A stretch of DNA of 64,000 nt from Octopus sinensis. Taxonomy: Eukaryota. The translations under genes and the position numbers were made by a program. Positions 1 to 64,000 of the stretch are shown here, one piece after another (positions within the stretch are counted from its first letter, which is position 1; each line of letters opens with the position of its first letter). The notes beneath the pieces were generated by a model, which was not told where the DNA came from, did not search any database, and saw only the letters and a program-made list of their open reading frames with translations. Location: positions 4,092,001-4,156,000 of the forward strand of contig NC_043012.1 of assembly GCF_006345805.1 (NCBI RefSeq), written 5' to 3'.

Positions 1-219
1 ACACTAGCACAGATAGAAAGAAGCAAACTTTGGGAGCAGAACAAGGACCATGAAAGAGAGCAGAAGTACATTGGCAGGAACATAGCTTGTAGCTTAAAGA
101 ATATTTCATGTTTAAGTTGAACTGTTTGTAAAAAACATTCTTGAAACTATAATTCAAACAACAGGCTGAAGGGGAATGGTAAAACACAGAGTTTTTTTCA
201 CCAATCAGTAGTTTCCAGT

Positions 220-261
220 AAAAAAATTTATATATATTATACATACATAAATTTAATTAAA

Positions 262-293
<32 letters not shown>

Positions 294-395
294 TACACAA
301 ACATATGTATTATATATATTTATATATGTGTCACACAAACATATGTATTTATATTATTTAAATATATATATTATACATATAATTCATGTAAATGT

Positions 396-432
<37 letters not shown>

Positions 433-575
433 AAATATATACTATACATATATATTTATACATATAATTTATATATATATACTTACATATAATTTACTTA
501 AATATATACATATAATGTATTTAAATGTATATTATATACACACATATATACATATATGTTAATCATTTAAATAAC
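220..575. repeat. TA-rich low-complexity / microsatellite tract
   Basis: Degenerate (TA)n and TATACA runs. Confidence 0.85.
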
Positions 576-1204
576 ATACATTACTCTGACCAAATGTAAT
601 CTCAAGTTTGTGAATGATATATAAAAACTTTTTCATATAAATTTAAAGCCTTGCTTATGCTGAATCCCAAAATTTGAAAAGGTCACTGGAATATAATAGA
701 AACACATTTGTTAGCGCTATATATATATATATTTTTTTTTATATGAAGATACCTTTTCAAAAATAAGCTCACCAGAAGATATCTGAACTGGTTGTTGTCA
801 TAGTAATGATATGTTACATGAAATAATAAACATTTGTTTGGTTTGTATTGTTTCTTGCCCCAAATCAGATCAAACTAATATAGTGCCTTGTTAGTCCAAG
901 AAACACACAAGCATGGAGTACGTTCCTCAAAAATATTATCCTTGCTGGAATAAATTTAAGCAGTACTCATATTATTTTGCTAAATTATAGTTTGAAAAAT
1001 GCAAATGGCACAAAAAGAAAAAAAAAATCTGTTGCTGCCAAAATTATCTGCTCAAACTCTCCCTCAAGTATTTTGGAGCTCTCTTTCCAACCAAATTAGT
1101 TCAATGGAAAAGATTAAAAACCTTAACTTTTTTTTACTGCAGAAGAAAAAGAAAAAAATTAAAGGGAATTTTAATGTTTAAAAATAAGTTAGTAATTGGA
1201 AAAT

Positions 1205-1272
1205 TACCCCCCAAAAAACAGAACAAACAAACAAGGAACAACTAAATATATTAAATGTTTTCCCCCTTTATT
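1205..1272 (-). terminator. Candidate ABHD17 poly(A) signal (AATAAA plus downstream GU/U-rich element)
   Basis: TTTATT at 1267-1272 (AATAAA on minus), followed about 30 nt downstream on minus by TTGTTCCTTGTTTGTTTGTTCTGTTTTTT. Implies a 3' UTR of about 2.4 kb. Other AATAAA hexamers exist (about 1930, 2047, 3487), so this site is not unique. Confidence 0.35.
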
Positions 1273-3343
1273 TAACAAAATTTTATATATTTTTTTGATA
1301 GTATATGTAGCGCTACTAATTTATACATCAGAAATTATGAAGATATCAATAAAGCTAAGAAAGCCTTGAAAATGTGAATATATTTTGGCTGTAGTGAGTC
1401 AAAGTAAACAAAAGTTTTCATGTAAAACTTTCTATACAGTAAAAAAAACAAAACAAAACATAACAAAAAGTTTAATTTCAGAAGAGCATCAGAAGACTTC
1501 AATTGATTTAAAGAGGTCCAGAAAAAAAAAAGACTTGATTTACAATGAATGGCAGAAGTTAGACAATTTTTTTTTATAATTGGTATTTTCAATCTCAAAT
1601 GAAGGTACAGAGAAAAAGATTTTATAAAACATATCAAAAAGGAAAACAAACAAAAAAAGTAAAACAACTATTTCTGAATAAATAAACCCATGAATCTCAA
1701 CTAAAATAATGATTATTTTGCAGGAGAAAAAAAAAAAAAAAAAAAAATCATCTAAATAGGAAATGCGACCATGACGATGGTTCCTTCTTTTCTTTTAGAG
1801 CAAGGTATTTTTATATTTCATCAATTGTTAGTACTAATACCAAAGAAGAGCTGATAGATATACATACATATACCCACATATGTACACATAAATGTGCATA
1901 CACATGTGCTCATATATACATATATTAATTTATTTATTAATTATGTAATGCATAGGCATACACTGGGCACACAAACAAACATACACACTTTTCATTCTTG
2001 CTTTTTTTCCCCTTCCCACTAAATTGGCGTTTATGAAATGTTTGTTTTATTTGTGTAAACAATGACAAAAGGAGAGAAGAAAAAAAAATATGGATAATTT
2101 GAAGATGCTGATCAGTTAGAAGTTGAAAAACAAATGCCACAATCAAATATAGAGGAAAAAATGGAAACAAAACATCGTGTTTATCATGAATACTAAATAT
2201 ACATACATACACACACATGAATATACATACACATCAGACATACATGTAGACTAAAAGGACAAGTACACCCATTACACGTGTGAAAGTATATCCATGCATA
2301 CACCCACATATATACACAGATATTAACACACTTGCATATTCACAAAATCCCTGTAACTGTCTTGCCGCAAAATGAAGATGCCATTTCACTTCGTGAACAA
2401 GTGGCTTGAATTATACGAAGAAAAACTGAAATCTCAAAGAAAAACATTCATACACACATACTGAATATTGGTACAGTGAAAAATTTGTAGAAAATTCCAA
2501 AGATTATCCATTTGAGTTTCTTGGAATCAACAAACACACAGTTACATAAGTGCATATGGCAAACATACACACACTAGTTACATGACTACAAATATATCCA
2601 TACACACAAAAACATATGTACACTCAATTAATCACAAACCTCTGATCTGACTGATTCAAAAAAACCCTGTCACTTCGTTCACGAATGGTTTGAATTCAGT
2701 AAAGTATTTCACTAAAAAAAAACACATTTATACACACATGCATGCATGCATCTCATCTAAAGTTATGGAATAGAAAACCTCTATAGTGAAACTAATGCAG
2801 AACTTTCAGCCTTATGTATCCTGAATATAGATTCTTCTTTGTACCTATTATTGTAGGTGCACTGAGATATGCATCAACAGATTGGCATTTCCAAGAAAGA
2901 ACAAAGCATACTGACTTGTGTTCGCCAAATCTGATTGAATAATGGTACAGTGAAGATTTTTTGTAAAAAAATCCAAAAAATTCTCTATTTGAGGTGCCTG
3001 GAATGAACATATGCACACAATCATGAGAGCATGACACACACACAGAGATTAATCACACACATTTCATGAGTAGAAGTATATCCATGCATACACTTATAAA
3101 CATACACACACTAACCCTCTCTCTCTCTCATGTGCACAAATCCCTGGGACTCTTGACTAAAAAGAAAAAAAAAAAAGAAAAAGAAAAGACATTGTCACTT
3201 TGTTAGTGACCAGCTTGAATTCTGCAAAGAACTTAAATCTTGAAGAAAAATCATACATACATAACCACACACACAAATATATATCTATGTGTGTGTATGT
3301 GTATAAACATATTTATACACACACAAATATATATGAATGCATA

Positions 3344-3398
<55 letters not shown>

Positions 3399-3693
3399 AC
3401 AAAAGAAAAAGTTCCCTTCATATAATTTCATATAACAATTATTTAGTATACTGAAAGAAGAAAGCATACAGCACTCATACTTAACATTTATTCTCAGTGT
3501 GTATAAAAGTTTCACAACTCAAGTTGTAAGATTTAGGTGAGTAGGTATTTTTTTCTTTTTTTTCTGTTTGTCATTCTGCATTTAGTGATATTTAGTAATC
3601 AGGCAGTTTGTCAAAAGACGAACTGTCTGATAACAAAAGGAAAAAAAAAAAAAAAAAGAATTTAGATTAGCATTGATTTTTTAATAGACAGCA

Positions 3694-3916
3694 CTAATAT
3701 AGATAATCTAGCTCTGTATGAATGAACTGTTTCAGTCTCTCGAGATACTGTCCATAAAGTTCAACATCGTTATGGCCTGCACCTTCTACCCACAAGGGTT
3801 CCACTGCTCTCGGACAGCGTTCATATATAGCAAGGCCATGTGAGAAATCAATCACCTCATCATCGGTGCCGTGGATGACTAAAACTGGAGATGAGATCTT
3901 AGGAACTTTGTCGATG
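3694..3916 (-). CDS. ABHD17: ABHD17 coding exon 2 (terminal, 223 nt, stop TAG at 3694-3696)
   Basis: Not in the ORF track (no ATG). Manual reverse-complement translation after the acceptor ctcttttcttttctttttttccAG gives (AG|C=S)[73 protein letters not shown], with catalytic Asp (GTDDE) and His (AGHND). Phase matches exon 1: 647+223=870 nt, 289 aa. Confidence 0.96.
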
Positions 3917-6900
3917 CTGGAAAAAAAGAAAAGAAAAGAGGATTAAAACATTGCAATACTTTAAAAATAAGAGAACATTTCAATACATAAAAACAAATAT
4001 ATACAGTGGAACATTTTAAGATATATATTATCAACATCATTATTTAAAGTTTGTTATCCATGCTGGCCATGAGTTGAATGGTTAGACAGGATTCAATAAG
4101 CCAGAAGACTTGGATCTTAATATAGGAGCTAAACACAAACACATTTTACAACATTTTAATATACGTTAAAAGTTTTTTTACAGTTTTTTAAATAACCAAA
4201 TATTTGTAGCATATGTCATGTTTTAACTTTCCTCTTTGAAATATACTGACAGTATCAACATGGCAAATTGCAATCTGTCACAAGAAATGAAAAGCACACT
4301 GTACCTGTGGCTCTAGTTACCCAGACACTGTGATTTGGAGATCACCAGTTTCAACGTGCCTACATAAGTTCTGTGACCAAGAGAAAGAAACATTCTCAAT
4401 GGTGAGGTGTTGTTAGAACTGAGTTTGTCAAGTAGGTTCAGCACATCAGTAATAACTCCAGTGGGGTGATGATGACCATCATTGAGCAGATCAAAGTGAC
4501 AGAGTCAACTATCAAAAGAAGGGGCAGTTCAGGTCCAGCAAAACCTAGCTGGGGCAATCATATGGTCTGGTCAAAGTACTTGAAGAAGTTGAAGCCCGTT
4601 GAGAAACCCACAATGATCTTCTATGAGAAGAACTTTGACAAGACCAGAAGGTAAATAGGAGCGACAGGGACAAGTAGCCCCCAAGTCAATACCACAATCT
4701 GCATTGATTTGCTAGACATAGTGGTCAAGCCCTGCATTGTGAAGATGGCCAGGTGGGGAGGATAATGCATGTTCTGGTGGAATTTTTCTTCCTCTCACAT
4801 GACCTTTGTGACCCATAGGTGAACGGCCTAAAATTTTCAAGATTACATGACCTTTGATATGTGACCTCTGAGTTGAACCTCCTGGGCTGCCTTATGGTGC
4901 GAAGAAAGTAACATGGGTATTACAAGAATGTATGAGATCACCTGAGCATACATGCAACTGCTTCAGTGGCTATACTGGGGGCCATCACTGAAGCTGAGCG
5001 CAGTTTTGTTGAATTACCTGTCTTTTCTAATGTATTTTGTTAAATATTTGTGTTGCTTTCCAACAAAATTTGTTTCTTTGTCATGTATCTGTTTTTCCTC
5101 TTTTGTTTCATTCTTGTCTGCATGCTCTACCCTGTAAAACTGAGATTCATCACCACTTTTCATGCCTAAGTTTCCATGGCTGGGCAGGACATTCAGAGGT
5201 AAAGGTTTTCAATTGGATAGTCTTCTTGGTCAAATTGATAGTGTATCATATTTGCTGACTTATAAGACACACTTTTTTAATCCTTAAATGTATAATAAAA
5301 ATAACCCTGCATCAAATGTGACTATTTTATGGATAGGAGACAGTGTAATAGGCCAGGGAGCAGGACGGGTATAAGTCCCACCAGGTACAATAATCGTTAC
5401 TAATAATAAAATTTTGAAAACAAGCCAAATTATCAATGTCTGTTAGCACTGAATTATGAAAAATTGCTTACATTATGTCAACAGTTATGTGGAGAGGTCA
5501 TCTCATTATACCCCTTTCCTCAGCACACATAACCTGATGTACCCGATATGTATCTTACATAATTTAATGAACGTGATACCTTCAAAAAACATTTGTCTTT
5601 GTAAAATGGATGCCCTTCCTAACACCAACCATCCTGCAGAGTTATTTAATATAAATTTGTAGTATCATGCTTTATTATTGTACACTGTTATATCGTATTT
5701 ACATGCACAAAACTGTACATTCACATTGATTTGAATTAATCATGCATTGTCTTGGAGCTTTCAGATTTCAATGAGTGATTATTGATTTTTACAATGAGAT
5801 TGTTAAGTCAGTGTGAGAAAATTTGGGGTCAGATATGACCAGTTTAAGTATCTTTCAGTATGATAAAACATCCTAAATTTGTCTTTTTGCCCGCCACGAA
5901 ATATACTTGTAAAAATGAGTGCATCTTCTATGTCAGTAAATATGGTAACTGAAAACCGATTGAGACTAGCAGTTCACAGTGTCTGCTGACAGTCTGTAAA
6001 GTGTTTATGATTAAATGGTAACAAACCATGAGGTCTTGGGTTTCATCCCATTTACTTAGTATCTTGTCATCTATAATAATCTACAATTTCACTGAAGCCT
6101 TGTGAGTGAAATTTGTTTAAATGCATTTATAATTCAAAGGCAAAATTTTGTCAAACTGAGTCTGCCCGAAGATTACATTAAAGGTTCAACTGTCTGAGGA
6201 ATACTCAGCTACTTATAATTCAACAAGTAGGTAATTCCAATATGTGAACATCTGGAATGCCTAGTGTTGAAATGGACACAAGACCCAGTTAATATTCAAC
6301 TACAAAAGTTATCAAGTACCTCACTGTTGTATGTAACAGAAATGTCTTGGATTGCAGTTCCTAATTTCTTCCCAACTACAGGGAAAATTTCTGATTTTTT
6401 TTTCAGACTTGAAGTTTCCGGAATGAGGACTGAGGTAGCATGAGCTGATAGAACTTTTTGACTCCTATCAATTTTGCTGTACCTTGAAGTTCAGTAGTTG
6501 CCTACATTCTTGCTTCTGCAGACAAATGACCCATTTGCTGTTATACCTAGCTACCACATCTTAGGTCAATGGTACTATCCTTCATTCCATAATCTCCAAC
6601 ACATAATTTAGACATAGACCGGCTTTATGCACAGGAACTTTAAAAATGTACTTCAATGAAGACATGACAGCCCACTCTCTTTCAGCACTATAGACACAAC
6701 TGTTACACATTAGTCAAGGAAAATCTTGTATTATACATTTGTTACACAACAACACAACTAAAACCCTTACAATCACTACATGTACAAACCCTCTTCACAA
6801 CATCTGATGATTTGCCATGGTTGTTTCTTAATTTGGACTGATGTCACTTTTGGTAAGTGGTTAGCACAGCTATACAGTTTACAGCAGATGCAGTGTTCAA

Positions 6901-9189
6901 ATCTCAATGATTGTTACAACCTTTTGTGTTTTCTAACACACTGACCCCCCCCCATATACACACTTGAGATGACTTGGTGGTAAAAGATGCTCAAGATGTT
7001 ACATCTCACAAAATAACAGAAGATTATCTTGATCAGTGATTGGCAACTTTTCCTCAATTGGGGGCCACATTGTACCATTTCCAAGTGGGAAAGGGCTGCA
7101 TGATAAAACACATATGAAATATTACTTGCCTACTTTACACTGGATTTTTTGCTGTTGTTCTTAATTTTATTTGTCTCAGTATTTAGTGCACATACTTGTC
7201 TCTTGTTTACTGTTTTGTGTATGCACTCACTAACTGTTGTCCATTCTATACACTCACGGTCTGTTGTCTGTTCTATGCCCTCACATCCTATCACCATCTA
7301 TTCACCTAATTACAGTTCCTATTCTGCACTCTCTTATCTTCCCATCATCCCTAACACTCACTGGACTACGCTACTTATAACTGAGAAGTACTTGATTTGT
7401 ACATCCTGAACATCTTTCTCTATATCTTCTTCAGTCCTCCTTTGTCTATCCTGCTACTCCTCATGCCACTTTCCTCCCAAATCATGGAGCTTAAGTGGGG
7501 AAGGATTGCACTCTAGTAGCCTGTACCCACTCTCCTTGATTCTCCTGTTACCATGCTCTCTTCAACATTTTATCTTTGGTGTAAATCCTGGCCATTCATC
7601 ACTTCTACATATATAAAGGAATATAGCCATCCATATATTAAGTAGTATAACACTTCATCTCCTCCTTCTCCCTCCCCACTGTCCTTATTGCTGGCTTTCA
7701 GCCCCCCCCCCCAGATACTTTGCTCTTTGCCTCCTATTAATTACCTACTTCTCTTTTATCTCTCCTCCTTCACACACCACTTTACCCACCCATGTGAAAC
7801 ACAGGTGGGTAGTACACTTCTATTGGTCGCTCCTCTATCCCCTTCTCAATAATAAACCTGTGTAACTCTGTTAAGAAGAGTCTTAGACTGATGAACTGTT
7901 CAACCTACGCTGGTATGGCTTGCCAGACTGATGCGCCACATCATTGGGATCCACTTACTTAATCTACCCCATTACTATCATAACTTTGTACCCTCTCTCC
8001 TTCACATCAATCCCTGACATTACTCTTCCTTTTCTCACCTTCACTTCAAACCCCAACACTTTCTTCTGTCATTCTCTCCATTACCATCTTACCACAATAA
8101 ATCCTTTCCTTCTGTCTTATGCACATGCCTTTGCTTAGCAAGCAGCAATGTAACTCCCCAGAGTTGCTGCCACAGAAGTACTCAGAACACACTGTGAGTG
8201 ATTGGTAATTAATTTGAGCAGCAACAATGCAGGGCCTTGAGAGGGCTCTTTAGTTATACTGATGGCAAGGCACCTTCTATACCTTGTCAAACAATCCTAA
8301 CCAAGCCAACACGGAAAACAAATGTATGATGATAATGATGATATAAATTGCCAAAACTAACCCAATGAATAAGTTTCATTTTCAGGATCAGAAAAGACTT
8401 CAGCTGTGACAAATTACTAACTTTCTAGAAACTCAAATGTAACACAATAATTTACAGTAAAAGAGCCTCTAAACAGTAACTCAATCTGCTAGAAATAACA
8501 GGCAAATCTGTCTCAAATCAGACTGTCTAAAAAAATGCATATCACATGATTCCACTAAGTATGAAATAGAATATGGGATGATCACAGCTGGAATGCCTTT
8601 GATCAGATATTTGTTCAGTTAAGATTGACCTGAGGTTAACATCTATGCAATGGTGGAATTGGCACACACAAATACCCAGGGTCCTATAAAGACAGACAGT
8701 GTCCAAAGGTCAAGAGTGCTGACCTTTCTCCCCTATCTTATAAATAAATAAAGATACTGTATATTCTATATAAGGTCATAGATTGAGGAAGACAAATGAC
8801 AGTTACAATAACATTCTGGTGAAATAATAAAATCATATTTATACAAGCACCATAAGAATTGAAGCTGATTAAAATGATGAGAGAGTCTTAAGACAGCAAA
8901 AACTAATTACCAACACATCCCCTGCTTAGTTTCATGTTTAGCTTGATATAACAATAACATGGTGATGAAAAACTAGTTGCTAGCTAGTGACCTTTGAGTC
9001 ATAACTTTTTTTGATTAATTTACAAGCTGTCTAATGAAAACTACAGTTAAATTTTCATAAAATACAGGAAATATCCCAAACTATTTTTTAGATAAGGTAA
9101 TCAGAGGAAGAAGAGAGGCAACGCTCATGGCCCTTTCAAGTTTTCCAGGACTGAGGAGATTGATGTGATTAATTTTTATCTTGTACAAC

Positions 9190-9655
9190 TGCCCTCAGAA
9201 TGCTCAGACCCACCTGGACATCAGACCCCGTCAACAAACACAAAAGTCAGGATCTTTAACACAAATGTGAAGATGGTTCTGCTGTATGCATGTGAAACAT
9301 GATAAATCATAAAGTTCTCCAACAATAAACTCCAACATTTGTAAACAAATGTGTCTGGAACAAACTTTGGGTGAGATGGCAAGACAGAGTCACAAAGTCT
9401 TGTGGGAGCATTAGAACTAGCAACCTATCAAAACCCAGATCAAGAGGAGAAAATGGGGTTGGCTGGGACACACCTTATGGAAACTGGTTTCCAACATTAA
9501 AACTACCAATTGACACCCCAAAGAAAAAAGAAGTGTAGTAGACCAGGCAGCTACACCTGGGACAGCTGCAATCCATTGCCAAAAATCGAAGTAGAGCGAG
9601 GTCTCTTAATGGTGCCCAATGCTCCACATGGAGTTAAAAGGAAGACATTTGCAGG
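9190..9655 (+). mobile_element. Decayed RTE-clade LINE fragment (post-RT C-terminal region)
   Basis: Translates to TKVRIFNTNVKMVLLYACET* and IKRRKWGWLGHTLWK, typical RTE C-terminal motifs, with stops and frameshifts. Confidence 0.75.
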
Positions 9656-12600
9656 TTGGTGTCTTTTGGAAAAACATGAATGATTGATTTAAAAATCATT
9701 AAACTGAGTAATATATAATGTACTTGAAGACAGCTTTAGGTCTATAATTTTTACTTCAAATAAAAAGCACTGGTGGTGGTACCATGTAAAATGCAACCAG
9801 AACACTCTGACTATGGAACATAGTGCAATCCTTGGTCTTGCCTGCCCATGACAAGCTGTCCAACCCATGACAGCATAGAAAACAGATGCTAAATAATGAT
9901 GGCAATGATAAGAGAATGCAATTGATTCCTTTCTTAGGGTTCAACCATCATAACTAGGCAGGAAGATTTGGAGTGTGAAATGCTGCTAGAGTGCTGTAAT
10001 CCTGGTGCATGGGAGGACTGTTGACTGAACTTAATTTAAGCAGGATTATTCACCATAGATAATTGTATGGCTTTTGGGAGGCTATACGCTAGAGTTTGCT
10101 ATCTTTTAAAAATCTATTCATGGTGTTAAATAGTTGACAAATATGTCTACTACAATATAACAATTAGTTTATCTCAGATTTTTAACTGTGGGCTGATATG
10201 GACTGTCAAATTAATAAAGGAATCACAAGAAAAAAGGAAAGCAAAAGAAACCAAAGTTATTTCTCATTAAGCTTTTTCTAGAATGTAGTTAAAATAACGT
10301 AATTAGGACACCATTTAAAATCCCACCACTTTATGTCTATATATATTAAGTTTATGTTGTTCAATATAGAACAACTCAAAATGTTTCATCTTAATGTTAT
10401 TGCTGACCAAACCATTTCATAGACCTCTATTGGTTTGGTCACTCATGTTCTTGGAATAAGAATGGAAGAAAAAATGCTATTTACTAATTAATAGTCCATA
10501 ATTCAATTGTGAATAAGAAAACTTAAATCTAGCTTGGTTTTCTTGCTAAAGAAGTATAACTGAAATGCAAATATAGAGTAGAGTGTTTTTGGATTCTGCA
10601 GAGTGTAAGTGGGGACCCAAGAGTAAAATATTTGGCGCCTCAGTTTACTTTTGCTATGCACTCAAAATGAAACAGGAAGTTGCATGTGATGTGGTAGTGA
10701 TAGTCACTCCTATATTAAATAGTCTTTACAAATTTTATCATTGAATGTTAAATATTACGTGTGTGTCGCTGTCTCAAGGCTGTTGTTGATATAGACTGAT
10801 TATCAACTCAGCTCTTGAGTTGTACAAGAGAAAATAAAAGTGAAAAAATGCTGAAAAGGTAATGTCTTTTATGAAGGAGACAGAAAATTAGAGATGCATT
10901 ATATTGGACATGATGCATATGAACACTGCACCCATAATTCAAGTAATGTCCTAAATACACTGTTTATCCACATAATGTAAGAAGAGCCATGAGAAACATG
11001 TAGAGTAATTACAATTTATGACTTAAGCAGTTCATAGTATTAAACTAGTTGATGAGCATGAGCTGCCAGAAATAGCAGCCAAACTTTTCACAAACCCCAC
11101 TTACCACCTTAAAAAATGGTACATTGAATAATGTAATCCAGACATGCAGATACACTATTTAAGAGAGAGAGAGAAGCTTGAATGTTTTCATTGTAGGTCT
11201 GGCTTGATCAAGGCTGAAAACAATAACTTAATTGGTACAAATTACAAATAACTGAATGATGTGAAAATACTCATGGAGATTAATATTACTTTTAATAATG
11301 TTACTTAACCTCCTCCCTCCTCTTTACAATCCTTATCTCATAGTTTGATTTACACTACTGTGTCACTGCCTGGTTGTGACCTTATCTCTACGACAGAACT
11401 GGTCAGTGGATTGTATTAGATCATTCTGCAAAAATGATTAACACTTACAAGGTCACAGTTTTGGGAATGCAATGCTATTTAGTATTAGAAATTTAAGACC
11501 TTTGGTCAAGCAGTCCAATAGCCCAAAACACATAGCTATCGCTTTCAAATTAAAGTTTTAAGTATCAGTTTTCAGGTAAGAGTTTTGAATTTTGTTCAGT
11601 TTTACTGCCACAGCTTTGCATTTGCTCAACGTATATTTGCCTTGTTCATTTTATTCACACTGAAAATAAAAACCATGCATGCTTCAATGGTTTGCATTAA
11701 GTAGGTTATCTGTCTTCAAAAACATGTTTCACATTTCAAGTGAATCTCCCCAAATCTGAAATTTTCTCAGGAATCAAATACAGAGTACTAAAAATAGAAC
11801 AAATATTGTTCTTGGGTTTATGGTTTACTTTCTTCATGCTGATACGAATTAGTTAAGATACTTGAAGTGCTTCTTATGATCTACAGATCTTACTGATCTT
11901 AAATGCATGCTAAAATTCATACTGCATTAGTTCATTTATAAAACAAGCAAGACTTTTATACTTATCAAAAATTAATCTCGGTGACTATTTTTTAAATGTT
12001 TTTATATCCATTTTGAATCCTTGTATCCTATATAATTTTAGCAGTAAAAAATAGAATAAAACTTTCTTCTTGATATATTACATTTCTATACCAGATTCAA
12101 TGCTGTATGTAATACAACATAATTTAACCACTATCTTCCTCTCACTAAAAAACAAAAAGAAATTCACTGTTCCATTTATTATAAGAATTCATTATGTACA
12201 AATATGAGATGGGTATTTAGATTAATTAAAGACCTTACTGTGAAAAATAGCCTAAGTTGTTTATTTTAGAATTTAGGGTCTTCAATTTATTAATTTAAAA
12301 TTAAAGAGATTCTAAAGATTATTTACAAAGAGTTTCAACTCAGAATAGGAGGTGGATAGCATTTATTTATCAGGCTTCTTGAAGTTAACTAATGAGATCG
12401 ATTTTAAATGAACTTTTTGTAGATCTCCAGAGGACAAATACAGGGAAAAAGGAGCTAAAAATCTAATTATGTTAATTTATCAGTTTTATCAAACTTTTCT
12501 AAGATTATAAGGGGTTAAATGAAAATGCTGATTTAGAGATTAAAATTGTTATATTGAATAATTTCATTTAAAGTTATTTTGTGACAGCAGATTCTTATTA

Positions 12601-13562
12601 TGATATAGTGAATTAACAAAAGTTGTTTATATCTTTGGTTATTTTGTTCTTGGCTTTGATAGTGTTCTTTGATATTCTTTAGTATACCTATCAAAGGTAA
12701 CACATCTAGCTACCATTCTGTATGAACACACAGTCCTGCCTAGGGCTGTGTAATATCTAATTAAACATTTCTAGGTAACAAGTTTTTCTATGATGCAACT
12801 CATTTAATTCTTTTACTTTTTCATGATGTTTTATACTCAGCATTTTTCTCATACTCCCATTGTACTCAGCACATTTCGTCCCAGCCCAAATTAATCTTAG
12901 TGGTAGAAATGGAAGAAGCTAATTTATATTGTGCTTCTCAGAGAAGAAACATAAGCAAAAATAAGACTCGTTTTAATTAAGCCCAAATTTAAGTCATACT
13001 GATTACTTAAAAACAAAGCCTAACATTTGAAGAAGGAAAACGAATTGGTGACACTCATCCATTTCTCAGAGAACATGTACACGAAATGGCTTCACTTTGT
13101 TATTAATTTACTTATTCAAAGTTTGCCATCCAATTCTATCAATAATTATTAATAACATTCAGAGATTTGCTTTAATTATTGCTAAAAGGAGATAAATTAT
13201 GAACCTATCGAGTAATGATGCAGTTATTTCTAACAAATGTCTGCGATTAGTGTCAGTCTGAAATCATTAATGGAAAAATAGTACTAATGAATCACTAGAG
13301 ATATATGATAGTACCAAATAAATTTGAACTTGTATTTCTAGACTACTGTAGACAAGTAGTTGAGCTAAGTTACTGAAGGAAAAAAAAAACTTTATATGAT
13401 AAATATTTTAAAGAAAAAATTATTAAAAACAATTAAACAAAATTTGATTTAATGAGATCATGCCACAAAAATCAATGAGGTTTCTTAAACTGTCTACTTC
13501 TATACTACAGATATGTAATTGAAGTGTTTCAATTTTTAGAGAGCTATAAATTTAATGTAAAA

Positions 13563-14301
13563 TATGGTCGTGTGTTATGTATGGATGAGGACAGCTGTGT
13601 GAGGAAGTGCTACACCCTAACAGTGGAAGGAACCTGTGCAAGAGGTAGACCCAGGAAGACATGGGACGAAGTGGTGAAGCATGACCTTCAAACGTTGGGC
13701 CTCACAGAGGCAATGACAAGAGACCAAGATCTTTGGAGATATGCTGTGATTGAAAAGACCCAGCAACTAAAGTGAGATCACAGCCATGGCTGATGCCAGT
13801 GTTGCATGTCCAGCCCATTGAAAAGTACCCTTGATGCAATCAGGCAACATGATATGCTTGAGAAGACCTGTTAAATAAAACCAAAATTGTAGCTGTAGCC
13901 AGTACTCCCTGACTGGCTCCTGTGCCTGTGACATGTAAAAAGCACCATCCGAACATGGTCGATGTCAGTGGTGCCTGACTGGCTCCCATGCCGGTGGCAC
14001 TTAAAAAGCACCATCTGAATGTGGCTGATGCCAGTACCCCCTGACTGGCTCCCATGCCAGTGGCATGTAAAAAGCACTATCTGAATGTCATCGATGCCAA
14101 TGCTGCCTGACTGGATCCTGTGCCAGTGGCATGTAAAATGCATGCACTAAACTCTTGGAGTGGTTGGCATTAGGAAAGGCATCCAGCTGTAGAAACATTG
14201 CCAGATCAGATTGGAATCTGGTGCAGCCACTGGCTTTCCAGACCTGAGTCAAACCGTCCAACCCATGTCAGGATGGAAAAACGGACATTAAACGATGATG
14301 A
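13563..14301 (+). mobile_element. 5'-truncated RTE LINE (ORF end plus 3' UTR with 66-bp tandem units and (GAT)n tail)
   Basis: ORF 13524-13775 ends RGRPRKTWDEVVKHDLQTLGLTEAMTRDQDLWRYAVIEKT. UTR repeat units start at 13909, 13975, 14041 and 14107. Tail reads ...GACATTAAACGATGATGA. Confidence 0.88.
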
Positions 14302-15805
14302 AAGACATGATTAGCAGAAAGGTAAGTTTTTAAAACCATTTTGATAACATGGCGAGGTGACAAAGCACATTTATGTGAAATCAGTTGATTCAATCATACA
14401 GAATATTTTATAAAATTATCAGAAAATGTGAATTTTTGTTTTCTTTTTAGAAAATAATAATTAAAAAATGAGTTTACTGAACTTTCTGATTTCAAAATGA
14501 AACTATCAAAGAGTGCAAAATTAAATCTTGGAGAAACTCAGATGAAAAACAAAATTTCTAACCAAAAAATGGCTATCACAGGAGTTATTCTGAAGACTGT
14601 TGTTTGATAGAATGAAATATAGTAAACTTGTTATTTACATATTAGAAGTGTGGATTGTTATGAAATCATGTGCTAAAACAGATGTGTCTTTGGAGGGTCA
14701 TTTTGCAAATAAAGCCACATGCACTAGCTCTATTTCATTGTTTACTTTAATTCAACTGAAATCAGATAAACTAATTAACCAATGAACTGACTGCTTGATA
14801 AAAAAATTTGGCAATGAAAGGATTCTGACAAACAAACTGACAGATTGAGCAACTGGTTAATCAATTTGTTAACTGATTAACTAGTTGACTAATAATGGGA
14901 AAAAGTGCATGTGCTTTATTGGCTAGGTGACTGTCCCACAATTGTAATATAATCCTGTTGAAACTGATTAAATACTATTTTGTTTTTTAATAAACAGTTA
15001 TAATGTATTTGCTTAATGAAATCTGTTCCAAGTAGAGATAACTGTGGCTTCTCCACATCATAAGTAAAATCACAACTATATTATAAAAGTAATATTAACA
15101 GACTTAAATCAAAAAGAGAAGACCAATGAGATCAACAAAATATCTTCCGTCCTTTTTTTCTCCATCTTTCAACAGAAGCTGGCTCACAAATGTTAAATAG
15201 ACAAATTTCCAGACTGACAGGCACAAACCTGGAAGCACACATGTATAGTAGGTTTATAATATATAAATACGCATAATGTGCAGAAGGATTAAATATGAAT
15301 AGAGAATGAGAAAGACAATTGATTTTCTTGTTCCCAGATACTCAAACACAAAATAAAATCAGATTCATTGCCATGAGCAAAAAATTTAGAATAGGCAATA
15401 AAATCAAACAAGAAAACAGTTTTGAATGGATTTCAGATACATATATATAATATAAATATGTCTGAAGAAATTATGTGAAATGGCATTGTTATATCTTGGA
15501 GACCTGCAATGCAGCTCTTTTCAGAATATCCTTTTTCAACAATATTTTTGCATCACGATATCCCATTGAAAGTCATTCACCAGCACCGCTTTTAGTGTCA
15601 TGACCTTGGTCAATGATAGCCAAAACAAATTATAAGAACATGTATTAATGAAATCAAATATGAAAAATGATGAGTGCAGACATTGCTGGTTGTGTGGTAA
15701 GTGGTTTGTTTCATAACCACAGTTTTGGGTTCAGTCCCACTATATGACACCTTGGGCTGACTAAAGTCTTATGGCTTGATTTGATGGCATCCAGTCATAT
15801 ATATA

Positions 15806-17882
15806 TCATCATCATTGTTTAGTGGTTGTTTTCCATGCTGGCATGGGTTGGATGGTTTGAATGGGGAGTGGCAAGCCAGTAGGCTGCACCAGGCTCCACT
15901 CTAATCTGGCAAGGTTTCTACAGCAGGATGCCCTTCCTAACACCAACCACTCCGAGAGTGTAGTGGGTGCTTTTTACATGCTACTGGCACAGGAGCCAGT
16001 CACACAGTACTGGAATTGACCATGATCAGACGGTGCTTTTTATGTGCCATCGGCACAGGAGCCAGTCAGTGGGGACTGGTATCGGCCACGTTCGGATAGT
16101 GATTTTTATGTGCCACTGGCACGGGGAGCCAGTCAGGTGGAACTGGCATCAGCTACAACTACAATTTTCATTTTGGTTTCGATTTTTGATTGATTTTACT
16201 TTACTCCATAGGTCTTCTAAAGCACAGTGTATCACTCGACAGTTCAAGGTACTTTTAAATGGGCTGGTTATGTGACACTGGTATAGGCCACGGCTGTGAT
16301 CTCACTTTACTTGCTGGGTCATTGGCCATGATTCGATTTCACTTGACTCAACAGGTCTCCTCAAGCACAGCTTATTGCCCAACAATTCAAGGGTACTTTT
16401 AAATGGGCTGGTTATATGACACTGGTATCAGTCACAGCTGTGATCTCACTTTACTTGCCATGTCTTCTCAATCACAGCATACCTCCAAAGGTCTTGGTCT
16501 CTTGTCATTACCTCTGTGAGGCCCAACGTTTGAAGGTCATGCTTCACCACATCATCCCATGTCTTCCTGGGTCTCCCTCTTCCACTGTTAGGATGTGACA
16601 CTTCTTCACAGCTCTCCTCATCCATATGCAGCACAGTCGTCTCTTTTGCACACCACATCTGATGCTTCTTATGTCCAACATTTCTCTCAGGGCACTTACA
16701 CTCTGTTGTGTGTGCACACTGACATTACACATCCAGTGGATCATATTAGCTTTATTTCTATCAAGCCTACGTATATCAACAGTCATGGCCCATGTTTCAC
16801 TGCCGTGTAGCATGGCTGTTCACACACATGTATCATGCAGTCTCAGAGAGAAGCCCTTTGTTACCAGCAGAGGTAGGAACTTTCTAAACTTTGCCCAGGC
16901 TATTCTTATTCAAGTGGTAAAGCACTCAGAGCATCCACCACCACTACAAACTAGGTAGCAGAAGCTATCGACTACTTCTAGTTTCTCACCCTGGTGTATG
17001 ATGGAATCTGTTTTCTGAACATCTTCAGTGTTTAATTCCCCTGTGTATCTGTCACACACAAAAACTATTTTCCTGGTTAACCATCCTTTGATATTGCTGC
17101 ACCTCTTGTATCCATAGCTTACACTGGGTACATCTTATGGATTTTCTGCCTACACCTTTCCTATAGATCAAGCAGGGCCATCTACCTGAAGGGGTTTGTG
17201 ATTTGTCCGCCTTCCTACTTACTAAGACTGGTTTTTGCGAGCTTGACTCAAAGGCCCTTCGATTCTAGACCTTGCTTCCACACTTGAAACTTCATTGATA
17301 GTTCTGGTAGTGATTCAGCAATTAGAGCAAGGTCATCAGCATAGAGGAGCTCCCAGGGGCAGCCTATCATAAATTCTTCTGTTATTGCCTGGAGGACTAT
17401 AAGAGGGGTCTGAGGACTGATCCTTGGTGTACCCCTACTTCTACCCAGAATTCTTCACTGTACTCGTTGCCAACCCTCACCCTACTGACAGCATTCCTGT
17501 ACAGAGCTTGTACAGCTCTTACCAACCACATGTCTATCCCTAGTTTCCACATTGCCCACCAGATAAGGGATCGGGGATCCTGTCAAAGGCTTTCTCCAAG
17601 TCAACAAAATCCAAGTACAGAGGTTTATCTTTGGTTAAGTATTTCTCCTGCAGTCGCCTTACCAGAAATATAGCATCAGTGATGCTTCTACATGGAACAA
17701 AACCAAACTTCATCTCATCTAGGCTAACTTTCTCACCTAATTTGTTGGGCTATGACCCTCTCTGTGACCATCACCTGATCCAGTAATTTGATACCCCTGT
17801 AGTTATTTCTATCTAAAGCATCACCTTTACCTCTGTAGCAGCTGATTATGGTGCTGCTACACCAGTCATTGGGTATGACTCT
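15806..17882 (-). mobile_element. RTE LINE, degraded RT domain through 3' UTR (composite of two copies, junction about 16320)
   Basis: Minus-strand pieces: KGKGDALDRNNYRGIKLL, FGFVPCRSITDAIFLVRRLQEK, DLEKAFD, WELLYADD (YADD at 17332-17343), MLHGSETW, RGRPRKTW; (CAT)n tail at 15806. Segments about 16210-16320 and 16340-16455 are duplicated. Confidence 0.9.
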
Positions 17883-17950
17883 TACATATATAGATATACA
17901 TACACATATAAAAATATACATATATGCACACACAGACGTGTGTTTGTATT

Positions 17951-18183
17951 TAGGGTGGCTCAAAAGTAGGTTTACAGTTATTTAACTACCTCTTTTGCAT
18001 TCATATATTAACAGTTTAGATCTTAATTTAAAAAAAATATGATACCATATTCTATGCTAATTTAGTTAATTTTGTCAAGCTCCCTTTCCAGTTTGTAAGA
18101 TAGAAACTTAAATGTAATAAAATGTTTTAAAAGAAATTTAAAGCGCCTACATGAAAACTGTAAACCTACTTTGGGCCACCCTG
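17951..18183. mobile_element. Tc1/mariner-type MITE (about 233 bp)
   Basis: TIRs TAGGGTGGCTCAAAAGTAGGTTTACAGTT and (reverse complement) CAGGGTGGCCCAAAGTAGGTTTACAGTT; inserted in a TA/TG microsatellite; non-coding interior. Confidence 0.8.
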
Positions 18184-18614
18184 TGTGCGTGTGTGTATAT
18201 ATATATATATTGATATAATAAGTACCAAACTTGGACTGGGTTAGATTTGTTTGGTTAAGCCCTGGAATGCAGTGTCCCATGATAGCTACAATCCAATAAC
18301 AAACAAATGATAAAACATGATTAAACCTCCACATGGTCACTTGACCTGCAAAAAAATAACAGTCAAACACCATTTCAATCAAGCCTGACCTTTTAAAGGA
18401 CATACTGGAAAATGTAGTCCCAAATGTAGTAGGTCTGAGAAAATGACATGACAGTTATGGTTGGAATACCTCTGAGCATAAGTCTGTACCATCAGGACTG
18501 ATTGATTTTAAGGTGCATAGGAATCTCCAAATGATCTGAACCATTACACTGTGCCTAGAGGCAACAATAAAATCAAAATAGGAAAGTAGTTTGGACAGGA
18601 TTTCTTTCATATAC

Positions 18615-18920
18615 ATAATTTATCTTTCAGTTGTTTTAGCCATGATGCTGGGCATTGCCTTGAATATTTAGTCGAAAGAATCGAGCCTAATACTTATTTT
18701 TTTTTTACCCTTTTTTCATTAAGCCTGGTACTCATTCATTCTGTTGGTCTCTTTGCCAAAATTGCTTAGCTATGGGGATGTAAACACATCAACATCAGTT
18801 GTCAAGTGGTAGTGGGGGACGAACACACACACACAACAGGCTTCTTTCAGTTTCCATCTATCAAATCCACTCACAAAGCTTTGATCAGCCTGAGTCTATA
18901 GCAAAAGACACTTGCCCAGG
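18615..18920 (-). mobile_element. Decayed octopus tRNA-derived SINE
   Basis: Aligns by eye with the better-preserved copies at 55539-55929 and 58448-58832. Confidence 0.7.
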
Positions 18921-19124
18921 AATCTCATTTAAGCTGTTAGTAAAACTAGGTTTATAAGCTCTCTTTCTATAGGCAGCTATGAAAATACAAAGGGGTTTAC
19001 ATCTATCAAATTGCGTAAAATCTTTATTGTAGCATTGAAAAAACCCCTTTTAAAACACCAATAATTTATTAACTGAATAATATACAGAATATCAAGATAT
19101 ACATACAGATTATTGTGCAGCATA

Positions 19125-19685
19125 GACCATAACCCGTGGCCTATGCCAGGGGTGTAACCAGCCCACTTATGCGTACCTTTCCTTCATTGGACACAAAACT
19201 CTGCTTGCGAAAACCTGTTGAGGCAAGTGAAATCGAAATCAAATTCGATGACTGGTATCTGTGCTAGTGGAGCGCTAAGAGCACCATCCGAGTGTGATCA
19301 TTACCAGAGCAGCTGACTGGCTTCCGTGCTGGTGGCATGTAAAAAGCACCATTTGAGCACGATCGTTACAAGCATCGCCTCACTGGCATATGAAAAACAT
19401 TCGAGCGAGGTTGTTGCCAGTGCCGCTGGACTGGCTCCTGTGCAGGTGGCATGTAAAAAACACCATTTGAGCATGGCCATTGCCAGTACCGCCTGACGGG
19501 CCCTCGTGCCAGTGACACGTAAAAGCACCCACTACACTCTCAGAGTGGTTGGCATTAGGAAGGGCATCCAGCTGTAGAAACTGCCAGATCAGATTGGAGT
19601 CAGGTGCAACCATCTGGTTCGCCAGACCTCAGAAATCATCCAACCCATGCTGGCATGGAAAGCGGACGTTAAACGATGATGATGA
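19125..19685 (+). mobile_element. RTE 3'-UTR-only element
   Basis: Begins AGACCATAACCCGTGG, immediately after the position of the LINE stop codon; contains tandem GTGCCNNTGGCAC units; ends GGACGTTAAACGATGATGATGAT. Confidence 0.8.
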
Positions 19686-20254
19686 TTTCTCATTGCTCCT
19701 AAGTATTTTTGAATTAACTCAAAAATAACCTGATGTACGAGGATTTACACTTATGTTTATAGAGATAAACTGTGAATATGATTGCTGATGTTCATTTGAA
19801 AGAAAATTAATTGAAATGTATTCAAGTTAGACCATCATCTCAAACATTAAAACTGTTTGACTATTGTCACTTTCCTCAAATCATTCAACCATCACCCTAG
19901 TCCCACATGCTCTCTATTGGGATTATTATTATCCACTCATGCTGAAGTTGTAATTTAAGTCCCTACCATTAATATGATTACAAAAGTCAACTTTTGCACC
20001 ACTTTAAAATCACTGTTTGCCAGAACATGAGTAGCAGTCTTCTTGTAATTACTTTGTTCCATTACAGCACCACAAAGCTCTTGATCTCCCAAAACTAGAC
20101 AGACATATCATCTTGTGAACTGTATTAGACTTGCATCCTATTGCTTCTAAATAACAAACAGCAGTACCAAAACAAAAGCTTCCAATTTATACTGTGAATG
20201 TTAATAGGTGAGCAGTAAGTGGAAAGCTTTAACGGAAAACTTGAAAATTCATAT

Positions 20255-20605
20255 ATTTTACTTGTTTCATTCACTGAACAGTGGCCATGCTGGGGCACCA
20301 CCAAGAAGGGTTGAACAAACTGACCCCAGTACTTATTTTTTAAAAGCCTGGTGGTACTTAGTGGTTCAGTGAAAAACACAGAGAGTAAATTACAAGGGTG
20401 TACACAAACCAAGACCAGTTGTCAAGAGGTAGTGGCAGACAAACACACACACACACAATGAGCTTTCAGTTTCTGTCTACTAAATTCACTCACAAGGCTT
20501 TGGTTAGCCCAGGGTTATAGCAGAAGGTACTTGCTGAAGATGCCATGCAGCAAGAGTGAACTCAGAAACATATGGTTGGGAAGCAAACTTAACACCTAGC
20601 CATAC
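20255..20605 (-). mobile_element. Octopus tRNA-derived SINE, moderately decayed
   Basis: TTTTACTTGTTTCA tail through the TTGGGAAGCAA head; same family as 59372-59761. Confidence 0.75.
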
Positions 20606-23443
20606 CAATTTTACTATCCAAAATAACTTGATTAAAAATTCAGGTGACTAAAAAACAAAATTATTTCATCAGTTTACACTAAAAACCTTAATATCCATAC
20701 ATACAACATAGAGAAAGGTGAATGTTCACAGAAATACACATTATCAGTTGTGAAACACAACTGAGAAAAGCCCCAACAATCTCCTCCAATATGTTATACA
20801 TCAAAACCGAAAGAAATTAATGGAATAACAATCAAAGATACATATACAGGCAAGTTAAAACTAATCTATTAGAACTATAGAGAATTCAGTACAGAATCAG
20901 CAACATACCACTGAACAAACTTCAGATGACCAATGTAATTGCAACATAATACAGGACAAAGCAGACATAGAACTGTTTTATTAGAATGCCAACTCAGAGT
21001 GGGTTATAGTTGACAACATAGCTATCTTAAATTAAATTCACCACCAAAACTAAAAAATCAGTCATTGAAGCTAAAATAACAAAATTTACACAAATATCAC
21101 ATCTTAGCAACAAAGGTAGCCAAGTCCTGATAGCAAGAAAGAAGAAAAATAACAAAAACACTACTATTAATATGCATAAGGTAATTAATTTACAACTGCC
21201 AAAATAACAACAACAAAAGATAACATATGCCACTCATAACTACTACTCAGGTCTAGAAATATTGAAGGACTTAGGAGCAGTTGCACTTTTAATAATATTT
21301 GTCTGTAAAAAGCAACTGCCCATATCAATGCATGTGTGCAAATAAATGATAACATCGTTGTCCAGCAGATGGGCGATATATTGAGTTTGCTAATGGGTTT
21401 ATAGCACTTTTGAGGCACAATGACTAAAGTTAAGATAGTGGACTACTGACCATAAGTTACAATTACAAAATCTTACAGCCATGGTGGTATGACCCTGCAC
21501 ATGACTGCTACATGTATTTTGTCAAAATGATGAGAAAGAAGAAGAAAAAAGCACATTCCTATACTTCAGTCAAGTGGTCAGTAGGAAGAAGTGAATCCAA
21601 TTGTAAAAAAAAAAATGCATGGGTAAAACAGTAAGCTGTTAGTTACAAATGGTTTGTAGTATTTGTAGTATTCTCTTCCAAGACATAGTAAAATTCTATT
21701 TAGGAATAGATGCCTCCATACCTTGATATTGATATTTCTCCTTACAACTTTTCTCTCCATTGTGATTTGAAACAGTGTTGAGTATCTTTGATGGTATAAC
21801 TCATTAGAAAGACAAGAGAATAGTAGTTAGCAATGCAAGCAATCTTTCACTTTATTAAAGAAAGAGATGTCATAAGCTCAAGATGTCTATATTGTTAAGT
21901 ACAACATTCAACAGCGTCATAATGTTTCTGACTATCATGCTGGGAAATCTTTATGATAATTCTGATTGTTGTATCATGAAGCTATGAAAAACATTCACTG
22001 GTTTTCATATAATATTCTTAGTTAAAAACACTACTGTTTTGTAAATCTGACATTTGATATGTATTTTACGATAGTCATTCTAAAAGTATTTGAGGGTACT
22101 TCCAAATGTTACCTAGCGTTACCTTACACTACTCTATCTCTTCATCCACTTAAGCAATTTCACAGTTTATATAGCCAAAATTGGCAATGGCTGGATACAG
22201 AGCTGACATTGAAACCACATGGTTCTGTTTTCTGCCTCACTGTCTGACACTGCAGCACAAGTGTCTTCTACAATAGCCTTGGACTGACTAATGTCTTGCG
22301 AATGAAACTGGTAGTTAATCATATTGAATGAAAAATGCACCCCTACAGACCATTCAACAAATTCATCAAAAACAAGAGAGAGTACACAAAATGTTTGGTA
22401 AGTTCCAGAAAACTCAATGGAATTTTGTTGTCTAAACAATGAAGAAGCTTTGATTCTCAAAGATACTGATTTAGTTCTTGGGTAATGTTTAAGCAATCAA
22501 TCTCACAGGCACACACATTTAAAATTGTGTTGCATAAAAATGCATACTGGTTTTAGTAATGTGAAATGATACGAGCATTCACACAGTTTCCAGATATTAA
22601 ATGGATTATGCAAATTCTTTTAGATGGTAATCTCAAATAGTATGTTAAAGACATTTGACAATCCTAGTTTCATATTAAAAACATAAAGCTAAAAAACAGA
22701 AATCCTGATTTAATATATTTAGGAGAATCTAAAATTACTGACTCTGAGGGTTATAAATCTATAGTAAAATCTGTGTTTATGTGCTGAAGACACTGAGTCT
22801 AGAAAAAGTGTTAACTTGGGATAACAATCAGCTTTGGCATGTCTATATTGTTAACACTGATAGCACTTCAACTATTCATGGGTTTATATATACACACAAG
22901 CACATGTGCATATACATGTAGCAGCAAATTTGAAATGGAATGTGTAACTCGAGATAGATATTGACAAACTGGCATATGATACTTAAAATAATAATGGTTG
23001 CTACAAGTACCTTGAGCCATCTTTAGGCCAATAAAGGAACCAAAAAAAAAAATTAATGAGGTGAACAACTGGGAACAAAACAGTAGAAGGAAGTTAGATA
23101 TGGTTTTCATTATACAGTATTATGAAGATTTTACAGTTTTACAAAAAGTGCTTTAGAAGGGTGCTTGGAGATAGAAATAGGTAGCAAAAGATCGGAGAGA
23201 AGTTATTTCTGTAAATATTGGGAAATACAATCCTTTTCTTTATAGGCACAAAATTGAAATTTTGGGGATAGGGGATAGTCAATTATATTGACCACAATGC
23301 TAAACTGGTACTTATTTCATCAACTCCGAAAGGATGGAAGTCATCTCAGAGAGATATTAATGAATACAATAGAAATAAATATTTTCATTGAATCACGACT
23401 ATGGGGTTGGGATTTAACAAATCAATCAGTGCTATCTCTAAAA

Positions 23444-24026
23444 TATTGAGTCATCTCATAAATAATGCGGGTTTTTTTTATACATCTTTTATTTTTCAAA
23501 ATTAAGATAAAGTTCTTTTTTAATCTAGAATATACTCTCCATTTTCTACAATGCTCTTCCATCTATTTGGTAGACTCACAAGGTCCCTCTTCCCAAATTC
23601 ACTTGTCTGTGATGAAAAATCCTCCTCCAATACTGTTTTGATCTCGTCTACAGAATTCATATTTTTTTGTCCAAATGATTTTGAAGACTGCAGAATAAAT
23701 GGTAATCAGATGGGGCAATGTCCAGTGAATATAGTGAGTGAGGCATCGTTTTTCATTCAAACCGCTCCAGCCTTTGGAATGTCATCCTTGTTGTATATGG
23801 CTGAGCATAATTCTGATGGAAGAACACCTTTCGTCTTGAAACCAAAGATGGTCGTTTTTCTTCTAGCGCTGGCATAATCCACTCAAGCTGTTCACAGTAG
23901 ATCTTTTTTGTTATCATTTGGTTTAGGTTTAAAAGTTCAAAGTGGATTAAACCTTTCATATTCCACCAAACAGATAACAACACCTTATGTGGGTGAAGAC
24001 CCTTTAGCCTGTGGTGCCAGATAAGG
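23444..24026 (-). mobile_element. Mariner transposon, 3' half (degraded catalytic domain plus one TIR), truncated by a SINE
   Basis: ORF 23753-24076 contains GLHPHKVLLSVWWNMKGLIHFELL...YCEQLE...EKRPSLVSRRKVFFHQNYAQP, a mariner DDD-domain sequence. Terminal TA-TTGAGTCATCTCATAAATAATGCGG resembles a TIR. Confidence 0.85.
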
Positions 24027-24170
24027 CAGTGAACTGGCAGCATCATTAGCATGCCAGGCAAAATGCTTAGTGGCATTTTGTCTGTTTTTATGTACTGAGT
24101 TCAAATCCTGCTGAGACTCGACCCTGCCTTTCCTAAAACTACTGGCCTCATGCCAAAATTTGAAACCAAT
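24025..24170 (+). mobile_element. Decayed OK-type (tRNA-head) SINE
   Basis: GGCAGTGAACTGGCAGCATCATTAGCATGCCAGGCAAAATGCTTAG...GAGTTCAAATCC, homologous to 54533-54745. Confidence 0.65.
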
Positions 24171-24414
24171 ATAACCTATTCCAGAGCCCATGTCCCATTG
24201 CTAGAGCAGCAGATTCTACAAAAAATGGACACAAATTGAATCCCTAGCTTAAGAATAGATATATCACATGAAGATAACTACTGATAGCTGATCCAATGTT
24301 GTGTTAATCTTGATCACAACAGACATCCAAGATGAAGAAAATAGTCTAACAATCAGCATTAACAACTCAATTAAAATATATATAAATACCTAATAACATA
24401 TATAGAGTAATGTA

Positions 24415-24709
24415 TGAGTTGCTGGAATGCCCTGCATATGCCCCTTCAGATTATGACATCTTTGGACTGCTCAAGCATCCTTTACAAGGTCATTGATTTG
24501 CTACTGACAAAGTGCAAGTGGTGCATAAATGGCTGCTTGACCAGCAGAAAACCTTCTCTAATGGAACAAACAAGCTTGTGGACTGCTGGCAGAAGTGCAT
24601 AGAAAAGCAAAGTGGCGATGTTGAAAAATGATGTAATTGTTCAACCACTGCTTTTGTTTTAATAAATTACAGAAAAAAAGAGGGCATATAATTTTTGACT
24701 TACCCTCGT
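24415..24709 (+). mobile_element. Mariner C-terminal fragment with right TIR (different family from 23444)
   Basis: Translates approximately to APSDYDIFGLLKHPLQG...KLVDCWQKCIEKQ...VEK*; ends ATAATTTTTGACTTACCCTCGT. Confidence 0.75.
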
Positions 24710-26798
24710 GTTACATGTCAGTCTATGGACATGTATATTTTTGCTAAATGTTACACGTTTTTCAATGGTACATCTAATTTTTTAATTGTAAATATTAATA
24801 TTACAAAGACATATGTATGCATTTCTTCTAAGTAATTTCAGTTTTAGGCATAAATAGAATATCAAATAAAACAAGAGAGGGGGATAATATGTAAAAAAAA
24901 TTAGTATTCTAAAGTGAAAATGTTGACATTTTGTTCAATACATGTCAATGCGTGTTTATTGGTGTACACATTTAAACATATCAGTTATATAATAAGAGCA
25001 TTAATTTCCACTTTCAAGTTCCAACATAACACTCAGATGGTTTTGTAGTAACTCCCATCGCAAGTTTCCACAGAGGCCACCACTTAATCCGCAAGACAAA
25101 CACGAACAGTCTGGACATCAAACTAGAATGTAGTCTAAACAGAAACTATATCTTAGGTAAATAACCATGGTCACAGAAGAACAATGTATAGCACTGACCC
25201 AAATAAGGTTCTGACCTACCCATTATATTGATTCAGGAGTTGATGTTGATCATTCAATGAACAAGTTCCATACTATGTCGCTTTGTAAACATACCTAAAC
25301 CAAGGCAATTCAACAACTTTAACTTCTCAACACTTACAACATTATCTTAAGAATGATCTCCAAACAATGATAAAGTATTTAGAAAAGCAAAGCTAATCTG
25401 TTATATCTTACATCCTTTCCCTTTTACTAGTTTCAGTCTTTGTACTGACAATACAAGGGCACTGCTTGCAAGCGTATAGTTGATTGTGGACCCCAGTGTT
25501 GACTTGTACTTATTCTATCAATTCTGAAGGAGGAAAGTGAATTCAAATTACAAGCCACAAAAAGAGAATTTTTAGTGATAAAAAAACTTTTAAAAATGAA
25601 TTACAGAATCTTTAACGTATTCATTTCTAAATTTTCTAAGCATGAACTAAGATCCCTGATTAGCTGAATGTAGTTTTCAGACTTGTCGATAATCTCCAAC
25701 TGTTTTTAGTTACTAGACTGCAGCAACACAGGAGCACTGTCTTGTCTTTAAAGGTTTAGTAGACTGTACAGGTCCCAGTACAGGGAGACTGGACCTCAGA
25801 CGAATCAAAGGCAAAGTGTGGAATTTTAACTCAGACTATAGAGGGATGCAACTAAATATCACAAGGTATTTTTTTCTGATGCTCTACTGATCCTGCTATC
25901 CATCACCTTCATATACAAACATTAGCTCCAGTCGTACTAGTTAAAATGGTCATATACATAATATTCTACCTGAAAGGAATATGGGTGAAACTTGATAAAT
26001 TTAAGTAATGCATTCATAAGACTGGGTTTATTTTGTAATTTTATATATTTAATTTATCTTAAGCCTGTATTAGTTTTCAGTAACGTTACACCCACCACCA
26101 CCATCATCATGCTAGCAATTCTTAGCGGTTAAGTCAAGCTGCACTAATCAGATACCAAAACTATGTGATTTTGGACAACTACTAAATTATTTTCATCATG
26201 CATTTCTGAACAATATATTGAACAGGTTTTCATTTTTGTCCTCTGAAGACAATGGGGTTTTGAACTTTTGACCTTCTGACTCATGTATTTAATAAAATCA
26301 CATACATTTTGAATTAAAAGAACTTCCACAAAATAAGGTGAAAAGAGCAATTCTTAATAACATGAATAGAAAATACTTCTGAAAGAGGTTGGCATGAATT
26401 GAGAAAGAATCAGTGTTTCACTGCTGTCCTGTTTTAAGCTTTAGGTTTTTTGAATAAATTTCTTGAAATACTTCAACATTCTCCTATTATCGCTATTTTA
26501 AAGAACACCAAGAAATATGAAAAGATTTTCATGGATACTTTTCTATAATATAATGGTGTGCGTAAGTGCACTGAAACAAATCAGCCTATAAAGACCTGCA
26601 ACTACATAATGTATATGGGTGTATTCATATGGAATGCGAACTATATGCTGAGTAAGGAATGTGTTGCTGAATAGTATGTAGTGAAATATGCGACAACTGG
26701 GATAGAATGAGTCGAGTAATGTCCTCTAGTTGTGCAATGTGTTTTTTGCCTTTTTTTTTTTTAACCAGAAATATCAGAGTAGCTAGGTGTCAATATGC

Positions 26799-26842
<44 letters not shown>

Positions 26843-27699
26843 GGAGAGAAGGAGAGAGTACAATCATGTTTGTACAATATAATGCTGCTGAAACATGTGA
26901 ATTGATCAACAAAGGTACCAAGGGAAGAAATGTATCTGAGGGATACTGAAAAAAGAGGTGTGGGTGGGAGGCATCTATGTAACACTTTCGTAAACAATAC
27001 AACTTGAGAGGAAAAAAAAAATGAATACATTTTCCCAGTTGGTATCGAACACCATCACATGCTGACCAAGCAAGTCAGTAATCTAACACCTACCCTTCAT
27101 TCAGGTACATTGCTATTTTTGGATTCAGATGAAGTATACAGTTTATTTTAATATGGGTAGCATAGACAATCCATGTAAATTTTTTCCCAGAAACTTAGCA
27201 GCTAGAATTAGCCATATCAGAGTCCTTGCTTTTTAGGCTGTTGAATCTTTAACAATCTGAAATGGTTCTGAGTCAAAGGTCACATTTTTGAACCTACACT
27301 TCCTTTCACTAGTGATTGGCTTACTGAGGGGGAAAAACATTTATGTATTTTTGAGTAGTTATAACAATACATCATCAAACTTGGCCAAAGTCTCACAGAA
27401 TGTGTTGTGAAAAACAATATAAATATTTAAATAGAGGTCGACAATAGAAGAGTTGAGAAAACATAAATAGTCAGGTCAGAACTGAGAACACAAGACATTA
27501 TTTACAGAAGAAATGACACGGTTGGGACATGTGGAGAACTAGGGCACAACAAATATCTTTAAATCAAAATAGATATAAAACTAATGATTTGATTTACATT
27601 AAAATATATAAGGAACAAACAGAAAAGACATGAACCCTCCAAGTTGCAATGCCAGTAATTCAAAGAGAGCAAAAACAATGCTGAGATGATTAACAAATG

Positions 27700-28392
27700 C
27701 TTATGCCTGAGAAGACCCATTCAGCTAAGTAAAACTGAGGCCACAAAAACATGTTAATGTCCATGGCCCTGCACACAATCTGTCCCTGACAAACCTCTCC
27801 TGGACATCCCATCTTTCATCAATTGCTGTATTCCCCTTCCTTCTATCTCCCATTCTCCTTTTGCACCCCCATGAATCTACCTGTACACAATGTGTCCCTG
27901 CTGAATCTCTTCCCTACAACATACCCTCCAAACACCACTCTCTTCCATCTCCAACTCTACTTTCTTAGCTTCAAACCTACCCACCCATTCACCCTATCCA
28001 ACACTTAGTTCCACTTCACTTGCCTCTGTAACATGAGTGTATGTCCTGTCATATCAACTCTTCTCTCTCCAATTGAGATAGATGGCTCTCCCCTACAGTA
28101 AGACACCTATTTCTATCCCTCTATTCATACTCTAACCCCTCATCACCAGACACAAAGCCACCTCCCTCATACTACACCTTGCTTTGTTGAAGGGTCTTGT
28201 CTTGCAAGTTACTTGGTGACCTCACTGCTGTTGGCACCAAGCATCCAGTACACACTGTAAAGTGGTTGGCATCAGGAAGGGCATCCAGTTGTAGAAACCA
28301 TACCAAAGCAGACAGTAGAACTTGGTGGAGTCTTCTGGCTTGCCAGCTCCTGTCAAACTGGAAGACTTTGATATGTAATAAATGTGATGATG
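27700..28392 (+). mobile_element. RTE-related 3' end with long CT-rich UTR (second subfamily)
   Basis: Shares the AAGTGGTTGGCATCAGGAAGGGCATCCAG tail block with the other RTE ends. Upstream CT-rich part is homologous to 63370-63845 in reverse. Confidence 0.65.
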
Positions 28393-28627
28393 GATTCTCC
28401 TTTAGAGAATGACACACAAGCATCCTGTTGCTTGATCAACTGAATAACTTACTGAATTAGCAGGTGGCTGAGTATTCCAGAGAAACATGTATCCTTAACA
28501 TAATTCTCAAGTAAAATCAGTCCAACACAAGTGTGACAATGTGAAACTTTTGAATTACAGGTAGTCTATTTACAGTCTGCTACAAAATATCCTTTGATCC
28601 ATTTTCACTCACAAGCTTGGGTCAGCT

Positions 28628-29589
28628 TATGATGTGGTATCAAAAAGTTCACAGACTAGTTCTATATCATGCCAACAGATGGCAGCATACTGTTGTGTGC
28701 ACAGCAAGAGCTAGCAGTGACCTTAATGAGGCAGTGTGCCGAGTGACATTGCTGTGTTTACTTCTTGAGTTGTGAAATTTGTGTTTTTGTGATCACTTGT
28801 GTGCTGTAGTCTGAAACTTTGTCATGGACAGGAACAAAGAACTAATGTGAAATCTTGCATTAAACTTGGGAAGTCTGCTACAGAGACAGTGAGCATGCTT
28901 CGGCAAGCTTACGGAGACGAGGTAATGAGTTGTGAGCAATGTTTTGAGTGGCATGGGCACTTCAAAAAGGAAAGAATGAGCAATGTTTTGAGTGGCATGG
29001 GCACTTCAAAAAGGAAAGAATGCCCCTGGAAGACAATGAGCAATCTGGAAGACCTATCATAAGAGTCACCATTGGAAATGTGGTATTGTGCATCGAGAAT
29101 TTGTCCCTTAGAACCAGACCATCAATTGCGAGTTCTACTATGACATTTTAAAGTGTTTGAGGGGGGACATTTAGTGAAAGCAACCGGATCCACAGAGCAC
29201 AAAGACTCAGATTCTTCACGGTCACAATGCATCCTGTCATGGAGATCTCCTCACTTGAGAGTTTCTCACCAAAAACAGCATAGTATCAGTTTCACACCAA
29301 CCTTATTCTCCAGATTTAGCACCTGCTGACTTCCATCTCCTCCCCAAGATGAAAATGCAGCTCAATGGTTGCCATTTTAACACTTATCGAGATCCAGAGT
29401 GAATTGCATAAAGTCCTTGTCTCATTTACAGAAAATAACTTCTATACTGGATTCCAAAAGTGGCAGAAGTGCCCAGACTGGTGTATGCTGTGCAAGGTGA
29501 CTATTTCGAAGTTGATGTTAAAACTTAGGCAAATAAGTTATTTTTTATTGAATGTAACTAGTTTGGGAACCTTTCGATATCATCTCGTA
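28628..29589 (+). mobile_element. Internally deleted mariner with both TIRs and TA ends (about 960 bp)
   Basis: 34-bp imperfect TIRs TATGATGTGGTATCAAAAAGTTCACAGACTAGTT / TACGAGATGATATCGAAAGGTTCCCAAACTAGTT. N-terminal HTH EQRTNVKSCIKLGKSATETVSMLRQAYGDE and PYSPDLAPADFHL motif present. Perfect 44-bp tandem duplication at 28933-29020. Confidence 0.9.
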
Positions 29590-29592
29590 AGC

Positions 29593-29822
29593 ATAACTCT
29601 TTCGTTGCCATATATCTCTTGAAATACACTACTTTTGTTCCATTTTTATTTTGAAAATAACAAAGAATTCAGTAAAATAATTTTGTCATTATTAAGCTGG
29701 TGTTTGCAACATAAATTAACATGAAATTTTGATGGAAGGTTTTAACTTAGATTACTTTAAAACAGGAAGTTTGTACCATACGACCAAGGGTTGCCTTGGG
29801 TAGGATGGTATCAAAAGGTTAA
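29593..29822. mobile_element. TTAA-flanked (piggyBac-type) MITE
   Basis: Ends ATAA-CTCTTTCGTTGCC ... GGTATCAAAAGG-TTAA; interior similar to 61627-61852. Confidence 0.65.
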
Positions 29823-30099
29823 CAAAAAAGTCCAACATGCCATGCAGTGGAACCAAATCAAGACCATGTCATTGTGAAACAAACTTCTTAACTACATGCC
29901 ATACCTCTGCCTATATATATGAATACACATGCAAGCATATAAACATACACACCACATATTTATATAGAATATATTTTATGAGAAATAAAGACTAACAAAA
30001 TACATTTTGATGAACTCATTTGGAGTAGCCATATTTTCTTCATAGCAAGAATCTGCCCCCCTCACCCCACTCCCAGCTGTGAGGACTTTTCCCTTTTCT

Positions 30100-30270
30100 T
30101 GTTTTTCCTTGCCATGCATGTTCCTTGGTGACTCTACCAGTGTTGGTGGTACAAAAAAAAAAAAAAAGCACCCAGTACACATTGTAAAGTGGTTGGTGTT
30201 AGGAAAGGTATCTAACCATAGAAACCAGTCACACCATCCATCCAAAGCCAGGATGTAAAGCAGACATTAG
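30100..30270 (+). mobile_element. RTE 3' tail fragment
   Basis: CACATTGTAAAGTGGTTGGTGTTAGGAAAGGTATCTAACCATAGAAACC block. Confidence 0.6.
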
Positions 30271-33200
30271 ACACTCAAGACTGCACACTTTAGATTCTTT
30301 CTATTCCAAGTGTTTGAGCCATATTCTTATGAACAACTACAAGATCTTTCTCATACACACACACAGGTATATACTTACATAAACATACCATACACTTGTT
30401 CAAATACAAAAGCTACAAGAAGCTATCTTAATGGCTTCCTATACGGCTCTTATTGAAAGAAGCCAATCATTTTTGGAAGATAGCTGATTGAAATGCAATA
30501 TAAATGGTCTGCATGAGCTTCTGGACACAATGGTTCCAGTGTTCTCAATGTAAAATCCATTAAAGGAACTGGCTGAAAGCAAATTGGTAGTCAGTGGTTG
30601 AATCATCAACACCTCAACAAGAAAAAAGTTGTAGGATGAGTTTTTATAGTCTTAGGAAGATGAACATTGTTAATGTTAGTTTATTCTGTATGCATGGGTG
30701 TATGAGGTATTGTAGATTAGGGTGTTGTAAGACTTATAGTTAAGGTGAAATCTGAAAAGGTTGAGGATGGCATAATGAAGAAATGTACGGGGAATGAGCA
30801 AATTTTATATGGAAGTGGCTGTCAAAGAGAAACAAAGCAAGGGAAGAAACAAATAAAGAAGTGAATGTAATGATAGGTTTGAATGGAAGCTTTGAATGCT
30901 AGTTGTGAAAATGAACGTGTTTTAAGTAGCAACAGAAAAGAACACAGCATGACAATAAGTACAAGATTGAAGGTTTACAGTAGCCATGAAAAGCATATGG
31001 CTTTCTGGTATATCTAATCTAAGGTGCCAATAACTGATGGTGCACTAAACCAGATATGAGAACAACCCTCCAGTGTTGGGGTATATTTGTGCTTCGTTGA
31101 GTCAACTGTTGCTCAGAACTGAAATTATCCTCGAAATAAGTCGTGACATTTTTATAAGGCAGGTGAACAATGAATGTGCATGTGGTCTAGTTACATTTCA
31201 ATAACTTACACTTACAACAAACTGACAGCTACTAACCAGTGTAGGGGGTGTAGGGTTAATGATCAAACCACTCAGAGATATAGGGAAATTGCTATCTCCA
31301 TGTTACACAGACTACATATATGTTTGAATCACTTTAAAAATCAGTTAATGTAATTTATCACACGTGTGATGTTGTGTCTGAACTTGATACATGGGGTAGG
31401 GGGTGGGGTGACAAGGAAGTTCAAGAAATGTTAAGCCAGAAATAAAATGAATTTTATCTGTTGAATTTGAGATTAAACAAGCTGAGATAAATTTGGTATT
31501 TCTTACGAAGGAGAAAAAAATTCTTTTTAAATTGTCATGCCAGGGATGTAAATGAAAGTAAAACGTCCTTGGTTATTGACTGCAGACAAAGTCGAGTTAG
31601 TGCGAAATAAAACATGGAATGAATATTGTACGAGTATGCTTGTATGAGTTTCTTTTATTCTAACATACATATAACTGGACAGAACTAGTCCAACAGAATT
31701 TCAACAAGTTTTCTACACTAATACAATTTTGGAAGATTTGGATTTGAATAACTTTTAAACCAAACAGATTTGCAGTTGGGAGCCTTCCCTACAGTTAAAT
31801 TTTCTATGAAGTGGAGATGGCAACTACTCTCAGTTAAGCAAACTGTGGCAAACAGAATAGGTACTACATGATTTCAGTAAAATTCAAGGAACTTCTGGAC
31901 AAATTTCGAGCAACTTAATATTATAGTTACTAACTCCAGCATAGAAAGAAGAAAAAATAGGAAGATAAAGATTCTGACAGCTTAGTCTTTTTATTTAAGT
32001 TACATCACAGTGAAAGCAACAAATCTACCAGACCAAGTTTTTCGAGTAGCTAATAATCAAACAATAGAATGGGCTCGAAGTCTCTAACAACATAACCTCT
32101 CAGGGTTGATGATTATGCTACACCATGCTCCAACTATATTTCTTTACTGAGTGGTAAGCTCAACATACTGCCCAGTTTAACAGCATCTCCTGATCCACAA
32201 GTGACTTTTAGTAGAGTTCACTGTTTGAAGGATTTGAATTTAGGGGATATCACATTCTTGCAACAAGTCACCATCCACTGCATTTTCTTATGCCTTGTAT
32301 GAATAGTTAGAGAGAACAGGTTGAAAAGGTTTTCCAGCAGAGGTCACTGCCAGATATTACAAAGGCCTTGAGCTGTAGATAAAGCCTTGGGATGTTACCC
32401 AACTGACTGGAACATGATCTCGTATCTTATTCTCTCTGTTTTTGACTGATGCCAAGCAAGCACAAGATTTTGATGTTGAAGCCAATGACAACAAACAAAG
32501 CTACAAACAGGAATCCAAGGATTCAACCATACCTGGCAGTGAAACTTCTTCACCAAACTGCTTGCCTTGGATCAAAAGCTTTCTGTAAAAGTGCAGCATG
32601 TGCCAGTGGCGCTCTCTCTCACTGACTAACACTATCAACTTTTGGTGCATCCTGCAAACAAGTGCCATTTAATGCAATGTATAAACATCTATTTTCACAG
32701 ACTTTGAAAGCACTCTCCTATGGAATCATGCCAATTCAAGCTGAAACCATTATATCACTTTGCTAGGGTTGTTCCATAGGTCCAGAATATTTAGATTAGG
32801 TTTTAACTCTTCAGTGGGGACATCATGTCAACTGTCATTGTGATCAGGTGATTACAATTCGGCTGGGATAATTATTTAGTACAGAGCAAAAACTAGAACA
32901 ATTGCACCAAAGTTCATGTTTTCTGTAGTATCCATTCTTCCTTATTGATCATAGGTTGGTCCAGTGGTGGGCAGCCACCTAACAACGCCATTTGTCAAAT
33001 AGTGAAGTAGTTTCATTGTTATCTCTGGGGTTTTAATCATTGACAAATTTCTAAACTGGATGAAATTTTTGTTGAATTTCGTCAAGAATAGACTTCATTT
33101 CTCATCTGTAGTCTTGAATTGAAGATAGATGGTGATATGGTTAACTTTTATTGCAAAGTCAGAAGGTATGAGAGAGTAATTATACTTTCAGCATTTTTAG

Positions 33201-36003
33201 CTCATGTTACAAATGGCCTTCAGCTACCATCAATATATACATAATAATAGGCTACATGTTTTTGTATATATACTTTATTTTCTGAGTAACACTTTAGCAT
33301 TTGAAGCTGTTGAATTTATTCCACTTTATAAAATTTACACCTAAATTATTTGACACAAGCTGGAGTTGTTCTGTTGATTTTTTGCTGTCTCATAATGCTT
33401 AATAAAACAGTTTGAAGCTTTCTAAATTATCCAACAGCATTTCAACTTAATTTACTCTAACAGCGTCTATTTAGTTGTTCTGTTTGTCTTTTGTATTTGG
33501 AAGTTCTTAATGCTTAACTAATGTTTTAGTAGTTATAAATTTTGATGATTTGCCATGCATTGCAACATTTATAAGAGATTTCTTCATCATTATTGTAACC
33601 CAAACAGTTCTTTTGAGGTAAGTTGCAGCCACACTGTAGAACTTGCATTTGATTTGATTTGATTTTTTCCATTAAGACCATAAAAATCTTACTAAATTTT
33701 CAAAAGGTCTCCACTTACTTGCCGGAGTTGCTCTGCTTATTTTTTGTATACAAAAGTCCATTCTATCCTCATTGTCTCATAATATTTTAATGTTCATAAA
33801 TTCAGATGGTTTGCCTGACACCACAACAACCATAAGAAATTTTGATGCTACTTTAGCATGTAGTCTACTGCAGTATCTGTAATCTACACCATGAAATGAC
33901 TATCAGCCTCATGTTTACACAAGAAATGTTGTTCTTCATGAACTTCTGCAGTGAATCATACCAGAATAGTATTTTGGGAGTGATAAATATAATTTGCATA
34001 TTTCCCTGTTATTTTTGCACATATATTTACTTCCGCATCCTCTATCAACTTCCACCAGGTACTAGAGTTTTATTATGATCTTGTCTCTACCAGCATACAG
34101 CCACAATCACCATCTACATTGAGAAACACTTGCACATATACAGACGATATACAACTCAAAGTTTCATAGTTGCTATAAAAGCTAGACCTCACAATCACTG
34201 ACAATTTTTCTGGACACTTACACCCCAACAATATAACAAATCAACAATCCCAAAACTGGCCTTTCTCTTCAGGGTCAGAATGCACTTCAACTGTGAATGG
34301 TTGCTACATCTCTACAAAATCTAAAGGAGACACAGTGAAATACAGTTTTTATATCTAAGATAATGCTCCTATTGCTGCACACACATCCAAAACTGCATCT
34401 AAAATAATGTCACTAGATTCATTGGTAAGGAGTTGTTCATCAGCACACTCCAACTTTTGGCCCAAAGATATGCAGTTTCCTTACTGCCTTTTCAACTGGT
34501 TCTATAGTGGCCTTTGTACTTTGAAACTGGTTGGTTTTGCTAGTTCCACACAACTCACTTGTATCTGCTCCTCTTGATGCCTACATTTTCTACCCAACCA
34601 AAGTTCTGCACTAACTCCCCCTTTTTTAAATCCTTTCAAGACATCAACCCTCTAAAATTCTCTCTTTGCATATGTTTCTCTTATCAATTAGCAGTTTAAG
34701 AACATCTACCACATTGAATACACTGGTCTTTAAAGGCCTCTAAATCAAGCCCCTTCCTTCATACCAAGCCGAGAGAGAGAGAAAGAGTGACCTGCTATGC
34801 AGACACTTGATCTTTTAGAAACAGCAGCCAATATGAATCATACCCTGCCAATGGAATTTGTGGTGTACAAAATGATGCTGTGATCATGACTACCTACAAT
34901 TTTATCATGCTCCTGTTTTATTTCCAAAGCCTAGATTCATTCCTGAACAATGAATTTCACCAGAGTAGTTAATTAACAGTGATACATATACCAGAGCATT
35001 AACCCTCAAATTACACTAAACTAATTTGTGAAGCACAAAATATCTGAACAGAGAATACCAGTTCACTCTCAGCTCATATGAAACAGTTCTATTTGGTTTG
35101 TCTTACTAATCACTATAGCTGAAAAAAGTATGAAAGACCTAATTCAACAGTTATTTTAATGCAAGCATAAAACTATAGCTGGATAATCAACTCTTCTGTC
35201 ACTACTCATAAATTCATACATACATGAATGCAGGCATGGCCTTGTGGTTAAGAACTTTGCTTTGTAGCTATGTGGTTTTCGATTTGATTCCACTGTGCAG
35301 TACAGTATTTTTTACAGATTGATCAAAGTCTTGTGAGTGAAATTTGGTAGGCAGAAATTGTGTGGAAGCCCGTCAAAGGAAGCACCGTTTTTGGGTAGTG
35401 GGTTTAATTCACAGACCAGTTCAACACCACAACCCTTGGCCCTTGGGTGTCCTTGGTGGAGTTCACTGCTGCAAATATTTGAGTTATGTTCCACAACTGA
35501 AGATAACTTCCTCCCTTTCTGCCACCCGCCAATATCACAGTCTTTGAAAAAAGTTACGAACACAGCCCTTCCACCTCAGACTAAAATGAAAAGAAAAGAG
35601 AGAGAAAAAGATTGCGTAGGGTGGTTTTTGGACACACTGCTAGATGAAAACCAAGACCTGTCAAAGAGTGGATGAAATAGAAGCACCAACAGTCATTCAA
35701 CTATATATGCAGGAGGACTAAGAAATTTCTGGATTGGTACCCAGGCATACATCTAGCCTACCAGGGTAGGTTGGACTCTAAGCTGTGGCAAAGACAACTA
35801 ACCCAGGAGAAGGAGAATGCTAATAGAAAAGATTGAGGTATGCTGCTCATTGAGTTTGGGACAACATTTGCACCAACTTTCTACCGCCAGTGGCTGACCC
35901 TGTACAAGTCTTCATTATTTAAACCAAACCATCTGCATGGTTAGACTAATAGCTAGGCTGTTGGATCTTCATACATAGAGATTGACAGGAGAATCTACCT
36001 ACC

Positions 36004-36039
<36 letters not shown>

Positions 36040-36046
<7 letters not shown>

Positions 36047-36117
36047 GTCCATAATGATGGGATGTATTTTAAATGCTAGAATCTTTAAAATGTGTCCCAT
36101 CATTATGGTCCACCCCG
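36040..36117. mobile_element. 78-bp Tc1/mariner-type mini-MITE (near-perfect hairpin)
   Basis: 34-bp arms CAGAGTGGTCCATAATGATGGGATGTATTTTAAA vs (reverse complement) CGGGGTGGACCATAATGATGGGACACATTTTAAA, about 10-nt loop, inside a TA/CA microsatellite. Confidence 0.75.
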
Positions 36118-38504
36118 TATGTGTGTGTGTGTGTGCATATATATATATATATGTATGTATTACTCATTTACTTGTGTCGGGCTGCAACCATGCTAGGGTA
36201 CCGTCTTGAAGGATTTAGTCAATCAAATTGATTTCAGGACTTATTTAAAATTTGATACTCATTCTATCAGTCTCCTTTTGCCAAAACCATGTAACTATAA
36301 AACAGACTTCACAACAACACAGCCATACATTATATGTGTGTGTGTGTGTGTGTATCATGTATATATAAGGTTGTGTGTTTATGTATGTATATATACACGC
36401 ACACACATCAGCGTATGTTTACCAGAGTGTCAAATGCAAGTACTGAATGTGATCAACTAGCTCTTAAAGTTGTACCCAAAACAGCAGCAGTCAAATAAAT
36501 CCAACCATTGAAAGAATAAACTGGAGTCATAACTATACTCAAATTACTTTCATTGTATAACAATGGTTATTCAAAATAAATAAAAGTGTCATAGCTAAGG
36601 TTATATGAGGATTTATTGTTATTGGTTTTTAAATAGGTAGATTTCAGAAAGGAACAATTTTGCTCCATGTTGCAATTAGCTCACTCTCAAAATGCAAAAT
36701 GTTGAAGCCTCTAGAAAAAATTGTGATGACTGAGTTTATGCTGAAATAGATGCAAGAAACCTGAAGATGTAAAGAGTGTGACAGTATTGATAAGAATTAT
36801 CTCACCTAATTAAACCCTTTAATGTAGATAAAATTACTGATGGGCAAAGTCTTGTAACAGAGGCAAATTTGTTGTATTCAATAACAGCAGCGAGTAATTG
36901 TTGAATGTGTATCTTTAGCCAGATGTATTTCAGATCTGGGAGTAACTAACTATCAGATATATTCTGCTTCAGTATAGTCATGCAATAGTGGTTATCTGTG
37001 TGCACGGAAAGGAAGTTGCACCTAATTTACCATCTGCTTTTATATTATTGAAGTCTCATGTTGAAGCATATAATACGGATTCAGATTCCTTATTGTGATA
37101 TGTATTTAGGTTTTGTGCTTGACTGAATCAGAATTAGGCCATTTCAAAACAGTTTTTTTAGGATGTCACTGATAAGTGTAGGTGTTTATTAGTGGATGAA
37201 CCTGAAACACCTGAGATCAAGGCTCTGTTAGAATAGCAAAATGTTGACCACATAATGAAATATACCCAGTCCATGCCTTAAAGTGGCTGGCAATAGAAAG
37301 GACATCTCTCTGCAAGAACCATGCCAAAAATCATGGCAACAAACATTGGAGACTGTTTCTATTGTGTGTATCAAATGAAGAAAAGCAACATGTATAGAGA
37401 AACTGTATGGGAACATACCTGTCCAATCCACATCAACATGAGAAAATAGGTATACAATAATAAATGTAGGCTGGAACAGACTAGTTATACAGTGCTACTT
37501 ATGTGTCTAAGTGGTTTCCAAACAAAGTTAGCAGGTTTGGTTTTAGTATGGATGACAATACTCAAAAGAACAGTTATTTGACAATTCTAAAACTTGTAAT
37601 GACTTGCTTAATTCATCTACAAAATACTATCAATTATCCTTGCCCAGAAAAAAGAAATTCAAAGAGAAATACAAGCTGTATTATGAAATATTTAAATTTA
37701 TATATGAAACTAAACAAGCTAAATCTGATACAAGAGTGTTTAGTGAAGTACTCAAGATTCAGCAATTAGATTTTTATTTTGAACAGATGTTTTCAGTTTT
37801 GGGATTTGATAGCTTAACACTTGAATTTAAGTCCAGTTGTCATAAATAACATTAGTTAATACAAAAATTAACCACTAGATGTTCATTCAAAACTGACCAA
37901 AAAGATATTTTCATAAACTCAAATGAAAAATGACAGGTTGATGTGTTGTGGCTGTTAATTAAAGACAATCAGTGATCAGAAGTCTATTAAAGCATTCACC
38001 ACTATTTTTTTTTCTTTTTGCATTGGTTTGGTCTGGAGGAAGGTGTTGTGCCCATGGCATTCATAGGCCCACCATGACCAGTGAGAATAATGCAGTTAGT
38101 TGCACACCAGATAAGTTTCTTAAGTACCACTTATTACTATAGTTAATGAAGTACTCCTCACTGCAGTTAATAAATTATCACTAACCACTACAGTTACCAG
38201 CATTCAAGATCTAAAACCACTGCAATATGTGGATTCCCCAATAACATTTCCAACAACATTCTATAAATACTTCTTCAAATACAGTGAAAACGTGCACGAA
38301 TATGACCAGTGATATATAGCTAATCCAGAGACCAAAGAAATAGTTTATAATGATGAACAATAGAGTTATAGAAGTTGGATTGATACTCCGTCCTCAAACC
38401 ATGTTAATTAGAATAAACAGTAAATTGCTATCACTGGAGGAGGTTTTATAGTGAATGGAAATTAAATCTCGGCTATTTCAGTGCAGTGAAAATATTTGGA
38501 AAAA

Positions 38505-38568
<64 letters not shown>
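38505..38568. repeat. (TG)n(TA)n microsatellite; similar tracts at about 3340-3397, 26800-26840, 41449-41489, 43136-43273, 51190-51228
   Basis: Read directly; these tracts generate the many IYIYIY / THTHT pseudo-ORFs in the track. Confidence 0.95.
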
Positions 38569-38569
<1 letters not shown>

Positions 38570-39504
38570 CACACAAACATATGAATGAAACTTAATTTCA
38601 GTTTGGGTATGCCAAATGCAGAGATGAAAAGAAAAAAGCAACAATAAATAAATAAATAAAACACAATGCAATTGGTAATACTGAAAAATGGAGCAGAAAG
38701 AATGTATGTATGATTAAAAATCAGAACTGAAGTAAAAAGAAAAGAATGAAAGAAGAAAAAAAAAAGAAGGAAAACTAGCAAACATTTTATAGACCATATG
38801 TTGCAGTTTTGAATACACAAGATAATGAATAAGAGTGGGAGATGAAATGTTGCAGATTGTAAGCTGTAGAATTGTGGAAGTGATGTTGGGAAAATAGAAG
38901 TTGCTATCAAAATACAGAGAGGTAGCATTGTACAATATATATGGAAAAGCATTATGTAAATAATGAAACCAATTAGTGCACAACAGATGCAGAGGCATCT
39001 CAACAAATACACATTGTATAAGCAGTACAAGTATTGGACTGCAACAATGGATCATTGGAGTGTAGATGACAGCTAGAAAATAGACTGAATGCAAGAAGAG
39101 AATGCAATTTTATCTTTATTAACTCCAAAAGGATGTGTTGTTAAAAATCTTATAAATTATAATGAAGACCTATCACTGAAAGACTGTCTGCAATGATTTC
39201 AATAAAATCCACTGAAAATAATTACATGATGAAATGTCTGATTACTGCAAAACAACAAATAATATTTGCAGCCGAGGAAACTGTATTGATATTGACATGT
39301 CATAAAATGAATGAGAACTAAACGAGTGAATATTGCAAGTTCGGGTTAAACTAGAACAGAGGCGGATAAGACAAAGTTAGATCGAAAGCTGACCTAAAAG
39401 ATAAAAGGAAGGGAGATAACTAAGGATAAAGGATGAAGAGCAATGAACATAGCCATAAGCTGTTAGACAAAAGCACGAAAACAATTGAGAACTAGTCAAA
39501 ATAC

Positions 39505-39535
<31 letters not shown>

Positions 39536-41446
39536 ATTCGGAATGAAGCAGTAGTGAATTTCTGATACTGTTCTCACGTAAAGAGCACACTACTGACATT
39601 CTTCAAAAACTTAGCAACGATGAGAAATGTACGCATGAAAATGAAATGAAATAAAGACGGGTGGGTAGCAGATTTATTTATGATGGAAAATTGATCAACG
39701 CAACGGGTGGAATTCAAAATTTTGCAACAGAAATCTGTCAAATTCTGTACCAAATACTATAAGAGTTATTAAGGAAGCGGCGCAATCAATATCATTTTAA
39801 AATTCAAAATGAAGCCGTAGATATGTGGCAAATTGATTAATATTTTAACAGCAGTTTATCCAAGCACTACAACTATTTTTCTTTGGAAATCAATTCTAAG
39901 ATTTAGAAAGAAAATATCGCAATGGAATTGCTCTGATCACATTCAGATGTATTGCTTGAAGATAGTGAAGCCCATTGAGCAAATTGAAACAGCTGCAAAC
40001 CAAACAAAATTAAACGAATGAGCTTCGAATAATTCAAGATACATTAAAATCAACACCGAGAGAGTCTCTACATGATACCTCGACCTGCTAGAAATAACAG
40101 CCAAATCTCTTTCAATTAAGACTTTTGTTCTAACCACACCCCTAAAAAGGCGGGATGGTGATGACTGGAATGCTTTTTGATCACGTATCTGCTAGAACAA
40201 GGTTGACCCATGTCTAAACACATGGACATACAAATTAGTCAATTAGTCCATTCATAATAGATTCTCAGCTGAGATTGGTCTTGAGGAATGTTTCAGGGAT
40301 GCATATATATACTTGCGATATCTAGATGATTTATACAAGTGTAGGGTAAAAAAACAACAAAAAACCTAAAGAATGTCAGCAAAGATCATTGAAGAGAACA
40401 TGCAAAATATTGGACAAATCTAACATATTTTACTCGCCTTACTAAATATTACATACAACGCCCCACCCCATTAATTTCACACACACACATATGTACTTGG
40501 TATTTTGGTAGTGGCAAGGAGAAAACAATCCAAGCATAGATCAACGACAATGTGTGTCATATAATCGATAGAAGAATTATTAAAAAATACTGACACAAAT
40601 AAGTTGGGCTAATAAAACAAACTTGCATTAAGAGTTAAATAATTAATTAAGCATTAGCGTTAATTAGAGGTCATGCATCCGGGACAAATAACAGATAATG
40701 ATGTATCGACATAAAAAAAAAATCTGTGACAAATTAATTATAATTATCACCCGCTTAAAGTTTAACTGGCAACTTTTCTTCTCTATAAACTTTCGGTTAC
40801 ACACAAAACTGGTCCTCACATACATACATACATACATACACAATATAAACTTACTCCAATGAAAACGAGTTGAAACTTAAGAAAATTTCAGCTCAAATCA
40901 TTCGTGTTTATTGAGACAAAATTATAGCTTTTAAAATAAGGTTGTACCTCAAGTGACCATTCATTTAATTATACCGCATATTAAAACGATCAATTTAATA
41001 AGACTGCACCATAAAATCATTTTAATTAGTGTGTATCTATACTAACAACAACAACAAACCAGTGTCAAAAGTTCAGCTAATAGATACCGATAGATATGTA
41101 ACATTACTTAGAAGTAACATTTCAGAAAACACACCCAAATTGCAATGACTACTGAAGCAATTTATGTAAGATTTTGGGAAAGGCTGCGAGAAAATATTTC
41201 AAATTCAGATGCTGTTAGTTAATTTGCTACACTGTTTAATAACATTTCAAATTATTCTCCAGGAAGAAATATCTCGTAGTAATTCATCTTTATATCCGAG
41301 ATTTTAAATAGCTAAACTACGTTGGTTGGCACGTTTCATACAATATCCGAGTTAACAAACTATTTTAGAAATCTACCATCATTACTATTATTAAACGAGA
41401 TAAAGTGATAAGGTTTTTTTAAAATTCTGACTCAGACGGAAAAGAT

Positions 41447-41490
<44 letters not shown>

Positions 41491-43223
41491 CAGCTTATTT
41501 TTCAGATTTATTGTTTGCTCGAAATATTTAAATCGAGAAAGGATTCTATTATTAAATCTAGTACAACTGAATATAGCCTCGTAATGAACCTTTCAGAAAT
41601 ATGAACATAAATTTAGGTTCAAAGCTTAATTTACTTCTACCTAATTTGTCTGACATTGTCGTAGGCGGAATGGACATAAACACATACTGTGACAATTCAT
41701 TCTATATACAAAAGAAATGTTTTTATCTTCTCTCAATGCGTATGCTTTTGTTGATAAGAATTCGAAACTAAAGCAATACCTACTTTGGAGAATTGGGGTT
41801 AAGAAAAAAGTCTCTTTTTTACCCAATAATAATAGTAATAGTTTCAAATTTTAGCACAAGCCCTGCAATTTTAAGGGAGGGGCTAAGTCGATTACACTAA
41901 TCCCCAGTGTTCAACATTTTTTGTGCTTATTTTATAATAAAGAATCATAACAAATATCACATAACCGTTTAAGATTTCTTTGTATATTTTTATGCTTGTG
42001 GAAGTTTGCCCTCTGTAGATATGTTTAAATGTATCAATAAAAAAAAAAGAGAGAGAAAAAGGAATGTCAACGAAATTGGCATGGAGTTTCCAGTATCATT
42101 CATTATTTATGAAACAGCTGAGAAAGGAACGGTACACACATCCGACACTTAAAAGAGGATAAAGAAAAACCCGGCACTAAATTAAATAATCTTATATCAC
42201 ATGGAATTTATCAGAGAGGGAGAGAGAGAGAAAGGCGATATGGTGGTAGCTTAGCATATTTTTAGTGTTAATAACCTAGAAACTAATTTCTTTTGCTCTA
42301 ACAATTGCAATATAGTATTTCACACGGAAATAATATTTTTTTTTTTCTTCTTTAGACGATTTTCAAAATTTTCTTATTATTTTTGCAAAAATAGCAAGAG
42401 GGACGTATTTGTAATCTGAAATAGCAATATGACACTTCGTTTCTAGATAATAAAACCCCGCATAATCACGAGGGTGAGAAAAAAAAAAAAAAGAGTTTCT
42501 TTATAGACACAGTTATGAAGAGTAGTGTGGTTTGGTTTGAAAAGTCATTGGAGGCGAGGGTTCGATTCGAAGGAGTTGTTTGTTCTGTTGTCGTCGTCAA
42601 GTGGGTGTGAAAGTTGATTTGCACTGAGTCAGCCAGTCTGTTGTTAGTGTTGGCACCCACCAACTTAATATCAGCTTGCCATATGGTTTCCACAGCGCTG
42701 TTTATATGCCAAATGTCGCTCCCTAAATGACTACGTACTCAGAAGTTCCCTAAACTGTCAGAATGTGTGTGTGAGCGCGCGCGCGACGGATATGATGTAG
42801 GACAACAAGAACAAAAACTGTTTCGATAAAAAAGAAAAAAAAAAAAACGATATGAAAATAAAATTCAATTTCCCCTTTTTTTTTAAAAAAGTATATACAA
42901 TATCAAACAACATAAAAATTTGCATAATGAAAATAAAAATCCCAACATGTTTGGTGTTACTTATATAACAAACATCAACAAAATCAATCTAATTCTAATT
43001 TACGCTTTGTCAAAAAAAAAAAAAAAATGTTAGTGAGGCAGTGTTTTATTTGTAGGTGTGTGTGTGTGTAATAAACTAACAAATCGTTACACTTAGTTAA
43101 TTAACCCTCTCCCATCTTGTAACACACATACAATATCTATATATATATATATATATAGATATATATATATATTTGGTTTCGTGACGTTTAAGTCGTTACG
43201 CACAATACACACACACGTATATT

Positions 43224-43275
<52 letters not shown>

Positions 43276-43766
43276 CCAGGGATGTTTAATGCCGAAACTA
43301 CTGGCCTGCAATTCAGAGAAGGAAGTAGGTAGTACTGTTTGCGAATAGACATATGTGATGAGATGGACAATAAAATGTAAAGGGTCAAAACTGTAACAAT
43401 GGAATTAACCATTAAAACAAATTATTATTGAGAGCGATGCAGGTGGAGAAGACAGTTAAAAAAGGAAAAAAAAAAAAATAGCGTTTAGAGGTGGTAATTA
43501 GTTCGTTGCTACATAGTTTGAGTTCGATTCCCGCCGGGGATGAGCGAATCTTTTTTTTCTTTTTTTATCTTCCTTTCTGACTGACTACATCCATGAAATA
43601 AATACGAGTTAGATGATATTGAAAGCAGGGTTGATTCAATCGATTGTAATTCTTTACGAAAAGAACAAAATGTGAAGAAGAGAAAAAAAATGTAGTCTTG
43701 TAGCTTCATAATACAAATAAAATGATTTTCCTCCACACCAACAGTAAAACATCATCATTTACTTAC

Positions 43767-44413
43767 CTCGGGAAAGCATCAAAAAACCAAGTGCGTTTTG
43801 TATCCGGAAAAGCCAAACGTACACCAGAGGTAAGAGGCGAATGTAGGATAACAGCTCCAACTTCAAATCTTGAAGCGAGATCCACAGTAGGAACTGTACC
43901 TATACTTTGTCCGTACAAAATGACATTTTGTGGACTGATGCCATAACGAGTCCGCAGGGCTTGTAAAGCCGCATCAATATCCGAATAAAGATTTTTCTCC
44001 GAAGGTTTTCCTGAGCTAGCTCCATAGCCGGAATAATCGTAACTAAAGATATTACAGTTGATTCTAGATCCGAGTCCGATATAAAAACTACTCATTTGTC
44101 CTAAATCGACTGCATTTCCGTGGCTGAAAAGGAGAGTGAAACGAGCGTTGGGTGAACATCGAACAAACATACATGAGATTCTGTTTCCCCGTGTAGTTCT
44201 CGTCATGAATACTTCGATACAATCCAGTTCTTTTTGCGAATACTGCCACTCTGCTCTTTCTGTCAGATGCAAACTGTACCGTGAGCCTGTTTGGTCCGAT
44301 ACAAGAGAATATGTCGGTTCTGGAGGCAGAAACGCCAGTTTGGCAGCGATACGGGAGGGACATGGCGGACAGCAAAAAAGACAACAAAGCTCGCTGAGAG
44401 AGAGGCCGTTCAT
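43767..44413 (-). CDS. ABHD17: ABHD17-family alpha/beta-hydrolase (protein depalmitoylase), coding exon 1 (647 nt, ends in phase 2)
   Basis: ORF 43763-44413 reads [35 protein letters not shown]...[11 protein letters not shown]...YDYSGYG...GQSIGTVPT..., the ABHD17 signature with the N-terminal Cys cluster and nucleophile GxSxG. The ORF runs into a donor AG|GTAAGT at 43767/43766. The paralog letter (A/B/C) cannot be assigned for an invertebrate. Confidence 0.97.
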
Positions 44414-44932
44414 ACCTTAGGTTTGGGGCCTAAGCAAATGGTAAAAAAAAAAAAAAAATGAACAAACCAGGCTGTTGAGTACAGACTAAGCAGGCACACA
44501 GCCACTTTTAAGACAACCACGACAACGTAATGTAGAACATTCAATTCACAAAGTATTCCTAGACATGAGACGTATTCAACTGGAAGCGAGTAAGACGACT
44601 ATTCAATATGACGTCACATGCCATCGACGGGAAAACGAGTTCGACTGCATATCTCCCAAATCCACATCCGGTATTTCCTAATAGTCAAAAAGAAAAAAAA
44701 CAACAGGTTTTTATCAAAATAAAATAATTAGTGAAATATTACGAAAGAAAGATAGAATAAAAATATCAAAGCGAATTCGTGATGTTAAATTAAGAATATT
44801 CTTTAAAAAAAAAAAAATATTTCCGGGCTACTTGTGCATCACGTCACTTCCGTAATGTAGTGTCCATTAGGGGAAGCACATGGTAAATCTTGGCTCCAGA
44901 TTCTTTTACAAAAATAACAACAAAAATTTAAG
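44414..44932. promoter_or_regulatory. Bidirectional promoter / 5' UTR region shared by ABHD17 and C9orf85-like
   Basis: 519 bp between divergent ATGs. CRE palindrome TGACGTCA at 44609-44616; ETS-type sites ACATCCGG at 44664-44671 and TTCCGG at 44821-44826; overlapping CRE-half/ETS composite ACGTCACTTCCG at 44841-44852. TSS positions cannot be read from sequence. Confidence 0.75.
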
Positions 44933-45141
44933 ATGAGTTCACAGAAAGGTAATGTGAAGAAAGCTGGCCCACCCCGTCACAGAAACAACACAGCTTTTAG
45001 AAATAATTTACACGATAACAGTATCAAACAGAAAATGATAAATTCTTTGGAAATTACTGGATTGTGTGATTCGTGTACTAGAGTGATTGAATGGAAAATA
45101 AAATATAAAAAGTACAAACCTCTCACAAATCCTAAAACTTG
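44933..45141 (+). CDS. C9orf85: C9orf85-like (DUF2039, Cys-pair) protein, first coding exon (209 nt, phase 2; remaining exons not found in window)
   Basis: MSSQKGNVKKAGPPRHRNNTAFRNNLHDNSIKQKMINSLEITGLCDSCTRVIEWKIKYKKYKPLTNPKT(C) matches the C9orf85 N-terminus as I recall it (MSSQKGNV..., CxxC, EWxxKYxKYKPL). Ends TG|GTAAGC, splitting the next conserved Cys codon. Confidence 0.9.
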
Positions 45142-45769
45142 GTAAGCACAATTCTCGTAACTTTACGTCTTTTATTCTTCGTATTTAAATTTGTGAATTT
45201 GCATCTATTTCTCTTCTCTTTCATTAAATTCAATCAAATTTCTAAAAATATTTCACTGCTTTTGAAATTGTTGAAAATTGCAGCAATAGTCGACTCCGAC
45301 TTTCATTTCCATAAGAGCACCAATAAGAATATTGTAATATATTCAAATGATCGTATATTATCCCTGAGTGAGACATTTTAGTTTACACACCTTTTCGACC
45401 AAATATGACTCTTCCCACAGAGACAGCCACTAGGAATTTTAACTGAGAAATGCCATGTGTACACTAAGCATTCCGTATTCTTTAAAAAGCATCGGTCGAT
45501 GAATTAACTACCACTTAAGCACGGGGTTATTGTAAACGACTATTTTATATATAAGTATAAGGCTTATTATAGGCTTTATGCCTATAATAGAAAATATTAC
45601 TACTCTAATAAGTTAGACAAACAATCGAAAAGAGCTTCCATTAACAATAGTTTCGCAGCCAAAATCTAAATACGAATATGAACTAGATTATTCTGATGTA
45701 GCCTTTGTTATCTCTCCAATAACGACTGTCACCTTCTTGGGTTAACAAACCGTTTACGAGCCAACGTGA

Positions 45770-46620
45770 TCGATCTATTAGAAATAACGGTAAATTTATG
45801 GTTTCACACCAGACTCGATTTCGGCACTAAATCGTTTTTTTTCCCGCACGTGTGGTGTCAACAAAATTTTCTTCGTGGTTTATCATGTAACGTTGATAAC
45901 CCAATGTTTGTATATCTTTCTAAGCCTCCCATGAATCACTAGATAACTGAGCCAGGTTTGATGTATTTTTGAATTAGTGGCAACCACGTCGCTTTGTCAC
46001 GCTTCTGACCAGTCGGAAGAACAACAAAGCGACATTTGGTGTGTGAAACTATAAATTTACCGAAATAACAGCCAAATCTCCATATCCGACTGTCTTAAAA
46101 ATGAACACATTGTGGGTCTGTATGTATTGTGTCTAAACATGACAAGACTGACTCTTCGATAATGAAGCAACAGGTGATCTGATTTGCTAGAAATAGTCAC
46201 ACCCCCCTCACAAACTGCTCCCCGACGCATTACTTAAGGAAAGATACATGGAATAATGGGCACCCATATAATTATAAAAGACTGGGTGATCACGGATAGA
46301 ATGCCTTTGGTTATAGGTCTGCTCGATTAGGCTTCATTTGGGGTTAAATAACAGCCCTTTAATAAATGCTTTCAAGTCTAGAAGGAGGCGATATTCTGAC
46401 AATATATATAACCTATACCTCCAAATGATTGCTCGATCGTTTAGAAATAGCAGTCAACTCTTCCTCAAATCACAAACCACTGTTCCAAACAAGACAGGAT
46501 GCATTGGATAGTAGGAGCATTAAGTCTTAACAAAAAGGAAGACAGGTTTGTCATGGTTGGAATACCTTTCATTGATCAGCTCGACCAAAGGCAATCCAGG
46601 AGCGAAAATAAATATTAACA
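45770..46620 (+). repeat. Cluster of an unclassified short interspersed repeat (core GCTAGAAATAGCAGCCAAATCT...GGAATGCCTTTGATCATAGG)
   Basis: About four tandem degenerate copies here. Further copies at about 8488, 11066, 18345, 40086, 58348 (+) and about 47520, 47750, 49530, 55975, 56155, 56740, 62820 (-). Confidence 0.7.
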
Positions 46621-46739
46621 GCGTCACATAAGAAAGGTGTTCATCCGGAGACAACTACACGTCTAATATTACATATTCTCTGCATTTGTTTATAAACATA
46701 GCATATTATTTACTATTACTTAGGTTGAAAGTGATTGTT

Positions 46740-46995
46740 TGGTAGAATTTAAGTCCTGCTGTGTAGCACCTTAAGCAAGTGTCTTCTACTATAACCTCGG
46801 GTCGACCAAAGCCTTGTAACTGGATCTGGTAGAGGGAAACTGAAAAAAGCTCATCATATATACATGTGTGTGTGTTTGTCCTCCCAGCACTACTTGATAA
46901 CATGTGTTGGTGTGTTATTTACATACCTGTGCAACAAAAGAGATTGACTAAAATTCTTCAAGGCATGACAGCAGTCTAATGACTGAAACAATTAA
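46740..46995 (+). mobile_element. Octopus tRNA-derived SINE, decayed
   Basis: GCAAGTGTCTTCTACTATAACCTCGGGTCGACCAAAGCCTTG block. Confidence 0.7.
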
Positions 46996-48007
46996 GAGAT
47001 AAGACAAAAAAAAAAAAAGATAACCTAAAGATGTGAGGACAGCACCTTTTTGCAGTTTTCGTTTTGGCTCTACTTTTAGACTTCGAGGTCAGCTTTGTCT
47101 TTTACCCTTCCGGGTTCGATGACCTCGACTAATCCCCTTCTTTTTTTAATTTGATGGCCTTTTGCCTGGTTGACATTTATTTTATTATGTGTTTTCATGT
47201 ATAAAGTATAAAGTAGTTTTTTGATTACATTGCAGTTTATTGATTGTCTTTGTACAAACTGCGAACTGTTACTTAGCTTCCAGTAAAGTTTGTAATACAC
47301 TGGACCTGATGTTTGTTTTCAAGTGATATTCTGGACTAAACATTTTGAATTGTTAAAAATCGATTAAATGCTATCTGACCATATTGCTTTGACGGTTTCA
47401 ACTGGTTACTTAAAGCCCCTGAGAGCCCTGATCAAAGGCAGAAAATGTATGCATTTTTTAAAGGCAATATGAGTGTGCATGCAGAGTGTCTTTCTCCTTT
47501 TATGGTTTGATTTGAGGGAGATTTGGTTCTTATTTCTAGCAGATCGAGCGACCACACGTAGAAGTTCCCTTGTTAGCGTTAACTGGTGTTGGGATTATTT
47601 TTAGCTCAAGTCAGCTCTATTCAAGCAGGTCTTTTATCAAAGGCGTTCCAGCTTCAAGCATCCCGTCGTTTTTGCATATTCCGCAATGATTTGTCCAAAC
47701 ACCATTTCCTTTTTATTTATTTATTTGATAGTAGAGTGTGATCTGTGAAGGGTTTAGCTGCTATTTCTAGCAAATTAGCTTACCATAAAGATACTTACCT
47801 TGTCTAAACTTCGTCGCTTCTTTAAAATACTAAGAGTGGACAGATGTGTTTATCTAATGTTAGCTCCTAATCGGGTTTTCTTTTCAAATGAACTGTAAAT
47901 AGTATTATGAGAATGAATTGACTTAATACAGACGACAATCTTCATTAATTGTCATTGTATTAAGTTTCGTCATTAAGAAACATTTTCAGATTAATGTTGG
48001 TATTTTA

Positions 48008-48632
48008 TCTTTTACTTTTTTCAGTTATTGGACAGTGGTTATTCTGGAGTTCTGTCTTGAAGGGTTTAATCCACTGTTTCTCAACCGTTTTCTACTTTTA
48101 GACCCCCTTGATTCCTATGTTACTCAGATGGACCCTCATAGCCATTTGATGTTTAAAAAACCCTATTATATTTTGTATGATTAAATGTTAAAAACTGTAT
48201 TAAAAACTTGAAATATTTTGTGCTCTAGAAGTATAACCATTTTATTGCACATAAATTTTAACTATCTTATGCGCCCACCCCCCGGGGGTCATATGCCTCC
48301 CCCACTCCCCGTTGAGAGCCACAGGTTTAGTCGAACAAATCGACCCCAGTGCTGATTTTTTAACACTTGGTACTTATTCCCCCTGTCTCTTTTTCTGAAC
48401 TGCTAAATTATGGGAAGTAAACAAACCAACAACAGGTTGTCAAGTGGTCGTGTGGGACAAACATAACATAACATGACACACACACACACTAAGGGGAGTT
48501 TCTTTCAGTTTTATAAGGCTATGGTCTGCCCCAGGCTATAGTAGAAGACACTTGCCTAAGGTGTCACATAATGGCACTGAACTCAAGACTACATGGTTGG
48601 GGAATCAAGTTTTGTAACTACAAGCTGCACCT
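48008..48632 (-). mobile_element. Octopus SINE interrupted by a hAT-type MITE
   Basis: SINE tail at 48008-48071 continues at 48325 (GTTTAGTCGAACAAATCGACCCC). Confidence 0.75.
48072..48324. mobile_element. hAT (Charlie-like) MITE, 253 bp, 8-bp TSD
   Basis: Ends CACTGTTTCTCAAC ... GTTGAGAGCCACAG; TSD GTTTAATC (48064-48071) / GTTTAGTC (48325-48332). Confidence 0.8.
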
Positions 48633-48707
48633 GTGTTTTTATTAATGATCACTCATATATTTTTCAAGATTAAGAGACTCATTTTGTTTTTGTTTTTTTC
48701 TCCTACA

Positions 48708-49220
48708 TCATCATCGTTTAACGTCTGCTTTCCATGCTAGCATGGGTTGGACGGTTTGACTGAGGACCGGTGAACCAGATGGCTGCACCAGGCTCCAATG
48801 TGATCTGGCAGAGTTTCTACAGTTGGATGCCCTTCCTAACATCAACCACTCCAAGAGTGTAGTGGGTGCTTTTACATGCCAGTCAAGTGGTACTGGCAAT
48901 GGCCACACTCAAGTCGTGTTTTTTATGTGCCACCAGCACAAATGCCAGTAAGGTGATGCTGGTAACGATCACGTTTGAATGCTGCTTTTTACGTGCCACC
49001 GGCACAGAAGCCAGTCAGCTGCTATGGCAGCGACCACACTCGTATGATGCTCTTAGTGTCCCACTGGCACAGGTGCCAATCATTGAATTTGTGAATTTTT
49101 TTTTATTTCAATTTCACTTGCCTCAACAGGTCTTCGCAAGCAGAGCTTAGTGTCCACTGAAGGAAAGGTACGCATAAGTGGCTGGTTACACCCCTGGCAT
49201 AGGCCACGGGTTATGGGATC
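48708..49220 (-). mobile_element. RTE 3'-UTR-only element (same subfamily as 19125-19685); another tail fragment follows at about 49220-49345
   Basis: CATCATCATCGTTTAACGTC tail; far end reads GCCACGGGTTATGGGATCT, the reverse complement of the UTR start. Confidence 0.8.
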
Positions 49221-50269
49221 TTTCCATGCTGGTGTGGGTTGGATGACTTGATAGGAGCTGGCAATGTTAGGGGCTACATCAGGCTCCATAGTCTGCTTTT
49301 GGCTTGGTTTCTACAGCTGATACCGTTCCTGACATCAGCCACTTTAGTGTGTTCTTGATGCTTTTTATGTGGAATCTTGGTTTTATTTCAATCATTGGAC
49401 TGTGGCTATACTGGAGCACTGCTTTGAAGGCTGTGACCAAACAAATCAACCCCAATATTTATTTTTTAAGTCTGGTACATATTCTGTTGGTTTCTTTTGC
49501 CAAACCACTTTTTATTAGAAGGGACATTTGGTTACTATTTCTAGTATGTTAAGTGATAACATAGTGGTTTTCTCATTTGGCTTGCTAGAAAAGTCATTTT
49601 TCTATGAAGAAGGGACTATTTCAGGACCTTAGTCAGGTGAGAGTTGGGAATCTTATATGCAATTATCTTTTAAGAACAGACTGCTGGTTGTAAAAGGAAT
49701 ATATTGGTAGGGAGTAGGTTTTGAAAGCCTTATAATTCTGTGGTTAGGAGAGCCATCTATATTAATTGGTGTGAAGCTTTAGTGGTGGACTGGACCATTT
49801 CAGAGATAAGTATCATTTGCTTTGGCGGCAAAGAGCTTCTGTATGGTTGGCCCAAAATGAAATCAGCATGGAAAATGGGTGTTAAATGATGATGATGATG
49901 ATGATGATGAATACTGCTGCTCTAGATACACTGTGGTTGTGATTAAAAAACCAAAAAAACCCTTTGATGATCATTATGGATGGAATACCTTTGATCATAG
50001 GTGTTGGTTGGTTGGCATCCTTTTTGTCTCGGGAGACAATGGAGTTGTGCATAAAGTAGTCTAGTCCGGCTTTTACATTTCATGTCCTGATACATTTCCT
50101 GCTGTGGCTGTGTAGTCCTATCCTGGACAAACACTCCGAGAGATAAACAAGAGCAGAGTTTGTGACAAGATGGCTTAACAACATGCGTTTAACATAGGAA
50201 CTTCATGCACAGACACACAATTGCCAATACAATATCATAATCTCTTTTTCTCCCCATCTCTCTCTATAT

Positions 50270-50640
50270 ATATGTGTGTGTGAGCATATGGTCAAGAAGT
50301 TTATTCTCCAAGTATGTGTTTTTAGGTTCAGTCTTACTGTTTGGCACATTGGGCTAGTGTCTTCTACAGCCCTGGGCCAACCAAAGCCTTGTGAATGGAT
50401 TTGGTGGACAGGAACTGAGAGAAGACCGTTATATGTGTTTGTCTACATTTGCAGTTCCTTGTATGAAAATGCAGGAAGCAGTGTTATTGGTAGTTTCGCT
50501 TGTCAACAAATCGTCTGATATAAACAGAATAAAGGATCCCTTACTTGAAAAACAAATAAGGGTTTGTGTCATGAAGAGCAACCAGCTGTAAACAATGCCT
50601 CAAGTAACATATTTGTCCTTCTCGTGCCAGTATGGAGAAA
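50270..50640 (+). mobile_element. Octopus SINE (decayed) with RTE-type tail
   Basis: Head GGTCAAGAAGTTT...GGTTCAGTC; AAAGCCTTGTGAATGGATTTGG block. Confidence 0.6.
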
Positions 50641-50774
50641 AATGGGTGTAAATATGAATGAATGAACCACCACCTAGTCCATTCTGTCACTTGCATTTTG
50701 ATCAGATCTCCAGGTTATCCTTCAGTCTTGCTATGGGTACTGTCCTTACATCTTTATGTTACCTCTTTTTTTTT

Positions 50775-51185
50775 TATCTCTTACTTGTTTCAGTCATGCT
50801 GGGGCACTACCTTGAAGAATTTTAGTCAATCTCTTTTGCTGCAGCATTAAGTTACAGGGATGTAAACACACCAACACCTGTTGTCAAGCAATGGTGGGAG
50901 GACAAACACAGATACAGATATGAGCTTTTTTCATTTCCCTCTACCAGATCCAGTCACAGGGCTTTGGTTGGCCTGAGACTACACTCTTGCTTGTTTCAGT
51001 CATTTGACTGTGGCCATGCTGGGGCACTGCCTTTAGTCGAGCAAATCAACCCCAGGACTTATTCTTTGTAAGCCTAGTACTTATTCTATCGGTCTCTTTT
51101 GCTGAACTGCTAAGTTACAGGGATGCAAACACACCAGCATCGGTTGTCAAGCGATGTTGGGGGGGTAAACACGCACACACACATG

Positions 51186-51232
<47 letters not shown>

Positions 51233-51472
51233 GATGGGCTTCTTTCAGTTTCTGTCTACCAAATCCACTCACAAGGCTTTGGTCGGCCCGAGGCTATAGT
51301 TAGAAGACACTTGCCCAAGGTGCCACGCAGTGGGACTGAACCCAGAACCATGTGGTTGGTAAGCAAGCTACTTACCACAAAACATTTGCCTAAGGTGCCA
51401 TGCAGTGGGACTGAACCTGGTACCGTGTGGTTGGGAAGCAAGCTTCTTACCACACAGCCGCACCTGCACCTG
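50775..51472 (-). mobile_element. Nested SINEs: younger copy (about 50987-51379) inserted into an older copy (50775-50985 and 51380-51472)
   Basis: Two tails and two heads of different subtypes (GTAAGCAAGCTACTTACC vs GGGAAGCAAGCTTCTTACC); the older copy resumes where it was interrupted. Confidence 0.75.
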
Positions 51473-51559
51473 TAAAATAAAATGATAATAAATAACAAGG
51501 TAACAGAGAAATGTGATTCAAGAAAGTAGGTATGTTGTTAGATTTCTAGTCTAAGAAAA

Positions 51560-51905
51560 TGATCCCTGTGTACCTTCCTCATTGTCTGCAGACCACTTTC
51601 TCCAGAATTCCCTTTCGTGCGTAGCTCTTGGTTGTTAGCTCTTCAGTAGACCAGAGTCTTCAAACAGTTGGTCGATGAATGTTTTAACAGGATGACCCCT
51701 AGGCCACTTTCCATGTATTGGTTCCCACTTCGTCATTTCACTCACTACTTCATCTCTGCTACGAAAGCAAAGAAGAAAATGATAAATTTCCTCATAACAT
51801 TGTTTTAATGTCTGCTTATCTATGCTGACATGTATTGGAGGGAACTTTTTGAGATGGTGTTTTATGGTCAGCTGTCCATTTATACACCAACCATTTTTAA
51901 TCACT
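51560..51905 (-). mobile_element. Old RTE-clade LINE C-terminal fragment
   Basis: ORF 51635-51904: CFRSRDEVVSEMTKWEPIHGKWPRGHPVKTFIDQLFEDSGL, resembling the RTE W.P.HGKR.RGRP.KT motif. Confidence 0.7.
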
Positions 51906-52949
51906 CTTTACAGCATGCAGTGAGTGATAACAATATGTCGATTCTTAAAACCAGGATACACATAGTATTAACAGATTTAGCGGAATATGAAGCAAAATTT
52001 TAAAGATTGATTTTAGCTTCACCTGCTTATGTAATTGAATGGATGTTTCTTTCTTTCATTGATTTATCATGAAGTCTATAATATGTTACCTGTAACTATG
52101 CTAATTGGAGTGCTGTTCCTTATCATTTATGACAATGATTATATCAGTGCAAAGTAATCGCATGCAGTGATTCACTTTTTCTTCATTGATTCTTTCACAA
52201 GATTTGATCTTGGTTAGAATGCTCCATTTTAAGTCACTCACCTTCTTTTAGTATTTGTTATATCGATCGTTAATTGGATCAGGGCCACATCAGTACTTCG
52301 TTCAGGATTACAACAGCATAGTGCTTGTAATGGAGGGAAACAGCCTTCCAATATTTCATCCTCCAATGCAGTTGCACCAGTCTTGCCTCCTTCAACATCA
52401 AAAACACAATTATTTACATATCAAGAAGACTTTATCCTGCCTCACTACCATATAAGCAGCATGCAACTGAAGCCCTTGGGGTTACTCCAAATGTTAGTCT
52501 TCTCTATTACTGAGGGTCTCTCCTTGCAAACACACATTATTTACAAAGCAGAGATTGCACCTCAATGACTAGTCTTTCTCTTTAGGGACAGAAAATAACT
52601 CCAGCCCCTAATAACTACTAATCCTCTACAATGCTTAACTGAGACTACTAAATGGGGGAATGCTATTCCCACATCAGTTCTCAATTTTACTGGTAATAGG
52701 GGCCTGTGGAAAGCCATCAGTACAGCTTCTTCCCCAAAAGTTACTTTTGTTACTGTATAGTTATAAGTTCAATTCCATTGCATGGCACGTTGGTCAAGTG
52801 TCTTCTACTATAGCCTCAGGCTGGCCAAAGCCTTGTGAGTGGATTTGGCAGATGGAAACTGAAAGAAGCCCATCTCATTTGTATATATATATGTGTGTGT
52901 GTATATATATATATATATAATCATCGCTTAACGTCCATTTTCCATGCTG

Positions 52950-53107
52950 GCATGGGTTGGACAGTTCAACTGGGGTCTGGGAGGCCAGGAGGCTGCACCA
53001 GACCCCAATCTGATCTGGAAGTGTTTCTGCAGCTGGATGCCCTTCCTAATGCCAACCACTCCGAGAGTGTAGTGGGTGCTTTTTACGTGTCACGTATGTA
53101 TGTATTT

Positions 53108-53140
<33 letters not shown>

Positions 53141-54241
53141 GTGTTTCCCCACCACTGCTTAGCAGTTCAACAAAAGAGACTGATAGGATAAGTACCAGGC
53201 TTTAAAAAAACGTACAAAAACATAAGTACTAGGGTTGATTCAATTGACTAAAAATTCCTGGAGGTGCTGCCCCAGGATGGCTGCAGTCTAATAATAGAAA
53301 GAAGTAAAAGAAAAATAAGAGTTGATAAAATAAATATTAAAAAAAAAACCTTGAGCTCTGCTAAACTAGTATCAGTTTTTGCTAGTGAAAGTCACTTAAT
53401 AAAATTTGTAAATTTAGATTGGTTTCAGGAGACAAGAATCCTGATGTGTTGACCAAAACTATTTATCAGTGAAGTACATGTAGATAGCTACTTACCAACC
53501 ATGTGGTTCCGGGTTCATTCTCACTAACAACGTGGCACCTTGCAAGTGTCTCTACGTAGCCTTGGGCCAACAAAAGCCTTATAGCATGGGTTGGACAGTT
53601 CAACTGGGGTCTGGGAGGCCAGGAGGCTGCGCCAGACCCCAATCTGATCTGGAAGTGTTTCTGCAGCTGGATGCCCTTCCTAATGCCAACCACTCTGAGA
53701 GTGTAGTGGCTGCTTTTTATGTGTCATGTATGTATGTATTTTATATATATATGTATGTATGTGTTTCTCCACCACTGCTTGTCAACTGGTGTTGTGGGTT
53801 TACATCCCTCTAACTTAGCAGTTCAACTAAAGGGACTGATAGGATAAGTACCAGGCTTTAAAAAAACGTACAAAAACACAAGTACTGGGGTTGATTCAAT
53901 TTACTAAAAATTCTTGGAGGTGCTGCCCCAGGATGGCTGAGGTAAAAGAAAAATAAGAGTTGATAAAATAAATATAAAAAAAACCTTGAGCTCTACTAAA
54001 CTAGTATCAGTTTTTGCCAGTGAAAATCATTTAATAAAATTTGTAAATTTAGATTGGTTTCAGGAGACAATCTTTTTGTGTTGAAGTACATGTAGATAGC
54101 TACTTACTACATCGCCACACAGGAGTGGCTGTGTGGTAAGTAGCTTGCTTACCAACCATATGGTTCCGGGTTCATTCTCACTGCGTGGCACCTTGGGGGC
54201 AAGTGTCTTCTACTATAGCCTCGGGCCAAACAAAGCCTTAT
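52950..54241 (+). repeat. Direct tandem duplication, 634-bp offset (52950-53582 and 53584-54241)
   Basis: Both copies contain RTE tail, SINE 3' half, about 170 bp of non-repeat spacer and a SINE head; they differ by scattered substitutions and indels. Confidence 0.9.
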
Positions 54242-54498
54242 GAGTGGATTTGGTAGACGGAAACTGAAGGAAGCTCATTGTATATATGTATATATTTATG
54301 TGTGTATGTGTTTGTCCCCCCCCCATTCCCATTACATGCTCATGGTGGTGTGTTTACTTCCCTTTAACTTAGCAGTTCGGCAAAAGAGACTGATAGAATA
54401 AGTACTAGGTTACAAAGAATAAGTCCTGGGGTTGATTTGCTCGACTAATGGCATTGCTCCAGCATGGCCGCAGTCAAGTGACTGAAACAAGTAAAAGA
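54117..54498 (+). mobile_element. Near full-length octopus tRNA-derived SINE (OR-type)
   Basis: AGGAGTGGCTGTGTGGTAAGTAGCTTG (A-box region), GGGTTCATTC (B-box region), central microsatellite, tail GACTGAAACAAGTAAAAGA. Confidence 0.88.
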
Positions 54499-54532
54499 AA
54501 TAATATTCTTTGTACTATATTATATTGTCTTT

Positions 54533-54745
54533 AAGACGGTGAGTTTGCAGAAACGTTAGCATGTTGGGCAAAATGCTTAGTAGTATTTCATCTGTCTTAT
54601 GTCCTGAGTTCAAATTCCGCCTAGGTCGATTTTGCCTTTCATCCTTTCGGGGTCGATAAATTAAGCACCAGTTGTGTACAAGGGTCGACCTGATCCACTG
54701 GCCCCTTCCCCCAAAATTTCGGACCTCGTGCCTAGAGTAGAAATG
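54533..54745 (+). mobile_element. OK-type SINE with Deu/Nin-like central domain
   Basis: tRNA-like head with GAGTTCAAATTCC; central GCCTTTCATCCTTTCGGGGTCGATAAATTAAGCACC resembles the conserved Deu/Nin SINE core as I recall it. Confidence 0.7.
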
Positions 54746-55538
54746 AATATTATATTGTCTTTGACAGTATTGTTTGTAAATGCTCTCAAGATACGTTTGG
54801 TTTTAACAACATCTATAAGATGCAGTTGTTTGGAAGAGGGCTTTGCCAGTACCTTTTACTGCTTTGTTATTTTACCTCCAAGATTATTCTGGTGTAGCTA
54901 TGATACATAAAATCTAGGTCATTCCTGCTGTTATTCCTGTAAATTAATCTCTTTGAAAATCTTGTTCTTTTTTTTTTGTTTTTTCTTAAACAGCTGTTGA
55001 TTTCCCCTCCCTACTGTTTCCTGCTACCAGGTGTGAGTAAATGATGAGGCGCCTGCAGAAATGACAAACTTTCTTAGATCTCTAATTGTTTTTAGTTTAT
55101 TTTTTATTACCAAAATCCTTGTGATCTCATTTTGAGTCAAAGGTGAACTGTTTATTTTGCTAATTACCAATCTCCATATCTTCACAATGGTTTTTTTTTT
55201 TTTTTTCCCCTTTAGAATCTGCAACTTTGGACAGGTTTTCATTTCATGAATTTATTTTCGTTTGATGTGATTTTTTGACTTTTCATTTCGTTGAGGATTA
55301 CTAACTTTTTTATTTTGTTTCCGACATGTCTGGTTAGATAATTGCATCACAATGCTGCTGTGAGTTTCATTGTTTCTTTTCTCTTTTTATTCTATGGTTA
55401 CCAAGTTAGTAAGTTGGTGAATATTTAGCAACAAGTCGGCCCTGATCCAGCTAACATATATGGAAGATGTTCCATCTGTGACATTACCTTTTTTTTTCAT
55501 TCAGACACAGTTAGGCTTACATTATCAACTATCTTTTA

Positions 55539-55929
55539 TCTTTTACTTGTTTCAGTCATTTGACTGTGGCCATGCTGGAGCACCGCCTTTAGTCAAGCAA
55601 GTCGACTGAATGTTTGGAAGACTAGTACTTATTCTATCAGTCTCCCTTGCCAAACCGCTAAGTTACGAGGACGTAAACACACCAGCATCGGTTGTCAAGC
55701 GATGTTGGGGGTACAAATACAGCCACACAAATATATACACACACATAAGTATATATATACATATACGACGGACTTCTTTCAGTTTCCATCAACCAAATCC
55801 ACTCACAAGGCTTTGGTTTGCCTGAGGCTATAGTAGAAGACACTTGCCCAAGGTGCCACGCAGTGGGATTGAACCCGGAACCATGTGGCTCGTAAGCAAG
55901 CTACTTACCACACAGCCACTCCTGCGCCT
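55539..55929 (-). mobile_element. Full-length octopus tRNA-derived SINE (OR-type)
   Basis: Ends ...CTACTTACCACACAGCCACTCCTGCGCCT; well preserved. Confidence 0.9.
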
Positions 55930-56461
55930 TTTCTATGCCTTTTTTTTTCAAAGGCGATGGTGTATGATTTGAGGAATATTTGGCTGTTATTTCAAGCAAA
56001 TTGAGCGATCACATTGACACTCTCATTGGCTTGTTGTTTAGTCCCAGGTCTGTCCTGAACATACAAACCCATAAACAAGAGTTTTTTTTCTTATTTTTAC
56101 TTTTTTAGACTACATTAACCAACATGTTTTTGCTTAAAGATAATACGTGATTTGAAGGAGATTTAGCTGCCATTTCAGTTAGTTCTAATGTACACAAAGA
56201 AACTCTTGCTGGCTTGTAATCTAATTAGTTGATCCTGATAGTGTTGATGTTTACATCTGTTTGCAGAATGTTATTTTTGTTGTTGTATCATTTAGGTTTG
56301 AAACAGATCTGTGATCACAAGTATTCAAATTATCTTCATCCCACCATTTTATTTATCAGATGTGACATTGTCCAAGATAAATTAAAAAAAATTTTTTTTT
56401 TCTTAAGATGACTTGATGGAGGTTGGTTGTCGTTTCTAGTAGTCATAGTGATGATATAAAC

Positions 56462-56594
56462 CAGTTATGGATTAACTGTGGCCCCTATGGCTTTCTGAAT
56501 GGTATGTCTTGAATTTCTTTTAGTAGGACCTCTTGTTCTGATGACGAGCCATATTTCACGTGGCCCACTTCTTGAAGAAGATTGCCTATGCCTG
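56462..56594. mobile_element. Short hAT/Charlie-like MITE; inverted sister copy at about 59757-59895
   Basis: TGGCCCACTTCTTGAAGAAGATTGCCTATGCCTG is the reverse complement of CCTGGACAACCTTTTTCAAGAAGTGGGCC at 59758. Possible degenerate 8-bp TSD ATATAAAC/ATGTAGGC. Confidence 0.6.
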
Positions 56595-56960
56595 ATGTAG
56601 GCACTCTCATTGGCTGTATGGTTTTATTGTCTACTGAGTAGACCTATGATCAAAGACATTCCAACCATGACCATCTCAACTTATTGACTATCAGAGGCTT
56701 TTTAAATGTGTACTTTTTAAAAATGGTAATATGTAATTTAAGGGAGATTTGCTTTGGTATTTCTAGCAGGTTGACTGATTGTGTATCTGCTTGCTTGATT
56801 GTTTTCTGTTTGGCCCCGAGTAGGCCTATAATTAAAACATTCCATCTGTGCCCATCTCGTCTTTTTTTTTTGTCCAATAATATTCCAATAATGCTCTGTT
56901 TTGCACAGTCAATATTTATTGCTCTTTCTTTATACCTCAGCCCAAGTTAATGTCAGGCTA

Positions 56961-57170
56961 CCCTTTAGCATTTAAACTGTTCGCATCTGACCCACATATT
57001 CTACCTGTTTTATGTTCCAATGGATCAGATTCTACCTCTCACACCCACTCTACAATGTTATTCTAAAAATGAACAAACACAAAGCTATGAGATAGTGCAT
57101 GATTAATTGAGATTAATGTGAGTAAATCAGTATTAGATATGACAGAGTACTCAGAAAGTTAAAGGGTTAA
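56961..57170. mobile_element. TTAA-type MITE (CCCTTTAGCAT...AAAGGG-TTAA family); further copies at about 57954-58250 and 62591-62795
   Basis: Short TIRs CCCTTTAGCAT / ATGCTAAAGGG (degenerate in this copy) next to TTAA; shared internal sequence. Confidence 0.7.
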
Positions 57171-58447
57171 ATAATCTGAATTCATCAGGGCCCTTTTTTT
57201 TTTATGACTCAGAAAAGATTGTTGAAAACTAGGTCAAGATTCTCTTTCCTACTGAGTTTCTTGTCAGATACACTACGTGACCTTCTTTTCGCTGCAGACC
57301 TACACTTTTTAAACTCCTTTTCACTGCAGACCTACACTTTGTGTAAGGTTCATTAAACAGCTGCTGAAATATTTGGATTTTGGGGGAAGTCCCCCCCCCC
57401 CATTGCCGCCATCTTGTTTCTTACATGTTGGTATAAGCAGATGATAGACGCTCTCAGAAATGACAAACTTTCTCAACTCTCGTTGTTGCTTTCACTCAGC
57501 TTGATTGTGTAGAACTGTGGCTTCAGAAGTGGCCCTTTTAATGTCTAGAATAGTGAGTGGATCTTAACCATGACTCCTAGGGACGCATGTGGCCCTCAAA
57601 CATCCTTCTGGCAGCCCTTGGCGGTCTTCTCTCTATAACTATAATAAATTTTTCTTTAACTGACTTGTGTTTTACTTTTTTCGGTGTGGCCCCTTAAAAA
57701 AAATCTAGCTTTTGGATCTGGCCTGGATATTACAAAGGCTGAGAATCACTGGTCTTGAAGCATAATTCACAAGTATTTTGCTCCAGCTTTGCCATATCTC
57801 AGTCTGGTATGAAATTATGCTGCACACACCAAATATTTTATTTTGAGCATTTTGTTTGACTCTGTATTTTGCTTTTGTACCATCCCATTGTTTTGGGTTG
57901 TTGCAGCTAATAAAAGAAATCATCGTCATTATTATTTTTGTTGTTTTTTTATCATGACACTGAAATCTCAAAGTTACAAGATTAATTCATGATTAATTCA
58001 AAATAATGTGAATTACTAAGCATTACATTTGAATGAGTAATCTGAATGCTAAAGGATTAAACCAGCCATATCAGGCTCAGGTATTCTACCTGTGTTATGT
58101 TCAAACTTGCTTCTCATCTTCTCTACAATATCCTTCTCAAATAACCAATCACATCATCAAAATCTTGGAGCTTTGAGATAATACACAAACCACTCAAAAC
58201 TATGTGAATAAATAAGCATTTCATTTGCTAATCTGAATGTTAGAGGGTTAATCTGCTTTCATCTAAGTCAACTATCTCTTCTATTACTGACATTAGAATT
58301 ACTAAGACTTAACTTAATAAAGAAGCTTCTGTGTAGCTGTTTGGTATGCTAGAAGTAGCAGCCAAATCTCCTTAAGATAAGAACCAGCCTTCTTTAACAA
58401 GGATACAAACACTGGAAAATGCAGTTCTTCCTTCTTTGCATCAAATT

Positions 58448-58832
58448 CTCTTTTACTTGTTTCAGTCATTTGACTGTGGCCATGCTGGAGCACTGCCTTT
58501 AGTTGAGCAAATCGACCCCAGGACTTATTCTTTGTAAGCCTAGTACTTATTCTATCGGTCTATTTTGCCGAACTGCTAAGTTACGGCTACGTAAACACAC
58601 CAGCATTGGTTGTCAAGCGATGTTTGGGGGACAAACACAGACACACAAACATATATATATACATATATATGATGGGCTTCTTTCAGTTTCTGTCTGCCAA
58701 ATCCACTCACAGAGCTTGGTTGACCTGAGGCTATAGTAGAAGACACTTGCCCATGGTGCCACGCAGTAGGACTGAACCCGGAACCATGTGGTTGGTAAAC
58801 AAGCTACTTACCACACAGCTACTCCTACGCCT
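58448..58832 (-). mobile_element. Full-length octopus tRNA-derived SINE (OR-type)
   Basis: Colinear with 55539-55929. Confidence 0.9.
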
Positions 58833-58964
58833 TATTTTAAACATGAACCCTTACAAATCAGTAGGCTTTATCATACAGAATTACATGTAGATTGGTACCA
58901 AAAACATTAAAAAACCGATAGGCCCGGCTATAATTCCTCAAATTCCTTTCCTCTAACTCCAAAG

Positions 58965-59200
58965 ACTGTGAGGGAAATAGTGAACCCTTGTCTTCAGGGA
59001 TGGAGATTCTATTCATTCTGGTGGCAGGGTATCATACAGCCCATCTCATACAACCCACCCACTTTTTCCTCTTCCTCCTCCTCCTTGTAATCCTTAATAT
59101 ACTTCATCTTGTCGACCACTATAGTAAACACTTCATTCAGTCTTTCCTTCCTAGGAATGTAGCCTTATGGAATTCTCTATTTACCCACACTTTTCTGTGA
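58965..59200 (+). mobile_element. Possible CR1/L2/Jockey-group LINE 3' fragment
   Basis: FIQSFLPRNVALWNSL resembles the SFxPRTxxLWNxL C-terminal motif; very short and decayed. Confidence 0.45.
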
Positions 59201-59371
59201 ACTGAGTATCAACCTCATTAATCTCACCTGTCTTGGAGGGCTTGTAGAAATCACAGACTCTGTCCCTCCTTCTCTCATACTAATTTGAAAAATAAAAAAC
59301 CTCTTAGTTTTAAGCAATCTGGGGGAACAAAGTAGTGCTTTGAAATTTGAATGAAACTTTAGGACTTTATT

Positions 59372-59761
59372 TTTTACTTGTATCAGTTCATTAGACTGTG
59401 GCCATGCTGGAGCACCGTTTTGAAGAATTTGTGTTTTTAGTTGAATGAACCGAACCCAGTATTCACATTTTGTTAAACCTGTTACTTATTCTATTGGTCT
59501 CTTCTGTCCAACCTCCAAGTTTCGGGGATGTAAACATACCAACACCGGTTATCAAATGGTACTGGGGGCAGACACAAAGTCACACATATATATACACAAT
59601 GGGTTCCTTTTAGTCTCTGTCTGCCAAATCCATTCACATGACTGTGGTCAGCCTGAGGGTATCGTAGAAGTCTCTTGCCCAAGGTGCCACACAGTGACAC
59701 TGAACCTAGAACCATGTGGTTGGGAAGCAAGCTTCTTATGATACAGACACACCTGCACCTG
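59372..59761 (-). mobile_element. Octopus tRNA-derived SINE (GGGAAGCAAGCTTCTT head subtype)
   Basis: Colinear with the other copies. Confidence 0.82.
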
Positions 59762-60338
59762 GACAACCTTTTTCAAGAAGTGGGCCGCATAAGAGACATA
59801 GCTCATCATCAAACAGACCGCACTAAAACAAATTCACAATAATTTTTCGTTAGGTATACCAATCAGAAAGTCCCACAGGCTGCTGTTTACCCCTGACTGC
59901 TTTGAGAGGTTCTAAAGGGTTAAGATGATGCCATGACAAGACAAAGAATCTGTCTTACAGGAAATCATCTGTGGGAACTTTCAGCTCTGCCAAATAGTGT
60001 TATGAAGAGAGAAGGCTCAGATTGGCCTCTAGTTTACACATTAGAAAACGCTATTTAGTGACTTACATCTGATGTTCTTCATTTTAATTTTTTAATATCT
60101 ATCACATGTCTATATTTCCTATTCTACCTTGGATGCTAAAAGAAAGTGGGTGTAATTTTTGTGTATGAGTGTGTGTGTGTTATTAGGGCTGAATATCCTA
60201 CATCTAATTAAACCATATAAAAGGGTATCACTCTGCTGAAATGGGTGGGAAGTTGTTAGATTAATATATTCTGCCTACAACAATGTCTAAACTCATGGTT
60301 TTATGGTGAGAAGACCGACAGCAAATTAAATTCAGCCG

Positions 60339-61203
60339 TACGAGATCTGATTAATAAGTATCCAGACTGTTGCCATAGTAACAAAGCTAAAGCACGCAGA
60401 GTAAAGCTGCTTGGCAAAGATTGACCTTGAACTCTGCTGTGCATGTGCACTATGTTTTAACATTGTAGCTCACTTCTGCTGTTTACAACTGCGCTTGGAA
60501 GGAAGGTGTGTAGCGTTTGATCGTTGCATTGACCATGGCAGAGAAAGTTGTCATGGTGATACTTGCTCAGAGGCCTACGCAAAGTTGCAGAACGTGTATG
60601 GAGAGGTGTGTGTGGATGGTTCAGACACTCCAAGATGGCTAAAAAAAAATGTTGATACTGACAAATGTTTTGGAAGACCCTCAACCAGCAGAACTGAGAA
60701 AAACATCACAGCTGTGAGGGGAAATTGTTGAATTATCATCCGTGAGTTATCAGATGTGCAAATTAGTTACGGTTCAACTCAGTCCATTGTCACTGAAAAT
60801 TTGGGTATGAGATGCGTGTCTACCAAGTTTGTACCAAAAGTGCTTTCAGTTGACCAAAAAGACATTCGGGTTTCAGTTGCACAAGATCTCTTTGATTGTG
60901 TTGAGAATGATAAAAACTTGTTGAAAACTTTGCATAGGCCTCTGAGCAGGTATTGCCAAGCTTTTGGGCAAAATTTGATGCAGATTCTCAGCTCAACTTT
61001 CTGTCATGTTCAATGCAATAATCACACGCTACACACCTTCCTTCCAAGCACTGCTGTAAACAGCTGGAGTGAGCTAAAATGTTAAAACTTAGTGCGCATG
61101 CACAGCGGAGTTCAAAGTCAGTCTGTGCCAAGCGGCTTCACTCTGCATGCTTTAGCTTTGTTACTATGGCAACAGTACGGCTACTTATTGATCAGACCAC
61201 ATA
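60339..61203 (+). mobile_element. Fold-back mariner derivative with long inverted arms (60339-60586 and 60926-61203)
   Basis: TA ends; the right arm is an inverted copy of the left end including the first ~28 transposase codons; the spacer encodes the HTH/linker region (EAYAKLQNVYGE...GRPSTSRTEKNI...VSTKFVPKVLSVDQK...CVENDKNLLKT). Confidence 0.88.
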
Positions 61204-61626
61204 TAATTATGATGTTTCTTTGCTATTAATCCTTAGATTCCACTCAATCAAGAACAGTTATACAAGCATACCTCAATTTACATATTTTTTTTTTAAGAAA
61301 CTAATGGGAAAAGTGTAAAACCTCAACATCAGTTGATTTCTCTGACTTAATGTTGGTCTCAACCAACATATTTAAAAGCATAAGCATTTAAAAAAAACAC
61401 CAAAAATTCAACACTGAAATGAAAAAGTAAATAAAATATGAATAAAAATATGTACAAACTATTTATTAAAACAGATATAAACTAATAATTTTTTTAAAAT
61501 GTTTTCTGTATTACATCATTTTTAAAATTTAAATCTCATGTCTTGGAACCAATTATTGACATTAAGTTGAAGTATACTTGTATGTGTTCAGCCATCACAC
61601 AGCTATAGCTATTTACTTTATCACAA

Positions 61627-61852
61627 TTAACCCTTTTGTTACTGTATTTATTTTGAGATGCTCTGTGTTTCAGTTATTTAAAATATAACAAAGAATTTAG
61701 TAAAATAACTTTAGTTATCATTAAGTTATGGTTAGGAACATAAGTTATGACTAAGGTTTGGTGGAAAATTTTAATTCAAAATTTACGAAAACAAGACATT
61801 TGTACTTCAGAGGTAGAGCTGGTTTCAGCTGGGTTGGTAACGAAAGGGATAA
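61627..61852. mobile_element. TTAA-flanked piggyBac-type MITE (218 bp)
   Basis: TTAA-CCCTTTTGTTAC ... GTAACGAAAGGG-ATAA. Confidence 0.78.
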
Positions 61853-63369
61853 TCAGTCTACAATTTCTTAATCAGTTTTACAGTTCAGCTCTGAGTCTAT
61901 CAACAAAGCTATGGAATTCTATGTAAGAGGTCAACTTTGTACTGTGACTGACCAACTACTTGACTAAGCTGGACGATAGGATGCTAATTGCATTTAAGCT
62001 GGGAATTAATGTGTTTCTTCTATGCCTGTACTTGACATATTATCAATGTACTTTAATTAAGATTATAACTATTTGGAGTTGTAACCTCCTCTATACAGGT
62101 GAAAACTGTTTTAATATTTGCATTTACACTATGTTTTAATTTGTTTGACCTTTTATCTTCGTCAAGTGTTTTATGTCTTATTCTTGGTAAAGGTTTGTTT
62201 ATCAGGTAAAAGCTCACAGATAGCCTTACTCTCAGGAAAAAAGTTTACAAGACCCTAAGTAGTACAGGTATCCCTTGGCTTACAAAAGCAGCATTAAAAA
62301 AAAGGTTTAAAGTATGACACCTTTTTTTCATTGACTTCTTGAGTTTTTATGTTGCAAAACATGGAACACAATTGGAAAATAGGTTTTTATGTTATGGCAT
62401 TTTGTGTTTGGTCAAGATTTTCAGAAATACAAAGCTTTCGTAATATGAGAGATACCTGTACTTGTATTTTTTGTTTAGCACCAGGTCAAATCTGGTAGAT
62501 CTGACCTTTCATCGGAGACATCCCAGCCTTGACTGTTGTGTCTTTCTTAGAAAGATAATGACTCCAAAACTGTACTCTCTAATGTATCTCTTAATCTTTT
62601 AGCATTCGAATTACTCTCTCAAATGTAATACTTATTTATTCACATTGTTTTGAAGTAATTATGAATTATCTTGCTGCTTTGAGGTTTTGATGGTGTAATT
62701 ATAGGGTAGGTGTGAGAGCTTGGATCTGGCCAGTTGTAACATAAAACAGGAAAAATAGTTGAGTAGATATGGCCTGTTAAATGCTAAAGGGTTAAAACAG
62801 TAGTATGATTTTGTGAGTGGTTTGGCTACTGTTTCTAGCCAGTTGAGTAGCTGCTTAGAGACTTTTGTGTTAGCTCTATTATACATGGTTTGATAGTCTG
62901 TCTATGTTTGTAGAGTGGTGACTCTTTCTTTTGAATAGTAATCCAAAATAGGTTTCTAGTAATATCCAGACCGTTTTAATGTTGATGGACATTGTTGAAC
63001 GGTAAGATTTTTATGTATGTTTCTTTTATATAATGCGATGTTATTAAATTAGAAAAGATTTTAGCTACTGAGAGACAAAAAACAAAAACACATCTCATTA
63101 TGTGAGATGTACAAATAACTGTCCTTAAATAAAATCTCATAAATATTTAAAATATTAGTTACTAAGTCATTTATCAGTTATAAACTTGTTCATTGTGAGC
63201 ATTTTTATGGTCGATGGTCATGTGCTTGCTTCAGTTATTGCTATTTACTTAACTGAATGGACTTATTTCTCCAACAATAAGTTATGACCTAGTTAAGGTT
63301 TCTTAATAGTGAAGTATATCTATCTATCACCTCCATTTACATACCATGTAAAACTCTTTTGTTATATAT

Positions 63370-63845
63370 TTAGTAATATACCATCATCATTGTTATTTAA
63401 CATCCGTTTTCTTTGTTGGCATGGGTTAGCTACTTTGACAGAAGCTGGCAAGCCAAAGAACTGCACCAGGCTTCAGTGTCTGCTTTGGCACGGTTTCTAC
63501 GGCTGGATGCCCCTCTTAATGCCAACCACTTTACTGAGTGTACTAAGTGCTTTTTATATGGCATCAGCACTAGTGCATTGTATAGCACCAGCACCAGTGG
63601 GGTTGCCAAGTAACTTGTAAGACAACGACCCCTCGGCTGGGAGAGGGAGGTGGCTTTGTGCTGGTTGAGAGGTTAAAGTATAATAGAGAGATAAAGATAG
63701 GTGTCTTATTATAGAGGAGATACTTGACTACCCCAGTAGGAAAAGAAAGGAGAAAAGAGATAGAGTTAGAGCAAAAGGACAAAATGAGAGTGAAAAAGAA
63801 ATAGACTGTGTTGGACATGTGTCAGGACATACTCACAAGGTACAG
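63370..63845 (-). mobile_element. RTE-related 3' end with CT-rich UTR (subfamily of 27700-28392)
   Basis: TCATCATTGTTATTTAACATCC tail, GGCTGGATGCCC block; reverse complement aligns to 28030-28390. Confidence 0.7.
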
Positions 63846-64000
63846 TGAGGGGTGAATATAGTCTTGGAGCAGCCAGAGCCTTGTGAGTGAATTTGTTAAG
63901 TGGTAATTCTATTATGTTGGTGGGAAGGTGCTTGTGTCTCCTGATATTTAGTAATATATACATGTATATATTTTTCTCATGAGTGTAGGAACATTGGTAG

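What the first reader, a model, noticed from the sequence alone, without database searches (positions are those of the whole stretch)
43767..45141. ABHD17 and C9orf85 head-to-head on a ~0.5-kb shared promoter, apparently as in human
Seen: divergent ATGs at 44413 (-) and 44933 (+), 519 bp apart. Recalled: human ABHD17B (FAM108B1) and C9orf85 are adjacent and divergently transcribed at 9q21. Established: coleoid genomes are heavily rearranged and lost many ancestral gene linkages. Inference: a tight divergent pair shared by octopus and human would date to the bilaterian ancestor and imply long-term selection for co-regulation of a depalmitoylase with a poorly characterised small Cys-rich protein. 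That would give a functional lead for C9orf85. It would also mark ABHD17B as the vertebrate paralog at the ancestral locus.
Basis: partly seen in the sequence, partly recalled or inferred. Interest (0 to 1): 0.75.

Follow-up and report, generated by a model that had tools for sequence, protein, structure and literature searches.

The report
Ancient ABHD17–C9orf85 divergent gene pair
In this Octopus sequence the depalmitoylase gene ABHD17B and the small zinc-finger-like gene C9orf85 start back to back 519 bp apart, an arrangement also found in a limpet, a brachiopod and a fish; it is a real but fairly ordinary conserved bidirectional-promoter pair.

Summary
Exon 1 of ABHD17 runs 44413..43767 on the minus strand. 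Spliced to 3916..3694 it gives a 289-aa protein identical to annotated Octopus ABHD17B. Exon 1 of a C9orf85/DUF2039 gene runs 44933..45141 on the plus strand. The two ATGs are 519 bp apart.

The same head-to-head pair occurs in:
- Lottia (1298 bp apart)
- Lingula (422 bp)
- an unidentified metagenome contig (539 bp)
- a teleost, turbot, inside the CEMIP2–ABHD17B–C9orf85–GDA block that is also the pig gene order

The pair is absent within 10 kb in Nematostella, a sea urchin, a hemichordate and a tick. In a ladybird and in Dimorphilus the two genes lie on different contigs. So the pair probably dates to the protostome–deuterostome ancestor and was lost repeatedly.

The intergenic region sits in the only CpG-non-depleted island of the 64-kb window. 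It has no TATA box and holds the window's single full CRE (TGACGTCA) plus ETS-like sites. That CRE lies 151–246 bp upstream of the ABHD17 ATG in every invertebrate locus examined, with or without C9orf85.

Elsewhere both genes pair head-to-head with other partners. I therefore read the retention as promoter entanglement and a tiny breakpoint target, not as shown selection for a functional link. It is a new member of a known kind, of modest interest.

The parts
43767..44413 (-). ABHD17B coding exon 1 (215 codons + 2 nt). It carries the N-terminal Cys cluster [11 protein letters not shown] and the GQSIG nucleophile motif. The donor GT lies at 43766-43765.
   Evidence: 76-90% identity to metazoan ABHD17B; the spliced product is identical to annotated Octopus ABHD17B.
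3917..43766 (-). ABHD17B intron, 39,850 bp, strongly CpG-depleted except for its promoter-proximal ~3-4 kb.
   Evidence: exon positions; CpG o/e 0.03-0.35 over most of it.
3694..3916 (-). ABHD17B last coding exon, including the TAG stop. It is preceded by a polypyrimidine tract and AG acceptor.
   Evidence: the full protein passes the Pfam Hydrolase_4 threshold (44.8 bits vs 27).
44414..44932 (.). 519-bp intergenic region between the two start codons: the putative bidirectional promoter. It has no TATA box, is AT-rich with two poly(A) runs, and has CpG o/e of about 1.1.
44609..44616 (.). Full palindromic cAMP-response element TGACGTCA, the only copy in the 64-kb window. It lies 195 bp from the ABHD17 ATG and 316 bp from the C9orf85 ATG.
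   Evidence: 1 match, 0.38 expected in the whole window; same element 151-246 bp upstream of the ABHD17 ATG in Lottia, Lingula, L044, Nematostella, Ptychodera and Lytechinus; two copies in the turbot core.
44664..44671 (-). ETS-like site CCGGATGT (read on the minus strand), 47 bp from the CRE.
   Evidence: Read. CGGAAGT or CTTCCGG lies 4-36 bp from the CRE in Lottia, Lingula and Nematostella. Function is inferred.
44841..44852 (+). ACGTCAC (CRE half-site-like) fused to CTTCCG (ETS core), 86 bp upstream of the C9orf85 ATG.
   Evidence: An ETS core lies 65-86 bp upstream of the C9orf85 ATG in turbot and in one clade of metagenome contigs. The statistical support is weak.
44933..45141 (+). C9orf85/DUF2039 coding exon 1 (69 codons + 2 nt). 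The donor GT lies at 45142-45143. The intron sits inside a Cys codon, at the same place as in Lottia, Lingula, L044 and many other loci.
45142..64000 (+). Presumed first part of C9orf85 intron 1 (more than 18.8 kb). No further C9orf85 exon is detectable here. It becomes CpG-depleted from about 46.3 kb onward.
   Evidence: no exon 2; CpG o/e. That this is intron is an inference.
40500..46250 (.). The only CpG-non-depleted island of the window (o/e about 0.8-1.2 against 0.31 window-wide). It straddles both first exons and the intergenic region.
   Evidence: The interpretation as a germline-unmethylated promoter follows the octopus methylome pattern 'MP2' in PMC9476566.

Best explanation
This is the Octopus copy of an old head-to-head gene pair, ABHD17(B) and C9orf85. 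[quoted passage not shown]

The two genes start from one small, unmethylated, TATA-less, housekeeping-type promoter region. Its best-conserved element is a full CRE (TGACGTCA) with ETS-type sites nearby. ABHD17 is transcribed leftwards from just beside the CRE. C9orf85 is transcribed rightwards from within about 300 bp of it.

The CRE/ETS module belongs primarily to ABHD17. It is found at the same distance from the ABHD17 ATG in cnidarian, echinoderm and hemichordate loci that lack C9orf85.

The pair has persisted where it has because the two core promoters are physically interleaved in a few hundred base pairs. A break there would damage at least one gene, and the target is tiny. It has not persisted because the two proteins need each other.

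Shown: gene identities, arrangement, taxonomic distribution, motif conservation, the CpG island. Inferred: transcription start sites, use of the CRE and ETS sites, absence of methylation, the reason for retention.
For: Identity and arrangement.

The same divergent pair elsewhere:
- Lottia: ATGs at 8702(-) and 10001(+)
- Lingula: 3414(-) and 3837(+)
- metagenome contig L044: 2391(-) and 2931(+)
- turbot: C9orf85 7342-9292(-) and ABHD17B from 10001(+), flanked by GDA and CEMIP2
- pig gene order and the chicken 6-kb window
- Lineus: both genes on a contig of the same length, 29,188,318 bp

One promoter domain: the region 40.5-46.2 kb is the only CpG-non-depleted stretch of the window. It matches the class of octopus genes with a methylated body and unmethylated TSS that are highly and constitutively expressed (PMC9476566). 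The 519 bp contain no TATA box.

The CRE:
- It is single-copy in 64 kb.
- It is the only copy in the Lottia, Lingula, L044, Nematostella and Ptychodera loci.
- It always lies 151-246 bp upstream of the ABHD17 ATG, where the chance expectation is about 0.003-0.004 per locus.

No exclusive partnership: Ptychodera ABHD17 is head-to-head with a Trm112p gene. Tick C9orf85 is head-to-head with a Kgd4/MRPS36-like gene.

The general class is established: conserved ancestral microsyntenic pairs are enriched for 5'-5' orientation and sub-kb spacing (PMC3514665).
Against: No transcript, CAGE or methylation data were available, so the start sites and the sharing of elements are inferred.

The pair was missing in six of the sampled lineages: Nematostella, Lytechinus, Ptychodera, Haemaphysalis, Coccinella and Dimorphilus/L005. 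Among deuterostomes it was seen only in vertebrates. An ancestral origin therefore requires at least three losses. No amphioxus, tunicate, priapulid, myriapod or other cephalopod could be examined.

Absence was tested only within 10 kb of the coding start. A pair separated by a long 5'UTR intron or a transposon insertion would be missed. L002 has a CRE 266 bp upstream of C9orf85 and RT-like ORFs beyond it.

The human orientation was not checked with a tool. C9orf85 exon 2 is not in the window, so an intact Octopus gene is inferred from the Argonauta annotation.
Confidence: 0.7

Rival explanations
1. One reading: the pair is ancestral and has been kept by selection for co-regulation because the two proteins act in a common process. 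The linkage would then be a functional lead for C9orf85.
For: Orientation and sub-1.3-kb spacing are conserved across three or four phyla. The pair is retained in Octopus although coleoid genomes are strongly rearranged. Conserved 5'-5' pairs as a class show elevated co-expression (PMC3514665).
Against: The pair is lost in at least six sampled lineages without loss of either gene (12 vs 26). Each gene sits head-to-head with a different housekeeping-type partner elsewhere: TRMT112 in Ptychodera, MRPS36/Kgd4-like in the tick. The conserved CRE follows ABHD17, not the pair. The only interaction lead found for human C9orf85 is the BRISC deubiquitinase complex, not palmitoylation (hu.MAP3.0). No paper links the two genes functionally.
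Confidence: 0.15
2. Convergence: the spiralian and vertebrate pairs arose independently. Both genes have promiscuous, intrinsically bidirectional housekeeping promoters that readily acquire a divergent neighbour.
For: The pair is absent from the two ambulacrarians, the two arthropods, the cnidarian and the dinophilid annelids sampled. Both genes are found with other head-to-head partners.
Against: The same two genes out of roughly 10^4, in the same orientation and with comparable spacing, would have to come together twice. By inference that chance is of order 1e-4 per relocation. Loss of adjacency is by far the commoner event in animal genomes (PMC3514665). The turbot core also carries full CREs between the two genes.
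Confidence: 0.08
3. Two independent promoters that merely lie close together. The CRE module would drive only ABHD17, and a separate ETS-type core about 86 bp upstream of the C9orf85 ATG would drive only C9orf85, with no shared regulation.
For: The CRE is conserved with ABHD17 irrespective of C9orf85. An ETS core lies 65-86 bp upstream of the C9orf85 ATG in turbot and in a clade of contigs that lack ABHD17 nearby. About 230 bp of AT-rich sequence separates the two motif clusters in Octopus.
Against: Both motif clusters lie in one continuous CpG island and within about 240 bp, too close for insulation. In Lottia the C9orf85 ATG is preceded by a splice-acceptor-like tract, which suggests a non-coding first exon starting nearer the CRE/ETS module. 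The support for the -86 ETS site is statistically weak.
Confidence: 0.25

Closest known systems
Human/vertebrate ABHD17B (FAM108B1)–C9orf85 locus, 9q21.13 block CEMIP2–ABHD17B–C9orf85–GDA
   Same: The same two orthologous genes, adjacent and divergent. This was shown here for turbot. Adjacency and order are shown for pig and chicken from papers.
   Different: In vertebrates the ABHD17B start codon follows a splice acceptor. ATG-to-ATG distance is therefore several kb (2.8 kb in turbot), whereas Octopus, Lingula and L044 have both ATGs within 0.4-0.55 kb. The human orientation was recalled, not tested.
Conserved ancestral microsyntenic pairs (CAMPs) with bidirectional promoters, e.g. HSPD1–HSPE1 (Irimia et al. 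2012, PMC3514665)
   Same: 5'-5' orientation, sub-kb spacing, conservation of orientation across phyla, and a housekeeping-type promoter.
   Different: HSPD1–HSPE1 encode physically interacting partners and are linked in nearly all species. ABHD17–C9orf85 has a patchy distribution and no known functional link. I could not check whether this pair is in that paper's list, because the supplement is not held.
CpG-island, TATA-less bidirectional promoters of mammals (head-to-head genes with start sites under 1 kb apart; ETS/GABP and CRE motifs common)
   Same: A CpG-non-depleted island inside a depleted landscape, no TATA box, CRE and ETS-type motifs, and divergent genes less than 1 kb apart.
   Different: This is an invertebrate with mosaic gene-body methylation. 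The island is AT-rich (about 34% G+C) and is defined by lack of CpG depletion rather than by high G+C. Start sites are unmapped.

Membership tests
ABHD17 depalmitoylase family (minus-strand gene) | Alpha/beta-hydrolase fold detectable by profile | tested here: met
   The full spliced protein scores Hydrolase_4 44.8 bits (cutoff 27), Abhydrolase_6 35.9 and Abhydrolase_1 34.6.
ABHD17 depalmitoylase family (minus-strand gene) | Orthology to named ABHD17 proteins | tested here: met
   The protein is an exact match to annotated Octopus ABHD17B. It is 76-90% identical to ABHD17B/A/C of animals from cnidarians to mammals.
ABHD17 depalmitoylase family (minus-strand gene) | N-terminal cysteine cluster and GxSxG nucleophile, Asp and His of the triad (from general knowledge of the family) | tested here: met
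   [11 protein letters not shown] at residues 9-19 and GQSIG are in exon 1. The GTDDE and GAGHND motifs are in exon 2. Catalytic activity itself was not tested.
DUF2039 / C9orf85 family (plus-strand gene) | Pfam PF10217 match above the gathering score | tested here: met
   59.1 bits against 27, covering profile positions 2-55 of 89.
DUF2039 / C9orf85 family (plus-strand gene) | Complete domain with all conserved cysteines | tested here: inconclusive
   Only exon 1 (two of the Cys) is in the window. Exon 2 was not found in 45142-64000. The Argonauta ortholog is complete: 211 aa, 103 bits.
Bidirectional promoter (divergent genes with start sites under 1 kb apart) | Head-to-head orientation with less than 1 kb between the genes | tested here: met
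   519 bp between the start codons.
Bidirectional promoter (divergent genes with start sites under 1 kb apart) | Mapped divergent transcription start sites and shared cis-elements acting in both directions | not testable with these tools
   No transcript or CAGE data were available. This needs 5' end mapping and a dual reporter.
Bidirectional promoter (divergent genes with start sites under 1 kb apart) | CpG-island-like, TATA-less sequence | tested here: met
   CpG o/e is about 1.0-1.2 against 0.31 for the window. There is no TATAWA in the 519 bp.
Conserved ancestral microsyntenic pair (Irimia et al. 2012) | Adjacency of orthologs in distantly related animal clades | tested here: met
   Mollusca (Octopus, Lottia), Brachiopoda (Lingula) and Vertebrata (turbot; pig and chicken from papers).
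Conserved ancestral microsyntenic pair (Irimia et al. 2012) | Conserved relative orientation | tested here: met
   The orientation is divergent in all five loci where the pair was seen.
Conserved ancestral microsyntenic pair (Irimia et al. 2012) | Presence in outgroups or intermediate lineages, supporting a single origin | tested here: not met
   The pair is absent within 10 kb in Nematostella, Lytechinus, Ptychodera and Haemaphysalis. The two genes are on different contigs in Coccinella and Dimorphilus. Amphioxus was not available.

The most novel reading that the evidence does not exclude
The CRE (with neighbouring ETS sites) 150-250 bp upstream of the ABHD17 start codon is a promoter module that has been fixed since before the cnidarian-bilaterian split. 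This would make this depalmitoylase an ancient CREB/ATF-family target. C9orf85 (and TRMT112 in hemichordates) would be genes that docked onto this module and are co-induced with it. If C9orf85 really shares cAMP- or activity-dependent regulation with ABHD17 in spiralians and vertebrates, the linkage would be a genuine functional lead for an uncharacterised protein.
Probability: 0.25. Interest if true: 0.5.

Novelty: new member of a known kind. Interest (0 to 1): 0.35.

Why it matters
This adds one well-documented example to the few hundred gene pairs whose adjacency and orientation have survived since early bilaterians. It shows that such a pair persists even in the heavily reshuffled Octopus genome. 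It identifies ABHD17B as the vertebrate paralog at the ancestral locus.

The practical by-product is a compact (about 0.5 kb), motif-defined, probably constitutive bidirectional promoter from a cephalopod. It could serve as a driver in cephalopod or mollusc transgenesis.

A second by-product is a strikingly conserved CRE in ABHD17 promoters across eumetazoans, which makes CREB/ATF control of depalmitoylation testable. The pairing does not by itself tell us what C9orf85 does.

Tried and rejected
- I searched the window for further C9orf85 exons with Lottia and other C-terminal peptides, a broad DUF2039 HMM on six-frame fragments, and the Argonauta protein. Nothing was found, so the gene model in the window is exon 1 only.
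- I looked for the Lottia and Lingula downstream neighbour TIM44 and the Lottia TTC7 gene in the window. Neither is present.
- I looked up a marsupial ABHD17B locus. It was uninformative, because the coding exon follows a long 5' intron and C9orf85 lies outside the 10-kb flank.
- 31 of 32 metagenome contigs carrying C9orf85 exon 1 have no ABHD17 exon. Their organisms are unknown and many have under 3 kb of upstream sequence, so they were not used as evidence of loss, except the dinophilid-like L005. Taxonomic placement of L044 by best hits was ambiguous.
- Upstream ORF scans of the unknown contigs for alternative partners were uninformative.
- Literature searches for the pair (C9orf85+ABHD17B, +FAM108B1, +bidirectional) found no paper discussing it. 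The supplement of Irimia et al. 2012 is not held. A search for ABHD17+CREB (ten titles and abstracts screened, none opened) turned up no promoter study.
- Rfam and ARAGORN found no RNA gene in the window.
- I rejected a pseudogene or retrocopy reading of either exon. Both keep conserved intron positions, intact donors and all nearly invariant residues.
Full report
**Observation.**
A minus-strand ORF begins with ATG at 44413 and runs to a GT donor at 43766-43765, so the exon is 44413..43767. A plus-strand ORF begins with ATG at 44933 and runs to a GT donor at 45142-45143, so the exon is 44933..45141. The bases between the two start codons, 44414-44932, number 519. The minus-strand ORF (216 aa) is the longest ORF in the whole 64-kb window.

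**Identity of the minus-strand gene.**
- The exon matches metazoan ABHD17 proteins at 76-90% identity, with E-values down to 1e-133.
- A second coding exon lies 39.85 kb away at 3916..3694, behind a polypyrimidine/AG acceptor.
- The spliced 289-aa product is an exact match to the annotated ABHD17B of Octopus vulgaris, O. bimaculoides and a third Octopus entry. This validates the gene model and shows that the window is from the genus Octopus.
- The full protein passes the Pfam alpha/beta-hydrolase thresholds.
- It carries the N-terminal Cys cluster and the GQSIG nucleophile motif.

**Identity of the plus-strand gene.**
- The exon matches Pfam DUF2039 at 59.1 bits against a cutoff of 27, over profile positions 2-55 of 89.
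- It is 91% identical to the annotated C9orf85 homolog of the octopod Argonauta hians.
- It keeps every invariant and nearly invariant residue of an alignment of 28 homologs.
- Its intron position, inside a Cys codon after ...KPLTxPK(T/K), is the same as in Lottia, Lingula, L044 and many other contigs.
- The rest of the gene is not in the window. Peptides from other species, a broad HMM and the Argonauta C-terminus all fail to find exon 2 in 45142-64000. Intron 1 therefore exceeds 18.8 kb. Other loci have exon 2 within 0.2-1.2 kb.

**Is it 'as in human'?**
I could not fetch the human locus. The evidence is this:
- In turbot, a DUF2039 gene (7342-9292, minus) and the FAM108B1/ABHD17B-like gene (from 10001, plus) are head-to-head. 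They are flanked by an amidohydrolase (GDA-type) gene beyond C9orf85 and by a CEMIP-type gene beyond ABHD17B.
- tblastn places the canonical ABHD17 ATG at 12105, after a splice acceptor.
- The order matches the pig list CEMIP2, ABHD17B, C9orf85, GDA (PMC8871947).
- In chicken one 6-kb window overlaps both genes (PMC10954189).
- My recollection that human ABHD17B (minus) and C9orf85 (plus) abut at 9q21.13 is consistent with this, but it remains recollection.

**Distribution.**

| Lineage (locus) | Arrangement |
|---|---|
| Octopus (window) | head-to-head, 519 bp between ATGs |
| Lottia gigantea (L001) | head-to-head, 8702(-)/10001(+), 1298 bp |
| Lingula anatina (L011) | head-to-head, 3414(-)/3837(+), 422 bp; ABHD17 unannotated because it runs off the scaffold end |
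| Metagenome contig L044, unplaced | head-to-head, 539 bp |
| Turbot (L013) | head-to-head |
| Lineus | both genes on contigs of identical length (29,188,318 bp); adjacency not seen |
| Nematostella (L008, L009) | no DUF2039 within 10 kb upstream of ABHD17 |
| Lytechinus pictus (L010) | no DUF2039 within 10 kb upstream of ABHD17 |
| Ptychodera flava (L012) | pair absent; a Trm112p gene sits head-to-head with ABHD17, 603 bp away |
| Tick, Haemaphysalis (L046) | C9orf85 head-to-head with a Kgd4/MRPS36-like gene, 402 bp away |
| Coccinella, Dimorphilus | the two genes lie on contigs of different length |
| L005, dinophilid-like (88% to Dimorphilus) | no ABHD17 nearby |

Absence was tested only within 10 kb of the coding start.

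The same two genes in the same orientation in spiralians and vertebrates is far more easily explained by common descent with repeated loss than by two independent assemblies. However, no amphioxus, tunicate or slowly evolving ecdysozoan could be examined.

**Anatomy of the intergenic region.**
- *CpG island.* The window as a whole is strongly CpG-depleted (o/e 0.31). One stretch of about 40.5-46.2 kb has o/e of 0.8-1.2, and all twelve highest 600-bp windows fall there. It straddles both first exons. In O. bimaculoides, genes with methylated bodies but unmethylated start sites form a large class that is highly and constitutively expressed (PMC9476566). The CpG pattern fits that class for both genes, and it also fits 46.3-64 kb being transcribed intron.
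- *No TATA box.* The 519 bp contain no TATAWA.
- *The CRE.* The region contains the only full CRE, TGACGTCA, of the 64-kb window, at 44609-44616 (0.38 expected in the whole window, so about 0.003 in 519 bp). The same octamer lies 151-246 bp upstream of the ABHD17 ATG in Lottia, Lingula, L044, Nematostella, Ptychodera and Lytechinus. It is the only copy in five of those loci. Two copies lie between the turbot genes. The chance expectation per locus is 0.003-0.004.
- *ETS sites near the CRE.* CGGAAGT, CTTCCGG or CCGGATGT lie within 4-55 bp of the CRE in Lottia, Lingula, Nematostella and Octopus.
- *ETS site near C9orf85.* ACGTCAC-CTTCCG sits 86 bp upstream of the Octopus C9orf85 ATG. An ETS core is also found 65-86 bp upstream in turbot and in one metagenome clade. 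That enrichment is weak.

The CRE module is therefore an old ABHD17 promoter feature that predates, and is independent of, the C9orf85 partnership.

**Mechanism.**
I infer one unmethylated, nucleosome-poor housekeeping promoter region with two closely spaced core promoters firing in opposite directions. The ABHD17 start lies between the CRE and 44414. The C9orf85 start lies between the CRE and 44932. The human C9orf85 promoter is described as a dual-initiation housekeeping-type promoter (PMC10716046). Start sites, factor binding and methylation state are not shown here.

**Why it is retained.**
Conserved ancestral pairs as a class are enriched for 5'-5' orientation and sub-kb spacing (PMC3514665). 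Three observations argue that retention reflects promoter entanglement and a very small breakpoint target rather than a need to co-express functionally linked proteins:
1. The pair has been lost repeatedly while both genes persist.
2. Each gene is found head-to-head with a different partner elsewhere.
3. The conserved element follows ABHD17 alone.

The only interaction lead I found for human C9orf85 is the BRISC complex (hu.MAP3.0). No paper discusses the pair. Survival in a rearranged coleoid genome is expected for a 0.5-kb interval under random breakage. This last point is an inference.

**Comparison with what is known, and verdict.**
This is a bona fide ABHD17B gene and a bona fide C9orf85/DUF2039 exon. 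The arrangement meets the sequence-level criteria for a bidirectional promoter and for a conserved ancestral microsyntenic pair. One caveat applies: the outgroup and intermediate lineages sampled lack it.

The pair is not described in the searchable literature, but the kind is well known, so I classify it as a new member of a known kind. Interest is modest. The most useful new element is the eumetazoan-wide CRE in ABHD17 promoters.

Noticed in passing
window 44609-44616; L001 8880; L011 3566; L044 2555; L008 9830; L012 9820; L010 9747; L013 9551 and 9660: A full CRE (TGACGTCA) lies 151-246 bp upstream of the ABHD17 start codon in every invertebrate locus examined, from cnidarian to mollusc, whether or not C9orf85 is the neighbour. 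It is usually the only copy in 15-64 kb. ETS-type sites often lie within 4-55 bp of it.
   Followed up: yes
window ~40500-46250 versus the rest of the window: The window is strongly CpG-depleted (o/e 0.31; many 1-kb bins at 0.03-0.2). The exception is one island of about 5.7 kb (o/e 0.8-1.2) centred on the divergent start codons. This suggests methylated gene bodies on both sides and one unmethylated promoter.
   Followed up: yes
window 3917-43766 and 45142-64000; L001, L008, L011: Intron expansion in Octopus is extreme. The single ABHD17 coding intron is 39.85 kb, against about 1.5 kb in Lottia and about 1.3 kb in Nematostella. C9orf85 intron 1 is more than 18.8 kb, against 0.2-1.2 kb in all other loci.
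   Followed up: partly
L001 14058-19943; L011 7326-11018; L004 14774-16728: A TIM44 gene lies convergently just downstream of C9orf85 in Lottia, Lingula and one unidentified contig, which looks like a second conserved adjacency. No TIM44 exon is present in the 19 kb downstream in the Octopus window.
   Followed up: partly
L012 9026-9397 (Ptychodera); L046 4591-9598 (Haemaphysalis): Where the pair is broken, each gene still sits head-to-head with another small housekeeping-type gene. ABHD17 pairs with a Trm112p gene (603 bp away) and C9orf85 pairs with a Kgd4/MRPS36-like gene (402 bp away).
   Followed up: partly
L002 3906-9735: In this unidentified 1.6-Mb contig a full CRE sits 266 bp upstream of the C9orf85 ATG. 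Retroelement-like ORFs (RT_RNaseH, faint) fill the next 5 kb, and no ABHD17 coding exon lies within 10 kb. The pair may have been split or stretched by a transposon insertion.
   Followed up: no
L001 ~9970-10000; also L003, L034, L036, L041 just upstream of the C9orf85 ATG: A polypyrimidine tract plus AG lies immediately before the C9orf85 start codon. This suggests a non-coding first exon in these species, so the start site in Lottia may lie close to the CRE/ETS module about 1.1 kb upstream.
   Followed up: no
window 43500-43560: A tRNA T-arm-like stretch (GAGTTCGATTCCCGCCGGGG) followed by a T-run lies in the ABHD17 intron 200 bp from exon 1. It may be the tail of a tRNA-derived SINE. ARAGORN and Rfam report nothing, and it is single-copy in the window.
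   Followed up: partly
window 43093-43412: (TA)n/(TATATA)n microsatellite runs lie inside the CpG island, in the ABHD17 intron.
   Followed up: no
window 38473-39030 (-): This is the second-longest ORF of the window (185 aa, TTG start). It has no Pfam match and is probably spurious or a decayed repeat.
   Followed up: partly
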